Of a stretch of 60,042 nucleotides of DNA, positions 1 through 60,042 are shown one piece after another. Location: IMG/VR virus record IMGVR_UViG_3300036715_002143, positions 1 to 60,042 of that record; one strand, written 5' to 3'. Position numbers and translations under genes: made by a program. Numbering within the stretch: the first letter of the stretch is position 1; each line of letters begins with the position of its first letter. The notes below the pieces were generated by a model. That model was not told the origin of the DNA, ran no database searches, and saw nothing but the letters and a program-made list of their open reading frames with translations. The DNA is from a virus (lineage: Duplodnaviria; Caudoviricetes).

Positions 1-127
1 TCGGAAGCGGCTCGCTCGACCAGATGCTCGGGGGCGCCGACAAGGCCGCGAGCGCGCTCGCGAACCTGAAGGTCGACCGCGGCGCCACCGCCGTCGCGAA
101 CCCGTTCTCCTCGAGCTACCACCACGG
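1..127. repeat. Terminal overlap, copy 1 (identical to 59833-59959)
   Basis: Base-by-base identity for 127 nt; indicates a circular or circularly permuted assembly. Confidence 0.95.
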
Positions 128-344
128 GGCGACGCCCGCGAACGGCAACGGCGGCGGCGCTCTGCCGGGCTCGCTCGGGTGGACGTTCGGCGGCGGCGGC
201 CAGGGGGGCGCGGCTTCGCCCCCGGTCGCGATCGACAAGGTCTCGGCCAACATCATCGGCAGTGCGATCGCCGACTCGCTGAACGGCAAGCAGCTCACCG
301 GCCGGCACACGCCCATCTCCGACCCGTTCCGCCTCTCGTTCTGA
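1..344 (+). CDS. Tape measure protein, C-terminal part (continues from 58068 across the circular junction)
   Basis: ORF 24..344 is in frame with the open frame starting at 58068 through the terminal overlap. Confidence 0.85.
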   Translation, partial: GSGSLDQMLGGADKAASALANLKVDRGATAVANPFSSSYHHGATPANGNGGGALPGSLGWTFGGGGQGGAASPPVAIDKVSANIIGSAIADSLNGKQLTGRHTPISDPFRLSF

Positions 345-346
345 CC

Positions 347-1321
347 ATGGCCGCACTCCCCACCGGAACCGCGAACGGCCTCGGCGGCGCAGACGCGCTG
401 TCGCGTCTGCCGCGCATCACGTGGCGCGGCATCACGTTCCCCTTCGACGACCTCAAGACCGAGTTCCGGCACGACATCGCCGAGCACATGGCGCCCGACG
501 TCGACGGCGCGCACGTCGAGGGGACCGGCCGGCGCGCGCGCGTCGTTTCGTGCAAGGCGATCTTCCTGAACCGCGGCGCGGTGTTCGAGACGACGGGCTA
601 CCTCGACTCGTTCGGCAACGTGCTGCCGCTCTTCCCCGACGTGTTCCGCCTCTTCGTGGGGGCGATGGAAGACCGGAGCGTCGGCGACTTCTACCACCCC
701 GTGCGGGGTGCGATGCGCTGCCGTCCGGTATCGGGCGGCGACACCATCTCGAGCAAGCAGCGCGACGGCGTCGTGCTCGAGTGCCAGTGGATCGAGACGA
801 ACGAAGAGGACACGATCCCGGCGGCGCCGCAGCTCGGAGATCTCTCGATGCTGACGCGCGAGGCGCGCTCGCTCGACGCGATGCTCGCCGCCCTCTCGCC
901 GCAGCCGAAGGCGGCAGCGATGCCGTCGATGTCGTTCGCGTCGCTCGTCGCCCAGACCACCGGCGCGTTCGACTCGGTCACGCTCGCCAAGAACCAGGCG
1001 ACCGGGAAGCTCGACAACATCATCGCGCAGGTCACCAGGCTGCAGACGTCCATGGTGGGCGCGCAGGACGCCGCATGGCTCGCGACGATGGGCCCGCTGA
1101 TGTCCACGTGCGAGCGCATCAAGTCGGCGCTCTACGCGCGCAAGGCGACCGCCACGGCAGGCCAGCGCGCCGTCAGCAACTACGTCGTGCCGATGGACCA
1201 GACGCTCGGCGCCATCGCGAACCACCTCGGCGCGAAGGTCGACGACCTGCTCAAGCTGAATCCGTCGGCCGCATCGGCGCCCGTCGTGAAGCGCTCGACG
1301 CTCATCCGCTACTACGCCTGA
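347..1321 (+). CDS. Mu-like DNA circularisation / tail-tube initiator protein with C-terminal LysM-like domain
   Basis: N-terminal WRGITFPF..RHDIAEH..P.VDG..VE.TGRRAR resembles the Mu gpN N-terminal domain; C-terminal YVVPMDQTLGAIA..LLKLNP is LysM-like; follows the tape measure gene. Confidence 0.8.
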   Translation: MAALPTGTANGLGGADALSRLPRITWRGITFPFDDLKTEFRHDIAEHMAPDVDGAHVEGTGRRARVVSCKAIFLNRGAVFETTGYLDSFGNVLPLFPDVFRLFVGAMEDRSVGDFYHPVRGAMRCRPVSGGDTISSKQRDGVVLECQWIETNEEDTIPAAPQLGDLSMLTREARSLDAMLAALSPQPKAAAMPSMSFASLVAQTTGAFDSVTLAKNQATGKLDNIIAQVTRLQTSMVGAQDAAWLATMGPLMSTCERIKSALYARKATATAGQRAVSNYVVPMDQTLGAIANHLGAKVDDLLKLNPSAASAPVVKRSTLIRYYA

Positions 1322-1325
1322 CGCC

Positions 1326-2663
1326 ATGGACGACCAGGTCGAGCTGCTCATCCCGGGCACTGGCGAGCGGGTCCAGTTCTGGACGTCGTACAGCCACGAC
1401 TCGGAGTTCCTGACGCCCACGGACGGCTGGTCGCTCGGCACCGCCGACAAGTCGATCATCCCCGCGCTGCGCGCGAAACTGCGGCCTGGCACGGAGGTGC
1501 AGTTCGTCGTCAACGGGTTGGTCCAGGCCACCGGGATCGTCGACCACCCGAACCTCAAGGGCGGGCGCAGCGGCGGCCACACGGCCACGTTCGCGGGGCG
1601 CGACAAGCTCTCCCCCGTCGTCGACGCCGTGTGCGATCCGAAGTGGGTCTTCAAGCCCACGATGACGATGGGCGACGTGTTCCAGAAGGTGTTCGGCCCC
1701 TTCGGCTTCGCGCTCTTCTCGACGACCGACATCTTCAACCGTCGCGCGCTGACCGGCGTGAACCCGGCGAAGGCTGGCCAGCGCGTGGTGACGCCCGCTG
1801 CCAACGTCGCCGACGGTACCTACCAGGATACGCCGAGCGGGCAGGCCGCCTTCGTCGCGAACGGCAACGTCATCCACTACGACGCCGTCACCGAGCTCTA
1901 CGACCCGACGGCGCCGAAGTCGCTGCAGTCGATGACGTTCGACCAGATGAAGCCGCACGACGGCGAAGGGTGCTTCGAATTCTGCGCGCGTCTGGTCAAG
2001 CGCTTCGGTTACCAGATCTGGCTGAACGCAGCCGGCGACACGGTCATCGTCAGCGCGCCCGACTTCGACTCGCCCGCGCCCTACCGCATCGTGCAGCGCG
2101 ACGGGTTCACCGACGCCGAGGACTACGACGGCAGCTTCGACTACGCCGACCAGCCGTGCGTGATCATCGCCTACGGCACGGGCGGCGGCGGCGTGAACGA
2201 CCGCGCGACCATCAAGTGCGCGATGGTCAACGAGCTCACCGGCGCGACGCGCGACGGCTTCGCCCGCGACGACGTGCAGGCGGCGATCAACAAGTACCCG
2301 GGCGCGCGCGTGCTGCCGATTCGCCCGGAGCTCCTGCCGTACTCGGTCGAGTGGGCAGGGCGTACGACGCGGCCGCTCTACCTCAAGGACGAGGAATCCA
2401 AGAACATCGGCCAGCTCGAGGCGTTCGTTCGTAGGCAGATGGCGCAGCGGCAGAAGCGCGCGCTAACGGTCACCTACACGGTGCGCGGGCACACGCGCAA
2501 CGACGTCCCCTGGCACGTGAACTCGCTGGTCGACATCGACGACGACGTGCTCGACATCCACGAGCCGCTCTGGTGCATCGGCCGCACGTTCACCAAGGGG
2601 CGCGACGGCACGCGCACGAAGCTGACGCTCATCCGCCGCCACACGATGGACCTCCTCGCATGA
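1326..2663 (+). CDS. Baseplate hub protein (Mu gp44/gpD-like)
   Basis: Synteny; WTSYS..S.FLTP.DGWSL start and C-terminal W.VNSLV.IDD..LDI...T.LTL typical of hub proteins. Confidence 0.75.
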   Translation: MDDQVELLIPGTGERVQFWTSYSHDSEFLTPTDGWSLGTADKSIIPALRAKLRPGTEVQFVVNGLVQATGIVDHPNLKGGRSGGHTATFAGRDKLSPVVDAVCDPKWVFKPTMTMGDVFQKVFGPFGFALFSTTDIFNRRALTGVNPAKAGQRVVTPAANVADGTYQDTPSGQAAFVANGNVIHYDAVTELYDPTAPKSLQSMTFDQMKPHDGEGCFEFCARLVKRFGYQIWLNAAGDTVIVSAPDFDSPAPYRIVQRDGFTDAEDYDGSFDYADQPCVIIAYGTGGGGVNDRATIKCAMVNELTGATRDGFARDDVQAAINKYPGARVLPIRPELLPYSVEWAGRTTRPLYLKDEESKNIGQLEAFVRRQMAQRQKRALTVTYTVRGHTRNDVPWHVNSLVDIDDDVLDIHEPLWCIGRTFTKGRDGTRTKLTLIRRHTMDLLA

Positions 2664-3373
2664 CCCCCAACCGCGGCGCGCAGTTCATCACCGGCGAGGA
2701 CGTGCTCTCGAGCACGCGCGACGAGGCGACGAACGCGATCGTGCTGCAGCTCGGCGACGTCACGGCGAACGACCCGTCCTCGCAGGAGGCGGTGCTCGTT
2801 CCGCAGTGCGGCTTCGTCTCGCACCCTGCGAAGGCGACGGCGGGACGCGCGGCCGCGCAGGCGTACGGCCTCCGGCAAGGAGATCGCGACATCATCCTCG
2901 GCATCCGCGACTCGCGGTCGGCCGACATCTACGGCGCGCTCGCAGAAGGCGAGTCGTGCGCGTACGCCCCCGCCGGTAGCGCGCGCACGGTCTGGAAGAA
3001 GAACTCCGTCACCGACTACGTCATCGGCACGGACGGCAAGCCGTGCTCGTTCACGTTCGACGAGAACGGCGTCACGTTCCTCTGGCCGTGGGGATCGTTC
3101 TCGTTCACGCGCGACAACGGTCTGCAGGTCAACCACCCGGCCTCTGAGACGTCCATGGCGATGGGCCCGATCTCTGGCCTGCCGTCGCCAGCGGACGTCA
3201 TCAAGGGCGCCTTCTCGGTGGCGGGCGGCATCTGCGAGGTCGCAGGCGCGCTCACGAAGCTCGGCACCGGCACGTTCAGCAACGCGGTCGGGACTGTGGT
3301 CGCGGGGGCAGCGCCGCAGCCTGCAACCCCTCTGACCGCATCTGGCGGCGTCTTCATCGGGAGCGGCGGCTGA
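2660..3373 (+). CDS. Baseplate spike protein (Mu gp45-like)
   Basis: ATGA overlap with hub gene; GFVSHP and L.EGE...Y motifs of the Mu gp45 type. Confidence 0.7.
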   Translation: MTPNRGAQFITGEDVLSSTRDEATNAIVLQLGDVTANDPSSQEAVLVPQCGFVSHPAKATAGRAAAQAYGLRQGDRDIILGIRDSRSADIYGALAEGESCAYAPAGSARTVWKKNSVTDYVIGTDGKPCSFTFDENGVTFLWPWGSFSFTRDNGLQVNHPASETSMAMGPISGLPSPADVIKGAFSVAGGICEVAGALTKLGTGTFSNAVGTVVAGAAPQPATPLTASGGVFIGSGG

Positions 3374-3534
3374 TGTCCTCACGCTGCAACTTCACGCTGC
3401 CGGTTGCGCCGCCTCCGCTGCCGTCGCTGCCTCCGCTACCAGCGCCGATCGCCGCCGCCATCCTGGCGCTCGCGCAGGCGAAGGCGGCCGCCCTGCGCGC
3501 GCTCGCCGTCGTGCCGTTCTGCCCCCTCGACTGA
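3373..3534 (+). CDS. 53-aa Pro-rich protein (not in ORF track)
   Basis: TGATG coupling to spike gene; MSSRCNFTLPVAPPPLPSLPPLPAP...VPFCPLD fills the gap. Confidence 0.65.
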   Translation: MSSRCNFTLPVAPPPLPSLPPLPAPIAAAILALAQAKAAALRALAVVPFCPLD

Positions 3535-3543
3535 GGCCCACCC

Positions 3544-3990
3544 ATGGCGACACCCGTTCTCGGCGCCGGCCTCTGTCCCGCTGGGAGCTCGGCAGCGGGC
3601 TTCGGCTCGCCGGCGATCGCTGACGAGAACGGCAACACCGTGCTCCCGCTCGCGAACGGGGGCACGGGCACAGGGCGCTACATCGACCCGCAGACGCGCG
3701 ACTACGTGGCGACGGCCGACGGCAACCTGCAGGGGCTCGGCAGCGCAGCGCAGGACGTGTGGCTCACCCTCGCCGCGTTCTCGGGCGGGCCGCGCATGCT
3801 GAACGAGTCGTCGATCGCGAAGTACGAGATCGACATCCGCGCGGCGCTCGCGCCCCTCGTCGCACGCGGGCTCATCACCCTCCGCAGCATCGTCATCGCG
3901 CGCGCGGCCGACACGCCGACTCGCCTTTCGACGGCGATCCGCTGGATCGACACGAGCAGCGGGCAAGAGCTGACGACCTCGATCGTCTGA
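3544..3990 (+). CDS. Baseplate wedge / sheath initiator (gp25 or Mu gp46-like)
   Basis: Size and position before baseplate J; IRAALAPLVARGLI motif. Confidence 0.65.
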   Translation: MATPVLGAGLCPAGSSAAGFGSPAIADENGNTVLPLANGGTGTGRYIDPQTRDYVATADGNLQGLGSAAQDVWLTLAAFSGGPRMLNESSIAKYEIDIRAALAPLVARGLITLRSIVIARAADTPTRLSTAIRWIDTSSGQELTTSIV

Positions 3991-3996
3991 GGACCC

Positions 3997-5484
3997 ATGA
4001 CGCTCACGATCAAGACGCAGCCGACGATTCGCGACGACCAGCTCCGGACCATCTCGAACGGCCTGCGCGCGCGCGGCGTCGCGAATCCGAACGTCGGCCC
4101 CTCGAGCGACTACTACGCGATCGCGTCTGGCCTCGCGACCGAGTGCGCGACCGCGCAGGCGAACTCGGCAATCTCCGTCGAGGAGAACATGCCGGACACC
4201 GCGGTCGGAGCAAACCTCGATCGCTGGCTCAACCGCTTCGGCATCCCGCGCCGCCAGGCGTTCAAGTCGACTGGGCGCGGCACGTTTGCGACGTCGGGCA
4301 CGACCATCGTGGTCGCCGGCTCGCAAGCTCTCGGCCCGAACAATGCGCGGTTCGAAGTCGTCTCGTCGGGCACGTACGCGAATGGCGACCCGATCGACCT
4401 GCGCTCGCTCTCGACCGGCGCGATCACGAACCTGCCCGGCGGTACCACGCTCAAGTGGGTGTCGCCGCCGGCCTACGCCGCCACGACGCTCGTGCTCGAT
4501 GCCAACGGCACGACCGGCGGCGCGGACCTCGAGGACGACGAGGCGGCCCGCGTGCGGCTCCTCGACTACATGGCCGACCCGCCTGGCAGCGGCAACTCGT
4601 CGCAGGTCGCGAAGACTGCCGAGGCGTACGGCGCCGCCGTCGAGAAAGCGTTCGTGCACAACGCAGCGAACGGCCCCGGCACGATGCACGTCGCGATCGT
4701 CGGTCCGGCCGCGGCCTCCACGACGCGCTCGAGGCAGGTCTCGCCGGCGAACGTGACGGCGGTGACGGCGCTCGTCGTAGGCGCGCACCCCGAGTACGTC
4801 GAGATCGTCCTGACGTCGGCCGTCGACCAGATCACGAACCTCTCGTTCCTGCTGCAGCTGCCGACGACGGCCAACGCCGGTTCGAACGGGACGAACGGCT
4901 GGCTCGATGCCGTGCCGTTTCCTGCTGTCGCGAGCCTTGGGTTCAAGGCCGCGTACGTGTCGTCGTGGGTCAGTTCGACCGACATCACGATCGCGAACTG
5001 CGCGGCCATCCCGACGATCGGGCAGTCGATCTCGTACATCGACCATACGACGTTCATGCTGCGCACGGCGAAGATCCTGACGAACCCGAGCAACACCGGC
5101 GCGGGGCCGTACGCGTGCCGAGTGACGCTCGACACGCCGTTCACAAACATCGGCGTCAGTGACTACGTGTTCCCCTCCGCGGTGAACGGCGCCAACTACC
5201 TCGCGGCCATCCTCGGCGCGTTCGCGGCGCTGGGGAGTGGGGAGAAGACGGTGCTTCCGGGGCTGCTCCCGTTCGCATACCGCAAGCCGCGCTCGTTCGA
5301 GGCCGCCGACTACACGCTCGGCGCCAAGATGCTGCGGGCGCTCAGCAACGCGGGCGACGAGGTGCTCGACGTTGCGTGGGGCTACCAGAACGGCGGCACC
5401 ACGACGCCCGACCTTCCGGCCAGCATCACGCAGGGGCCGAGCGTGTTCGTCCCCTTCCGCATCGCCTGGTACCCGGCGGCCTGA
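3997..5484 (+). CDS. Baseplate J-like wedge protein
   Basis: PDTA.G..LD, G..TN, GGAD.E.DE..R.R, PPGSGN and GPGT motifs. Confidence 0.9.
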   Translation: MTLTIKTQPTIRDDQLRTISNGLRARGVANPNVGPSSDYYAIASGLATECATAQANSAISVEENMPDTAVGANLDRWLNRFGIPRRQAFKSTGRGTFATSGTTIVVAGSQALGPNNARFEVVSSGTYANGDPIDLRSLSTGAITNLPGGTTLKWVSPPAYAATTLVLDANGTTGGADLEDDEAARVRLLDYMADPPGSGNSSQVAKTAEAYGAAVEKAFVHNAANGPGTMHVAIVGPAAASTTRSRQVSPANVTAVTALVVGAHPEYVEIVLTSAVDQITNLSFLLQLPTTANAGSNGTNGWLDAVPFPAVASLGFKAAYVSSWVSSTDITIANCAAIPTIGQSISYIDHTTFMLRTAKILTNPSNTGAGPYACRVTLDTPFTNIGVSDYVFPSAVNGANYLAAILGAFAALGSGEKTVLPGLLPFAYRKPRSFEAADYTLGAKMLRALSNAGDEVLDVAWGYQNGGTTTPDLPASITQGPSVFVPFRIAWYPAA

Positions 5485-5493
5485 GAGAAACCC

Positions 5494-5982
5494 ATGGCGA
5501 CCCCGAACAGCTCCGCGCTCGGCGACTACGGAATGCCGGTCGGCGACTACCTCGTCGAGGTGACCGACCCGACTACCGACCAGCCGGCGAGCGGCGCCGC
5601 GCAGCAGGCGTGCGACACGGCCGCGATGACGCGCACCGCGCCGCGCGCGATCGTGAAGTTCACGACGAACGGGACGGGCGTCCCGACGCTAGTGCTGCAC
5701 GAGGCGCAGTGGGGCATCGGCACAACCCCCGTCGTCGCGCGCACCGGCGTTGGGATGTTCACGATCACGTGGCCGGTCACCGTGGTCGACGAGCTCGGCG
5801 TCTCGCAGTCCGTGAACTTGCGGTTCACCGACTGGCCAGCGCTGGACGGCGTCGTCGGCGTGAACCTCGCTACGGCAACCGTCACCGCGCCGAACGTCGT
5901 CACGGTCTACCAGGTCAATATCAGCGGCGGCCCCGTGGCGGCCGACAGCACCGGCGTTTCCTACACTGTGGTCGCGCGCTAG
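5494..5982 (+). CDS. Putative baseplate/virion structural protein
   Basis: Thr/Val/Gly-rich 162 aa between baseplate J and the gp48-like gene. Confidence 0.55.
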   Translation: MATPNSSALGDYGMPVGDYLVEVTDPTTDQPASGAAQQACDTAAMTRTAPRAIVKFTTNGTGVPTLVLHEAQWGIGTTPVVARTGVGMFTITWPVTVVDELGVSQSVNLRFTDWPALDGVVGVNLATATVTAPNVVTVYQVNISGGPVAADSTGVSYTVVAR

Positions 5983-5985
5983 CCC

Positions 5986-6687
5986 ATGCCCTACGGCGGC
6001 CTCGCACCGATTCGGCGCTTCGGCTCCTCGCGCGGCGGCGCGCTCGAGGCGCTGACGCGGTCGCTGCTCGCGAGCCGCGGCGTCGCGTTCGACCAGAGCT
6101 CGACGGACACGCTCGTCTGGGTCGAGTGCCACGCGCACGCTCGCGCGATCTGGGAGTGCTACGAGACGGCGCAGCGGGCCGCGAACGTGTTCGATCCCGA
6201 GCGCTGCCCGCTCTCGATGCTGCCGCGCTGGGAGCGGATCTTCCGCATCTACCCGGCGCCGACCGCGACGCCGAGGCAGCGCCGCGCCGCGCTCGTCGCG
6301 TGCTGGCAGCGCATCGGCGCGCCCATCTACCTCGGCGCGCTCACCGCGCTCGTGACCGCGCTCGCTCCGGCGATGTCGCCGACGATCGTGCACGGCACGT
6401 CCGCGACGGCGACGACGCACACGTACACCGCTGTCAGCGTGCCCGGCGGCATCACGACGACGGGCGACGGCATGTGGGGCTCGTCGCTGCACTCGGTCAC
6501 GATCGTCTGTACGCCAGTGGCGGGGGAGTCGATGGGGCAGACCGCGACTCGGCTCGACGCTCTTCGCAGCGCGCTCTGTCGCGTACTGCCCGCATGGATG
6601 CGGTACTACGTCGCGATCAACGATGGTTCGGGCGCGCTGCGCTTCCGTGCGAGCGAACGCAACTGCGACTTGGAGGCGGTGACGTAA
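5986..6687 (+). CDS. Baseplate wedge protein (Mu gp48/YmfQ-like)
   Basis: DP....MLPRWERIF.I......QRRAAL and C-terminal LPAW motifs. Confidence 0.8.
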   Translation: MPYGGLAPIRRFGSSRGGALEALTRSLLASRGVAFDQSSTDTLVWVECHAHARAIWECYETAQRAANVFDPERCPLSMLPRWERIFRIYPAPTATPRQRRAALVACWQRIGAPIYLGALTALVTALAPAMSPTIVHGTSATATTHTYTAVSVPGGITTTGDGMWGSSLHSVTIVCTPVAGESMGQTATRLDALRSALCRVLPAWMRYYVAINDGSGALRFRASERNCDLEAVT

Positions 6688-7568
6688 TGGCGTTCTCGAA
6701 GACTTGGCCGTCCGGCGTGGCCGCGCTGCAGGTGCTCACGCACACGGAGTTCACCGCGCTCGACAACGACCACGCGAACGCGCTCGACAAGACCGGCGAC
6801 ACGATCACGAGCGGGCACACGATCACGTGGGGCTCCGGCGCGATCCTGGCGCTCGCGAGCGGCGGCGCGATCAACGGTGTCGCGGGCGCGGCGTTCAACT
6901 TCGCCGGCGACATGCTGCTCACCGGCGGCCTGGCGACGTTCACCGCAGAGGCTGGGACGACGGTCGTGCTGAAGGGCGCGTGCGGCGTCTACGCGGGCGC
7001 GACATTCGACGTCAGCGGCGCGAGCACGCGGATCAAGACCGCGAGCGGCGGGCGCATCGTGCTCGGCGACAACGACTACCCTACGTTCTCCGCGACCCGG
7101 AACTTCGCGCGCGGGGTCTCTCTCGCCGGCATCGTCCTCCCGAGCGGAACCACTGGCTGGACGGTCGGGGCGAACGGTCTGACCTCTACTGCGTCCGGCG
7201 CGAATATCTCCAACTTCGCCGTGCCGCAGCGCCTAATGGATGGCGCAACGCTCGCGTCGATCGATCTGTACGTCACGCCGTCGACCACCACCGCGACGCT
7301 TGGCGGGCTGTTCACCGCGTATCGGCGCACGCTCGCCACCGGCGCTGGGCTGGCGGCCTGGACGAGCCTCGGCAGCGTGTCGATCTCCGGCGCGAGCTGG
7401 ACGGACGGGCTCGTGCACAAGGTGACGGCGACGGTCGGCGCGGTCATCTCGGCTGCCGATCAGTTCTCGTTCAGCATCGGCGACGAGACGGGGGGCGCCT
7501 ACGCGGGCGGAAGCGTCTACCACCACATGGTGTTCAACTACACCGCCGGTGGGCTGCTGATGCCCTAG
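6687..7568 (+). CDS. Putative tail fibre protein
   Basis: TAATG coupling; Gly/Thr/Ala-rich; canonical position after the gp48-like gene. Confidence 0.65.
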   Translation: MAFSKTWPSGVAALQVLTHTEFTALDNDHANALDKTGDTITSGHTITWGSGAILALASGGAINGVAGAAFNFAGDMLLTGGLATFTAEAGTTVVLKGACGVYAGATFDVSGASTRIKTASGGRIVLGDNDYPTFSATRNFARGVSLAGIVLPSGTTGWTVGANGLTSTASGANISNFAVPQRLMDGATLASIDLYVTPSTTTATLGGLFTAYRRTLATGAGLAAWTSLGSVSISGASWTDGLVHKVTATVGAVISAADQFSFSIGDETGGAYAGGSVYHHMVFNYTAGGLLMP

Positions 7569-7987
7569 CAGCTCGCCGCGCACCAGCCGTGCGACAGCGC
7601 GTCCTTGCAGCACATTGGAGTAGGCGCCGCGCAGTCCGAGTTCGTGCCGCATGAGGCAGGCGTCGGCACGCCGGTCGAGAGCGTGCAGCTGGGCGCGCAG
7701 AGCGTCTCGTCGACCATCGTTGCGCCCGTGCCGTCATGGCTGATGAGTGCGCAGCACGGCTCGCCGGGGCAGTCGCTCGCGCGCACGCACATGAAGGGCG
7801 TCGCCGCATCGGCATCGCGGACCGAATCCGCGACCGCGTCCCCGGGCGCCGTCGCTACGTGCGAGTCGGTGACCGCATCGCCCGCCTCCGAGCTCGCGTC
7901 GTTGCCCACGTAGACGTTCGTCACGTTCGTCGTCGACGAGCACCCGCACGACATCGCCACCACCGCCACGGCCCAGAGCTTCCACAT
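7565..7987 (-). CDS. Cys-rich lipoprotein (moron, antisense to tail operon)
   Basis: Signal peptide ending AMSCGC; acidic DA-rich linker; repeated C....DC....CC units. Confidence 0.75.
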   Translation of the reverse strand: MWKLWAVAVVAMSCGCSSTTNVTNVYVGNDASSEAGDAVTDSHVATAPGDAVADSVRDADAATPFMCVRASDCPGEPCCALISHDGTGATMVDETLCAPSCTLSTGVPTPASCGTNSDCAAPTPMCCKDALSHGWCAASC

Positions 7988-8067
7988 GGGGGAAGCCTAG
8001 CCACGACCGGCGGCGCCCGCACAGCACAGAAGAAAGCCGCGGGAATCCGCGCGCCTGGGAGCCTCGC

Positions 8068-8988
8068 ATGCGATTCCTTCCGACGAAGACCGGCACGACC
8101 GACGACGCCGCGCCCAGCGGCGCTCCCTCGTCCATCGCGCGGGCGTTCAACATCCAGCAGACGTTCGGCCTGACGATCCCATCGCGCGCCGCCTCGCTGC
8201 GCGGCTACTTCCAGGCGCTCGATGGCGGCGCGGTTCGCGTCGCCGGCGTCACGTGCCTCGCGCAGCTCTACTTCTGCGATCCAGCGACGAACGTCTGGTA
8301 CACCGTCGGGCCCGCGCAGACGCTCACCGCGGAGTCACACTTCGCGTTCCCGTTCGTGCCGCTCGACGCGAACACGTCGGCGTACCTGCAGCTGACGACC
8401 TTCGCAAACGTCGGCACCACGGCCACCGTCGTCGTGCACGCGATCGAGGGCGGCGAGATCGCCGACACGGTCTCCCCGCCGGTGCTCCAGTACGTCGCCG
8501 CGGGCAAGACGCTCACCGACGGCCAGATGGTTCCTGCGCAGGCGACCATCTCGGGCTTCGAGAAGGTGAGCCTCGGCGACGAGATCGCCGGCGAGAACCG
8601 CACCGACGGCGTCATCGCGGCGGCGCTGAAGTTCGTCGCCTCGGGCACCTACTCCCCCTCGCTCTACACGAACTGGGGGGCCAGCACCTCAGCGAACGTC
8701 AAGGCGTCGCCGGGCATCGTCAACAGCTTCTACGCGACGAACGGGAACGGGGCGGTTCGCTACATCCAGTTCCACAACCTGACGACGGCTCCGGGCGGCG
8801 GCACCACGCCGATCTACTCCTTCCCCGTCGCGCCCGGTGGCACCCTCTCGCTTGGCGCGGACTTCTGGACGCAGAACGGCGCGAAGCTCTCGACCGGGCT
8901 GGGGATCGCCGTGACGTGGAGCACCACGCAGGGCACCTACACGGCGGCCACGGCTGCCGACCACACCCTTCACGTCCACTACAACTGA
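8068..8988 (+). CDS. Putative tail/virion structural protein
   Basis: GGGAG RBS; Thr/Gly-rich; lies within the fibre cluster. Confidence 0.6.
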   Translation: MRFLPTKTGTTDDAAPSGAPSSIARAFNIQQTFGLTIPSRAASLRGYFQALDGGAVRVAGVTCLAQLYFCDPATNVWYTVGPAQTLTAESHFAFPFVPLDANTSAYLQLTTFANVGTTATVVVHAIEGGEIADTVSPPVLQYVAAGKTLTDGQMVPAQATISGFEKVSLGDEIAGENRTDGVIAAALKFVASGTYSPSLYTNWGASTSANVKASPGIVNSFYATNGNGAVRYIQFHNLTTAPGGGTTPIYSFPVAPGGTLSLGADFWTQNGAKLSTGLGIAVTWSTTQGTYTAATAADHTLHVHYN

Positions 8989-9000
8989 GCGGAGCCCGCG

Positions 9001-10305
9001 ATGCCTCTCTTCCAGAATCCTACGGTCGACTTCGGCGGGCTCGCGGTGGACGCGTTCGGGGACCTCGTGATGCACGAGTGGAACCCGATCATGCAGTTCG
9101 ACTTCGTGTACGGCGGCGGCGGAGCCTCCGGCATCTACACGGCACCGCATCAGGTGGGTGTCTCGTCGTCGAGCGGCACGGGCGCAGCGGTCACCGCGGG
9201 CTCGGTTGGTGGCAGCGCCCTCACCCTCGCGAGCGGGACTGCGGCGGGCGCGGCGGGCACCACGCCCACCACGGGCGCGGTGTTCACCTCGACCAAGGTC
9301 GCGCGCTACCGCCCGGGGCAGGCCATCCAGTGCCGCTTCAGCGCTGTCTTCGGAGCGGCGACGAACCACAACGGGCCGATCGTCGGCGCGGGCAACACGG
9401 TCGACGGCTACTTCTTCGGCAACAACCCGACGGGCGGCGCGTGGGGCATCCTGCACCGCCGGGCCAGCAGCGACGCGACGGCGGCGGACGGTCTCGTTGG
9501 GTGGGTGGCGGCGAGCGCGTTCTCGGAGGACAAGCTCGACGGCACCGGCCCCTCGGCCATGACCATCGACACGACGAAGTGGAACGTCTTTCAGATCCGC
9601 TACCCGTACCTCGGCGCGGGGCCGATCAAGTTCTACGTCCTGAACCCGGTCACGAGCACGTGGATTCTCTGCCACGTCATCAAGTACCCGAACAGCTCGA
9701 CGATCATCCAGATCACGAACCCCGGGCTCCAGTTCTACGCGACCAACACGAACGATGCGACGGGCAGCGCGGGCACGACCCTCAAGATCGGCTCCGTCAA
9801 CATCAGCATCAGCGGGATGCGGCTCTACCTCGGCCCGGTCTTCGGGGACAACAACTCCAAGGCCACGATCACGACCGAGACGAACATCATCTCGATCCGC
9901 AACTGCACCACGTTCAACGGGGTCACCAACCGCGGCATCCTCCGGTTGCGGTCCATCTCCTTCGCGGCGGCGCTCGGCACCGGCATCGGCACCCTGCGCG
10001 TCCTGAAGGGCACCACCATCGGAGGCGCGCCGAGCTTCACCACCGTCTCCGGTACGACGGCGGACGCGGGCGTCACCATCACCTCGGGCCTCTCGATGGC
10101 CTCGCGCGACGTGGCGGGCACGACGGTCTCGGGCGGCACCGTGATGTTCAATGGCGTGGTCGCCGGAGCGGGCGGGACGGCTCCCCCGTTCGACCTCACC
10201 CCGTTCGACATCTTCGTCAACCCGGGTGAGACCATCTCTCTGGCGATGGGCGCTACCGCTGCGGCCACGTGCGCCGTTGCCATCAACTGGAACGAGGATC
10301 AGTAA
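9001..10305 (+). CDS. Putative virion structural / receptor-binding protein
   Basis: GGAG RBS; 434 aa Thr/Gly-rich, beta-sandwich-like composition. Confidence 0.6.
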   Translation: MPLFQNPTVDFGGLAVDAFGDLVMHEWNPIMQFDFVYGGGGASGIYTAPHQVGVSSSSGTGAAVTAGSVGGSALTLASGTAAGAAGTTPTTGAVFTSTKVARYRPGQAIQCRFSAVFGAATNHNGPIVGAGNTVDGYFFGNNPTGGAWGILHRRASSDATAADGLVGWVAASAFSEDKLDGTGPSAMTIDTTKWNVFQIRYPYLGAGPIKFYVLNPVTSTWILCHVIKYPNSSTIIQITNPGLQFYATNTNDATGSAGTTLKIGSVNISISGMRLYLGPVFGDNNSKATITTETNIISIRNCTTFNGVTNRGILRLRSISFAAALGTGIGTLRVLKGTTIGGAPSFTTVSGTTADAGVTITSGLSMASRDVAGTTVSGGTVMFNGVVAGAGGTAPPFDLTPFDIFVNPGETISLAMGATAAATCAVAINWNEDQ

Positions 10306-10631
10306 TGGCCAGCACCATCGCATTCGTGTGGCGTGAAGTTGAGCCGGTCATCGTCAACAACGCGCAGGCTGTCGACGGCGCCGGCCTCCCGTTGTGGAAG
10401 GTCACCCTCGACGTGCGCACGGCGAGTGGGACGAAGTACCTCGGGCACGTCGTGCAGTGCGCGGCGTCCAACGGCGCCGGCATCCGGCAGGCCGTGAAGG
10501 CGTACGCGAAGGCGCTCGACGACGCGGAGCAAGTCGTGATGGTGAAGACCCCGGCGGCCATCCTCGCGCTCATCGGGCAGCCGGTGGACCTCCAGTTCAA
10601 CCCGGTCCTCGACTGGGACACGGTGCCCTGA
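10305..10631 (+). CDS. Hypothetical protein (possible fibre chaperone)
   Basis: TAATG coupling; 108 aa between fibre-like genes. Confidence 0.55.
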   Translation: MASTIAFVWREVEPVIVNNAQAVDGAGLPLWKVTLDVRTASGTKYLGHVVQCAASNGAGIRQAVKAYAKALDDAEQVVMVKTPAAILALIGQPVDLQFNPVLDWDTVP

Positions 10632-10632
10632 G

Positions 10633-12411
10633 ATGGCCCGGCGCCTGCGCTCGCGGCACTACGGGGGGACGCTCGCGCTCCTCGTCGCGGCGGCCACGGC
10701 ATCGACGGCACTCGACGCGTCGCTCTCGCCCGGCGCTGGCAACGTCACCGCCGCGTGCTGGGTCAAGGGCACTGCGCAGACGACCACGACTGAGGTGCTG
10801 GAGCTGGTGAACGCCACCAGCGCTGACGGTCTATCGGTCTCGGTCTCGGCCGGCTCGCTCATCGCGAAGGTGCGCGGGGGCACGGCTGCGAGCGTGGCTG
10901 CGGCGGTCGTGCTCAACGGATCCTGGCACCGCGTGACGGCGTCGTGCGACGCGTCGACGAAGACGGTCGTGCTCTACGTCGACGGCGTGCAGGTCGCGAC
11001 GTCGGGCGCCGCCGCGTGGGCGGGGAGTTTCCCCGCGACGTGCAAGCTCGTGCTCGGACTCGGCTCGGTCGGCAACAGCGCGCTGACAACGCAGGGCGAC
11101 GCCGTACTCGACGTCGGCCACGCCTGGTCGGCGCTCGACGTCGCGGCCGACTACCTCGACGGCGTGCAGCCCGCGACGTACACGCACCGCTGGCCCCTCG
11201 ACGACGGCGCTGGCTCGACGGCGCGCGCGACGCGTGGCGGGCTCGCGCTGACGCTCTCCGGCGGCGCGGCGTTTGCTGCCGACTCGCCGATGCTCGGGCG
11301 GGGGGCGGTGCGGAACCTCTGCGCGCGATCCAGCCGCATCGACCTCGCCCCGTGGGGCATGGGAGGAGGCGCGACGACGACAGCGTTCGCGGGCTCGGTC
11401 CCTACCGCGATCGACGGCATGGTGACGCTCATCACCGCCGCTGGTTCGTACCTGATCCAGACGATTGCGACGGGAGTCGCCAAGTCGAATCGGATCTACA
11501 TCCAGAGCTTCTACGTCACGAAGGTCTCCGGCACCGACTGGTGCTACCTGTCGAACGACCAGGGGACGGCGGGCGCGTGGTTCAATCTCGCGACGGGCGT
11601 GAAGGGCTCGGCGTCGGGCTCGATGCTCTTCTCGGAGACGGAGGCGACGAGCGTTGCCGGCGTCTACCGCGTGTGGATCGGCTACTCGTCCAACACGATC
11701 ACCACGCCCAACTTCATCGCTCTCCAGGTCTCGGCGAACGGCTCGACTTCGGCCATCGCGGCCGGGCAGATGGCGGCCGGCGGCGCGCAGTTCGAGGAAG
11801 CCTACCCCGGCCAGACGACGCCCTCGCCGTACGTGCCCACGGGCGCGGCGCCGCTCAGCGTCTACGGGGCGAGGGACTGGAGGCAGAACGCGATGACGCA
11901 GACGGCGGACCTCGCGAACGCGGCGTGGACGAAGATGGCTAACGTCATCGTCTCAGCGCCCACGTTTGCGGACCCCGAGGGCGGCACCCGCGCGAACCAG
12001 ATCGATCTCACGACGGCGGTATCGCAGGCCGGCGTCTATCAGACGACGAGCGGCATCATCCCGAAGGGGGCGAACGCGCTCGCGAACGTGTGGCTCCGGG
12101 CCGACGTCGCAGGCAACGTCGACCTGCGCGACCCTGTCACCGGCTACGGGGCAACGATCGCCGCGACAACGGCATGGCAGCTCTACGCCGTCGCTTGGCA
12201 GAACGCCGCCGGTTCCGGCACGACGGGCCTGCGTATCAACAAGTCGGCGAGCGGCGCAGCGAGCGTCGTCTACGCGTACAAGCCGCGGCTGACGCAGTGG
12301 AATGGCTCCGTTGTCGCGACCGGCGCGATCGTCAACGCGGTCGCCGACTACATCCCCGCCACGTCGGCCCCCGCCAACAGCTCGGGCGCGCCGAGGAGCC
12401 AGGCCCTATGA
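10633..12411 (+). CDS. LamG/ConA-like lectin domain fibre protein with two C-terminal carbohydrate-binding-like modules
   Basis: T...WVK, G.WH.V......LYVDG and WPLDDGAG LamG motifs; NL..S...W...GAQ.E...PSPY repeat modules. Confidence 0.75.
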   Translation: MARRLRSRHYGGTLALLVAAATASTALDASLSPGAGNVTAACWVKGTAQTTTTEVLELVNATSADGLSVSVSAGSLIAKVRGGTAASVAAAVVLNGSWHRVTASCDASTKTVVLYVDGVQVATSGAAAWAGSFPATCKLVLGLGSVGNSALTTQGDAVLDVGHAWSALDVAADYLDGVQPATYTHRWPLDDGAGSTARATRGGLALTLSGGAAFAADSPMLGRGAVRNLCARSSRIDLAPWGMGGGATTTAFAGSVPTAIDGMVTLITAAGSYLIQTIATGVAKSNRIYIQSFYVTKVSGTDWCYLSNDQGTAGAWFNLATGVKGSASGSMLFSETEATSVAGVYRVWIGYSSNTITTPNFIALQVSANGSTSAIAAGQMAAGGAQFEEAYPGQTTPSPYVPTGAAPLSVYGARDWRQNAMTQTADLANAAWTKMANVIVSAPTFADPEGGTRANQIDLTTAVSQAGVYQTTSGIIPKGANALANVWLRADVAGNVDLRDPVTGYGATIAATTAWQLYAVAWQNAAGSGTTGLRINKSASGAASVVYAYKPRLTQWNGSVVATGAIVNAVADYIPATSAPANSSGAPRSQAL

Positions 12412-13517
12412 GCCCCCGTGGGACAGTGACGAACCTCGCGCTGCAATCGGAGTCGTTCGCGAGCCCGTGGGTGCCTGCGAACGTGACGATCCCCGCCTAC
12501 GTCGGAGCGATGCCGACCATGGCGCGCGCGCCCACGAGCGGCGTCGTCGTGAGCGACGACAACAACTACGGCACACACGGGGTCTTCCTGCCGCCTGCCG
12601 GAGTCGTTTGGGGGCGGTTGATCTTCAGCATCTTCGCGAAAGCCGTCGCTGGGTCTGGCTGGTTCTCACCTAGCGGCATTCGCGCCGGCGGTTACTCCTA
12701 CTTCGACCTAGTGAACGGCGCGCTCGGCACGGTCCCGACCTCGCTGCTCACTCCGTACATGGAGGCAGCCGGAAACGGCTGGTACCGGCTCGCGCTCGCG
12801 ACGACCGACGCAGTAGTGCAGACGGGGCTTCAGCAGAGCCTCGTGCTCGGGAACGGAGGGGGGGCCTACCAAGGCGTCTCGGGGCAGAGGATCGCGCTTG
12901 CGGGCGCGATGCTCGAAGTCGCACAGCCCGGCCAAACCACACCGAGCCCCTACGTCGTGAGCGGCGCCACCGCGGGCGTCGGGCGGAGGGAGACGCGGCA
13001 GAACTACTATAGGTTCAGCGACGACCTTACGAAGAGCGAGCACATCAAGAACACCGGCATCGTCATCGTCTCCGGCAGCCTCGACGTGCCAGCCCCGTCC
13101 GACGTGCCCACGGCCGCCGTGCAGAAGTGGACGTACGACGGGAGCGGCGTTGCTGGCGATTACCGACTCTACAGCAACGCGGGCGCGATCGAACTGCTCT
13201 ATCGGAAAGGCGTGCCCTACGCGTGGGCCATGTGGATGCGCGTTGCGTCCGGCACGCTGCCGCTCCGCGTGCAGCTCTGCATCAACGTGCAGGCCATCAC
13301 GGTCACCTCGACGTGGCAGCGCTTCCTGATCCTCGCGACCGGCAACGGCTCATTGGGGATTCAGCCGACGGTCTTCTCCGCGGCGGCCAACAATGCCGCG
13401 TTCACGCTCTATACAGCGGGCGCGCAGCTCGTGCAGGGCAACAACATGCCCGACTACATTGCCACCCTAGGCGCCCCCGCGAACGCGAACGGAGCGCCGC
13501 GAAGCATCGTGAGCTGA
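12408..13517 (+). CDS. Fibre/receptor-binding protein, paralogue of the C-terminal part of the upstream gene
   Basis: ATGA overlap; shares PGQTTPSPYV, RQN and APAN..GAPRS with 10633-12411. Confidence 0.75.
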   Translation: MSPRGTVTNLALQSESFASPWVPANVTIPAYVGAMPTMARAPTSGVVVSDDNNYGTHGVFLPPAGVVWGRLIFSIFAKAVAGSGWFSPSGIRAGGYSYFDLVNGALGTVPTSLLTPYMEAAGNGWYRLALATTDAVVQTGLQQSLVLGNGGGAYQGVSGQRIALAGAMLEVAQPGQTTPSPYVVSGATAGVGRRETRQNYYRFSDDLTKSEHIKNTGIVIVSGSLDVPAPSDVPTAAVQKWTYDGSGVAGDYRLYSNAGAIELLYRKGVPYAWAMWMRVASGTLPLRVQLCINVQAITVTSTWQRFLILATGNGSLGIQPTVFSAAANNAAFTLYTAGAQLVQGNNMPDYIATLGAPANANGAPRSIVS

Positions 13518-13615
13518 ACGTGCGCCCGGCCGAATCGTGGCTATCCAACAAGTGACCCCCGCGCCGTTCCACCGGCCGAGGGTCGTGGCCACAACCTGCG
13601 GAAACAGGGTGCAGC

Positions 13616-13813
13616 ATGGAAACGATACGTCGCGACGAGCGCATTGCAACGTTCAGCATCGGTGATCGGTTCGGCCTCTTCACAGTGACCGGCGGCCCAA
13701 GAAGCGCGTCGCCTGACTTTCAGCATCAACTACCCGGAGGGCACCAGCGAAAGCCGGCGACCTTCGGCGCTTTTGGAGCATCGCGATGCCGCCCTCTCCG
13801 CTGTGCACTGTGA
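13616..13813 (+). pseudogene. Possible remnant of an HNH/AP2-type homing endonuclease N-terminus
   Basis: IGDRFGLFTV resembles the G.RFG.LTV motif; the frame then loses similarity and runs into the next gene. Confidence 0.35.
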
Positions 13814-14790
13814 ACGGCTCTGCCACTGCCGACGGATTCAACGCATCTGCGGGCGCCGCGCTCACCATCCAGCTCGTCGATCTCTCGGCGCGCTCGTGGT
13901 CGCTCGCGGTCTTCGGCGTCGACGACTCGCAGACATTCCCAGGGCCCGCGCTCTCGATCAACCCGACGACGCGCACGGCGACGGCGACGGCCCCCGCGCT
14001 CGGCACGACGACGCTCTTCCGCTCCACCGTCATCGACGGGCAGGGCAACTCGTACTCGACGACGTTCGCCGTCTACGTGCTCGCGAGCAACGGCAACCGC
14101 GTGATCGCCTTCGGGGAGACGACCGAGGGCGGCTCGCTCGCCGGCTGGATCAATCAGCTGAACGCGCAGGCACGAGCGCTCACGAACACGCCAGGCTTCG
14201 CGACGCTCGTCGCGCCCCCCGCGGCGGCGACGTTCACCGCGAACGCCGGCAACGGCAGCGGCGCCGCGCTCGCCGACATCTCCGGCGGCGGGCTGCTGCT
14301 CACCGGCGCGAAGGGCGCGAGCGACGACAGCAAGAACGCGGGCTTCTACCGCGCGAAGTCGGGCGCGAAGACGCTCACCGTTTGCATGCGCTTCGTGCTC
14401 ACCGACACGGGCGGTGTCGCGGGCGCGAACGCGGCGGTCGGGCTCTACTTCGCCGAGGCCGCGACGGGGCGCATCAAGGTGTTCCGCAGCTTCGCAGGCG
14501 CCCTGCCGCAGCAGCTGTTCTTCAACAGCTACACGAACCCCACGACGGCCGTCGGCGGCGGTGCGGTCCTCGGTGTCGGGATCGGCAACACGTTCTGGCT
14601 CCGCCTCGCCGACGACGGGACCAACATCGTCGCGTCCTACTCGACCAACGGGAAGAACTGGACGCAGGCCGCGAGCGAGGCGCGCGGCACGTTCCTCACG
14701 ACGACGCCCGGCGGAGACCGCATGGGCGTCTTCGCCGCCGGCTTCTCGTCGGCGGTGCAGGCCGAGATCCTCAGCTACGCAGAGACCTGA
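13786..14790 (+). CDS. Putative virion structural / lectin-like protein
   Basis: GGAG RBS; C-terminal WLRLADDG......YSTNG.NWT resembles ConA-like folds. Confidence 0.6.
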   Translation: MPPSPLCTVNGSATADGFNASAGAALTIQLVDLSARSWSLAVFGVDDSQTFPGPALSINPTTRTATATAPALGTTTLFRSTVIDGQGNSYSTTFAVYVLASNGNRVIAFGETTEGGSLAGWINQLNAQARALTNTPGFATLVAPPAAATFTANAGNGSGAALADISGGGLLLTGAKGASDDSKNAGFYRAKSGAKTLTVCMRFVLTDTGGVAGANAAVGLYFAEAATGRIKVFRSFAGALPQQLFFNSYTNPTTAVGGGAVLGVGIGNTFWLRLADDGTNIVASYSTNGKNWTQAASEARGTFLTTTPGGDRMGVFAAGFSSAVQAEILSYAET

Positions 14791-14850
14791 TCGCGCTCCC
14801 GAGCGCGCATGAACGGCTTCCCCGAAGCGGGCGCGGCCTGGGAGAGATCC

Positions 14851-15375
14851 ATGAACTCGAAGCTCAAGACGTTCTACTCGCTGCTCGCCTTCTTCCTCGT
14901 CGCGCTCTACGCGATGCCGTCTGCGCGCCCGTACATCGAGACCGCCGCGAAGGCGCTCGGCGCCGTCGCCCTGATCGCCACCTCCCTCGCGGCGCTGCCG
15001 GGCGCGATCGGTCGCTTCGGAGCCGCGCTCGGGCAGGACGTGGACGCGCTGCTCGCGATCGTGCCGAAGCCTCCGACCGACGGCTCGAAGCCGAAGGGGC
15101 CGCCGGCGGTCATCATCTCCGCGCTCGCGATCTCGATGCTACTGGGCGGCTGCTCGTGGCTGAAGTCGAAGGAGCCCGTCCTCACCCAGGACGGCAAGGA
15201 CGAAGTCGCCTGCGTCTTCTCACACTTCCTTGCGGGCGACTCGGTCGAGGACACGGCGGCGGCCTGCGGCGGCCTGCTGATCAAGGACGTGATCGACCTG
15301 TTCGCCATCGCGCACAAGTCGGGTGTGCCGCACGGCCCCTCGCCGGCCGCGAGCTCGTCGACGGTGAAGCCGTGA
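14851..15375 (+). CDS. Holin-like membrane protein with internal lipobox
   Basis: GGAGAG RBS; two N-terminal hydrophobic helices, third hydrophobic stretch ends LGGC (Cys101); first gene of lysis cassette. Confidence 0.55.
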   Translation: MNSKLKTFYSLLAFFLVALYAMPSARPYIETAAKALGAVALIATSLAALPGAIGRFGAALGQDVDALLAIVPKPPTDGSKPKGPPAVIISALAISMLLGGCSWLKSKEPVLTQDGKDEVACVFSHFLAGDSVEDTAAACGGLLIKDVIDLFAIAHKSGVPHGPSPAASSSTVKP

Positions 15376-16193
15376 GCCGCGAGCTCGGCCGCTTCGGCAA
15401 GGGGTACCGGCCCGATCCCGAGCATCGCCGTTCGGCGAAGCGTGGGCTCGCACACCTGATCGGGACGTCGTTCGCGGTGCCGGCGAAGGCCTCGCTTCGG
15501 CAGTTCGCGCCGCCGGTCCAGGATCAGCTCCAGACCAGCGAGTGCACCGGCTTCGCGTTCCGGCGCGCGATCGACACCCGCCTCGGCTTCCATGGCGTCG
15601 CCTACGAGCCGCACTCCTGCCAGGGCATCTACACGATCGGCCGCTGCCTGCAGCGCGCGCGGATGCCGTGGGGCCCAGGTGAACCGCTCGCCGACGATGG
15701 GGCGATCCCGTCCGACGTCGCTGAGGGGTGCGCGAAGGGCGTTCCCACCGAGAAGGCGTGGCCGTTCGACCCCGCGACGGTGAACGCGGACCCGCGCCTC
15801 GACGAGATGCTCGACGCGGCCCGCTTCGTCGTGAAGGAGATCTACCGCATCGAGGCGGTCGGTTCTGACCGCGTGCGCGCGGTGATGGCGGCGATCGCGG
15901 CCGGGTACCCGGTCGTCTTCGGCACCGAGGTCGATCGGCGCTTCGAGGACTACGACGGGCGCGACCTCGTGCTGCCGTCGCTGCCCGGCAGGAGCCTGGG
16001 CGGGCACATGCTCTGCGGAGGCCTCGAGTACGAGACCCTGCCGAGCGGCATCGTCGTCTTCGGCGGCGACAACTCGTGGGGCACCGACACCTGGGGTGAC
16101 CGCGGGACGTTCCGCTATGGCGAGGAGTTCCTCGCCGACCCGCAGCTCGACGACCTCTACGCCGTCGAGATCGGCGAGCGAGGTGCGCCGTGA
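15372..16193 (+). CDS. Papain-like cysteine protease (peptidase C1A)
   Basis: DQ.....CTGFA (Gln/Cys), GGH (His), NSWG..WG..G (Asn); GTGA overlap. Confidence 0.9.
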   Translation: MSRELGRFGKGYRPDPEHRRSAKRGLAHLIGTSFAVPAKASLRQFAPPVQDQLQTSECTGFAFRRAIDTRLGFHGVAYEPHSCQGIYTIGRCLQRARMPWGPGEPLADDGAIPSDVAEGCAKGVPTEKAWPFDPATVNADPRLDEMLDAARFVVKEIYRIEAVGSDRVRAVMAAIAAGYPVVFGTEVDRRFEDYDGRDLVLPSLPGRSLGGHMLCGGLEYETLPSGIVVFGGDNSWGTDTWGDRGTFRYGEEFLADPQLDDLYAVEIGERGAP

Positions 16194-16477
16194 AGCGCGC
16201 GTTCACCCTCGTAGCGCTTGCGCTCGCGCTCGTCGCCTGCTCTCCGGCGCCCACGCCTGCGCCCGTGCCCATCCCGGGCGCGACACCGGCGGACGCGTGC
16301 ACCGCGCTTGCCGCCGAGTCGTGCCCCGAGGGGCTCGACCCGAAGTGCGTCGACGTCCTCACCGACATGATGCAAAGCCGCTTCATCGAGCAGCGCGCCG
16401 TGGGCTGCCTCGCGGCGTCGAAGTCGCCCGCAGAAGCGCGCGCGTGCAAGACCGTCGCGTGCAAGGGCGTGCCGTGA
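16190..16477 (+). CDS. Small Cys-rich lipoprotein (o-spanin-like position)
   Basis: MKRAFTLVALALALVAC lipobox, Pro-rich linker, six further Cys. Confidence 0.75.
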   Translation: MKRAFTLVALALALVACSPAPTPAPVPIPGATPADACTALAAESCPEGLDPKCVDVLTDMMQSRFIEQRAVGCLAASKSPAEARACKTVACKGVP

Positions 16478-16746
16478 GCTCGCTTGTCGTCGTCAGCATC
16501 GCGTGCGAGGCCGACCGGGCCTCGTTCGTGGTGCGCGCGGCGGAGACGCATCCGCAGGCGGTGCGCCCGATCTTCGACGAGCAGATCCGACGCGCGTCCG
16601 TCGCGCTCGATCTCTGCCACCTCGAGGCCTACCCGGACCGCGTGCGCGAGCGTGAAGCCGCGACCAGCTGGCTCGAGCACTGCCGCGAGGCGCGCGAGGC
16701 GATGACCTGGGACGCGTGGTGCGTGAGGAAAGGGATTCGACCGTGA
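16474..16746 (+). CDS. Hypothetical protein
   Basis: GTGA coupling at both ends. Confidence 0.6.
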   Translation: MSSLVVVSIACEADRASFVVRAAETHPQAVRPIFDEQIRRASVALDLCHLEAYPDRVREREAATSWLEHCREAREAMTWDAWCVRKGIRP

Positions 16747-17711
16747 GCATCACGAAGCATCCCGGGCGCCTCGGCGTCGACATCTCCTCGCTCCAGGGCG
16801 AGATCGACTTCGCGAAGCTCGCCGCCTGGCGCTCGCCCGACGGTCGCCGCATCGAGTTCGTGATCGCGCGCGCCTGCAACGGCACCGTCCGCGACTCCCG
16901 GCACCGCGAGTACCGCCAGGCTGCGAAGGCGAACGGGCTCCTCTTCGGCAGCTATGGCGTGCTCTACCCCGCGGGCGATGCGGTCGCGCAGGCCGACACG
17001 TTCCTCGACGTGGTCGGCGTCGTCGAGCCCGACGAGCTTCCCCCGATGCTGGATCTTGAGGTCGAGGACGGGATTCCTGGCGGCGATGGCGAGCACCGCG
17101 CGGGCCTCGCCTGGGTCGAGCGCGTCGAGGACGTCACGGGCCGGCGCTGCCTGGTCTACACCGGCTGGGGCTTCTGGAAAGCGATCGACGATCGCGCCGA
17201 GTCGCCGCTCGCCGACCGGCCCCTCGTCGTCGCCCACTACACTGACGGCGACAAGCCGCTGATGCCGCGCGCGTGGCACGCGTGGACGATCCACCAGTAC
17301 AGCGGCAACGGCGGCGAGCGCGTGGCCGGCTGCCTCGTCGACATCGACCGAGACGTCGCGCACCCGAGCGTCGGCCTGCTCGAGATCATCGCCGCGTCGA
17401 AGCTCCACGAGGCGCACCCGCGCCCGTGGATGCCGAGCGTCCACGAGCTCCAGGCGCGTCTTGGCGTCGATGCCGATGGCGTGTGGGGGCCGAAGTCGAA
17501 CGCCGCGCTGCGTGCCTACCAGACGGCGCAGGGGCTGCCCCCGACCGGCATCGTCGGCCCGCGCACGATCGCGCTGCTCTTCCCCGAGCACGTCGCGCCC
17601 ACCGAGCCCCCGCCGACGCTCCCGAGCCTCGAGCCTCCCCGGGCGCCCGCCGAGACCGCCCCGCTCACCGAGGCCGAGCGCGACGCGCGCGAGCTCGAGG
17701 GGGTCCCGTGA
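16743..17711 (+). CDS. Endolysin: GH25 muramidase plus peptidoglycan-binding domain
   Basis: GVDISSLQG.ID, LDLE and W..HQYS GH25 motifs; LQ.RLG..ADG.WGP.....YQ...GL..TGIVGP.T binding domain. Confidence 0.92.
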   Translation: MSITKHPGRLGVDISSLQGEIDFAKLAAWRSPDGRRIEFVIARACNGTVRDSRHREYRQAAKANGLLFGSYGVLYPAGDAVAQADTFLDVVGVVEPDELPPMLDLEVEDGIPGGDGEHRAGLAWVERVEDVTGRRCLVYTGWGFWKAIDDRAESPLADRPLVVAHYTDGDKPLMPRAWHAWTIHQYSGNGGERVAGCLVDIDRDVAHPSVGLLEIIAASKLHEAHPRPWMPSVHELQARLGVDADGVWGPKSNAALRAYQTAQGLPPTGIVGPRTIALLFPEHVAPTEPPPTLPSLEPPRAPAETAPLTEAERDARELEGVP

Positions 17712-17905
17712 GGCCCGACCCCCGCGCCGAGCCGGACGACGCCCCCGACACGCTCCCCGCGCCGCCGCCCGTCCCGTCCATGGGCCCCCGGACGCGTCCG
17801 TCGAGCCCGACCGCCCCGCGCATCGCCGACATCCTCGCGGAGGGCCGGCGCGCCGCCGGGCTGCCGGGCGAGCCTACGACCGCCACGCCCGAGGGCGACA
17901 CGTGA
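17708..17905 (+). CDS. Pro-rich hypothetical protein
   Basis: GTGA coupling at both ends. Confidence 0.45.
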   Translation: MRPDPRAEPDDAPDTLPAPPPVPSMGPRTRPSSPTAPRIADILAEGRRAAGLPGEPTTATPEGDT

Positions 17906-18057
17906 CCATGGAGCTGCTCGCCTCCCTCGCCTGCCTCTCGATCGGAGGCGTCGCCGCCCACGCGCTGCTGATCGCTAGCGAGGCACGCGACTCGGTGCGC
18001 ATCTCTCGCCGCCGCATGAAGCGGCACTGGAGCACTCCGCCGTGCCGCTCGAAGTAA
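17902..18057 (+). CDS. Small membrane protein
   Basis: One hydrophobic helix and a basic tail; coupled start. Confidence 0.45.
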   Translation: MTMELLASLACLSIGGVAAHALLIASEARDSVRISRRRMKRHWSTPPCRSK

Positions 18058-18317
18058 CCCCCGCCCTGCTCGGCCTCGCGGTGACGGCGTGCACCATCCT
18101 CGTCGGCTCGGCGGTCCAGGTCGTGCTCGCAGCGCGCGACGCCCGGGACGCCGCGTCCGAGGTCAAGGCGCACGCCGAGACGCTCATCGCGATCCGGGTC
18201 GCGCAGGGGCGGCACGAAGAGCGGCTCGACGCGCACGAGGACGAGATCGGCAGAGTGCGCACGGGCGTCGAGGCGAACGCGACGGCGCTCGCGCGGCTCG
18301 TGGGCACGAAGAAGTAG
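18042..18317 (+). CDS. Single-TM coiled-coil protein (holin or i-spanin-like)
   Basis: GGAG upstream; N-terminal TM followed by heptad-like helix; last lysis gene. Confidence 0.6.
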   Translation: MPLEVTPALLGLAVTACTILVGSAVQVVLAARDARDAASEVKAHAETLIAIRVAQGRHEERLDAHEDEIGRVRTGVEANATALARLVGTKK

Positions 18318-18351
18318 CGTCGTCCATCGCGACCTGAAGCCCGACAACATC
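18317..18351 (+). other. Non-coding copy of Ser/Thr kinase catalytic-loop coding sequence (candidate att core)
   Basis: GTC GTC CAT CGC GAC CTG AAG CCC GAC AAC ATC = VVHRDLKPDNI, with no in-frame start after the stop at 18082. Confidence 0.7.
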
Positions 18352-18402
18352 ACGAACGAGAACGCCGCCTGCCCTCACGGGTCGGCGGCGCTTCGTCGTT
18401 TT
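18352..18402. terminator. Bidirectional intrinsic terminator between convergent operons
   Basis: CGCCGCC-t-GCCC/TCAC/GGGT-c-GGCGGCG hairpin (GUGA tetraloop on minus strand) with pyrimidine-rich tails both ways. Confidence 0.75.
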
Positions 18403-18929
18403 GTGGCGTCACTTCGTCGCGGCGTCGTAGCGGGCGAGGGCGACGGAAACGTCGCGCCACGGCATCCGGTCGTAGTGCCCGTCGGCGCGATCTCCCGCGT
18501 GCTCGTCGCAGTGCGCCCACATGACGTCCCACCACTCGCCGACCTTGTGTCGCACTCGGACCGTGATGCCGTCAGCCATCGCTGGCCCCCCTTCCCCGCC
18601 TTCGCCTGCGCGGCCGCATCCCACGCATCGAGCCGCGCGCGCTCCGCTTGCAGCAGCCGACCGACCTCCGCCGAGCTGGCGTTGCTCGCGGCGATCCACG
18701 CCTTGTGCGCCTCGGTGTCGGCCTTGGTCGCCGCGTCCCACCGAGCCATCGCGCGCTGGTACGCGTCCCATGCCTTGCTCGCGGCGTCGCTCGTCGCGTG
18801 GCTCTTGCGAAGCGCGGCCAGTTCGGCGCGAAAGAGCGCCGCGACCTTCGTCTCTCCGCGTTCGTCCGCGAACCTCGCGTGCCGCAAGAGATCGCCGATG
18901 CGCTCTGCACGCTTGTCGTCGTCCCGCAT
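18375..18929 (-). CDS. Ala-rich helical hypothetical protein
   Basis: TGATG coupling; 3' end overlaps the next small gene, so the true end is uncertain. Confidence 0.5.
   Translation of the reverse strand: MRDDDKRAERIGDLLRHARFADERGETKVAALFRAELAALRKSHATSDAASKAWDAYQRAMARWDAATKADTEAHKAWIAASNASSAEVGRLLQAERARLDAWDAAAQAKAGKGGQRWLTASRSECDTRSASGGTSCGRTATSTREIAPTGTTTGCRGATFPSPSPATTPRRSDATKRRSAADP
18409..18579 (-). CDS. Hypothetical protein (56 aa)
   Basis: Purine-rich RBS; ends just before the terminator. Confidence 0.5.
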   Translation of the reverse strand: MADGITVRVRHKVGEWWDVMWAHCDEHAGDRADGHYDRMPWRDVSVALARYDAATK

Positions 18930-19201
18930 CACCCGCCTCCCTTCGCGCCGCGCGCCCCGGTCCCGTCGCACGTCGGGCAACGTCGCCGGCCGACGATCGC
19001 GCCTTGGCCTCCGCAGTCTCCGCACGCCTCCCCCGCTCCCGCGGCCGGCGGTGGGGTGGCGATGTCGAGGTGGCGCCCGCACGCGTCGCAGAACACGCGA
19101 CCGCTGGTGGGCGTCCACTGCTGGAGCGTCAGCGCGCGCAGGCAGTGCCCGCAGCGCGCAACGCCGCTCGTCGTGTCGATTTGCAACGCGTCGTCGCTCA
19201 C
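18929..19201 (-). CDS. Zn-finger protein with DnaJ-type CxxCxGxG repeats
   Basis: CGHC, CDAC, CGDCGGQG, CPTCDGTG. Confidence 0.65.
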   Translation of the reverse strand: MSDDALQIDTTSGVARCGHCLRALTLQQWTPTSGRVFCDACGRHLDIATPPPAAGAGEACGDCGGQGAIVGRRRCPTCDGTGARGAKGGG

Positions 19202-20310
19202 TCCCCACCTCCCGCCTTCTCCGCCGAGGAGTGGCAGTCGCATTGACACGTCGGTCCGCACCGTCGCCGCCCGCGGCCGAAGCACGGACCTAGATGCATG
19301 TTGCCGTGCGGGCACGCGACCTCGTCGGCCTCGGTCCAGTCGTCTTCCCTCGCCCCTCCCGGCGCGGACGAGGCGGGGGTCGCGACCGGCGGCCACGGCT
19401 CGCCACGCGCGCGCCTCGCCTCTTGCAGCGCGTAGGTGAGATCGTTCCAGTGCCGCGATTCGACCACCTCCTCGACCTCGGCTTCGTACAACGCGAACGC
19501 CGCGTGCTCGATCGCCACGGCCCGCTCGACCGCGGCGAGGGCGGCGAGGAGGGCGCGCACTGCGTCGATCGCCGATCCATCGGCGGGCGGATGCGCGCCG
19601 GCGTCCGCGAGCGCCAGCCTGATTTCGAGCATCTCGTCATGGTCCTCGCGAAGGTCCTTCGCCCACGCTTCGACCGCCTCGATCGGCCCAGGCTCGTGCA
19701 CGTAGTCGGCCTCGTAGCAGATGCCGATCGCGTGCGCCGAGCGGAGGGCGTACTCCTTCAACGTCGAGATGTCCGCCCGCATCGCAGCCGACTCGGCGAG
19801 GGCGGCGTCGCGGGCGGCGACGGCTGCGTCAAAGCACGTGCCCAAGCTCGCCAGGCGGGCCTCCGCCGTCCACGCGCGCACGTTCTCCTTGGCCCACATG
19901 CCGGCGAGCTTTGCGTGGGCGTCTCGCTCGCGCCTCGCGCCGTCCCGCTCCGCCGTCAACGTCGCCTCGCGCGCGGCGAGGAGGGAGGCGATACCGACGG
20001 CGTCCGCCCGGAACGCCGGGTCCAGGTCGATCTCCACGTCGTCGCCGATCCATCGCTCCAACTGCTCGCGCACCCACGACGCATGGAACGGGTAGCGCGC
20101 GATCACGTGGCGTGCTGCGTCCTCACGGTGGCTGCGCGTCACCACGGCGCTTGGGGGGTGCGGGTTGGCGGGGGCGTCATCGGGCATCGGGGGACTCCTG
20201 GGCGCGATTGCGTGCGCGGTACAGGTCGAGCGCTGCGCGCCCTCCAGCATGTCGATCGCCCTGTCCAGCGCCTGCAAGTCCACCGGGCTCGCTTCGTTCG
20301 TCGTGGTCAT
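19198..20310 (-). CDS. Coiled-coil hypothetical protein
   Basis: ATGA/GTGA coupling; Ala/Glu/Arg-rich. Confidence 0.6.
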   Translation of the reverse strand: MTTTNEASPVDLQALDRAIDMLEGAQRSTCTAHAIAPRSPPMPDDAPANPHPPSAVVTRSHREDAARHVIARYPFHASWVREQLERWIGDDVEIDLDPAFRADAVGIASLLAAREATLTAERDGARRERDAHAKLAGMWAKENVRAWTAEARLASLGTCFDAAVAARDAALAESAAMRADISTLKEYALRSAHAIGICYEADYVHEPGPIEAVEAWAKDLREDHDEMLEIRLALADAGAHPPADGSAIDAVRALLAALAAVERAVAIEHAAFALYEAEVEEVVESRHWNDLTYALQEARRARGEPWPPVATPASSAPGGAREDDWTEADEVACPHGNMHLGPCFGRGRRRCGPTCQCDCHSSAEKAGGGE

Positions 20311-20546
20311 GTTGCAGCCTTTCGTTTCGCCATCGCGTTGCACGCCTTACACTCGCTCGCTCGTCCCGACGACCGCGCCGCGTTGCTCGCGAACGCACCC
20401 CGCGCGAGCCACTGCCGGCACGCGCCGCACCAGTGCTCGCCCGCAGCCTCGCGCTCGACCAGCGTCGAGACGTCGTGGCCCATGCGCCGCGCGCGGATGC
20501 GGAGCACGGCATCGGCGGCGGGGGTGTAGCCGCGGGGGCGGGGCAT
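20307..20546 (-). CDS. Small Zn-finger protein
   Basis: WCGAC...F..N....G....CKAC motif. Confidence 0.6.
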   Translation of the reverse strand: MPRPRGYTPAADAVLRIRARRMGHDVSTLVEREAAGEHWCGACRQWLARGAFASNAARSSGRASECKACNAMAKRKAAT

Positions 20547-21178
20547 CAGGCGACCTCCGCGCGGCGCACGCTGCGAGCGATGCCGAGGAGGATGTCGCGG
20601 AAGGGGAGCGGGGTGGCGAGGCGCTCGGCGCTCGAGATACGCGGCATGCGGCGACGCTCGCTGGACGCTGCCTGCCGCTCGGCGCGCGAGTGGAAGCCGG
20701 GCTCGAGACGCACGCACTCGCTCGCACACCAGCGGAGCGCCGGCAGCGAGTCGACGCCGAACGCGTAGAGCCACGTCGCTTTGCGTGCGCGGTGGCCGTA
20801 GTGGCCCTGCTTGACGCAGCACGTCCAACCGCGGAGGTCGCCGGCAGGCCTCCAGCCCCCCGCCTTCGGCGGCGCGACGAGCCCGAACGCTTGCCATGCG
20901 GCCGACGCCTCGGGATGCTCGAGCACGCCACCGAACGCGCGAACGCTCGCGAGCGCGGAGGCGAAGCACCCAGCGTCGTCGCCCTTCACGCGGCGCACCT
21001 TCACCGACGGGCCGCCGTGCCAGTACCGCCCCCAGCGCTGGCATGGAGGGTGCGCCACGACCGCATGCGGCCCGGCGTAGGCGCGTGCGTCGCGAATCTC
21101 ATCCCACGGGTCGACGAGTCCGGCGAGCTCCGGCGCGTAGTAGCAGCCGCCCGTCTCGACGTAGAGAGCAGCGATCAT
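20546..21178 (-). CDS. C5-cytosine DNA methyltransferase-like protein (short form)
   Basis: AHPPC catalytic motif, VLEHP (ENV-like), YGH...KATWL. Confidence 0.65.
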   Translation of the reverse strand: MIAALYVETGGCYYAPELAGLVDPWDEIRDARAYAGPHAVVAHPPCQRWGRYWHGGPSVKVRRVKGDDAGCFASALASVRAFGGVLEHPEASAAWQAFGLVAPPKAGGWRPAGDLRGWTCCVKQGHYGHRARKATWLYAFGVDSLPALRWCASECVRLEPGFHSRAERQAASSERRRMPRISSAERLATPLPFRDILLGIARSVRRAEVA

Positions 21179-21933
21179 CGTCCCTCCCCCGCCGCCCGGA
21201 GCCGCGTCTCTTCCGCCGGCGCCGCAGCCGCCCGCCTCGCGATCAGCTCGTCGAAGCGCCGCATGAACTCGTCGCGCGCGCGCTCGGGTGACCAGGGCTC
21301 GATGCGCACTGAGAGCGGCGCCGCTCCAGGCAGGCCGTCACGGTGCGCGCGTAGGTCGCGCTTCTCGGTCGCGAGCAGCCGCGCGTCGGCGACGTGAACG
21401 CTCGCGGGCATCGCGGGTGCCAGCCCGAAGGCCTCGGCCACCGCGAGCTCGAGGCGGCGCTCGGCCGCCCGGTAGCCCGCGAGCGCCGGTGCGCGCTTCA
21501 CCGGCTTCGGCACGTCGACGAGGTAGGCCTCCGTCGCGTCGTGCAGCAGGCCCCAGAGCGCGTCGTCGTAGTGGCAGGCGTGCGAGACGAGCACCGAGTG
21601 CTGCCCGACGCTGTAGAACCCGCGCACGTGCCCCGCGAAGCGGCAGAGGTGCGAGAGGCCCCAGGCGATGTCCTCGATGCGCACCTCGGCGGCGAGCGGC
21701 TCCAGCGGCCAGAAGCGGACGCCTGAGTGCGTGAGGATCCAGCCCTCTGGGTCGCGCCCCTCGGCGGGGTCGCGCGCGTCGTCGAGGGCCCCGCGCGCGG
21801 CGAGCTCGCCCTCGTAGGCGGTGAGCAGCTCGAGGCAGAGGTGGCCGGCGACCAAGCCCGACGGGAAGCCGGACGGGGCGGTGGCGGCGGCGCGGATGGC
21901 GTCGCGGCGCCAGGCGGGGATCGTGGGGATCAC
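21175..21933 (-). CDS. HD-domain phosphohydrolase (YfbR/YfdR-like deoxynucleotidase)
   Basis: IEDIA..LS..CRF.GH...FYSV.QHS, LLHDA.EAY..D...PVK, VH.AD...L.TE. Confidence 0.9.
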   Translation of the reverse strand: MIPTIPAWRRDAIRAAATAPSGFPSGLVAGHLCLELLTAYEGELAARGALDDARDPAEGRDPEGWILTHSGVRFWPLEPLAAEVRIEDIAWGLSHLCRFAGHVRGFYSVGQHSVLVSHACHYDDALWGLLHDATEAYLVDVPKPVKRAPALAGYRAAERRLELAVAEAFGLAPAMPASVHVADARLLATEKRDLRAHRDGLPGAAPLSVRIEPWSPERARDEFMRRFDELIARRAAAAPAEETRLRAAGEGR

Positions 21934-22364
21934 GTCCGCACCGCCGGCTTGCCGCTGCCCTTGCAGTCCGTGCACTCGCGATACGTCGTGCCGTCGACGG
22001 CACTCCAGCCGGTGACGCGCCGGCCGCCGCCCTGGCACCGGACGCACTTGCCGGTCTCCGCTTCCCACTCGCGATCGAAGGCGCGCATGCTCGCGCGGCT
22101 GAGCACGAAGATGCGGGCGGTGCCGGAGACGGGCTTGCTGTAGTTCGTGCGCCCCTTACGCGGGCCGGTCTTGAACGTCTCGGTGTAGACGCCGCCCGTG
22201 AGCAGAACCGAATCCGGCTCGATGCTCTCGAAACGCTTCGCGGTCCACCCGGGGATACCGAGCAAGCGCGACGCCTGCAGCGACATCAGGTCGACCCACT
22301 CGAAGGCGGGGGAGGCGTCGGGCTCGGCGGCGGACGTGGTGGGGAGCGACGGTTGCGCGCTCAC
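21930..22364 (-). CDS. Hypothetical protein with DnaJ-type Zn finger
   Basis: CVRCQGGG...CTDCKGSG. Confidence 0.65.
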   Translation of the reverse strand: MSAQPSLPTTSAAEPDASPAFEWVDLMSLQASRLLGIPGWTAKRFESIEPDSVLLTGGVYTETFKTGPRKGRTNYSKPVSGTARIFVLSRASMRAFDREWEAETGKCVRCQGGGRRVTGWSAVDGTTYRECTDCKGSGKPAVRT

Positions 22365-22945
22365 GACAGCCCCCGCGCCGCGCGCGCGGCCTCGCGAGCC
22401 AGCTCGACGTAGTGCTTCGCCGTCTGGCCGTCGTCGGGGCCGAGGTGTTCGCAGAGCGCGGCGAGCGCAGCGATCGTGGCGGCGGAGTCGTCGCGCGCGT
22501 CGGGCTTGCCCATCGCCTTGACCGCGGCGTCCCGCTCGCACCGCAGCGCGAGGTTCGCGCTCATCGCGGTGTCGCGCTCGCGCGTCACGGTCGCGATCGT
22601 CTCCGCGGCGCTGTTCAGGTTGTGGCGGTCGGCGCGCGCACTATCGCGAGCCTTCCGCAGCTCGGCGAGGAGCAGGTCGGAGTTCCGCACCGCGTCGCCG
22701 TCCGGCGGGACGAGGTTGAAGATCGTTACGATCTCGCCGACGAACTCGGCCACCTTGAGGGCGAGCATGGTCGAGTGCGCGCGGGTCTTGCTCATCTCGC
22801 GCACGACGGAAGCGCAGCGCTCAGCGAGCATCACGCCCGAGCGCTCGGGCATGTCGGCGAGGTTCAGCGCCTCGTGCGCCGCCTCGATCTCCTTGCGGTA
22901 CATCGCGAGCGCGCGCGGGTTGGCGTGTTTCTTGGGGGTCGTCAT
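22361..22945 (-). CDS. Coiled-coil hypothetical protein
   Basis: GAGGAG RBS; helical composition. Confidence 0.65.
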   Translation of the reverse strand: MTTPKKHANPRALAMYRKEIEAAHEALNLADMPERSGVMLAERCASVVREMSKTRAHSTMLALKVAEFVGEIVTIFNLVPPDGDAVRNSDLLLAELRKARDSARADRHNLNSAAETIATVTRERDTAMSANLALRCERDAAVKAMGKPDARDDSAATIAALAALCEHLGPDDGQTAKHYVELAREAARAARGLS

Positions 22946-22970
22946 TCTGGGCTCCTCGGGGTCGAGTCGT

Positions 22971-23053
22971 TGGCCGTCGGCGTGCGGAGTCGAACCGCCA
23001 CACGATCCCCGCTCGTTCAACACGGGGTCGCGCCCCGATCCTGGGCGCCGACG
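22971..23053 (-). ncRNA. tRNA-like element (atypical cloverleaf, encoded CCA)
   Basis: 8-bp acceptor CGTCGGCG/CGCCGACG + GCCA; T-arm GCGG-TTCGACT-CCGC; short D-like hairpin; enlarged anticodon arm. Confidence 0.7.
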
Positions 23054-23058
23054 AAGAG

Positions 23059-23076
23059 GCCGCCCTCGCGGGCGGC
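23059..23076 (-). terminator. GNRA hairpin upstream of the tRNA-like element (terminator or processing site)
   Basis: GCCGCCC-GCGA-GGGCGGC followed by CTCTTC on the minus strand. Confidence 0.5.
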
Positions 23077-23083
23077 GGAGTCG

Positions 23084-23746
23084 CTACTGCGCGGCGCGTG
23101 CGGGCCGCGTGGCGAGCCAGCGCTGGAAGTCGGCTTCCTGCTCCTCGGCCACGACGGCCTGCCGGTCGAGCAGCTCGCCGTACGTCGCCGGCACGCGACG
23201 GTCGCGAGCGAGCGCGAAGAGGACCTTGAGCGCCAACTCGGCGTCGGCGGTCGCGCGGTGCGACTCCGCTGCGCTGAGGCCGAGGCGGCCCGCGACGTCG
23301 CCGAGGCGCTTCTTCCCGCGCTCGTAGCGCTGAATGAGGCGGGCCCAGACGTACGGGTCGATCCATCGAGTCGCCGGGTCGAGGGCCGGCGGCCTCACGG
23401 AGAGGCCCGTGCGCGCCCACTCGGCCTCGACGAATCGACGGTCGAACGAGGCGTTGTACGCGGCGGGCAGCGCGCCTTCGAGCGCCGTCGCAACCTCGAC
23501 CGCCACGTCGGCGAACGAGGGCGCTCGGGCAACGTCCTGGTCGCGGATGCCGTGCACCGCGGTCGCAGCCTCCGGGATCGGCATCCCCGGGTTGAGCATC
23601 CAGTGGTGCACGGCGACGACCTTGCCGGCCTCGGCGACGACGATGGCCAGCTCGACGATTCGGCCCTCGGCTTCGTCGAGCCCCGTCGTCTCGGTGTCGA
23701 TCATCGCCAGGCGCGCGGGGGCCCAGGGGGCGGTGGGGGCGCTCAC
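23084..23746 (-). CDS. DEDDh 3'-5' exonuclease (DNA pol III epsilon-like)
   Basis: IDTETTGLD, AYNASFD, HRATADA. Confidence 0.92.
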   Translation of the reverse strand: MSAPTAPWAPARLAMIDTETTGLDEAEGRIVELAIVVAEAGKVVAVHHWMLNPGMPIPEAATAVHGIRDQDVARAPSFADVAVEVATALEGALPAAYNASFDRRFVEAEWARTGLSVRPPALDPATRWIDPYVWARLIQRYERGKKRLGDVAGRLGLSAAESHRATADAELALKVLFALARDRRVPATYGELLDRQAVVAEEQEADFQRWLATRPARAAQ

Positions 23747-24003
23747 GGGCACCTCCGATTGAGCTTCGCGAAGATGCCTTTGCCGAACACGGCCTCGACG
23801 GCCGTCTCGTAGACGTAGGCGCGCAGCTTCTCGTCGCGGAACCTCTCGGACCACTGCTGCCCGATGCCCACGCGGACGAGCTCGTGCAGCGCGCTCCAAT
23901 CCGGATTCACGAGCGGGCTCGGGGGCGTCTCGCGGTCCTCTGCCTCTCGGCGCGAGATCTCCGCGCGCAGCTCGTCGACGGTGGCAGTGCGGATTGTGCT
24001 CAC
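23743..24003 (-). CDS. Hypothetical protein
   Basis: GTGA coupling at both ends. Confidence 0.6.
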   Translation of the reverse strand: MSTIRTATVDELRAEISRREAEDRETPPSPLVNPDWSALHELVRVGIGQQWSERFRDEKLRAYVYETAVEAVFGKGIFAKLNRRCP

Positions 24004-25220
24004 TGCGCAGCCTCCGCCTTCGCCGGCATCTCCGCGCGCGGCTTGAACTCTTCGTGCTTCGTCGAGGTCTTCTTCGTCACCGCCCCCGCCGCGCGCAGGG
24101 CGTTCACGGTCCGCGTCGTGATGCCGTCGATCGTCTCGACGGGGGCGACGCGCGTCCCTTCCGGTTCGGCCTTCTGCGTGGCCTGCACCACGGCCGCCGC
24201 GCGCTTGATCGCGGCCTTGCTGGTGTCGAGCGTCACCGCCCGCTCCCATGCGGGGCCGAGCTGCACCTTGAGCGCCTCGATGGCGGCCCGCGTCGATAGA
24301 TCGATCGCCTCGCGCGAGCTCGCGTGCGGGCCCCACATGGTGCCGCCGCCGACGTCGATCGCGCCGTGCTCCTCGGTGTAGAAGCGCAGCGCTTGCCAGA
24401 CGGCATTGATCTTCGCAGTCGCCGCTCGCAACGCCGCGTAGAGCTGCGCCGCGTGCTCGGGCGACGCGATCTCGCCGGCGCTCGTGACGATTCGCAGCCG
24501 GCGGACATCCTCGGGCGCCACCTCCGCGAGCGCGTTCTCGGTCGCCGGGCACTGCCCGAAGCGGTCGCAGAACTTCCCGCGGCAGTGCGGCCCCGCGACG
24601 GGCGCCGCGCCCGGGACGGCGCGCACGATCGCCTCGATGGTCGCTCGTCCTTCCTCGAGGTCGAACGCGTCGAGCTCGGCCTCGTCGACCCAGACGTCGG
24701 AGTCGCCGATCTTGGCGATCGACACGCGGGCGGAGTTGCAGCGCGCCACGCTTGCCGCCGCGATCGCGCCCGCGAGCAGCTGCAGGTTGCCCGCGGCGCG
24801 CTCGACGTGAGCAGCAAAGCCCGCCTTCCAGTCGGCGACGTGCACCGTGCGGCCGTCGACGCGCACGGCATCGGCCGTGAGCGGGATCCACCCGTCCGGG
24901 CACGCCGAGTAGTCGCGATGCTCGCCGCTCGGGAGCTCCATCCCGCGCCCCGTCTCGGGGTCGAACGCGAACGCGACCTCTGGGCGCCAGCCCTCGTCGC
25001 TGTGCAGAGCCCACCATTCCGCGAGCCACACCGCGTGCTTCGCGCTGCGCGGCGTGTCGTCGCCCGTCCGCATCGTGTGCGCGATGAAGGCGTGCTCCTC
25101 GTTTCCAGCCTCGGCGTCCTTGCGCTCGACGCGCTCGACAGCGGGCACATCGGCGCGCGCGGAGAACCCGCAGAGCGCCGCGAGCGAGACCTTCGAGCCG
25201 CTGATCGTGTGCGCGATCAC
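24000..25220 (-). CDS. PD-(D/E)XK exonuclease (RecB/Cas4-like), recombination partner
   Basis: AD........V.DWK.G, QL motif and C-terminal G.HC...C.....CP cluster; adjacent to annealase. Confidence 0.8.
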   Translation of the reverse strand: MIAHTISGSKVSLAALCGFSARADVPAVERVERKDAEAGNEEHAFIAHTMRTGDDTPRSAKHAVWLAEWWALHSDEGWRPEVAFAFDPETGRGMELPSGEHRDYSACPDGWIPLTADAVRVDGRTVHVADWKAGFAAHVERAAGNLQLLAGAIAAASVARCNSARVSIAKIGDSDVWVDEAELDAFDLEEGRATIEAIVRAVPGAAPVAGPHCRGKFCDRFGQCPATENALAEVAPEDVRRLRIVTSAGEIASPEHAAQLYAALRAATAKINAVWQALRFYTEEHGAIDVGGGTMWGPHASSREAIDLSTRAAIEALKVQLGPAWERAVTLDTSKAAIKRAAAVVQATQKAEPEGTRVAPVETIDGITTRTVNALRAAGAVTKKTSTKHEEFKPRAEMPAKAEAAQ

Positions 25221-26197
25221 TGGATCCCCCCACCGAAGTCCGGCTCGGGGTCTTGCGTCGCCGGCTCCTCGCGCGGCGCGTTCAGCAGCGCGTCGCGTCG
25301 CGCGGTGAGGTCAGCCACGATCGCGCGGCGGTGCGGCGTCCCCTTCGGCGCGAGCTTCGCGAGCTTCGCCGTCAGCGCGTCGCACTCGTCGACCGTCTCC
25401 GCGGCCGCGATGAGCGCGCCGGCCTCGATGGCCATCGCGTCGTAGTCGGGAGCCGTGGCCGACGGGGGCGCAGCCTGCGCGGGCGCTTCGGGCTGCGTCG
25501 CGCCCCTCGTGTGCTGCGGCGCCGGGTTCGGCGGCGGCCCGACCTTCTCCTCGACGGCGGCCGCGAGCGGCGTTGCCTCGTAGGTCACGCGCTCGGCCTG
25601 CACCGTCGCGACGATGCCGGCGTCGTCCATCTCGTCAGCGGTGTAGAGCCCATTCGTGAGATCGGGGAACACGGCGCGCGCACCCTGCGACGACGCGCGA
25701 GCGCGCAGCATCGCGGCGGGGTTGCCGACCCAGTTCTTCTTGCCGGTGAGCCCCGCCGTCTTCGCTTGCTCGATCGTGTACGAGAAGCGGATCGCAGGGC
25801 GGCCGCGGCGCTTGATCGAGTAGGTCGCGATCCTGTCGGTCGACTCGATGAGGTCGAACGCTTCGCAGATGTCCGAGCGGCGCAGGCAGAGCCCGACCAT
25901 CAGCGACGCGTCGAGGCCGGGGCGGCCTTCGATGATGTAGACGCCGCGCATGGACTGCATCGGGGTGAGCCCGAGCTCCATGCCCGTCGACATGCGGATC
26001 AGCGCCTCCTCGGGGGAGCGCACACCGCATAGGCCGACCTTCGCGACGGCCACGCAGTAGTTCCAGACGTCGTCCATGTTCCGCGGCGCGATGGCCGCGC
26101 GCGGGTCGATGATCGCGAGCGCGCTCGACGACTGCGGCTGCGGGGCCGCGGCGAGGGCGGCGGGGGGCTGGGGACTCGTGACGCTCGTTCCGTTCAT
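25217..26197 (-). CDS. RecT/Red-beta-like single-strand annealing protein
   Basis: G.ELGL.PMQS...Y.I.GRP, W...P..ML..RA.....R..FPD...GLYT.DEM; GAGGAGG RBS. Confidence 0.85.
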   Translation of the reverse strand: MNGTSVTSPQPPAALAAAPQPQSSSALAIIDPRAAIAPRNMDDVWNYCVAVAKVGLCGVRSPEEALIRMSTGMELGLTPMQSMRGVYIIEGRPGLDASLMVGLCLRRSDICEAFDLIESTDRIATYSIKRRGRPAIRFSYTIEQAKTAGLTGKKNWVGNPAAMLRARASSQGARAVFPDLTNGLYTADEMDDAGIVATVQAERVTYEATPLAAAVEEKVGPPPNPAPQHTRGATQPEAPAQAAPPSATAPDYDAMAIEAGALIAAAETVDECDALTAKLAKLAPKGTPHRRAIVADLTARRDALLNAPREEPATQDPEPDFGGGIQ

Positions 26198-26220
26198 GGG
26201 GATCCTCCTCGTGTCGTCGT

Positions 26221-26406
26221 TCACGCCGCGTCGCCGCGGCTGTCGTCCTGGTCGCTCACGAGCGCGAACGCGTCGCACTCGACGATCTCGATCGCTCGGC
26301 GCGGCAGCTTCCCGCCGCACACGAAGTAGCGGCCGCCGCGCAGCATGCGGAGGCGCGTCGGCAGGAACGCGAGCGCCGGGGCGTCTCGCAGGTCGGCGGC
26401 GGTCAC
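26221..26406 (-). CDS. Hypothetical protein
   Basis: GTGA-coupled small ORF. Confidence 0.5.
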   Translation of the reverse strand: MTAADLRDAPALAFLPTRLRMLRGGRYFVCGGKLPRRAIEIVECDAFALVSDQDDSRGDAA

Positions 26407-26981
26407 GACTGCACCGCCTTCGCGTCGTGCATGGCGGCCACCGACGTTGCGGCGATCGCGCACGAGACCAGCGCTTGATGGTAGGCGGCGCCGAGCGCCT
26501 CGGCCTCCTCGGTCGTGCGGCGCGACAGCGCGACCGCATCGACGTGCAGGTACGCCCGCGATGCCGCATCGAACTCGCGAGCCCGCTCCAGCATGCTCTG
26601 GACCTGGGCGAAGTTCACCCGCGCCAGGTCGACGCCGAAGTCGGCGGCGAGCCGCACGAGTGCGACGGCCGCGCGAACCCCGGGGGCGGTCAGCTCGAGT
26701 GCTCGCGCCTGCGCGCACTTCGGGCACCGGCCGTCGTCGTCGTAGTCGGCATTGAGCACGAGCGCGCCGCACTCGTCGCAGAGCGCGCGGGCCTCGCGGC
26801 AGCCGTTGCAGAGCATCCGGCCGCCCATCTCTTCGATGGTGATCAGGACGCGCAGGCCGGGGTAGTGGCGGTCCTGCGCGGTCTCGCCGCACTCCTCGCA
26901 CTCGGGCTCCGGCTCGACCTCGGGCTCGCGCTTGCCGTAGCACGCGTCGCAGTCCGTCGCGCCGCACATGCAGCGGCTCAC
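26403..26981 (-). CDS. Multi-Cys Zn-binding hypothetical protein
   Basis: CMC..DCDAC, CEEC, CNGC, CDEC, CPKC. Confidence 0.65.
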   Translation of the reverse strand: MSRCMCGATDCDACYGKREPEVEPEPECEECGETAQDRHYPGLRVLITIEEMGGRMLCNGCREARALCDECGALVLNADYDDDGRCPKCAQARALELTAPGVRAAVALVRLAADFGVDLARVNFAQVQSMLERAREFDAASRAYLHVDAVALSRRTTEEAEALGAAYHQALVSCAIAATSVAAMHDAKAVQS

Positions 26982-27154
26982 GACTGCACCCGCACGGCCT
27001 GCTCGGCCTCGAGGTCTGCGGCCTGCCGCTCGATGCGTTCCGCCGTCGCCAGCGCGTCGGCCTTGGCCCACGGGATCGTTTCCGCGCTCGCGAGACAGCG
27101 CCACGTGTGCGCCGCGCGGCGCAGCGTCTCGGGCGTCACGACCTGCGTGATCAC
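26978..27154 (-). CDS. Hypothetical protein
   Basis: GTGA-coupled. Confidence 0.5.
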   Translation of the reverse strand: MITQVVTPETLRRAAHTWRCLASAETIPWAKADALATAERIERQAADLEAEQAVRVQS

Positions 27155-27543
27155 GGCCGCACCTCGGCGCGCCGAAGCTCGCTCGTCCACCGCGCGAGGT
27201 CTCTCTGCCACTTCGCGTGCGCCTGGATCGCCCCGAACGCCGCGCGGAACGCCGCGAGCATCCCGGGCACGAGCAGCACGTCGGTGCGCGCCGCGAGCCA
27301 GCGCAGCTCCGTGGCGACGTCGGCGAGCTCGGACGTCGCGTCGAGCGAGAAGAGCGACGCTGCGTGCCGGGCGTGGCCGCTCGACCGGAGGCGGACGGCG
27401 ACCGCGTCCACGGCCTCGACGACGGGCGCCAGCGGGGCGCCGCAGCCGAGCGTGTCGGCGTAGGCGGCGACGACCGGCGACGAGGCGATGGCAGCGGGCA
27501 CCGCGTCGCAGCGGGCGCAGGTGGCGCGGAGGGCGGCGCTCAT
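27151..27543 (-). CDS. Hypothetical protein
   Basis: ATGA-coupled. Confidence 0.55.
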   Translation of the reverse strand: MSAALRATCARCDAVPAAIASSPVVAAYADTLGCGAPLAPVVEAVDAVAVRLRSSGHARHAASLFSLDATSELADVATELRWLAARTDVLLVPGMLAAFRAAFGAIQAHAKWQRDLARWTSELRRAEVRP

Positions 27544-27731
27544 GACGCCAGCTCCCGCGCCATCTCGTCCGCGTCGCACTCGTCGCACACGGTCACGAGG
27601 CGGCCGGCGCGGAACGTCGTGGCGAGCGCGCATCCGTGCAGCGGGCACTCGTCGGCGCCGTCGACGTCCGACGGCGAGAGCTGCGAGCGGCGGGTCACCG
27701 ACTCGGCGCGGGCGATGCGGTTCGTGGACAT
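27540..27731 (-). CDS. Small Zn-finger protein, first gene of leftward operon
   Basis: AAAGGA RBS; CPLH...CDEC. Confidence 0.6.
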   Translation of the reverse strand: MSTNRIARAESVTRRSQLSPSDVDGADECPLHGCALATTFRAGRLVTVCDECDADEMARELAS

Positions 27732-27771
27732 GGGGGCGAGTCCTTTCGTCGCCGGGCTTCCTCGCCTGCGA

Positions 27772-27822
27772 CGTGACTAGATATGCGCCTAGTCGTGCGA
27801 CCCGTCAAGCACGACTAGTCAC
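27772..27822 (-). promoter_or_regulatory. Leftward early promoter/operator region
   Basis: TTGACG on minus strand (27803-27808) among CTAG-cored inverted repeats (GACTAG-N8-CTAGTC; CTAGTCGTGC..GCACGACTAG). Confidence 0.65.
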
Positions 27823-27830
27823 AAATCGAC

Positions 27831-28541
27831 ATGCCCCGGAAAAACAACGTCCGCGGGGCACGTGACGGGCCTACGGCTCGTGGCGAGCCTTGGTTGGTGA
27901 CCATCAAGCTCGACGACGCCGAAGCCTTCGCGCAGCGAAACCTCCGCATCGCAGCCCTCGACGGGCACGACTCGCCGCCCTGGCGCATCGCGCTCGCGCG
28001 GCTTGGGGTGCGGTTCGCGACGTTCGGCGCGCGTTCGCCGATCTACGCGCGCTCAGGCGTCGGCACGCACGGCACCATCAACGGCGCGCCGGTCGTCTAC
28101 GTCTACGACGGCATGTGCGACCGGGACACAGCGCTCACTGCGTGGCACGAGCACGGCCACCACATGATCTTTGCCGAGGGTCTCGTGCTGACGTGCCACG
28201 CCGAGGCGTTCTGCACGCGGTATGCGGCGGCGATGCTGGCTCCCGCCGACTCGATGCGCCGCGCATGGCAGCAGACACGCGACCTGCTCGAGCTCCACGC
28301 GCTCCGGCCCGCGACGTCGGCGAGCGTTCTGCTGCTGCGGCTCGGCGATCTCGAGCTGGCGCCGGTCGCGCTCTACGACCGCAAGGGGCCGCGACGCGCG
28401 ATTCCTGCGCAAACGATGCCGCGCGGCGTGGGTTGCTTGGTCGACCTCGCGCGCCGCGGGGGATTCGCCGAGAACGAGAACGGTCGCGCGTGGCGCCTGC
28501 TCGACGACGCCGCTCGTGTCGGCGTTGTGCTCGCGGCGTAG
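27831..28541 (+). CDS. ImmA/IrrE-family metallopeptidase (anti-repressor protease); start may be GTG near 27897
   Basis: T.WHEHGH (HExxH) followed by E.FC..YAAAML.P; next to an XRE repressor. Confidence 0.8.
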   Translation: MPRKNNVRGARDGPTARGEPWLVTIKLDDAEAFAQRNLRIAALDGHDSPPWRIALARLGVRFATFGARSPIYARSGVGTHGTINGAPVVYVYDGMCDRDTALTAWHEHGHHMIFAEGLVLTCHAEAFCTRYAAAMLAPADSMRRAWQQTRDLLELHALRPATSASVLLLRLGDLELAPVALYDRKGPRRAIPAQTMPRGVGCLVDLARRGGFAENENGRAWRLLDDAARVGVVLAA

Positions 28542-28550
28542 AATCTCGCG

Positions 28551-29024
28551 ATGACGAATCAGCAGCCGCAGCCCGCCCCAGCGAAGCCGTCCATGCCGTG
28601 GTGGCAATACCCGATCGCCGTGATCGGCGGCCTTGCGATCGCTGGCGCGATCTACGCGTCCGTCGACAAGAAACGCCCCGAGACGGCGGCGGCGATGCCG
28701 GCCGAAGATCCGCGCGCGGGGGCCCCGATCCTGCCGCTGGTCGAGATCGTCGGCCTCGCGGACGCCGAGGACGAAGCGAAGTTCAACCGGACGTGGCGAG
28801 GCAAGTTCGTCGGCGTCGCCGGCACCGTGACCAGAGTGCTGCAGCAAAACGGCGGCTACGCGACGGTTACGATCGAAGACGGCGCGCGCGTCGAGGCGCG
28901 GTGCGTGATCGGGCCTCCGCGCAACTCCGGCGCCGCGGCCGAGGGGAAACGGGTCACGATCGTTGGTCGCGCCGATCAACTCTCGGCGGTCGCGCTCATG
29001 CTTCGGGACTGCGAGGTCCGCTAG
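28551..29024 (+). CDS. Membrane-anchored OB-fold protein (tRNA_anti-like)
   Basis: N-terminal TM; W.GK.V.V.GTV..V ... G.RVTI.G pattern. Confidence 0.6.
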   Translation: MTNQQPQPAPAKPSMPWWQYPIAVIGGLAIAGAIYASVDKKRPETAAAMPAEDPRAGAPILPLVEIVGLADAEDEAKFNRTWRGKFVGVAGTVTRVLQQNGGYATVTIEDGARVEARCVIGPPRNSGAAAEGKRVTIVGRADQLSAVALMLRDCEVR

Positions 29025-29548
29025 CGTTTCGGGGCGTCGGGGTCGACTGGGTCGGCGTGGACCGTTGTTGTGTCGAGCTGGACGTCGGGCTCTGGCAGTC
29101 GCCCGCGCTTGTCGTCCTCGATCACTGCGAGCAGCGCCTTCGTCTGCTCTTCCAGATCGAGCTTCGGGATCTTCCCGTGATGGGTGTAGCGATCCTCGTA
29201 GTGCTCGAAGGCGTATCGCGCGCGCGGTGACGCTCGCAGGTAGAGCGCGGTGCGGCGCACCTGTTCCTTGGGGTCAAGCGCCGGCTCGTCCTCGCTCGGC
29301 TCGACCACGCGCAGACGCACCTTGCCAGTCAGGCGCTCGGCCGTCGTTCCGTACGTCGTTGCGAGGATCGCGAGCGCGTCATCGGGCACCGGCGCGCCAC
29401 GCTCCCAGCGGCTGACGGTGATCACGTCGCGGTGCACGACTGCGCCGATCTCCTTCTGCGTCTTGCCGATGGCCTCGCGAGCGGCCTTCAACCGCGCGCC
29501 GCGCGCCTTATCGAGCCTCATGGTCGCCATGGCGTCGAGACTAGGCAT
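29021..29548 (-). CDS. XRE-family HTH repressor (CI/ImmR-like); start may be 29530
   Basis: RLKAAREAIGKTQKEIG....ITVSRWERG; divergent from the Cro-like gene; no S24 peptidase domain. Confidence 0.85.
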   Translation of the reverse strand: MPSLDAMATMRLDKARGARLKAAREAIGKTQKEIGAVVHRDVITVSRWERGAPVPDDALAILATTYGTTAERLTGKVRLRVVEPSEDEPALDPKEQVRRTALYLRASPRARYAFEHYEDRYTHHGKIPKLDLEEQTKALLAVIEDDKRGRLPEPDVQLDTTTVHADPVDPDAPKR

Positions 29549-29633
29549 CAGCTCACCCCGAGAAAAGAAGGCTCAACACGAGAGGTCTTGACTAGGCGTC
29601 GCGGCAAGCGCAACTTACTAGGCATGGCTAGTC
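29540..29633. promoter_or_regulatory. Genetic switch: rightward promoter and candidate operators
   Basis: ACTAGGC at 29540, 29591 and 29617; TTGACT-N17-CAACTT ending 7 nt before the cro ATG. Confidence 0.65.
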
Positions 29634-29866
29634 GAAAAGGACGCCGGTCGCACCGGAAGGTTGCGCCACCTCGGTGGAACGAGCTGGAGAAGGCCCGCGT
29701 CGGGGCGGGCATGACCCAGAAGGCGCTGGGTGAACTGCTTGGCGTAGACGCGCTCACCGTGTCGCGCTGGGAGCGCGGGACGACGACGCCCAACAAGTTC
29801 GTGCGACCGAAGCTCGACGCCTGCTTCCCTGGGCTCGTGTCGCCGCGCGAAGCGAAGGCGGCATGA
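29624..29866 (+). CDS. Cro-like XRE HTH regulator
   Basis: LEKARVGAGMTQKALGELLGVDALTVSRWERG. Confidence 0.85.
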   Translation: MASRKGRRSHRKVAPPRWNELEKARVGAGMTQKALGELLGVDALTVSRWERGTTTPNKFVRPKLDACFPGLVSPREAKAA

Positions 29867-29869
29867 TCT

Positions 29870-30283
29870 GTGGCCAACACGAACAAGCGCCACACGCCTG
29901 GCCACGTGTACTTCGCGATCTCCGACTGCGAGACGCTGGTCAAGATCGGCTTCTCGACCGACCCAGCGACGCGCGTCGAGCGTGTGTGGAGCGACCGGCC
30001 GCACAAGTCCACCGCCCGCGGGCCACTCTCGCTCGTCGCCACGCGCCCAGGCGTGCTCGCTGACGAGGCGCGCGTGCACGGCTTCCTTCGTGGGAACCAA
30101 GCGCCCGACGGCGGCTACCTCCGCGGCGTCTGCCGCGAGTGGTACCGCGCCACGTTGCCGGTGCTCGCGCTCATTCACCGGCTCAAGACAAATCCGAACG
30201 AGTCGCTCGACGACGCGATGGTCGCTGTCGAGGCCTTCGAGCGCGGCGACGCGTTCGTCACCACGAGCCATGCCGCCGAGTAG
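29870..30283 (+). CDS. GIY-YIG / T5orf172-like domain protein
   Basis: VYF.......VKIGFS.DP..R, E..VH, EWY. Confidence 0.75.
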   Translation: MANTNKRHTPGHVYFAISDCETLVKIGFSTDPATRVERVWSDRPHKSTARGPLSLVATRPGVLADEARVHGFLRGNQAPDGGYLRGVCREWYRATLPVLALIHRLKTNPNESLDDAMVAVEAFERGDAFVTTSHAAE

Positions 30284-30287
30284 CCCC

Positions 30288-30530
30288 ATGCCCATCGCCC
30301 CTCCCGCTCCCCGCTGGCTCGCGTACGTCCTCGGCGCTGTCGCCTTCGCGGCCGATGCGCTGCACGCCGTCGCGGCTCGCTTCGCGGCGTCCAAGACCGT
30401 CGACGCCATCGCCCTCGACCACGTCGAGCGCTGCCGACCGGACGTCGTCGGCGAAGACCCGCCCGCCTGGATCGCTGCCGCTCGTGACCTGACGACGCCG
30501 CCGATGAACGCGCGCGGCGGGGAGGCCTGA
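30288..30530 (+). CDS. Hypothetical protein
   Basis: Fits operon spacing; hydrophobic N-terminus. Confidence 0.5.
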   Translation: MPIAPPAPRWLAYVLGAVAFAADALHAVAARFAASKTVDAIALDHVERCRPDVVGEDPPAWIAAARDLTTPPMNARGGEA

Positions 30531-30533
30531 CCC

Positions 30534-30767
30534 ATGCCCCGCCACTCCACCGCCTGCACTCCCCAGCTGCGCCCCCGCATCACGTCCGCGCAGCTCCGCG
30601 AGGCCCCCGCGCCCGCGTCGCTCACCGTCGGCGACCGCGTGTACCTCGTCGGCGAGCCGGCCTGCGTCGGCACCGTGCGCGAGGTCCGCGTCGGCGAGGC
30701 CGTCGTCGATTTCTCGCTCGGTCGTGCGCAGCCGCCAATCTTCATGCTCCGCCGCGTGGAGGGCTGA
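30534..30767 (+). CDS. Hypothetical protein (SH3-like)
   Basis: L.VGDRV......GTV..V pattern; GGAGG RBS. Confidence 0.5.
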   Translation: MPRHSTACTPQLRPRITSAQLREAPAPASLTVGDRVYLVGEPACVGTVREVRVGEAVVDFSLGRAQPPIFMLRRVEG

Positions 30768-30769
30768 CC

Positions 30770-31198
30770 GTGGCCATCTACGAAATCGTCAATCCGAGCG
30801 ACGCGTACACGATTGATCACGCCGACGAGAACGTCGCGTGCGCTGCGGCGCTGCTGCTCGGCGAGGGGCACTACGCGCTCACCCGCGAGGATGGCGAGCG
30901 TACGCTCCCGCTCTTCATCTTCGGCGGCGCCGACGCGTGGCTCGAAGCGCGCGGCATGATGCCCTTCGGCGCTTGGATCGACGCGCATCTCGTCGCCATC
31001 GCCGACGCGCTCGACTCGGTAACGATCGGCGACTTCGAGGAGCGGCGAAAGCTCGCGGCCAAGCTCGCCACGTTCGAGCCTGCCGAGCGCGACGGCATCC
31101 GCGCGGCGCACCACGATCGGAAGCGGTCGAGCATGAACAACATCGGCGCGCGGGCACGGCGGGACGCCAAGGTCCTGCGCGAGAGGGCAGGCGCCTGA
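30770..31198 (+). CDS. Hypothetical protein
   Basis: GGAGG RBS; protein-like composition. Confidence 0.65.
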   Translation: MAIYEIVNPSDAYTIDHADENVACAAALLLGEGHYALTREDGERTLPLFIFGGADAWLEARGMMPFGAWIDAHLVAIADALDSVTIGDFEERRKLAAKLATFEPAERDGIRAAHHDRKRSSMNNIGARARRDAKVLRERAGA

Positions 31199-31288
31199 AA
31201 TGTTCGCCACCGACGACGAGCTCATCGTGTTCAAGCGCATCGACGGCTCGCCCATGAGCGACGCTGAGTCATGCGGAAGGGCGGCCTG

Positions 31289-31627
31289 ATGACCAAGCGC
31301 AACTTCAACCCGTGGCGCTCGGACACCGCCAACACGCACAAGCCGCACTACGCGCGGGCGCTCGTGAATCGCCCCAACCCGACCACATACTCGGTGCTCG
31401 GCAAGGGGACGACGACGAAGAAGCAGGGCGTCGTGCTCTGCTCGGTCACCGACGGCGGCCGCGCCTTCGATCTCGCCAACTCGATGCCCGAGGCGCGCGG
31501 CTACGGCGCCGGGGACGATGGGGACGACCGCGTCTTCTACGTTCTCGGCGCGCAGGTGGAAGAGGCGGCCGAGGACGCTGTGACGATCAAAGTTGCCCCC
31601 GCGCCGCATCAACGGCCGGGGGCGTGA
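31289..31627 (+). CDS. Hypothetical protein
   Basis: Protein-like composition; coupled to the helicase gene. Confidence 0.55.
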   Translation: MTKRNFNPWRSDTANTHKPHYARALVNRPNPTTYSVLGKGTTTKKQGVVLCSVTDGGRAFDLANSMPEARGYGAGDDGDDRVFYVLGAQVEEAAEDAVTIKVAPAPHQRPGA

Positions 31628-31647
31628 CCAACGAAAGGTATTCGCCA

Positions 31648-33030
31648 GTGGCTCGAGAATATCACGACTTCGTCGCAAGCAAGTCTCAGGTCGAGGCCAG
31701 CGGAGGGATCACCCCTGTGTGGATGCCCGACTTCCTATTCGACTTCCAACGATCGCTCGTCGAGTGGTCGCTACGAAAGGGTCGCGCCGCACTATTCGAG
31801 GACTGCGGGCTCGGCAAAACTCCGCAGCAACTCGTGTGGGCTGAGAACGTCGTGCGCAAAACGAACCGGCCGGTGCTCGTCTTGACTCCGCTCGCCGTCA
31901 CGTCGCAGACGATCCGCGAGGGCGAGAAGTTCGGGATCGATGCGCGCCGCGCGCCGACAGGGCTCGTTCACAACGGCATCAACGTCGTCAACTACGAGCG
32001 GCTGCACCACTTCAACGCGTCGGACTTCGCAGGCGTCGTGCTCGACGAGTCGTCGATCCTCAAGAGCTTCGAGGGTACGACGCGCGCGGCGATCACGGAT
32101 TTTATGCGGACGACTCCGTATCGCTTGCTCTGCACAGCGACGGCCGCGCCGAACGACTACTACGAGCTCGGCACATCGAGCGAGGCGCTCGGCCATCTCG
32201 GCTTTATGGATATGCTGGCGCGATTCTTCAAGAACGCGCGCAACAACGCGTCACTCGGCCGAGCGTGGGCGACATCGGGCGGCGGTCAGCCGCAATGGAT
32301 GTTTCGCGGCCATGCCGAGCGACCGTTCTGGCGATGGGTTACGTCGTGGGCGCGCTCGATTCGACGCCCTTCCGACCTCGGTTTCAGCGATGACCGGTTC
32401 ACGCTCCCTCCGATGCAAGAGCGTGAACACGTGGTGCGCGCGCAGAAGGCTCGTGGAGGATTCCTGTTTAGCGTGCCAGCCATCGGGCTACAGGAAGAGC
32501 GGGAGGAGCGGCGCCGCACCATTCGCGAGCGGTGCGAGATGGTCGCCTCACTCGTCGAACACGATGCGTCGGCCGTGGCGTGGTGCCATCTGAACGACGA
32601 GGGCGACCTGCTCGCGAAACTCATCCCGGGCGCGGTGCAGGTGAGCGGGCGCGACTCCGACGACGAGAAGGAAGAGAAGTTCGCTGCGTTCACGTCGGGG
32701 CAAATCCGGGTGCTCGTGACGAAACCTGTTATCGGCGCGTGGGGACTCAACTGGCAGCACTGCGCGCATATGACCGCGTTCTCCGGGCACAGCTTCGAGC
32801 AGTACTACCAATCGATCCGCCGCTTCTGGCGCTTCGGTCAGACGCGTTCAGTTATCGTCGATCACGTGTTGAGCGACGGCGAAGGGCGCGTACTCGCAAA
32901 CCTGCGACGCAAGGCCGCGCAGTCCGAGAAGATGTTTGCTGAGCTCACACAACACGTCCAAGACGAGCTGCAAATCACGCGCGCCGTCGCCGACTACACG
33001 AAGAAAGAGACGGTGCCGTCATGGCTGTAG
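31648..33030 (+). CDS. SNF2-related SF2 helicase
   Basis: LFDFQ, GLGKT, DESS, TAT, GLNWQ, YQ.IRR.WRFGQ. Confidence 0.9.
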   Translation: MAREYHDFVASKSQVEASGGITPVWMPDFLFDFQRSLVEWSLRKGRAALFEDCGLGKTPQQLVWAENVVRKTNRPVLVLTPLAVTSQTIREGEKFGIDARRAPTGLVHNGINVVNYERLHHFNASDFAGVVLDESSILKSFEGTTRAAITDFMRTTPYRLLCTATAAPNDYYELGTSSEALGHLGFMDMLARFFKNARNNASLGRAWATSGGGQPQWMFRGHAERPFWRWVTSWARSIRRPSDLGFSDDRFTLPPMQEREHVVRAQKARGGFLFSVPAIGLQEEREERRRTIRERCEMVASLVEHDASAVAWCHLNDEGDLLAKLIPGAVQVSGRDSDDEKEEKFAAFTSGQIRVLVTKPVIGAWGLNWQHCAHMTAFSGHSFEQYYQSIRRFWRFGQTRSVIVDHVLSDGEGRVLANLRRKAAQSEKMFAELTQHVQDELQITRAVADYTKKETVPSWL

Positions 33031-34046
33031 CCGACCAAGTGCTGACCGATAAGTACGCCATATACAATGGCGATTGCGTCGACGTGCTCGCGCAGATGCC
33101 GAAGCAGAGCGTGCACCTGAGCATCTACTCGCCGCCGTTCGCGGGCCTCTATCACTACTCGTCGAACGAGCGCGACATGAGCAACTGCCGCTCGTATGAC
33201 GAGTTCATGGAGCACTACGCGTTCGTGGTGCGCGAACTCGCGCGGCTCACGCACCCCGGGCGCATCACGGCCGTGCACTGCACTGATGTGCCGAGCGGAA
33301 ACACGGGCCGCGACCACATGCGCGACTTCCCAGGCGACATCATCCGCTTGCACGAGACGATGGGATGGAAGTACTGCGCGCGCTACGCGGTGTGGAAAGA
33401 CCCGTTCGTCGTCTACCTGCGCACGCTCCAGAAGTCGCTCCGCCATCGAACGTGCGTCGATGACTCGTCTAGGTGCTCGGTCGCGGCGGCCGACTACATG
33501 CTCATGTTCCGGCGCGAAGGCGAGAACCGAGAGCCCATCGCACACCCGGTCGGGCTCACCCACTACGCGGGATCGCGCGAGCCTCCGGCCAACGTAATGA
33601 AGGACCGCGGGCACACCGGCAAGCAGACCGAGAACCGATACTCGCAATGGGTCTGGCGCCAGTACGCCTCGGCGTTCTGGGATGACGTGAGACTCGATCG
33701 CGTGCTGCCGTTTCGCGAGTCGAAGGACCCGGACGACGAGAAACATGTGCACCCGCTGCAACTCGACGTTATCGATCGCGCCGTGACGCTGTGGAGTAAC
33801 CCGGGTGACGTCGTGCTCACCCCGTTTATGGGCGTCGGTAGCGAGGTGTACGGCGCCGTGCAACTCGGTCGCAAGGGTGTCGGCGTCGAGCTGAAGCCGT
33901 CGTACTTCAAGCAAGCGCGGATGAACCTCGAAGCTGCCGCGTCGGGCGTCGAATCGGTCGCGAGGCAGGCTGAGATGTTCGCCACGGCGAAGCCTGACGA
34001 ATGGAGCGAGGGCGAAAGCGAGGACTCCGCTGGTGGTGATGAATGA
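33021..34046 (+). CDS. N4/N6 DNA methyltransferase (beta class)
   Basis: SPPF motif IV N-terminal; H..P, PFMG.GS motif I and G.ELK C-terminal. Confidence 0.9.
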   Translation: MAVADQVLTDKYAIYNGDCVDVLAQMPKQSVHLSIYSPPFAGLYHYSSNERDMSNCRSYDEFMEHYAFVVRELARLTHPGRITAVHCTDVPSGNTGRDHMRDFPGDIIRLHETMGWKYCARYAVWKDPFVVYLRTLQKSLRHRTCVDDSSRCSVAAADYMLMFRREGENREPIAHPVGLTHYAGSREPPANVMKDRGHTGKQTENRYSQWVWRQYASAFWDDVRLDRVLPFRESKDPDDEKHVHPLQLDVIDRAVTLWSNPGDVVLTPFMGVGSEVYGAVQLGRKGVGVELKPSYFKQARMNLEAAASGVESVARQAEMFATAKPDEWSEGESEDSAGGDE

Positions 34047-34118
34047 GCGCCCGCCCCCGCATCCACGCAGCCGTGGCCCGCACCCGCGCCGCGGGGGCTG
34101 CAGCTCGCGAAGGTCCAC

Positions 34119-34403
34119 GTGCGCGATATCGAAGCGCTGCTCGTCGATCTCGAGCGGGCCGAGATGCGGCTGGCGTGTTGGGCGCTGTCGGATGCGTTCG
34201 GGGCGCTCGACCTGCACGGCGACGGAGACGGCACGTACTACGCGCAGCCGTGCGCGTGCGGGCACGCGTGCGACGATCACGTGGTCTGCGTCGGGCGGTG
34301 CGACTCGTGCGCGTGCCGCGCGTTCGTCGCGCGCACGTCCCCCAGCGATTCCGATTCCGGCGCCGCGGTGGCGTCGCTCAACACGACTACGGAGGCAACG
34401 TGA
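34119..34403 (+). CDS. Cys/His-rich hypothetical protein
   Basis: CACGH..DH....C..C.C motif; GAAGG upstream. Confidence 0.55.
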   Translation: MRDIEALLVDLERAEMRLACWALSDAFGALDLHGDGDGTYYAQPCACGHACDDHVVCVGRCDSCACRAFVARTSPSDSDSGAAVASLNTTTEAT

Positions 34404-34579
34404 GCAACATCGACGACGGCCCGATCCACGGACGGGTGGGCGATGCGACGACGCGTGAGATCGAGGCTCACGTCGCGCACGTCGCCGACCGCGGCACCGT
34501 CATCGGGCTCCGCGCGTCGCTCCGCGCGATGAAGGCCGAGCGGGCGATCGAGGCCGTCACGGCGGGAGGCGCGTCGTGA
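34400..34579 (+). CDS. Hypothetical protein
   Basis: GGAGG RBS, GTGA coupling. Confidence 0.55.
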   Translation: MSNIDDGPIHGRVGDATTREIEAHVAHVADRGTVIGLRASLRAMKAERAIEAVTAGGAS

Positions 34580-34776
34580 CGCGCATCGTCCCGCTCGACG
34601 ACGACGCGCTCTTCGCGCTGGCACGCATCGCCGAGCACAGGCGCCGCCTCATCTCCTCGGACGCCGAGGCGCGCGCCGTCTACGCCGAGGTGAGGTCGTA
34701 CGCCGTCGAAGTCGTCAACGCGATCTTCCGCGTCGCGCCCGAGCTCGCCGAAGGCATCGGCCCGGTGACGCCGTGA
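34576..34776 (+). CDS. Hypothetical protein
   Basis: GGAGG RBS, GTGA coupling. Confidence 0.55.
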   Translation: MTRIVPLDDDALFALARIAEHRRRLISSDAEARAVYAEVRSYAVEVVNAIFRVAPELAEGIGPVTP

Positions 34777-34904
34777 TCCGCCTCGGCACCGCCATCGCGT
34801 CCGCGGCGTTCATCGTCGACGCGTCCGAACCGCTGTCCTGCGTCGTGGGCTTCGCGCTCGCGATCGTCTGCTTGTGGGCGCTCGCGCCCGAGGGGTCCCT
34901 CTGA
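34773..34904 (+). CDS. 43-aa hydrophobic membrane peptide
   Basis: Coupled at both ends; two short hydrophobic stretches. Confidence 0.5.
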   Translation: MIRLGTAIASAAFIVDASEPLSCVVGFALAIVCLWALAPEGSL

Positions 34905-35362
34905 TGTTCGCTTCCCTGTTCATGCTCGCGATGTCGCTGACGCACGGCCACGCCTACGAGCGCGCCGTCGGCGCCGCGACCACCGTCTGCAACGTCGTCG
35001 CTACCGAAGACGCGTCGTGGGCGTTCCCCGCGCTCGCCGCCGAGGACCCGTGGGCCGCGCGCGCGAAGCTCGGGCGGCTGCTCATCACCTGGTCGTACTA
35101 CGAGTCGAGCTACATGCCTGGCGCGATCGGCGATTCGGGCCGCTCGTGCGGCATCATGCAGACCGCGCCGAGCCACACCGGCCAGACGTGCCGCGACCTG
35201 CTCACGGCGCACGCGAGCTACCGCGCCGCGCTCACGATCCTGCGCGGCCTCGTGCGCGACTGCGGGTCGCTCCCGCGCGCGCTCGGCGCGTACGCCGGCG
35301 GCCACTGCGGCGACGCGATGGACCTCGTCGAGCGGCGATGCGCTGCGGTCGGTGGGTGCTGA
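34904..35362 (+). CDS. Secreted lytic transglycosylase (SLT domain)
   Basis: Signal-like N-terminus; ESS, G.MQ and AY.GG motifs. Confidence 0.75.
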   Translation: MFASLFMLAMSLTHGHAYERAVGAATTVCNVVATEDASWAFPALAAEDPWAARAKLGRLLITWSYYESSYMPGAIGDSGRSCGIMQTAPSHTGQTCRDLLTAHASYRAALTILRGLVRDCGSLPRALGAYAGGHCGDAMDLVERRCAAVGGC

Positions 35363-35363
35363 G

Positions 35364-36323
35364 ATGGACTGGGTCCACGAGACCAGGCGGTTCCTCTACG
35401 TGCGCGAGGAGGGGGCCTTCGCCGCCCTCCCGGCCATCACGCGGGGCATCGGCGCGCTCGTGATCAAGGTCGTGGACGACGCCGGCGAGCTCGTTCTGAC
35501 CCCCGGCGAGACCCCCGGCGAGGCCGTCTGCCGCCTCTGCCGGGCCCACAAATCGGAGCGTGCGCAGGTGTCCAGAGCGGTCTCCGCGCTCGTCGAGGAC
35601 GGCTACCTAGTGGTCGCTGGCGATGTCGTTGCCATCCGAAACTACCCGGCCGCTCAGGGCGTCGAGCCCATGTCGGCGGACGAGCGCTCCGATCGCCGGA
35701 AGGCCGAAGCGCTGAAAAAAGCAGTGCAGCGCGCGAAGAAGAAGGCCGCTCAGGGGGCGGACGTTAAGGCGGATGTCCCCGCCAATGTCCCGGGGACACG
35801 TCCAGGGGACAAATCTGGGACATGTCCCGGGGGACAAATCCAGCCTCGCGGGTGCGCGCCCACGGACGCGCCTACGCGCGCGGGGGGATCCTTCCCTTCC
35901 GGTCCTTCCGTTCCTTCCGAAGAGCAGCAGCAGAGCGGCGGCGGCGCGGAGGGGTTGCCCTACGACGCAAAGCACGAGGCCGGGATCGCCCTACTCGTCG
36001 CCCAGCGAGACACCCTCGGCGGCCTCGACGACCGGGAGCTCCGGCCATGGGGCCGGGAGCTCGTCGAGGCGGTGCGCTTGCTGGTCCCGAGCGACGCGTC
36101 GCCCGCCGCGTACGTCGGCGCCGCGCTCGGCAAGCTGCGCGACCAGGTCTCGGCGAACCCCGCCATGCTGCCCGCTCGGCGCCTGACGTACCTGCGCACG
36201 ACCGCCACGGGCCTCGCCGCCGAGGACAAGCCACGCGGATGGCCGCTCGGGCGCGCCGCGCCGCTGGACGCCTCGGGTGCCACGGTGCCGAAGCTCCGCC
36301 TGACCGGATCGGAGCGGTACTAG
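35364..36323 (+). CDS. Replication initiator (lambda O-like organisation)
   Basis: wHTH-like N-terminus (L...GYL), basic helix, internal iterons; upstream of DnaB. Confidence 0.7.
   Translation: MDWVHETRRFLYVREEGAFAALPAITRGIGALVIKVVDDAGELVLTPGETPGEAVCRLCRAHKSERAQVSRAVSALVEDGYLVVAGDVVAIRNYPAAQGVEPMSADERSDRRKAEALKKAVQRAKKKAAQGADVKADVPANVPGTRPGDKSGTCPGGQIQPRGCAPTDAPTRAGGSFPSGPSVPSEEQQQSGGGAEGLPYDAKHEAGIALLVAQRDTLGGLDDRELRPWGRELVEAVRLLVPSDASPAAYVGAALGKLRDQVSANPAMLPARRLTYLRTTATGLAAEDKPRGWPLGRAAPLDASGATVPKLRLTGSERY
35773..35841. repeat. Iteron cluster, probable replication origin
   Basis: Seven TGTCCC/GGGACA hexamers in both orientations; GGGGACAAATC twice. Confidence 0.75.
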
Positions 36324-36616
36324 TGGCCGCCGTCGCGATCCTTCCGCCGCTCGCCGCGCACGTCGAGGCGATGCGCAAGGCCGTCGCCGCGCTGTCGCCG
36401 AGCGGCGCGCGCACCGTCGGGCACAATGCGCTCGCCCGCGCCGTCTACCTGGCGTTCTCGGGTCACCGTCCGCCGTTCACCGGCGCTCGGTTCGACGACG
36501 CCGACGCCGAGCTCTGGGGCGCCGCGTGGCTTTGGATCGTCCCCGGCACGCGCCTGCTCGAGCTCGATGCCGGCCTCCGCGGCACGTTCCTGACCGAGAT
36601 CGGCGGGCTGTCGTGA
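36323..36616 (+). CDS. Hypothetical protein
   Basis: Coupled between initiator and helicase. Confidence 0.55.
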   Translation: MAAVAILPPLAAHVEAMRKAVAALSPSGARTVGHNALARAVYLAFSGHRPPFTGARFDDADAELWGAAWLWIVPGTRLLELDAGLRGTFLTEIGGLS

Positions 36617-38088
36617 CCGGCATGCGCCGCGAGCGCGAGAAGGTTCGCGCCATCGACGTTGGCGATCGCACCCTTCCTGCCGACCATGCCGGCGAGCGCG
36701 AGCTCGTCGCGACGGCGTTCCACGACGCGAAGAACCGTCCCGAGCTGCTCGCGGCGATCCCGTCCGCCGACTTCGACCAGCCCGCGCTGCAGACGATCTG
36801 GGGCGCGATCGACCGGCTCGAGAGCGCGGGCAAGCCCGTCGACGTGGTGACGCTCGTCGCCGAGCTGCGCGACGTGATGCACGAGCTCGGCGACAACACC
36901 GCGAAGGGCTTCCCGTTCCTGAACGGGATCATCTCGCGCAATGCGGCGGCCCCGCGGCACGCGCTCGAGTGGGCGCGGCAGCTGCGCGAGGTCGCGCACC
37001 GCCGGCGGATCATCACGCAGGCGCAGCTCGTGATCGGCGAAGCGTTCACGCTGGCGCCCGATCGCGTCGACGGCTTCGCGGCGCGCGCGCTCGACCAGAT
37101 GGCCGAGGCGTGCATGGACAAGACGGCGACGGGCGGCCCCGCGACGCTCGGCGCGATCACCGAGGCCCGGCTCGTCGAGTTGCGCGACCAGTGGGCCGGC
37201 AAGCGCGACCCGTGGGGCATGCGGCTGCCGTACCCGATGCTGCACAAGATGACCCACGGCCTACGCCCGGGGCAGGTCGTCTTCGTCGGCGGCGACACCG
37301 GAAGCGGCAAGACGATCGTCGGGCTCGAGGTCGCGCTCGACCTCGCTGGCCGCGTCTACCACGGCGAAAAGATCGCGGTCGGCTACCTGTCGCTCGAGAT
37401 GCCGCGCGCGGACATCTGGAACCGCGCCGTGTGCGCGATGACGCTCGACCCGTACACGAAGCGACGCGGCGTCATCACCGCATCGGAGCTGCAGTCGGGT
37501 CCGAAGACGCAGCACGACGAGCTCGACCTCACGCGCTGCGGGTGGATCGAGCAGGCGTCGCGCGAGCTCGAGGAGGTCCCGCTCTTCATCGACGACTGCG
37601 GCCACGACATGTGCCGAGTGCGCGCGACCGTGCGCCGGATGCAGGGGCTCGCTCGCCAGCGCGGCGCGCGCCTGCGCCTGGTCGTCGTCGACCACTTCCA
37701 CCTGCTGAAGTTCGACGGGAAGGCCGAGCGTCGCGACATCGCGATCGCCGACGCGTGCGAGCAGATGAAGCGCCTCGCCGTCGACGACGAACTCGTGATG
37801 CTGCCGCTCGCGCAGTTCAACCGCGAAGCGTCGAAGCGCGCGCCTGACCAGCTGCCGACCGTGACCGACGTGAAGGACGGCAGCGCGATCGAGCAGATCG
37901 CCGACACGATGATCCTGATGCACCGACCGTGGCTGCTGCACCGGAACAAGACCAGCGCCGAGGCAAAGGACGTGAAGCACACCGTGCTCGCGGTGCTCGC
38001 GAAGAGCCGCGAGACCGGCTGGCTCGGGCACGTCTCGATGCGCTTCGGCGGCACTAACCGATTCGAAGAGCGCGACTCCGCCGACTGA
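36613..38088 (+). CDS. dnaB: DnaB-like replicative helicase
   Basis: GDTGSGKT, SLEM, VVDHFHL, LAQFNR, SAIEQIAD, K.R.G. Confidence 0.92.
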   Translation: MTGMRREREKVRAIDVGDRTLPADHAGERELVATAFHDAKNRPELLAAIPSADFDQPALQTIWGAIDRLESAGKPVDVVTLVAELRDVMHELGDNTAKGFPFLNGIISRNAAAPRHALEWARQLREVAHRRRIITQAQLVIGEAFTLAPDRVDGFAARALDQMAEACMDKTATGGPATLGAITEARLVELRDQWAGKRDPWGMRLPYPMLHKMTHGLRPGQVVFVGGDTGSGKTIVGLEVALDLAGRVYHGEKIAVGYLSLEMPRADIWNRAVCAMTLDPYTKRRGVITASELQSGPKTQHDELDLTRCGWIEQASRELEEVPLFIDDCGHDMCRVRATVRRMQGLARQRGARLRLVVVDHFHLLKFDGKAERRDIAIADACEQMKRLAVDDELVMLPLAQFNREASKRAPDQLPTVTDVKDGSAIEQIADTMILMHRPWLLHRNKTSAEAKDVKHTVLAVLAKSRETGWLGHVSMRFGGTNRFEERDSAD

Positions 38089-38134
38089 TTCGACCCGACC
38101 CCAACGCCACGACCACCACCGAGGAGAACCGACC

Positions 38135-38710
38135 ATGCGAACCGTGACCCGCACCCTGCTCTGCACGCTGACCGCCGAGGAGCACAACCGCGTGTACGCC
38201 GCGCACTGCGCGAAGCTGAAAGAGATCGAGCTCGTGCAGAACGAGAAGCGCGCGGCCGTGTCCACGCACAACGCGACGCTGAAGGAGCTGCGCGCCGAGG
38301 AGCGCCGGCTCTTCGCCGCGGCCGATGTCGGCGCCGAGGAGCGCGAGGTCGAGTGCCGCGAGGAGGACGCCGGCGACGGCACGATCCGCGTGTTCCGCAC
38401 CGATACCGGCGAGTGGCTCGAGGACCCGCGCCAGGGTGCCGAGCGCCAGCAGGAGCTCCCGCTCACGCGCCCCGGCCGCGCCTGCGAGGGCTGCGGCAAC
38501 GCCGACGGCACGCACCACCCATCGTGCTTCGTCGGCCAGGTGAACGGCGGCATCGTCGACCCGAGCGACGGCGACGACGACGGCGACGCGCCCGACTACA
38601 GCGAGGCCGCGGAGATCGCCGCCGAGCAGGTGGCCACGGGGAGCGCGCCGGAGCTCGGCGAGCCCGCGAAGAAGTCCCGCAAGCGCAAGGGCGCCGAGGC
38701 GAGCGCGTGA
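38135..38710 (+). CDS. Hypothetical protein
   Basis: GAGGAG RBS; coiled coil plus acidic tail. Confidence 0.7.
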   Translation: MRTVTRTLLCTLTAEEHNRVYAAHCAKLKEIELVQNEKRAAVSTHNATLKELRAEERRLFAAADVGAEEREVECREEDAGDGTIRVFRTDTGEWLEDPRQGAERQQELPLTRPGRACEGCGNADGTHHPSCFVGQVNGGIVDPSDGDDDGDAPDYSEAAEIAAEQVATGSAPELGEPAKKSRKRKGAEASA

Positions 38711-38907
38711 CCTCGCCGCTCGATGCCCTGCGCCGCCTCGGGCGCGCGCTGGTCGACTGCGACGCGAAGGGGCTCGCGAGCTTCCACGCGCGCATGTCGG
38801 CCGACCATGGGCCGCACGTCGACGCGCACGACGCTGCCGTCGCCGAGGTGAACGTTGCGCGGCGCGAAGTCGACGAGCTGGCCCGAGCGATCGCGGGGCA
38901 GCCGTGA
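38707..38907 (+). CDS. Hypothetical protein
   Basis: GTGA-coupled. Confidence 0.5.
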   Translation: MTSPLDALRRLGRALVDCDAKGLASFHARMSADHGPHVDAHDAAVAEVNVARREVDELARAIAGQP

Positions 38908-39221
38908 CCCGGAAGCTCCAGCTCCGCGCGGTGCCGCCGGCGCCGGTCGCCTCCGAGGCCAGCGCGGTCCGGTATGACATCGCCGACGGGCCGCTCGTGC
39001 TCGTGCACTCGGTGCCCGGCGCGACGAACGCCGACCGGCGCGCGATGGCGACGCGGCTCCAGGACATCGTAGGGACCGTGGTCGTGATGCCGGCGGGCTG
39101 GGGCTTCGAGGTCTTCGAGACCCCGGCGCCCGAATCGGTCGGGCCGCGGGCGTGCCCGTCGTGCGGCCAGCCCCGGCCGGTCGACGGCTGCCCGCTCTGC
39201 GAAGTCGGGGGCCGGCCGTGA
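38904..39221 (+). CDS. Hypothetical protein with C-terminal Zn ribbon
   Basis: CPSC...CPLC. Confidence 0.55.
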   Translation: MTRKLQLRAVPPAPVASEASAVRYDIADGPLVLVHSVPGATNADRRAMATRLQDIVGTVVVMPAGWGFEVFETPAPESVGPRACPSCGQPRPVDGCPLCEVGGRP

Positions 39222-40000
39222 CCGCCAGCGCGATCCTGTCGATCGGGACGCCCCTGCGGCCGACGTTGCCGGCCGCTCCTGCGCCGCTGAGCAGCGAGAA
39301 CGGGCGCGCCGTGGCGCGTCAGGCAAAGCCCGTGCAAACGGCCGTGAAACGGCCGCTAGGGGCATCGGCTCGGCGGGGCGGATCCGCCAAGCCGGTACCC
39401 CCTCCCCGCTTCGACCTCGTCCCCGCCTCCCGGATCCTCGGGCTCGTCGGGGACATCACCGAGGCGCCGGACGGCGACCCCCAGGCGTGGCTCTGGCGGA
39501 GCGACCCGCGCGCGCCGGCGCCGACGGTGATCGCGGTTGACGTCGGGGCCGACGCCGCGATCGCGCTGCTCTCCGACGCGCGCGCGGCCGTCCACGGCTT
39601 CCGATTCCCCCGCCTCGATGGCGGCACGATGCACGGCTTCCGCGACGTTGGGCGGTGGCTCCTCGAGCAGAAGCTCGGCGAGCGCGTGCTCGTCGTCGTC
39701 GAGGACGTCTTCCAGGCGCGCGGCCCGAAGGCGAACCCGTCGACCTCGGCGGGCCTCTCGCGGCGGGTCGGCGCACTGGTCTGGGGTCTCTCGAACCTCG
39801 GTCCGGTGTGCCGCGTGCTCGCAGTGCAGTGGCAGAGCGACATGATCGGGAAGGCGACGAGGAACGCCGGGAAGCAGCGCTCGCTCGACGTGGCGCGGGC
39901 GCGCTTCCCCGGCCTGGGTGTCGAGACGGATCACGAGGCCGACGCCGTCCTGCTCGGCCTGTGGGCTCGTGGCGGACGCATGCCGAAGGGGAGGTCGTGA
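39218..40000 (+). CDS. RuvC-like Holliday junction resolvase
   Basis: IAVDVG, VVVED, W...M.G, DHEADA.L.G. Confidence 0.8.
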   Translation: MTASAILSIGTPLRPTLPAAPAPLSSENGRAVARQAKPVQTAVKRPLGASARRGGSAKPVPPPRFDLVPASRILGLVGDITEAPDGDPQAWLWRSDPRAPAPTVIAVDVGADAAIALLSDARAAVHGFRFPRLDGGTMHGFRDVGRWLLEQKLGERVLVVVEDVFQARGPKANPSTSAGLSRRVGALVWGLSNLGPVCRVLAVQWQSDMIGKATRNAGKQRSLDVARARFPGLGVETDHEADAVLLGLWARGGRMPKGRS

Positions 40001-40734
40001 TGCGACAGGCAGAGGTGGAACGGTTCAAGGCGCTCGCGGCGAAGCTCGCTGCGGGCGAGGTCTTCGGCTCGGCGGCGGGGATCGGCGCCGCGCTGGACTG
40101 CAAGGGGAACATCGCGCAGCAGGCGGTCTCGGCCGCGAGGCGAGAGGGGCTGCTTGCGCACGAGCCCCGGCGCCTCGAGACGCTGCAGGTCACCGCGAAG
40201 GGGCGGAAGCTCGCAGGGCTCGGGACGCCGGATGTCGCGCCGGCGCCCGCGCGCTCCGTCGCCGAGGTGGCCGCACGCCACATCGAGGCGCCCGCGCACG
40301 TCGAGCGATGGACGGTCGCCGAGATGCGCGAGCTGCTCGACGCGCCGCGTACGCTCGTCCGGGCGGTGCGCCGCGCGCTCGCCACGCCGTGGGGGCCTGC
40401 GCTGCTCGAGACCATCGAGGCGATGGCCGAGGAGATTGCGCCGACGCCGCCGGTCCGCGTCGCGGTCACGAGCGCCGCGCGTGTCGCCCGGGCGAAGCCG
40501 CAGACCGCGCCCGTCGAGGACGAACCGGCGCCCATGCGCGCCCGCAAGATGGCCGGGCCGTTCCGTGTCGTCGACGCAGGGGGCGACGTTGTGCGCACGT
40601 GCCGCACGCTCTCGGCCGCGACGGCGGCGCTCAAGAGCGACGACGCCGACCACGTGCTCGATGCCGACGGCAACACCGTCGGGCGCGCGGGCGTCGATGA
40701 CGAGGACGACGAGGAAGGGAGCGACGACGAATGA
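40000..40734 (+). CDS. Hypothetical protein (N-terminal wHTH-like)
   Basis: GLL......LQVT.KG winged-helix pattern. Confidence 0.55.
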   Translation: MRQAEVERFKALAAKLAAGEVFGSAAGIGAALDCKGNIAQQAVSAARREGLLAHEPRRLETLQVTAKGRKLAGLGTPDVAPAPARSVAEVAARHIEAPAHVERWTVAEMRELLDAPRTLVRAVRRALATPWGPALLETIEAMAEEIAPTPPVRVAVTSAARVARAKPQTAPVEDEPAPMRARKMAGPFRVVDAGGDVVRTCRTLSAATAALKSDDADHVLDADGNTVGRAGVDDEDDEEGSDDE

Positions 40735-40943
40735 CCGACCGGATCAACGCCTACACCGTGGTGTTGGATCGCGACGTTCGCGAGGACGACGCCGAAGACA
40801 TCGCCACCGCGCTGCGCATGGTGCGCGGCGTCCTGTCGGTGACGCCCAACGTCGCGAAGCTCGGAGACTACATCGCGATCGAGCGGGCCAAGAACACGCT
40901 CCGCGAGCGCCTGTTCGCGGTCGTGGCGGAGAGCGACAAGTGA
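40731..40943 (+). CDS. Hypothetical protein
   Basis: ATGA-coupled, GGAG RBS. Confidence 0.65.
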   Translation: MTDRINAYTVVLDRDVREDDAEDIATALRMVRGVLSVTPNVAKLGDYIAIERAKNTLRERLFAVVAESDK

Positions 40944-41368
40944 CCCGCATCCGCATCCGCTGCCGCCCACCGGCTCCAACGAAGACCATCGGCGGCACGC
41001 TCGTCCGATTCGCCGACCTGCGCGACGTCGAGGTCTTCACGGTCGACCACAACGGCATCGAGACGTCGATCGGCGCGAACGTCGAGAGCGTGGCGTTCAC
41101 GATCGGCGGCAACGATCCGGCGCGCGCGACGCTGACGTTCCTGAACCCTGAGCTCGACGTCGAGGGACTCGTCGACGCCGCGCCCGGGCACGACTCGGAC
41201 GCCGAGCGGGCGCTGGCCGACGTCTGGGACGCGCGGCTGCTCACGGACTTCTCGCGCGAGCTGACCGCCGCCGACGTGCAGCGCATCCGCGACATGAACC
41301 CGGCCGAGCGCGCGATCCGCGTTGCGGCGGCGAACGCCGAGCGGGCCCGTGTGTGGAGCAGCGAATGA
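40940..41368 (+). CDS. Hypothetical protein
   Basis: GTGA-coupled. Confidence 0.55.
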   Translation: MTRIRIRCRPPAPTKTIGGTLVRFADLRDVEVFTVDHNGIETSIGANVESVAFTIGGNDPARATLTFLNPELDVEGLVDAAPGHDSDAERALADVWDARLLTDFSRELTAADVQRIRDMNPAERAIRVAAANAERARVWSSE

Positions 41369-41646
41369 GCTACCCGAACGCGACGATTCACCGCATGTAC
41401 CTGCAGGCGTACATGCACGCTCGCTCCGGCGCGCCGCTCTCCGACGCGTTCTCGGACTTCGATGTGAGCGAGTCGCCTCGCGAGTTCTCCGAGCGGATCG
41501 CGGCCTACGCGGTTGGTGCTGACGAGGGGAAGATCGGGAACGGCCCGCGCGGCATCGCCGATGTCGTCGGGCTCGTCGAGTGCCTGATCGGCCGCGAGGA
41601 TGGCGCCGAGGGCGACGGCAAGAAGCCGATCGGTTTCGAGCCATGA
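41365..41646 (+). CDS. Hypothetical protein
   Basis: ATGA-coupled. Confidence 0.55.
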   Translation: MSYPNATIHRMYLQAYMHARSGAPLSDAFSDFDVSESPREFSERIAAYAVGADEGKIGNGPRGIADVVGLVECLIGREDGAEGDGKKPIGFEP

Positions 41647-41972
41647 CCGCGCCTGCCCGCTGCGTCGTCTGCCGCCGGCCCTTGCACGATCGCGCGTCGA
41701 TCGCTGAGGGCGCGGGACCCGTCTGCGCGGTGCGGCGCGCGCAGGTTCCGCTCGAGCTCGACGCGGCGGCCGACGCTCCCGCGCCGAGCGAGCCGGCCAC
41801 CGACTACGCGGCGACCGACTTCGACGACTGGCCGTGGGTCCGCGCGTGCCGAGAGGACGCGGCGGCGCGCGGCGTCGCGTGCCGGCCGGGCTGCCCGGGA
41901 GAGACGTACGGCCGGTGCGCGCGGTGCGCCGGCGAGCAGGAGCGCGCAGCGCAGAAGGCGGCGAGAGCATGA
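41643..41972 (+). CDS. Zn-finger protein (DUF6011-like)
   Basis: C..C.RPL.D..SI..G.GP.C. Confidence 0.65.
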   Translation: MTAPARCVVCRRPLHDRASIAEGAGPVCAVRRAQVPLELDAAADAPAPSEPATDYAATDFDDWPWVRACREDAAARGVACRPGCPGETYGRCARCAGEQERAAQKAARA

Positions 41973-42406
41973 CCAGCGCGCGAGAAGCGGCGGCCGCGAG
42001 CGAGGCCGCCCGAGATCGATGCCGTCACGGCCTGCTGCTGTCGTCGGCGCACCGGCCGGCCGACGAGTGCCGCGAGTGCGTGACGGCCGACGTGTCCGTC
42101 CTGGCGTACCAGGCAGTGCGCCCGGGCCCGACGCTCGACGAGGTCGGCGCAATGTTCGGCGTCACCCGCGAGCGCGTCCGGCAGATCGAGGCGGTCGCGC
42201 TGCGCAAGCTCGGTCCCCGGCTCGCCGCCGCGCTGGGGATCACCGACGCCGATCGCGGCGAGATCCTGTCAGACGCCGAGCGGCGCGATCGCGTCGTCGC
42301 TCGGATGCGCCGCGACGGGATGACCAAGGACGAGATCACCGACGCGATCGGGAGCGATGAGCGCGCCCGCGCCGTGGGCAACGCCAGGGAGAGGAACGCC
42401 ACATGA
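41969..42406 (+). CDS. Sigma-70 region 4 HTH protein
   Basis: TLDEVG..FGVTRERVRQIE..ALRKL closely matches RpoD region 4.2. Confidence 0.85.
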   Translation: MTSAREAAAASEAARDRCRHGLLLSSAHRPADECRECVTADVSVLAYQAVRPGPTLDEVGAMFGVTRERVRQIEAVALRKLGPRLAAALGITDADRGEILSDAERRDRVVARMRRDGMTKDEITDAIGSDERARAVGNARERNAT

Positions 42407-43347
42407 GCCGCCGCGCCACGCTAGAGATCGTTGAAGCCCACGACGTGCCCGCCTCGCCGCTCGCCGAGTGGATGGCCGACGAGGACGCGCGCCTTGATGC
42501 CCGCGCGGACGAGCAGAGCGAAGCGCGCGCGCTCTTCGAGCAGGTCGGCGCCGCCGCCGAGGACGTCGACGCCTTCCTCGTCGAGGGCGTGCTCAAGCCG
42601 CTCGCGGCGTTCGGGAAGGGCCTGCTCAAGCCGAAGCCGAAGCGAGACCCCGACGTCAGGTGGCCGAACGAGGTCGCGGCGCTGCGTGCCTGGTGGCAAG
42701 TCCGCGACACGTCCAGGCGTTCGCCGACCGCGAGGCTCGCCGTGCATTGCGAGACGGGCGGCACGTTCACCGCGGCGTCCCGCCCCGCCGAGCCGCGCAT
42801 GGACGACGGCGTGATCCATGTCGCCCGCGCGCTCGCGAAGGTGAGCGCCGAAGCCCTCGCGTGGACCGTCTCGGCCTGCATCGAGCTGCGGCCCCCCCGC
42901 GCGCGCACTGAGGGCGGCGAGCTGCGCAACAGCCGTGGCAACGGCTTCGGCGGCGAGAGCGTGGGCAGCGCGCAGTCCATCGCCGCGACGGCGCGCGAGA
43001 CGGGCGACAACACGGAGACGTGGCAGCGGCTCGTCGCCGAAGCGCACGGCCTCGAGCAGGACGAGGCGACGCTCGAGCGCATCGACGCCGCCGTGAAGGG
43101 GGCGAAGCGCGCGCTCCGGGCGGCGCTCCGGGCGGTGGAGCTCGACACGCGGCCCCGCTGGCTCATCCCGCCGGCGACCAGGCGCGAGCTCGAGCGGGAC
43201 GTAGCGCCCGAGGTCGTCGCGACATGCACCGGCGCCGTCATCGTCGATGGCCTTCGCGGCGAGTGCGGGGAAGGCCAGGCGCTCGCGGCCGACGTCGCGG
43301 CGTCACCGCGGTGCGAGCGGTGCGGGAAGCCGTGGGGGGCGAGATGA
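42403..43347 (+). CDS. Hypothetical protein (C-terminal Zn ribbon)
   Basis: ATGA-coupled; C....C...CERC. Confidence 0.6.
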   Translation: MSRRATLEIVEAHDVPASPLAEWMADEDARLDARADEQSEARALFEQVGAAAEDVDAFLVEGVLKPLAAFGKGLLKPKPKRDPDVRWPNEVAALRAWWQVRDTSRRSPTARLAVHCETGGTFTAASRPAEPRMDDGVIHVARALAKVSAEALAWTVSACIELRPPRARTEGGELRNSRGNGFGGESVGSAQSIAATARETGDNTETWQRLVAEAHGLEQDEATLERIDAAVKGAKRALRAALRAVELDTRPRWLIPPATRRELERDVAPEVVATCTGAVIVDGLRGECGEGQALAADVAASPRCERCGKPWGAR

Positions 43348-43640
43348 AGATGCAGATGCGGAAGTCGAACCGCGCGGCTGTTCGACTGCTTTGCGAACTG
43401 TTCGAGCACGTGAAGGGCGATGTCGAAGAGGGCTGCCGAATTGTCGAGATCCACCTGTCTGCGAAGATGCTCCGAGCGAGCTTTGGCGCCCGTGCGCCGG
43501 AAACGATCGCCGGGATACCGATTCGACCAACGAGAGGCATGAGCGACGACACGGCGCTCATTGTCAGCCAACCAACGAGCAGCGGCATGTGGCGAGATCG
43601 CACAACGATCACTGCGCCGAAGGAGGATCTTGAGCAATGA
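43344..43640 (+). CDS. Hypothetical protein
   Basis: ATGA-coupled; visibly less GC-biased codons. Confidence 0.5.
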   Translation: MKMQMRKSNRAAVRLLCELFEHVKGDVEEGCRIVEIHLSAKMLRASFGARAPETIAGIPIRPTRGMSDDTALIVSQPTSSGMWRDRTTITAPKEDLEQ

Positions 43641-43900
43641 GCGATACCAGAGAGATCCCCGACTGCGATGCGGACCTGCGCGAGTTCGGCAGGCCGGTGT
43701 CAGAGACGTACAAGTCGAGACTGCGCGAGCGCGCAGATCGGGTTTTCGAGGTCGGAATTGAACTCGCGATCGACCGCCGGGCAAGGCGCGAAGCGGCGCA
43801 CGCCGCGATGGTGGATCGGTTCGTGACGCAGGTCTGCGTCAGAGGGCGCGAGCAGCTCCGCGCCAACGCCGCCGCGAAGGCGGGGGAGAAGAAGCGGTGA
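43637..43900 (+). CDS. Hypothetical protein
   Basis: GGAGG RBS, ATGA coupling. Confidence 0.55.
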   Translation: MSDTREIPDCDADLREFGRPVSETYKSRLRERADRVFEVGIELAIDRRARREAAHAAMVDRFVTQVCVRGREQLRANAAAKAGEKKR

Positions 43901-44034
43901 GGCGCTCTCTCCTGATGCGGCTCGTGCTGGCGCACCACGCCGACGAGTTCACCGCGATGTTCGGGTGGCGCAGGCGCACGATGGAGCGGTGGGACGCGTG
44001 GGCAGAGACGTTCGGGAGAAGGGTCGGGCTGTGA
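43897..44034 (+). CDS. Small hypothetical protein
   Basis: GTGA-coupled at both ends. Confidence 0.4.
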   Translation: MRRSLLMRLVLAHHADEFTAMFGWRRRTMERWDAWAETFGRRVGL

Positions 44035-44195
44035 GCCGACGCCAGATGCCCTACGACCCGCCTGCCGGGCACGTCTACGACCTCTCGGCGCGCATCGAAC
44101 CGCCGAGCGACCGGCGCGCGCGACGCGGCGGCAGGCACTACACGGCGCGTGAGCTGCGGCTGCGGGCCGAGCGTGCTACGTGGAAGAGACACTAG
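44031..44195 (+). CDS. Small basic hypothetical protein
   Basis: GTGA-coupled; last gene of the operon. Confidence 0.4.
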   Translation: MSRRQMPYDPPAGHVYDLSARIEPPSDRRARRGGRHYTARELRLRAERATWKRH

Positions 44196-44300
44196 CCTCG
44201 ACGGAGGCGGCGCGCCCTGGTTGCCGCGGGTCACCGCGAACGATTGGGGGTCTCGGTGGTGGCCCGAGCGTGTCGCCCTACAACGCGAGGCAGCCACCGT

Positions 44301-44336
44301 GAGCGGCTCGGACTTCGGTCCGGGCCGTTCGTCTTT
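44301..44336 (+). terminator. cUUCGg hairpin terminator at the end of the rightward early operon
   Basis: GAGCGGCTCGGAC-TTCG-GTCCGGGCCGTTC followed by GTCTTT. Confidence 0.7.
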
Positions 44337-44595
44337 AACCGGCCGGATGTAGCGGCAATTCGAGCTGCGCGCGACGCATGACCAGCGTCGGCCGGGGCCG
44401 CTGCGCCCACGCGAGCAGCTCGTGCTCGTACGCGACGATCATCCTGCGGCCCCACAGAAATACCGGCAGGCCTGCGGCGTCCGCCCACCGGCGCGCCGTC
44501 GTCTGGTCCACGCCGAGCACGGCGGCGACGCCTTTCCAGCCGAAAACGTTGGGGCGCGTGGTGCGCGTCACGGTCGTAGTCGTCGGCTCGGCCAT
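44335..44595 (-). CDS. Excisionase/MerR-like HTH DNA-binding protein
   Basis: GWKGVAAVLGVDQTTARRWA..GLP.......AY..EL.AW; GGAGG RBS. Confidence 0.7.
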   Translation of the reverse strand: MAEPTTTTVTRTTRPNVFGWKGVAAVLGVDQTTARRWADAAGLPVFLWGRRMIVAYEHELLAWAQRPRPTLVMRRAQLELPLHPAG

Positions 44596-44724
44596 CGTGT
44601 GCCACCTCCCGCACAGAAGAGATAACACGTTCCTGACTGTTCGCGCGCGTGACGGCACAGAACCGCACGCCCATGGCCCACTACGCCCGTGGCGAGACCT
44701 GCTCCCAGATGCGAGTTTCTCGTC

Positions 44725-44946
44725 ATGCTCGGACACGGGTGGGGCGAAGGCGACTCGATGCAGATGCCGGCGCTGGTCGCCTCCTACGGCTTCCAGGACG
44801 ACGAGCCTGCGGTGGTCCTGTTCCTCGCCGGCGGCGGGCCCCGCGCCAAGCTCGTGAAGCTCGAGACGCCGGAGCTGAATGCCCGCCTCGCCTTCGCCAT
44901 CGCCGGCGGGATGACGGGGGAGATCGTCGAGCCGGGGCAGGCGTGA
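44725..44946 (+). CDS. Hypothetical protein
   Basis: Protein-like ORF; start uncertain. Confidence 0.45.
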   Translation: MLGHGWGEGDSMQMPALVASYGFQDDEPAVVLFLAGGGPRAKLVKLETPELNARLAFAIAGGMTGEIVEPGQA

Positions 44947-45092
44947 TGGTCAACCTCGGCAGCATCGGCCCCGCGATCGGCGGCGCCGTGACGCTCCGGG
45001 GCCAGCTCGAGATCGCCGCCGCCGCGCTCCAGAAGTTCGCCGGCTTCGTGATCTGCGAAGTGGTCAGGCCGGCTCAGATTCCGCCGAAATAA
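44946..45092 (+). CDS. Small hypothetical protein
   Basis: TGATG-coupled. Confidence 0.4.
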   Translation: MVNLGSIGPAIGGAVTLRGQLEIAAAALQKFAGFVICEVVRPAQIPPK

Positions 45093-45173
45093 CCATCCCG
45101 GGCCGGGTCGTGATTGACAGAGGCCAACGCGACGCGCCGTGGAACTCACGCGCGCGCGTGCGCGCGAGGCCCC

Positions 45174-45614
45174 GTGGCGAAAAAGCACCCCTCCTTCACG
45201 ACCGTCGAGGAGCGGGTCACCTACATCGCCGACCGCCTGATGCGTCGCGGCCGATGGGTGAAGCACAAGACGCAGATGGAGCTCGCGGCCGCATGGGTCC
45301 TCGACCCTGCAACGATCCGCGGCTACTCCGCCGAGGCGTCGCGCTCGCTGCGCCTCGACCCCGACGAGCGTGACGCTCTGCGCGCGGAGCTCGCTGCGCA
45401 CGCCGCAAGGCTGCGCCGCATGGCGACGCGCGAGCGATCGAAGGTGACGGGCCTGCGGAACATCGAGGCGGCGCTCAAGGCGATCGAGCTGCACGCGCGA
45501 CTCGTCGGGCTCGACGCCGCGCAGGCGCAGAGCGCGCAGGCCGCGCCGAAGATCGAGATCGTGGCGCCGTCGGAAGCCGACGTGCCGCCGAAGCCGGACC
45601 CCGATGCAAATTGA
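45174..45614 (+). CDS. Terminase small subunit (putative)
   Basis: HTH-like N-terminus, helical core, L.GLD motif; directly upstream of TerL. Confidence 0.7.
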   Translation: MAKKHPSFTTVEERVTYIADRLMRRGRWVKHKTQMELAAAWVLDPATIRGYSAEASRSLRLDPDERDALRAELAAHAARLRRMATRERSKVTGLRNIEAALKAIELHARLVGLDAAQAQSAQAAPKIEIVAPSEADVPPKPDPDAN

Positions 45615-46947
45615 CCTGACCGCTCGCCCGCAGTGGGACGCCTATCGGGCGCTCGTGCCGGGGGCGACGGTGTGCACGCCGTGGGGGCGCGGCGGAGGGA
45701 AGTCGACCTTCCTGCGGCTCGCGGCCTACCTGCTGGTCGCGAGGTGGGACAGCCGCCTGCGGCCCGGCGCGAAGACGCCTGGCGTGCGGATCGTCGTGCT
45801 GATGCCGACGCTGGTGCAGGCGCGAAAGGTCCACCTCACGCACCTGCTGAACGAGATCGAGGGATCGGGCGAGTGGGCGTGGCTCGGCGCGGTGGTGAAC
45901 CGAAGCGAGCTGCGCGTCTCGTTCCCCGGCGGGTCGTGGATTCAGTTCGTCAGCGCCGAGGCCGCGCAGGGGTCGCGCGGCATTCGCTGCGACGCCGTGT
46001 TCGTCGACGAGGCGGACGACATCGACACCGAGATCGTTGACGCGGTCTCGATCCCTTGGTTCAGCGAGCCGCATTCGCTCTCGATGACGCTCGTGTCTGG
46101 CACGTTCAAGCGTGGCCGGTACGGGCTCCTCTATCGCACGCACGCGCGCGGCACGGGCAAGCTGCTCGACGCCGAGGGGCAGCGCTTCGCCGACCACGCA
46201 TCGTTCCTGGCCACCTGCTACGACTTCCCGAAGTTCGTCAGCGCGCGCGCGATCGAGAAGGCGCGCCGCGAGACGCAGCCGACGATCTTCGCGCGTGAGT
46301 GGCTCTCAGACGCCGACGCCGCAGAAGGTCTCGTGTACTCGACGTTCGACGAGAAGTTCCACGTCGCGGAGCCAGCGATCGGCGCCGTCTTCTCCGAGGT
46401 CCTGATCGGCGGCGACCACGGCTGGGAGGACCCCGGCTGCTTCTACGCGATCGGCATCATCGGCAGCGGCGCGGACGCGGTCGCGCACGTCGTGTACGAG
46501 GTCTATGCCTCGCATCGCGACGAGGACTGGTGGGTCGCCGAGGCGCAGAAGCTCGTCGCCTGGTACCCGAACGCGAAGTGGTACCTCGACCCGTCGAGGC
46601 CCGACCGCATCGCGGCGCTGAAATCGAAGGCCGGCATTCGCCTCGGCGACGTCGACAACAGCATCGAGGCCGGCGTCGACTGCGTCGCCAACCTGCTGTC
46701 GATTCGCGAGCGCGAGGGCGGACGGCAAGCGGCCCGGCTCTACGTGTCGCCGCAGTGCCCGAACCTGATTCGCGAGTTCGGCCTCTACCGCCGCAAGCGC
46801 GACCCGAAGAACAAGGAACGCGTCCTCGACGACATCGAGGACAAGAACAACCACGCGATGGACGCCCTCCGCTACCCGCTGCTCGCTCGCTTCCGAGCTC
46901 GAGCCGCTGGCGGGCGCAACGACCGCGGCGCGGAGCAGAGGCAATGA
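45604..46947 (+). CDS. terL: Terminase large subunit
   Basis: GRGGGKS Walker A, VDEA Walker B, D.GW.DP and NNHAMDALRY nuclease motifs. Confidence 0.93.
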   Translation: MQIDLTARPQWDAYRALVPGATVCTPWGRGGGKSTFLRLAAYLLVARWDSRLRPGAKTPGVRIVVLMPTLVQARKVHLTHLLNEIEGSGEWAWLGAVVNRSELRVSFPGGSWIQFVSAEAAQGSRGIRCDAVFVDEADDIDTEIVDAVSIPWFSEPHSLSMTLVSGTFKRGRYGLLYRTHARGTGKLLDAEGQRFADHASFLATCYDFPKFVSARAIEKARRETQPTIFAREWLSDADAAEGLVYSTFDEKFHVAEPAIGAVFSEVLIGGDHGWEDPGCFYAIGIIGSGADAVAHVVYEVYASHRDEDWWVAEAQKLVAWYPNAKWYLDPSRPDRIAALKSKAGIRLGDVDNSIEAGVDCVANLLSIREREGGRQAARLYVSPQCPNLIREFGLYRRKRDPKNKERVLDDIEDKNNHAMDALRYPLLARFRARAAGGRNDRGAEQRQ

Positions 46948-48710
46948 GCACCGCGATCGCGCCCGAGTTCAACGCGCGCACGTCGCGCTACCAGCGCCTC
47001 GCGCGCCTGCTCGCGTACACCGACAGCACGCAGTACGCCGGCCGCCCCGACTGGTGGACCGGCGGCAGCAAGCGCGTGCCGCTCCGCGAGCGCGCGCCCT
47101 GCATCATCTACCCGCTGCCGAAGAACGCGGCGCTCGAGGCGGTCCGCTTCACCTTCGGCGAGGGGCGGTTCCCGAAGATCGTCGTGCGAGCCGAGGAGGC
47201 CGACACGGCAGTCGGCGGCTTCGGGCTATCGAAGGACGACGCCGAGGCCTTGCAGCGCGGGGTCGCCGACATCATCGAGCAGGCGCAGCTCAAGGTGGGC
47301 CTGCGCACGCTGCTGCTTGGCGGCCTCACCGCGTGCACCGCGGTCGCCATTCTGTCGGTGCGCGACGGCCGTCTCTGCGCCGACTACGCCCGCGCACTCG
47401 ACTGCATCCCGACGTTCAAGCGCCCTGGCGATCCGACGTCGCCCGTCGTCGCGCTGACGTGGACGTACCAGTACGCGTCGGAAAGGCCCGACGAGCGCAC
47501 AGGCGAACCGACGAGCGTGCAGTGCTACTTCCGGCGGGACATCACGGCGACCGAGGTCGTCGACTACGAGCCCGCCGAGGTCGTGCAGGGCCAGCGGCCG
47601 ACGTGGCGCGAGTCGCTGCGTGAGGCGCACGGCTTCTCGTTCTGCCCCGTCGTCTGGATTCGCAACCTCCCGAACGAGCATCGCGGGGACATCGACGGCA
47701 CCTCGTTGCTCGACGGTCTCTTCGAGGAGTTCGACTCGCTGAACCTCGCGCTGTCGCAGCGGCACCGCGGGATCATGTTCTTCGGCGTCCCCCAGCCCTG
47801 GGAGACCGGCGTCGACGAAGACGACGGCCCCGCCGCGACCGGCCGAACGGCGAGCACGCCTGGCTGGTCGGCTGCTCCTGCCGGGGCCAACGCGCCACCG
47901 GGCGCCGTCGGAGCTGGCGGCGTCTGCGCTGTCCCTTCGGGTGGCGATGCGGCGCGCAAGGTCGGGCCCGACGCGATCTGGTCCTACCAGGGCGAGAACG
48001 TGAAGGTCGGGCTCGTCGAGACGACCGGGGCGGCGTTCAAAGTCGCCACCGACCACGTCGACGACATCAGCGCGCGCCTGAAGCAGTCGATGGGCGTCGT
48101 GCTCGCCAACGCCGTCGACACGCTCGGCAAGGGCGACATGAGCGCGAAGTTCCTCGCCCTCGTCTACGCCCCGCTGCTCGCCCTGGTCGACGACCTGCGC
48201 GAATGCTGGTGGGGCGCGGGCCTGCAGCCGATCGTCCAGATGTTCCTGCGCATCATCGCGGAGCTCGATGGCAAGGGGCTCCTGCTCCGCAACGCCAACG
48301 GGATCGCCGCGCTGCTCAAGGGGCGCACGATGGTCACCGAGGCGGGCCCGATGTGGCTCCCGCCACCGATGTCGCCCGTGTGGGGCCCCTACTTCTCGGC
48401 GTCCGACGACGAGGTCGGCAAGGCGGTCGACGCGACGGAGAAGGCCATCACGGCCAAGCTCATCCCGCGGCGCGCGGGTGTGACGTACCTGGCGAACCAC
48501 TTCGGCATCGAGGACGTCGACGAGGCGCTCGAGGAGATCGACGAGGAGGCGCAGGCCGCGGACGCCGCGCACTCCGAGGGCTTCCACGCCGCGATGACCA
48601 GGCTCGCGGCGAAGACGGACGACGGCGACGGGGCCGACACCGAAGACGCTGCCGAGGGCAACGACACCGAAGACGAGCCCGCTCCCGCGAGCGAGCGCGC
48701 CGAGGCCTGA
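46944..48710 (+). CDS. Portal protein
   Basis: Follows TerL; H.F.F.PVV.I.N....G.S motif; acidic C-terminus. Confidence 0.85.
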   Translation: MSTAIAPEFNARTSRYQRLARLLAYTDSTQYAGRPDWWTGGSKRVPLRERAPCIIYPLPKNAALEAVRFTFGEGRFPKIVVRAEEADTAVGGFGLSKDDAEALQRGVADIIEQAQLKVGLRTLLLGGLTACTAVAILSVRDGRLCADYARALDCIPTFKRPGDPTSPVVALTWTYQYASERPDERTGEPTSVQCYFRRDITATEVVDYEPAEVVQGQRPTWRESLREAHGFSFCPVVWIRNLPNEHRGDIDGTSLLDGLFEEFDSLNLALSQRHRGIMFFGVPQPWETGVDEDDGPAATGRTASTPGWSAAPAGANAPPGAVGAGGVCAVPSGGDAARKVGPDAIWSYQGENVKVGLVETTGAAFKVATDHVDDISARLKQSMGVVLANAVDTLGKGDMSAKFLALVYAPLLALVDDLRECWWGAGLQPIVQMFLRIIAELDGKGLLLRNANGIAALLKGRTMVTEAGPMWLPPPMSPVWGPYFSASDDEVGKAVDATEKAITAKLIPRRAGVTYLANHFGIEDVDEALEEIDEEAQAADAAHSEGFHAAMTRLAAKTDDGDGADTEDAAEGNDTEDEPAPASERAEA

Positions 48711-48713
48711 CCC

Positions 48714-49640
48714 GTGTCCGCCGCACAGCAGCAGCGGACGCGCACCGCCCTGCTGACGACCGAGGCCGCGCTCCTCGAGCGGATGCGGCGCGCGGTCGAC
48801 ACGATCGTGAAGGCGCACTTCTCGACCGACGCACGCAAGGAAGCGGTCTTCGCGGGCATCAACGCCACCGCCGACGCGCTGCAGCAGCACCTCCCGGCCG
48901 TCATCGCGGCAGGCCGAGCCGACGCTCGCAACGCGGCGCTCAAGACGCTGCACGCCGACGCCGACGCGCTCCGCAGGGAGCTCCGACGCGCCGGCGAGGC
49001 CGACACGCTCCCCGAGCTGCCGATGCCGAGCGACTCGGTGCAGGCAGATCGGGCGCAGGCCAGATCGAGCGCGATGGCGTTCGCTGGCGCGTGGCAGACC
49101 GCCGCGCTCGCGCAGGTCGCCGCAGCCGCGGTGGCCGACAGGACGATCGCTCCGAAGGCCATCGCGCGCGCGGCCACCAAGTCCACGGTGCACCACGTCG
49201 ACCGCATCGCGGCGACCGAGAACTCGACGGCGTTCAACGACGAGCGCGCGGCCGGCGCGGCGACAATGACGGCACCTGGCCAGCCCGGCGTCGCACCTGT
49301 CACGCCGCACGCGGACCGGCCCCCGGGCGCTCGCGGCGTCATCGAGCCGCAGCCCACGCCAGCGGCAGCCGCGAAGGTCGCCGAAGCCACCGCAGCGGCG
49401 CCGCCCGCACATCCGCCGAAGCGCCCGATCGACGAGCCGCAGAACCCTGCCGGCAAGGTCATCACGATCCGCGTGTGGGATTCCACGCTCGACGCTCGCA
49501 CGTGTCCCGTGTGCGCCGCGGCTGACGGCGTCTGGACCGAACTCGGGATGCCGTTCCTCCTCCGCGGCCGCGCCGTCGAGCCGGGCAAAGTCCATCCGAA
49601 CTGCCGTTGCGTGGCGCATCTCGCGACGCGCCGAGCCTAA
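48714..49640 (+). CDS. Minor head protein (MuF / SPP1 gp7-like)
   Basis: RIA.TE, W...LD.RTC..C...DG, HPNCRC. Confidence 0.85.
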   Translation: MSAAQQQRTRTALLTTEAALLERMRRAVDTIVKAHFSTDARKEAVFAGINATADALQQHLPAVIAAGRADARNAALKTLHADADALRRELRRAGEADTLPELPMPSDSVQADRAQARSSAMAFAGAWQTAALAQVAAAAVADRTIAPKAIARAATKSTVHHVDRIAATENSTAFNDERAAGAATMTAPGQPGVAPVTPHADRPPGARGVIEPQPTPAAAAKVAEATAAAPPAHPPKRPIDEPQNPAGKVITIRVWDSTLDARTCPVCAAADGVWTELGMPFLLRGRAVEPGKVHPNCRCVAHLATRRA

Positions 49641-49730
49641 CCGCCACTCCCGCGAGTCGGCATATCCGCCGCGCGTGACCGAGTGCGGCAACACCCGGCC
49701 ACGGCCGGACCACCCGAAAGGCACTGAGTC

Positions 49731-50126
49731 ATGGCCATCACCAATGGCACCTGCGTCGGCGTGACTACGTCCACCTCCCGCTCTGTGAGCGCGATGCAGA
49801 CGGCGCGCGTGTTCCTCACGCACGACAGCACGAACAACTACGACACCTCGGCGCACGGCAAGCTGCTCGGCGTCGGCGCGCTCATCTCGGCCAGCCGCCG
49901 CAACGGCATGACCGTGACCCTGCGCGGCGTCTCCTCGGTGTCGACCCAGGACGCGTCGAAGGCGAGCGACGGCACGCTCCTGCAGCTCGGCACCGTCGCG
50001 ATCTCCAGCGCCGACATCACGTACAACGTGCTGCAGTCGGACCGCTCGACCGAGATCACGAACGGCGCCCCGTGCGCTGCGCAGAACGATCCGTTCGCGA
50101 TCGACGTGATGTTCACCGAGGCGTGA
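49731..50126 (+). CDS. Putative head decoration / structural protein
   Basis: GAAAGG RBS; Thr/Ser-rich; within head module. Confidence 0.55.
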   Translation: MAITNGTCVGVTTSTSRSVSAMQTARVFLTHDSTNNYDTSAHGKLLGVGALISASRRNGMTVTLRGVSSVSTQDASKASDGTLLQLGTVAISSADITYNVLQSDRSTEITNGAPCAAQNDPFAIDVMFTEA

Positions 50127-50214
50127 TCCAGCGCTGACGCGACGGCCCGCGGCGCTCCGACATGCGCCGCACCCCCAACGCTCTCGCCGGCGACATGGCG
50201 AGTAGGGAGTGCAC

Positions 50215-50898
50215 GTGACTGAACTTGCTGGCGCCGTCGCGGCGCCGGGTGGGCAGACCCTCGCCCAGCCCATCCCCGACGTCGTCCAGGCGCAGCCCGT
50301 CGCCGCAGTCGTCCCGCCCGCCGTCGACGCTGCCGAGGTGCGCCTCACCAGCGCGCAGCTCAAGGATCGCCTCGACGAGACCCGTCGGAGCGCCGAGACC
50401 GCCGCGCTCAAGGGCCTCGGCTTCGAGACTCGCGAGCAGGCCGACGCGTTCGTGAAGAGTGCGAAGGCGCTGCAGGACGCGCAGCTCACCGAGGCGCAGC
50501 GCCAGGCGAAGGCGCTCGAGGAGCTGGCGCCGAAGGCCCAGCGAGCCGACGCGCTCGCCGCGCGCCTCAAGACGTACTCCGACCGCGAGTTCGCGGGCCT
50601 CCCGGAGACCATTCAGAAAGCGATCGACAAGAGCGCCAACGGAGACCCGGAGAAGCGACTCGAGGTCATCGACCTCTTTCGCGAGTCGGGCCTCCTCGGC
50701 GCATCGATCACCACGCCGCAGCCCGCCCCGGCTCCCGCGAACGCGGGCGCGGGACAGGGCGCTCCGCCGAAGCCGACCACCGCGCAGACCCCGTTCGATC
50801 AGTGGCAGTCGCTGATGACGGCGGGGAAGACCGTGCAGGCCGACATCTTCTACCAGACCAACGCGCCCGCCATCGAGAAGAGCCGGCCGCAGTCCTGA
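50215..50898 (+). CDS. Capsid scaffolding protein
   Basis: Coiled coil plus Pro-rich tail; immediately before the major capsid gene. Confidence 0.75.
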   Translation: MTELAGAVAAPGGQTLAQPIPDVVQAQPVAAVVPPAVDAAEVRLTSAQLKDRLDETRRSAETAALKGLGFETREQADAFVKSAKALQDAQLTEAQRQAKALEELAPKAQRADALAARLKTYSDREFAGLPETIQKAIDKSANGDPEKRLEVIDLFRESGLLGASITTPQPAPAPANAGAGQGAPPKPTTAQTPFDQWQSLMTAGKTVQADIFYQTNAPAIEKSRPQS

Positions 50899-50939
50899 CC
50901 GCCCTGTCACGAGGGCATTGACCAGAAAGGCATCTAGCG

Positions 50940-52076
50940 ATGTCCTCGATCTCTCGCGCTACTCTCCCGCAGAACTTCCTCGACAGCGTGTCGAGCGGCA
51001 TGCGTCTCCCCACGCCCGAGCCGCAGTACTTCTTCGCCAAGATGGCGATGGGCGCCCGGCTCACGCTCGCAGCGCTCGATGCCGGCCTGCCGACCGTGCA
51101 GCAGTTCGTCACGATGTCCGGCGGCGGCGCGCAGCTCCCGCCAGACCTGAACGAGATGGCGCGCGCGGCCGACGCCTACCCGGGCGCGATCCTCGCCGTC
51201 GACGACTTCGGCAAGGGGATGGGCGACACCATCAAGTTCCGCCGCGACTCGTACGGCGGCGGCGGCTTCGACCAGGCGTCGCGCAAGCTCACGACGAACA
51301 CGACGATCTCGACCACCGGCCAGGCCATCCAGATGGAGGAAGTGCCGGTCATCCTCGAGCAGTTCCACGGCCCGATGGCCGCGGGCGCGACGGCTCCGGC
51401 GCCGTACCAGATCCCCGAGTTCGACGCGAAGTACCGCGCCGCGAAGGAAGCGCTGACCTCGGTCACCACGCGCTACCTGCGTCGCGACTACGTGAAGTGG
51501 CTCGACTCGGTCGTGCGCGACCAGTTCCGCAAGTCGAGCTACATCAGCTACGCCGACCCTACGACCGTGACGAGCTCGGCCTCGTTCACCGCGGGCGCCG
51601 GGCACCTGCTCTCGCTCGAGGGCATCATGGCGGCCCGCAAGGCCATCAGCGATCGCGAGTGGCAGAAGTTCGGCAACGGCCGCTTCATGTGCCTCGTCCC
51701 GACGAAGTTCAACACGGACATGGTCGGCGACGTCGACTACCGCGAGCTGTCGAAGGTGCACGCCGACGGGCGCAACCAGCTCTTTGGCTACATCGGCAGC
51801 GTGCAGGACGTCGACTTCTTCGAGTGCACCACGCTCAAGACGTACGCCGCGGGCGACGTCATCCCGGGCGACGGCGGCACGGTCGCGAGCGGCGTGACGG
51901 TGCAGGAGTCGCTCCTCTTCGGGCCCGGCGCCGTCGGCGTCGGCACGGCGCTCCCGGCCGAAGCTCGCTGGGCCGACGACACGAACTACGGCACGCTCGC
52001 GAAGTGCATCTGGTTCGCCATGCACGCGTTCGAGTGCGTCGACTCGCGCGGCGTCCAGCGGATCCTCTCGCAGTAG
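50940..52076 (+). CDS. Major capsid protein (HK97 fold)
   Basis: 378 aa; K..GDTIKF, G.IG.V..V.F.E, LFG..A.G and D..YG.....W motifs. Confidence 0.85.
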   Translation: MSSISRATLPQNFLDSVSSGMRLPTPEPQYFFAKMAMGARLTLAALDAGLPTVQQFVTMSGGGAQLPPDLNEMARAADAYPGAILAVDDFGKGMGDTIKFRRDSYGGGGFDQASRKLTTNTTISTTGQAIQMEEVPVILEQFHGPMAAGATAPAPYQIPEFDAKYRAAKEALTSVTTRYLRRDYVKWLDSVVRDQFRKSSYISYADPTTVTSSASFTAGAGHLLSLEGIMAARKAISDREWQKFGNGRFMCLVPTKFNTDMVGDVDYRELSKVHADGRNQLFGYIGSVQDVDFFECTTLKTYAAGDVIPGDGGTVASGVTVQESLLFGPGAVGVGTALPAEARWADDTNYGTLAKCIWFAMHAFECVDSRGVQRILSQ

Positions 52077-52105
52077 TCCCGGCCTGAAAGAAAGGGACGA
52101 ACCAG

Positions 52106-52483
52106 ATGGCATCCAGTTCCCCGAACCGCCTGCAGGTACTGCGGGCGGCGGCGATCCTCACGAACTCCGAGGTCAAGTCCTCGTCGTTCGACATCAATCA
52201 GGCGGACAGCGCGGGCGTCGAGCTCCAGTTCGCCTTCACGCTCGGCAGCCTCACCAACGGGCTGTTCAAGTTCTACGTCAGCGACGACGGCTCGACGTGG
52301 ATCCCGCACGAGGACGGCGCGGGCGCGCTGCTGCGCACGTTCACCGCCAATGCGGCCCAGACCGTCGCGATCTACGCGCCGGGGTGGAAGTTCCTCTGCG
52401 TCGGCGTGACGGGCACCGGCACGGTCACGAGCTCGACCGCAACGATCACGGCGCGCTACCTGCGCCGCGGCTCGCAGCGCTGA
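52106..52483 (+). CDS. Virion structural protein
   Basis: AAAGGGA RBS; beta-rich; follows the capsid gene. Confidence 0.6.
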   Translation: MASSSPNRLQVLRAAAILTNSEVKSSSFDINQADSAGVELQFAFTLGSLTNGLFKFYVSDDGSTWIPHEDGAGALLRTFTANAAQTVAIYAPGWKFLCVGVTGTGTVTSSTATITARYLRRGSQR

Positions 52484-52503
52484 ACGAGCAGTAGGGAGCA
52501 CCG

Positions 52504-53121
52504 ATGGGCACGTCTGCCGTATCGACTGCGGAGATCGAGGCGACTCGGTTTCACCTTGGATACGGCAACGTGCTTGTGTCCGCGTATCCGTACACACCTG
52601 ATGGTTTCTTGGAGATCTTCCGGCAGGTCATTCAGCCGAACCTCCAGGCCGGCGCCGAGACGTCCGCTACGACCGCAATCGCGGCGGGCGCCTCGGTCGC
52701 CGTGACCCCGCTCGACATGACGGGGATCGCGCCCTACGCGCGACTCGTCGTCGACGTCGGGCCGGCGCAGGAGATCGTGACCGTCGCCGTCGTGACGCTC
52801 ACGACCTTCGCCGCGACCTTCACGAACGCGCACTCGGCGGCCGGCTACCCGATCGCCGTCGAGAGCGGCGTGACGCGCCTGCGTGCGCTGCTCGCGTCGC
52901 TGACGACCTGCCACGCGCGCATCCAGTCGCCGACGATCGCGAACCGCGCGGGCATCTCCAAGGTCGACGAGATCGAGTTCCAGACCTTCAACGGCAAGAA
53001 CCTCGCCCTACGCGGCGCGCGCGAGCAGTACCGGCAGCTGCAGGCCGACCTCTCCTCGCTCGTTCGCGTCCCCGTCCGGCAGGAGTCGGGCGGCGGCCGC
53101 GGGCAGCTCGAGGTCTACTAA
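52504..53121 (+). CDS. Head-tail adaptor (putative)
   Basis: Synteny; EI...RFHLGY N-terminus; KVDEIEF. Confidence 0.6.
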   Translation: MGTSAVSTAEIEATRFHLGYGNVLVSAYPYTPDGFLEIFRQVIQPNLQAGAETSATTAIAAGASVAVTPLDMTGIAPYARLVVDVGPAQEIVTVAVVTLTTFAATFTNAHSAAGYPIAVESGVTRLRALLASLTTCHARIQSPTIANRAGISKVDEIEFQTFNGKNLALRGAREQYRQLQADLSSLVRVPVRQESGGGRGQLEVY

Positions 53122-53123
53122 CC

Positions 53124-53585
53124 GTGTCGCTCGTCTCCGACATCCTCGGCGACATCGACGAGATCCGCGGCGACGTGCCCGGCGACATCGGGCTGCGGCC
53201 GTTCCGCATCTGGGTGACGTCGCGCGCGTGGTCGGGTACCCGCGTCGGCGTAGGCACGAAGACGGACACGACGACGGAGCTCACCTGCGCAGGCAGGCCT
53301 CCGAAGGTGAAGCAGATCAGCGACGCAGACGTCATCGCGTCGGGCGGGCTCTACTCGTCCGGCGACATCGAGGTCGGCCCCATCACCCCGGCATACACGG
53401 GCGGCGGCGTGGCGGTCTCGACGTGGCAGCCGAACATCGGCGCGAGCCCGACCGAGGGACCGTGGTTCCGCGTGACGGGCCCCGGCTACCCGACGGCGGG
53501 CGCCTGGTTCAAGTCGAAGTCGAGCGGCGGCAACTTCTCGACGCGCGTCACGCTCGTGATGTCGCAGACCGGGGAGTCGCCATGA
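53124..53585 (+). CDS. Head closure protein (putative)
   Basis: Synteny and size. Confidence 0.55.
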   Translation: MSLVSDILGDIDEIRGDVPGDIGLRPFRIWVTSRAWSGTRVGVGTKTDTTTELTCAGRPPKVKQISDADVIASGGLYSSGDIEVGPITPAYTGGGVAVSTWQPNIGASPTEGPWFRVTGPGYPTAGAWFKSKSSGGNFSTRVTLVMSQTGESP

Positions 53586-54067
53586 CCGCGCGCATCGAGG
53601 CCAACGGCTGCATCATCGAGATGGGGGTCTACGCCCGCATGTTCGAGGCGGCCGCGGGCGAGATCGTGTCTGGCGTGGCCGACGTCGCGGTTGAGCAGAT
53701 CCAGCACTCGGACCGATTCAAGTCGCGCAGCGGCGAGCTCCAGCGCCGCACCTACTCGCAGCAGAAGGGCGCCGGCTTCGAGGTCGTGGCCGACACGCCC
53801 TACTCGAGGTGGGTCGACCAGGGGCGTGGGCCCGTCGTCGCAGGCTCGCGCCGCATCGCGGTCGGGCCCGGCAAGGCGACACGCAAGATCAAGACGGGCA
53901 TGCGCATGCTCCGCTTCGTCATCAACGGGCAGGTCTTCTTCCGTAAGAGCGTGAAGGCGAGCCGCCCGCGCCTCTTCATGGACGAGGCGTCCTACGCCGG
54001 CGCGTTCGCTGTCGGTGACGTCTCCGATCGCGTGCTCGAGAACTTCTTCGGAGCGCACCAGCGATGA
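53582..54067 (+). CDS. Neck / tail completion protein (HK97 gp10-like)
   Basis: RSG.L, PY..WV..G and PR.FM motifs. Confidence 0.65.
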   Translation: MTARIEANGCIIEMGVYARMFEAAAGEIVSGVADVAVEQIQHSDRFKSRSGELQRRTYSQQKGAGFEVVADTPYSRWVDQGRGPVVAGSRRIAVGPGKATRKIKTGMRMLRFVINGQVFFRKSVKASRPRLFMDEASYAGAFAVGDVSDRVLENFFGAHQR

Positions 54068-54795
54068 CCGCGCTCGAGTACGGCACGTTCGGCGTCGGAT
54101 CCGTCGTCTACCCGCTCGCGACGGGGACGGGGCACAGCTTGCTCGTCGACGCGGACCCCGCGATCGGCGCGCTGCTCGACTACTTCGAGTGGTCGCTCGC
54201 GCACTACATGGGCGCGCGCTGGACGGAGGCCGCGACGGCCGCCGGGCTCACGGCCGCGCAAGCGCTCGTTCCCGTGACGCAGAAGCTCTGCTTCGAGCCC
54301 ACGGACTACCTGACGCAGGAGCAGGTCGCGCTCCCAGCGCTCGCCGTCTACCGCACGCGCTCGGTCGCGAGCGACAAGACGAGCGGCTGGACCAACGCCG
54401 CGCGCGAGGTCGTCTGCGCGTGGATGATGCCGCCGCTGACGCCCGGCCAGATGGAGCAGCTCTGGCCATTCACGCGCGCCGTCGAGGACATCCTCACGCA
54501 CGCCGTGTCGCAGGGGTTCGACCCTGGGTACAAGCTCGGCGTCTGGGTGCTCGGCGATGACGGCATGAGCCAGGTCGACGTCAACGACTCCGCGTTCGCG
54601 AAGTGGGAGGCCGTCGCCGGCAAGGACCTCACGATCCCCGCGATCATGATGCGGCTCACCGTGCACGAGCGCCTCGAGCCCGTGGCGGGCGCGTTCGATC
54701 CGACCACCGGCGGCGACGTTCACGTCGACCTCGCCGATGCGCATGGAGCGGCGACGATCGCCGACTTCATCCAAGACCGTCTCTCCAGCACTTGA
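54064..54795 (+). CDS. Tail terminator protein (putative)
   Basis: LPALAVY motif; position before the sheath. Confidence 0.55.
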   Translation: MTALEYGTFGVGSVVYPLATGTGHSLLVDADPAIGALLDYFEWSLAHYMGARWTEAATAAGLTAAQALVPVTQKLCFEPTDYLTQEQVALPALAVYRTRSVASDKTSGWTNAAREVVCAWMMPPLTPGQMEQLWPFTRAVEDILTHAVSQGFDPGYKLGVWVLGDDGMSQVDVNDSAFAKWEAVAGKDLTIPAIMMRLTVHERLEPVAGAFDPTTGGDVHVDLADAHGAATIADFIQDRLSST

Positions 54796-54806
54796 GGCCC
54801 AGAACA

Positions 54807-55199
54807 ATGGCTCTCCGCATCCTCGCGCGCGGCAGCGCGTCGGTCCCCGACTACGTGAAGCTCGCCAACTCGATCAAGGCGGGCGTGCCGCTACCGGCGG
54901 CGTCGCGGCTCATCGGGCGCGACTTCGTGCTCGACGATTCCGGCAAGACGATGGGCAGCTACCCCGCGAAGCCCGAGCCGACCGACGTGCCCGACGTGCA
55001 CGAGTACCGGCAGCACGTCATCGAGGGCTCGCTCTGGGCCGCCGACGAGGCGACCGCGAAGGCCTGCGGGGTGAAGTTCGACCCGACCTTCGGCGGCGAG
55101 TTCAAGACCCACGAGCTGGCTGCGTCGACGGAGCCCGCGCCCGAGCTCGTCCCCGCCGTCACCGAGCCCGCCGAGCCCACGCCCCCCGCCGCGGCCTGA
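54807..55199 (+). CDS. Small pre-sheath protein (Mu gp38-like position)
   Basis: VPD..EYR..V.EG.L motif immediately before the sheath gene. Confidence 0.55.
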   Translation: MALRILARGSASVPDYVKLANSIKAGVPLPAASRLIGRDFVLDDSGKTMGSYPAKPEPTDVPDVHEYRQHVIEGSLWAADEATAKACGVKFDPTFGGEFKTHELAASTEPAPELVPAVTEPAEPTPPAAA

Positions 55200-55256
55200 G
55201 TCGCGCGCGCCCCAACGCACTGACCCGCTGCCGAGCGCCGCGGGGTGGAGACACGC

Positions 55257-56798
55257 ATGCCCACGATCCCGATTCTCGGACTCCCGTCGACCGACGTGGT
55301 CCCCGGCCAGTACGCGCAGGTGAACTTCGCCCAGGGCGCGGCGGGCGGCTCGAGCGGCCTGCGCAAGGCGCTGATCATCGCCAACTTCACGTCGACCGAC
55401 GGCATCGCGACCGCCGACACGCTCTACGGGCCAGATACGCCCGTCGTGCTCGCGAGCGACGCGGATGCGGTGGCGCTCTTCGGCAAGCGCTCGGAGGCGC
55501 GTATCGCCTACAAGCGGTTCGTTCGAGCCAACGGCGTGACGCCCGTCTACGTGCTCACCGTCGCCGACCCTGCGGGCACGGCCGCGAAGCTCGCGATCAC
55601 GTTCACCGGCACTGCGACCGCGACCGGCTTCGTGCGCGTCTACTGCGGCGACCGCTTCGTCGACGTCCTCATCTCGACCGGCGACACGCCGACGGTCATC
55701 GCGACCGCATGCGCGGCGGCGGTCAACTCGCAGCAGGACTGGCCCGTCGTCGGCTCGTTCCTCGCGGGCGTGCTGACGATGACGGCGGCCCAGACGGGCG
55801 TGCGCGGCAACTGGCTCCGCGGCTCCGCGCGCGTCTACGGCGCCGGCGTCGGCGTCACGTCCTCGGCGACCGCACAGGGGTTCTTTACCACCGGCGCCAC
55901 CGTCGACACGTGGACCACCGCGCTGACGAAGATCATCGCGCTGCGCTTCTACTACATCGTGTCGGCGTGCGACGGAGGGCAGTCGGACACCGGACTGCTC
56001 GCGCTGGCGACGCAGATCTCCTCGCAGGGCCAGGCGGCGACCGGCATCCGGCAGCGCGTGTTCGTCGGCAGCGTCGACACGAACGCGAACACGATCACGA
56101 TCGCGAACGGGGCGACGAAGGGCAACAACGCCCGCATCGAGTACATCAACGGGCCGGCGTTCGACCGCACGCCGCTCGAGCTCGCCGCCGAGGCCGCGGG
56201 CGCCTACGCGCTGCTCGAGTCGTCCAGCGTGCCCGAGTGCAACTTCAACGGCCTCGGCAGCGACGCGAACACATCGTTCCTGTGGACCGTCCCCGCGCCG
56301 CTGAACGCGTCAGCGATGACGCACCCGAACATGGTCGCATCGCTCGCGAGCGGCGTGACTCCGATCGGCGTCGGAGCCAACGGCGGCTCGTACATCGTCA
56401 AGCGCATCACGTCGTACTGCTTGACCAACTCGCAGGCCGACTACCGCATCCGCGACGCGCACAAGGTCACCGTCTGCGACTTCTTCGCCGACGACCTCAT
56501 CACCCGCGGCTCGGCGGCGATGTCGCGCAAGGTGCTCGGCGATGACCCGAAGAACGGTCAGCCCATCCGCGTGCCGAACCTGATCACGCCGCGCGAGATC
56601 ACCGCCATCGCCCAGAAGCTCACGCGCGAGTATGGCGACAACGGTCTGCTGCAGGACGTGCAGAACACGATCGACGGCATCTCGACGATCCGTGACGGTA
56701 CCGCTCCGACGCGCACGATCACGCGCGTGCAGCCGAAGCCTTCGGACATCTCCGACCAGCAGGTCTGGGTGATCGACCAGCTCTCGTTCACCGGCTGA
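55257..56798 (+). CDS. Tail sheath protein (Mu gpL-like)
   Basis: VPG.Y, A..LFG..S, G.RGN, L..GVTP and RIT.Y motifs. Confidence 0.9.
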   Translation: MPTIPILGLPSTDVVPGQYAQVNFAQGAAGGSSGLRKALIIANFTSTDGIATADTLYGPDTPVVLASDADAVALFGKRSEARIAYKRFVRANGVTPVYVLTVADPAGTAAKLAITFTGTATATGFVRVYCGDRFVDVLISTGDTPTVIATACAAAVNSQQDWPVVGSFLAGVLTMTAAQTGVRGNWLRGSARVYGAGVGVTSSATAQGFFTTGATVDTWTTALTKIIALRFYYIVSACDGGQSDTGLLALATQISSQGQAATGIRQRVFVGSVDTNANTITIANGATKGNNARIEYINGPAFDRTPLELAAEAAGAYALLESSSVPECNFNGLGSDANTSFLWTVPAPLNASAMTHPNMVASLASGVTPIGVGANGGSYIVKRITSYCLTNSQADYRIRDAHKVTVCDFFADDLITRGSAAMSRKVLGDDPKNGQPIRVPNLITPREITAIAQKLTREYGDNGLLQDVQNTIDGISTIRDGTAPTRTITRVQPKPSDISDQQVWVIDQLSFTG

Positions 56799-56880
56799 CC
56801 GAGCCGAGACGCACACCACCTGAGCACGCGCCTGCGGTGGCCTGAGCGGCTGCCGCGGGCCGTCGTGCGCCCGGAGCCGC

Positions 56881-57276
56881 ATGTCCGCTACGAATCTCCA
56901 GAAGTACACGATCGCACAGGTCTACATCGGGCCGCAGGGCGGCTCGCCGGGCCTGCAGCTCGAGGCGCAGTCGATCACGGTCAAGCGCATGTCGGGCGCG
57001 TCCGACGTCGACACCGGCGCGAAGGGCTTCGCAGGCCAGTCGCCCGGCTCGCCGAAGATGACGATCACCGTGACGTCGGCGGTCCCCGCGGCGGGCATCG
57101 AGTTCGACCCCGGATCGTACATCAAGAACCTCGACGTGGCCGACATCGTCGTCTTTGCCTTCGGCAAGACGCTCGCCTCCTCGGGCTTCATCAACGACGA
57201 CACCTTCGCCTACTCGGTGAACTCCGAGGGGAAGCTCGACTTCGAGGTGAAGTGCCAGATGGCCGAGTGGGTGTGA
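56881..57276 (+). CDS. Tail tube protein
   Basis: 131 aa immediately after the sheath gene. Confidence 0.75.
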   Translation: MSATNLQKYTIAQVYIGPQGGSPGLQLEAQSITVKRMSGASDVDTGAKGFAGQSPGSPKMTITVTSAVPAAGIEFDPGSYIKNLDVADIVVFAFGKTLASSGFINDDTFAYSVNSEGKLDFEVKCQMAEWV

Positions 57277-57279
57277 CGC

Positions 57280-57969
57280 GTGGCTGAGCCCATCGCGCCG
57301 GCGGACATGTGGGAGCAGATCACCGCGATGCCTCGTGCGTCGCGCGTGGTCCCGTTCCCGCGCAAGAAGCCGTGCCTCGTGTGCGCCGACCCCTCGGGCC
57401 CGTGCGACCATCCGCGCGAGGACCTCTGCGAGCTGCGCATCTGGGTGCTGAACCAGGAAGAGGTGCAGCAAGCGGTCGCGCAGGCGGAGGTGCGCACGCG
57501 CAATCTCCTGAACCCGCCCAAGAAGGACGAGGCGCCGACGCGCGGCTACGACGAGCTGCGCAACCTGCACAGCAACATCGAGCTGCTGTTCCGCGCGTGT
57601 CGGAAGGTCGACGACGTCCAGCGCCCGTTCTTCCCGGCGAAGGGGCACATCGAGCGCTACCTCTCGTCGGACGAGATCGGCGTGCTCGTGAACCTCTACT
57701 GCCACGTGCAGGCCGAGCTCGGCCCGATCATCGGGTCGCTGACGCAGCCCGAAATGGACGCCTGGATCGCTCGCTTCCAGGAGGGTGGCGCCGCGGCGTA
57801 CCCTTTAGATTCGCTCTCCTGGGGGGCTGCGATGGCCCTTCTGGCCTACGCGATTTCTACGGCGCGCCCGTCTCCCAGCTCACCGACGGACACCTCCTCG
57901 CTTGGGCCGCCGCCCGACGAGAGCACCAGCGCGGCGCCGAGCGAGATGCCGAGCGAGCCGCCGGCATAG
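57280..57969 (+). CDS. Tail assembly chaperone (G)
   Basis: Between tube and tape measure genes; contains a slippery site. Confidence 0.75.
   Translation: MAEPIAPADMWEQITAMPRASRVVPFPRKKPCLVCADPSGPCDHPREDLCELRIWVLNQEEVQQAVAQAEVRTRNLLNPPKKDEAPTRGYDELRNLHSNIELLFRACRKVDDVQRPFFPAKGHIERYLSSDEIGVLVNLYCHVQAELGPIIGSLTQPEMDAWIARFQEGGAAAYPLDSLSWGAAMALLAYAISTARPSPSSPTDTSSLGPPPDESTSAAPSEMPSEPPA
57801..57807 (+). other. -1 programmed ribosomal frameshift site C CCT TTA giving a G-T fusion ending at 58058
   Basis: In-frame X XXY YYZ heptamer; -1 frame open to 58058, 10 nt before the tape measure start. Confidence 0.8.
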
Positions 57970-58067
57970 AGACGTTCGACGCCCCGCCGCTCGAGGCGCA
58001 GGCGACGCGCATCGTGAGCCCCGAGGCCGCGGCGCTCTACCCGTACATGCAGCGATAGAGGTGCTCC

Positions 58068-60042
58068 GTGGCGCAGCCCGTTCGGATTCTGTTCGTCACG
58101 GAGGGCGTCGACCGCGTCACCGAGGCGTTCCGCACCGTCGAGCAGGCTGCACGCCGCACGCAGTCGAGCGTCAGCGCGCAGCTCGGCAAGCAGGCGCAGG
58201 CGACGCGCTCGAGCGCGCAGGCCACCGTGCAGGCGCACGCGTCGGCCGAGCGCGCGAAGACCTCGAACGTCGACAAGGAAGCGTCGAAGCGCGAAGCCGC
58301 GGAGAAGCGCGAGGCCGACAAGTCGAACGCGTACTGGCGCAAGGCGCACCAGAAGCGTCTCGACGAGAATGCGCGCGCGGACGCGAAGGCTGCGCAGGAC
58401 GCGAAGCGCGCGGCCGACAAGCTCGCGAACGCGAAGAAGCACAACCCGAACGCCACGGGCATCGAGGGGCTCTCCAAGAAGGAAGCCGTCTCGATGCTCT
58501 TCGGGTCCTCGAGCGCTGGCATGGCCAGCCTCGGCGGCATCGGCATGGCGATCGGCGGGGCGATGGCGCTCAAGTCGGCGCTCTCGCTCGCGGCCAACGC
58601 CCTGACGCAGTTCGGCGGCTTCGTGATCAACGAGGTACTGCGCCCCGCGCTCGCGGCCAAGAAGGGCGCGGCCCAAATGGCGAACACCGGCGCGGGCAGC
58701 GCGGCCGGCATCTACGCCGACTCGCGCGCGATGGCGCTGGCGCACGGCGTGGGCGTCGACAAGGCGCAGGCGGCGATGGGCGCGGCGTACGAGAAGACGC
58801 GCGACTACGGCTCGGCCAAGTCGGTCGCGGGCCTCGCGCTCTCGCAGGCGCGCGCGTACGGCATCGACGACGTCGGCGGGCTCACGTCGCACCTGGCGAC
58901 GATGCGCACGCAGCTCCACGGCATGAAGGATTCGGAGTTCGCGGCGTTCGCGAGCACGCTCGTCGGGCAGTCGAAGACGGGCGGACTCTCGCTCGCGACG
59001 CAGGCGGCGCTCGGCGGTACGACCTCGGACATCGCACGCTCGTTCACCGGCGGCTCGGCCGGCCTCGACGCCCGCAACATCGCAGGCGTGCAGGGCATCG
59101 TCGGCATGTCGGCGCAGAGCACCGGCGACGCCCAGAAGTCAGCCGCGGGCCTCGCGTCGCTCGTCGAGCTCGCGAAGACCATGCGCGTCGGCCTCGACAC
59201 CGAGGGGCGCGTGAAGGACGTGAACGCGCTCGTTCCGGCGATGATCGAGAAGCTCGGTGGCAGTGCAGCGGCGATGAACAAGCGCGGCGTGGGAGCCGAC
59301 ACGATCGACTTCCTCCGCCCGTTCATGGACAAGATGAAGAACGGCGGGGCCACCGGCCTGATCGCTTCCATCGCATCCGCCGGCACCGACGCGAAGGCGA
59401 CGGCCGGCATCACCGGCAAGGACGAGGCGACGGTCGCGCAGACGACGCAGGAGCGCCTCGATGGCGCGATCGAGCGGCTCAAAGAGAAGCTCGTCACGCT
59501 GCTCCCCGCATTCGAGCACGTGATCGGTGCGTTCACCGACAATGCGCCCGCGTTCGAGGCCGTGGTCGACAACGCTCTGATTCCCTTCGGCGTCGCCCTC
59601 GGAGACGTCGTCGCGTTTACGATCAACAACCTGCAGCCCGGCATGGAGCTCCTGTCGGGGCTCTTCGAGGTTCTGGCCGGCGCGACGCGCGTGGCGGTGC
59701 TCCCGCTCACCATCCTGCCCGGCGTCATCCTCAAGGCGATGGCGATGCTCGTCGATCTCGTGCCGCAGTCGCTCCAGACCGAGGGCATGCAATCGTTCGT
59801 CGCGGGCGCGAACAAGTACGGCGACCTCGCGTTCGGAAGCGGCTCGCTCGACCAGATGCTCGGGGGCGCCGACAAGGCCGCGAGCGCGCTCGCGAACCTG
59901 AAGGTCGACCGCGGCGCCACCGCCGTCGCGAACCCGTTCTCCTCGAGCTACCACCACGGCGCGACACCCGCGAACGGCAACGGCGGCGCCGGAGCGCTCC
60001 CCGGCTCGCTCGGCTGGACGTTCGGCGGTGGCGGACAGGGCG
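58068..60042 (+). CDS. Tape measure protein, N-terminal part (about 700 aa including 1-344)
   Basis: GAGG RBS + GTG; long Ala/Gly-rich helical open frame; absent from ORF track because it runs off the end. Confidence 0.85.
   Translation, partial: MAQPVRILFVTEGVDRVTEAFRTVEQAARRTQSSVSAQLGKQAQATRSSAQATVQAHASAERAKTSNVDKEASKREAAEKREADKSNAYWRKAHQKRLDENARADAKAAQDAKRAADKLANAKKHNPNATGIEGLSKKEAVSMLFGSSSAGMASLGGIGMAIGGAMALKSALSLAANALTQFGGFVINEVLRPALAAKKGAAQMANTGAGSAAGIYADSRAMALAHGVGVDKAQAAMGAAYEKTRDYGSAKSVAGLALSQARAYGIDDVGGLTSHLATMRTQLHGMKDSEFAAFASTLVGQSKTGGLSLATQAALGGTTSDIARSFTGGSAGLDARNIAGVQGIVGMSAQSTGDAQKSAAGLASLVELAKTMRVGLDTEGRVKDVNALVPAMIEKLGGSAAAMNKRGVGADTIDFLRPFMDKMKNGGATGLIASIASAGTDAKATAGITGKDEATVAQTTQERLDGAIERLKEKLVTLLPAFEHVIGAFTDNAPAFEAVVDNALIPFGVALGDVVAFTINNLQPGMELLSGLFEVLAGATRVAVLPLTILPGVILKAMAMLVDLVPQSLQTEGMQSFVAGANKYGDLAFGSGSLDQMLGGADKAASALANLKVDRGATAVANPFSSSYHHGATPANGNGGAGALPGSLGWTFGGGGQG
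59833..60042. repeat. Terminal overlap, copy 2: 127 nt exact, then 83 nt of a divergent allele
   Basis: Direct comparison with positions 1-207. Confidence 0.9.

Follow-up and report, generated by a model that had tools for sequence, protein, structure and literature searches.

A non-coding stretch of kinase catalytic-loop sequence between the converging operons of a myovirus-type phage

Gene layout and the spacer between the converging operons

The window, that is the whole stretch of DNA that was analysed (60,042 bases), is the complete virus record; its last ~210 bases are a copy of the first ~210 (the first 127 exactly), which indicates that the phage genome is closed. ORF calling based on GC3, together with PHROG and Pfam scans, identifies a myovirus-type phage. 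The late genes run rightward, with the terminase at 45.6 kb, the head genes at 48-53 kb, the sheath at 55 kb and the baseplate at 0-6 kb, followed by the fibres and, at 16.7 kb, the endolysin, which marks the lysis cassette and the end of the late operon (Table 1). A leftward early operon occupies 18.4-27.7 kb and carries RecT-like, exonuclease-like, DnaQ-like exonuclease and HD phosphatase genes, and beyond it DnaB and a sigma-factor-like gene belong to a further rightward operon. The exonuclease-like and RecT-like pair (24000..26569, minus strand) comprises the only recombination functions found in the phage. The late operon ends with an ORF of 91 aa, whose stop is the TAG at 18315-18317, and the early operon with an ORF of 56 aa, whose stop reads TCA (the complement of TGA) at 18409-18411; neither has a PHROG or Pfam match. 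The position and the hydrophobic N-terminus of the 91-aa product suggest a spanin- or holin-like protein, i.e. a 'lysis gene'.

Table 1 Features of the window, and the orphan stretches of other viral contigs as located on the kinase HMM built in this study
Feature	Position	Strand	Evidence
Endolysin (glycoside hydrolase and peptidoglycan-binding parts)	16716..17711	+	PHROG endolysin families, best E 6.7e-20
Last gene of the rightward late operon, 91 aa	18042..18317	+	ORF list; GC3 0.95; hydrophobic N-terminus
Orphan catalytic-loop stretch, 33 nt (VVHRDLKPDNI)	18319..18351	+	Sequence, pattern and Pkinase searches
Bidirectional intrinsic-terminator hairpin (predicted)	18354..18401	both	Folds -31.2 (+) and -32.1 (-) kcal/mol
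Last gene of the leftward early operon, 56 aa	18409..18579	-	ORF list, translation
DUF2800/exonuclease-like gene	24000..25220	-	PHROG exonuclease E 2.8e-10; Pfam DUF2800
RecT-like single-strand annealing protein	25217..26569	-	PHROG RecT-like E 2.9e-24
Orphan L105	HMM positions 97-142		
Orphan L160	HMM positions 132-145		
Orphan L129	HMM positions 132-146		
Orphan L137	HMM positions 131-142		
Orphan L120	HMM positions 132-143		
Orphan L154	HMM positions 133-143		
Orphan L146	HMM positions 132-143		
Orphan L130	HMM positions 134-142		

The spacer between the two operons measures 91 nt (18318-18408) and, apart from a hairpin, its sole content is a kinase-like segment of 33-35 nt. The hairpin has a GC core at 18363-18390 and an A-rich 5' arm that pairs with a U-rich 3' arm, so that either strand would give a hairpin followed by a partly U-rich tail. 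The 121-nt spacer region folds with z scores of -3.2 and -2.7, and a terminator scan reports one terminator-like site, on the plus strand. On this strand the kinase-like motif ends at 18351, the hairpin follows at 18354-18401 and UUUUGU comes next, an order that matches the mimic-before-terminator layout of a 3'-UTR small RNA; on the minus strand the tail past the hairpin (GUUCUCGUUCGU) contains 6 U in 12 bases. The late transcript would by default carry the motif as a sense copy in its 3' untranslated tail. No promoter-like site was found on either strand of 17800-19000, nor any Rfam family at E up to 1 in 17500-19500, and in the MFE fold part of the motif is base-paired with flanking sequence. 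By eye only, the flanks of the motif show a loose similarity of the form CACGAA..GA..A.

The TAG of the last late gene is followed by a single C and then by eleven codons, GTC GTC CAT CGC GAC CTG AAG CCC GAC AAC ATC (18319-18351), which spell VVHRDLKPDNI and have G or C at the third position in 10/11 cases. The 35-mer of a preliminary description, made from the sequence of this phage, is the same 33-mer preceded by the GC at 18317-18318, and its first base is the G of the TAG. The frame of the motif has a stop at 18082-18084 and its next ATG, GTG or TTG only at 18403; the open frame of 402 aa thus holds no start codon within 18085-18402 from which the stretch could begin. Searched in six frames with Pkinase (PF00069), the whole record gave the motif as its single match (model positions 117-129, E 0.0085), with 13/263 model positions covered and a score of 10.3 bits, where the cut-off for a kinase gene is 31.7; on the kinase HMM of this study the motif occupies positions 130-143. 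The degenerate HRDLKPxN DNA pattern, with up to 2 mismatches, occurs once in the window and in 0/100 dinucleotide shuffles, and the first-order Markov expectation is 4.7e-7 for this pattern and 7e-12 for the full 11 residues. A chance match is therefore excluded for the window, and the motif is real and lies outside any gene. Two routes of translation were considered and rejected: read-through of the in-frame TAG gives an arginine-rich nonsense frame, and for a frameshift the motif lies in the +1 frame with no slippery site before the stop. The translated motif frame (18085-18684) had no match in a protein collection searched for wrong-frame gene calls in relatives. These results agree with the preliminary description, which had placed a non-coding VVHRDLKPDNI right behind the TAG of the last lysis gene, where the late and leftward operons meet, and had remarked on its GC-rich codon choice, on the lack of a start codon since the stop at 18082 and on the absence of any other kinase motif from the genome.

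Bacterial kinase genes as the source of the stretch

The exact 33-mer is present in 6 genomes of a collection of 185,579 bacterial and archaeal species (one genome per species), namely a Polyangiaceae, Labilithrix luteola, a Myxococcota MAG, a Sandaracinaceae, a Planctomycetaceae MAG and an Eisenbacteria MAG. Four of these carriers are Myxococcota, which bears out the proposed origin in the catalytic loop of a Myxococcota-like Hanks-type kinase. All six copies lie within intact kinase ORFs with the expected downstream DFG, and their flanks differ from those in the phage, any agreement being limited to GC on the left side. IMG/VR contains no copy of the exact 33-mer, and the 37-mer, compared by BLAST with 50,697 GenBank phage records, had only chance-level matches (E 0.1 or worse) and one giant-virus kinase.

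Four Myxococcota genomes contain 5, 9, 13 and 18 loops within 3 mismatches of the motif, and in three of the four a broad pattern detects 134-168 catalytic loops each. BLAST of window positions 10-30 kb against these four genomes produced dozens of matches that start at 18317-18320 and end at 18348-18352. By its sequence the patch is a typical member of a dispersed host repeat, and it begins and ends where conservation does. The other host-like matches in 10-30 kb were set aside as conserved coding domains or a low-complexity EPEVEPEPE stretch, and a weak leftward extension of the kinase alignments into 18265-18317, out of frame and typical of GC-rich DNA, was not counted. The stretch shares 11 residues and their codons with subdomain VIb of the Hanks-type Ser/Thr kinase genes (PF00069), the 33-mer being that of six real genes; unlike them it is limited to 13 of the 263 model positions and lacks a start codon, a DFG and every other subdomain. 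It is best regarded as a sharply bounded, non-coding patch of 33-35 bp, apparently taken from the coding sequence of subdomain VIb of a Hanks-type kinase with Myxococcota-like codons.

Logan contigs of two sequencing runs, X1 (record 3) and X2 (record 9), were made with another assembler and span the motif with 0 differences. As regards an assembly artefact, the contigs count in favour of the record by crossing both junctions without difference, but the runs are possibly the source of the record and the crossing contigs are therefore not independent proof. The phage is seen in contigs of X1, X2 and X4, and a ~94% relative in X5. Its depth in X1 is ~280x, far above other contigs, as expected of a phage that is free or replicating. 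Depth peaks sharply in the motif's bin in the four runs with the phage or its relative, where many contigs have loose ends at 18317/18320 (before the motif) and 18348/18351 (behind it), with a consensus agreement of 0.55-0.75. Such loose ends are to be expected from the many unrelated kinase genes in the community, and the contig tables do not tell phage-host junctions from them. The X5 relative is ~94% identical over 15000-17712, loses its likeness near 17882 and regains it at ~20.4-20.6 kb, which places the motif inside a variable block (~17.9-20.4 kb) and not at the edge of the block. A low-depth strain in X1 (record 6), ~89% identical, spans 18266-18407 (142 nt) with 15 differences and 0 gaps; a segment of equal length across the junction indicates that the insert is not brand new. 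Further relatives were distant or none when IMG/VR was searched with the endolysin, a 381-aa ORF, the 91-aa ORF and the minus-strand stretch 18409-18935 (two reading frames). The widespread phrog_12600 protein gave 70 IMG/VR loci, 0 of them syntenic, metagenomes scanned with the endolysin returned 13 loci, all distant, positions 8000-30000 had no megablast match among GenBank phages, and tblastn of the tail sheath and DnaB gave remote matches only.

Orphan stretches in other viral contigs

Searching IMG/VR with a strict DNA pattern, CAYCGNGAYCTNAARCCNGANAAY, yielded 63 stretches, and a control with the same codons in permuted order yielded 1. Intact kinases, as judged by DFG and HMM checks, account for 53/63 matches, and a kinase HMM built from these 53 was used to class the remaining 10/63. 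One of the ten is a frameshifted real kinase (L102) and one a real kinase cut by the contig end (L113); a kinase gene is also present in another viral contig, L082. The other eight (8/63) show no kinase context in any of the frames up to 900 nt away (Table 1), and such orphan kinase-loop patches in IMG/VR contigs are new here. Their HMM span is 9-15 positions in 7/8 (about 27-45 nt) and 46 positions in L105, a fragment in a complete phage record without an intact kinase. Five are clearly non-coding (L105, L129, L137, L146 and L154), while L130 (GC 0.45) and L160 are in frame within small ORFs and L120 lies antisense inside a 737-aa ORF; the 'hydrophobic' flanking codons of L146 and L154 are partly due to the overlapping TAG. 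The weaker orphans, L130, L120 and perhaps L146 and L154, may be chance, as ~1 chance match is expected in IMG/VR. Most of the orphans are in high-GC phage contigs, and at loci with a GC of at least 0.60 orphans make up 7/13 matches. We found nothing in print on orphan kinase-loop segments in phages: the literature on phage integration into kinase genes or on intergenic HRDLKP in phages (supplements being outside this scope) held nothing relevant, and the accessible part of a 2026 myxophage preprint does not mention a kinase.

Host chromosomes were represented by four Myxococcota genomes that were picked for carrying the 33-mer and are not known as the phages' hosts. In two of them (G001 and G003) 40/40 fetched strict matches lie in full kinase domains; in the other two (G002 and G004) the same is true of 80/80 fetched broad-pattern matches, 24/80 of which fit the strict pattern. 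Orphans among the strict matches in these four chromosomes thus number 0/64, and Fisher p against this host count is 0.003 for the 8/63 viral orphans and 0.028 for the 5 that are clearly non-coding.

The strand on which the stretch reads as kinase sense is the strand of the upstream gene in 7/8 cases (the window and seven viral contigs, L130 left aside). In the window, L137, L146 and L154 the stretch begins 0-2 nt past the stop of a well-supported ORF (TAG in 3/4), and in the window, L137 and L146 it is followed by a terminator-like hairpin with a T-run; L154, L129, L105 and L160 have no terminator directly after the orphan. In L154 the stretch is the entire 26-nt spacer and provides GGAG and ATG for a DnaB gene. 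A common effector gene beside the orphans was rejected, as no gene family is common to all eight genomes (window included) and the maximum is 3/8. Even in related genomes, i.e. the pair G408/G410 and the window with G404/G409, the orphans sit at different, non-syntenic places, and this scatter, together with the lack of a common gene family, is as independent accidents would give. The seven other orphan-bearing records contain no tyrosine integrase, no intact kinase and no Pfam RecT match, and G409 has a BLASTP relative of the RecT-like gene of the window. Serine recombinases occur in 2/7 of these records, neither convincingly tied to the orphan: one lies 15 kb from it, and the other, in G406, is a small, resolvase-sized gene with its own inverted-repeat sites elsewhere, the orphan being ~370 nt upstream of it.

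Interpretation of the patch and its meaning

We propose, with a probability of about 0.45, that the stretch is a short patch of host origin, tolerated in the untranslated 3' tail of the late transcript. While the phage DNA was replicating, a piece of single-stranded host DNA would have been joined into it, either by short-patch illegitimate recombination or by end joining. Kinase loops are a dispersed repeat, each Myxococcota genome containing about 130-170 of them. The patch would persist as a harmless passenger outside genes and outside the terminator stem, transcribed as sense and for this reason without pairing to kinase mRNAs. Both the entry route and the lack of function are what we infer from these features. 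A related process, SPDIR, in which ectopic single strands integrate at microhomologies during replication, has been reported (bioRxiv 10.1101/2023.11.22.568220, 10.1101/2024.07.02.601687). It is alike in that ectopic single-stranded DNA enters DNA under replication, where a short foreign patch stays behind, and it may be a route for an insert of 33 nt. SPDIR reportedly needs microhomologies at both ends, is described for bacterial chromosomes and not for phages, and gives no account of a preference for kinase loops. The size of the present patch fits; at its ends the six exact-match genes agree with the phage in no more than the GC on the left side, and no microhomology could be shown. Virus-borne mini-CRISPR arrays or solitary spacers also exist, and the 33-35-nt segment resembles them as a spacer-sized foreign segment followed by a hairpin; unlike them it has no flanking repeat, direct repeats on both sides of the segment being absent, and the hairpin reads as an ordinary terminator.

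Several observations speak against a neutral patch, although they rest on small numbers or on one control pattern. With random capture from a 10-Mb host, by our estimate only ~3e-5 of 35-nt patches would carry the strict pattern, and 5-8 orphans would then require implausibly many unseen patches. Random fragments or decaying relics that include the loop should mostly exceed 9-15 HMM positions. The 0/64 orphans in hosts, the sense bias of 7/8, the perfection of all 11 codons and the narrow size range point in the same direction. These considerations give some weight to the reading that orphan loops are a selected, recurrent homology device of phages in kinase-rich, high-GC hosts, acting as an RNA mimic or as an anchor, in which a ~30-bp core would be gained independently at intergenic sites, in the sense direction and often after a stop and before a terminator. 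We regard this reading as possible but somewhat unlikely.

As an anchor, the ~30 bp near-identical to many kinase genes would be used by RecT and the exonuclease, or by host RecA, for Campbell-type insertion or DNA pickup. The phage has RecT-like and exonuclease genes and no integrase, the position of the patch resembles that of attP in lambda, each Myxococcota genome offers 5-18 near-identical targets, orphans are enriched in viral contigs over host chromosomes, and the patch length is near the minimal homology lengths for recombination. Against this, no phage-kinase junction is present in the six genomes with the 33-mer, 401 Myxococcota genomes contain no tail-sheath prophage relative at E 1e-30, and the ~280x depth in X1 is that of a free or replicating phage. 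The variable block of the X5 relative, moreover, has its edges away from the motif, and Pfam RecT is found in 0/7 of the other orphan-bearing records (G409 having the BLASTP relative), so that we consider the anchor unlikely.

The sense-mimic variant holds that the patch and the terminator could form a 3'-UTR small RNA that titrates a host RNA or protein recognising this segment of kinase mRNAs. Its layout of stop codon, ~30 nt and strong hairpin with a U-rich tail is repeated in L137 and L146, and the sense orientation holds in 7/8 assessed orphan cases. AgvB and AsxR, which reportedly mimic mRNA targets, set a precedent of phage-encoded target mimics. They are reported as prophage-encoded anti-sRNAs (PMC4104026). 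The resemblance lies in a phage-borne sense copy of a host mRNA target before an intrinsic terminator; the host group is another one, and the likeness here is one of sequence layout. In addition, we know of no RNA or protein of a host that targets the codons of the kinase catalytic loop, and so of no regulator that the copy would mimic a target for. The 17500-19500 region lacks an Rfam match at E up to 1, the motif is partly paired with its flanks in the MFE fold, and L154, L129, L105 and L160 have no terminator directly behind the stretch. By analogy with the anti-sRNAs, then, a mimic may be envisaged, and we hold it to be quite unlikely.

Quite improbable as well is that the stretch is all that is left of a kinase gene once carried by the phage, a moron closing the late operon, after deletions on either side. 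Viral contigs do carry intact kinase genes (53/63 pattern matches, 2 more real ones, and L082), intermediates are seen in the frameshifted kinase of L102 and in the 46-position fragment of L105, whose record has no intact kinase, and the co-orientation with neighbouring genes is as for a former operon member. Such an origin, however, needs two separate deletions, each ending exactly at the edge of the loop, and relics that hold the loop should mostly be long, whereas 7/8 orphans have at most 15 HMM positions. The 11 codons show 0 decay, and the 33-mer is exact in bacterial kinases and in no viral contig.

An antisense RNA, in which leftward early read-through would carry the complement of the loop and might pair with many kinase mRNAs, is highly unlikely. 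Complementarity to 5-18 kinase genes per Myxococcota genome (up to 3 mismatches) is given by construction, and with 6 U in 12 bases in the minus-strand tail some read-through is conceivable, but the hairpin is equally stable on the minus strand (-32.1 kcal/mol), and neither strand of 17800-19000 has a promoter-like site. The genes around the orphans are sense-directed in 7/8 assessed cases, i.e. kinase sense is the upstream gene's strand, which is a poor fit to a designed antisense; in L146 and L154 the genes on both sides are sense-directed, making antisense action impossible for those orphans.

The stretch is not attP. The preliminary description had suggested an att core, and a phage attP block (a lambda-type core, or a tRNA-derived block by int) is similar in being short host-identical DNA in a non-coding phage spacer, here at a position as in lambda. 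Integrase-less phages that borrow host XerCD are known, and in G406 the orphan is ~370 nt upstream of the small serine recombinase gene. This reading nevertheless fails its defining tests. Six-frame HMM searches of the closed record with PF00589, PF00239, PF00665 and PF07508 gave no candidate, so that a tyrosine integrase, a serine recombinase, a large-serine 'Recombinase' domain and an rve transposase are absent from the phage genome, and PHROG and Pfam scans of the ORFs found no integrase or transposase. Within 17900-18900 the search for arm-type or inverted repeats found only the short, low-identity repeats expected of 72% GC DNA, none of them flanking the motif, and no tRNA was found. Neither attL nor attR was found: the six genomes with the exact 33-mer have no phage-kinase junction, all six copies being in uninterrupted kinases, and host likeness ends at the edges of the motif. 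The absence of a tail-sheath relative, i.e. a prophage, from the 401 Myxococcota genomes has to be read with the possibility that the host belongs elsewhere. The identity, moreover, is to the middle of a protein-coding gene family and not to a gene end. The other orphan-bearing records have a tyrosine integrase in 0/7 and a serine recombinase in 2/7, one 15 kb away and one resolvase-sized with its own inverted-repeat sites. A site-specific attP core in kinase genes, possibly served by a host recombinase, is therefore largely refuted and has a very slight probability. The scar of a past excision from a kinase gene, likewise suggested before, would require an integration system, and with no integrase or transposase found it is unsupported. 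A chance match or an assembly artefact is hardly credible, for although the control predicts ~1 strict-pattern chance match in all IMG/VR, the expectation for the window is 4.7e-7, the 33-mer is real kinase sequence, and the X1 and X2 contigs of another assembler cross both junctions without difference.

If the patch is only a captured passenger, it provides a clear natural case of host DNA passing to a phage as a very short piece with exact borders. It also carries a warning for host prediction, as the 33-mer is common to many Myxococcota, occurs in Planctomycetota and Eisenbacteria genomes as well, and may give rise to false k-mer or spacer links between phages and hosts. Should a full census confirm that viral contigs have an excess of orphans, this would suggest an undescribed use by phages of the most repeated coding sequence of their hosts, which could be integrase-free recombination or the mimicry of host mRNAs, and would open to testing the relation between integrase-less Myxococcota phages and the chromosome of the host.

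Kinase-loop segments in other viral loci

Segments coding for HRDLKP[DE]N were found without any kinase context in eight viral stretches of IMG/VR (loci L105, L120, L129, L130, L137, L146, L154 and L160). A stop codon lies directly 5' of the segment in three of the eight, and in two of these three a terminator-like hairpin then follows. At L146, in the viral record G408, the frame offset by -1 from that of an 857-aa ATPase-like gene with a GC3 of 0.95 is open for about 740 codons and reaches the orphan motif; this long open frame is probably a by-product of the extreme GC3. Another orphan-bearing record, G404, encodes a BLASTP relative of the window ORF whose product carries a sigma-70 region 4 domain. 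In G406 (L291), the gene for a serine recombinase of resolvase size has two inverted repeats of the form GCGTTCAC(N10-11)GTGAACGC immediately upstream, and these are likely to be the enzyme's own recombination sites.

Possible mosaic organisation of the window

A relative from X5, a wood-decay metagenome run, is roughly 94% identical; this likeness is lost over a 2.5-kb block that runs from the final lysis gene across the spacer into the first of the leftward genes. The block looks like a mosaic replacement. An island of lower GC (0.635 vs about 0.71) may be a recent acquisition. Within window 10-30 kb, the only longer match to the genomes of a Polyangiaceae MAG and Labilithrix luteola is the DnaQ-like exonuclease gene, with about 47% protein identity to their genes (tblastx pieces).

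Coordinates of the features discussed
Feature	Record	Position	Strand
Terminal repeat (about 210 nt)	window	1-210 and 59833-60042	
Divergent block	window	about 17880-20400	
DnaQ-like 3'-5' exonuclease gene	window	23084-23899	-
Lower-GC island	window	31300-34100	
Helicase-C-like ORF, within island	window	31312-33030	
N6/N4 DNA methylase, within island	window	33021-34046	
Sigma-70 region 4 ORF (phage)	window	41834-42406	+
ATPase-like gene	G408	73602-76175	-
Inverted repeats	G406	about 20400-20520	

Record ends

Comparison of the start and end of the window revealed a repeat, of which the first 127 nt are identical and the remainder carries scattered substitutions and a 3-nt indel. This pattern suggests that the genome is circular or terminally redundant and that its assembly drew on two or more strains.
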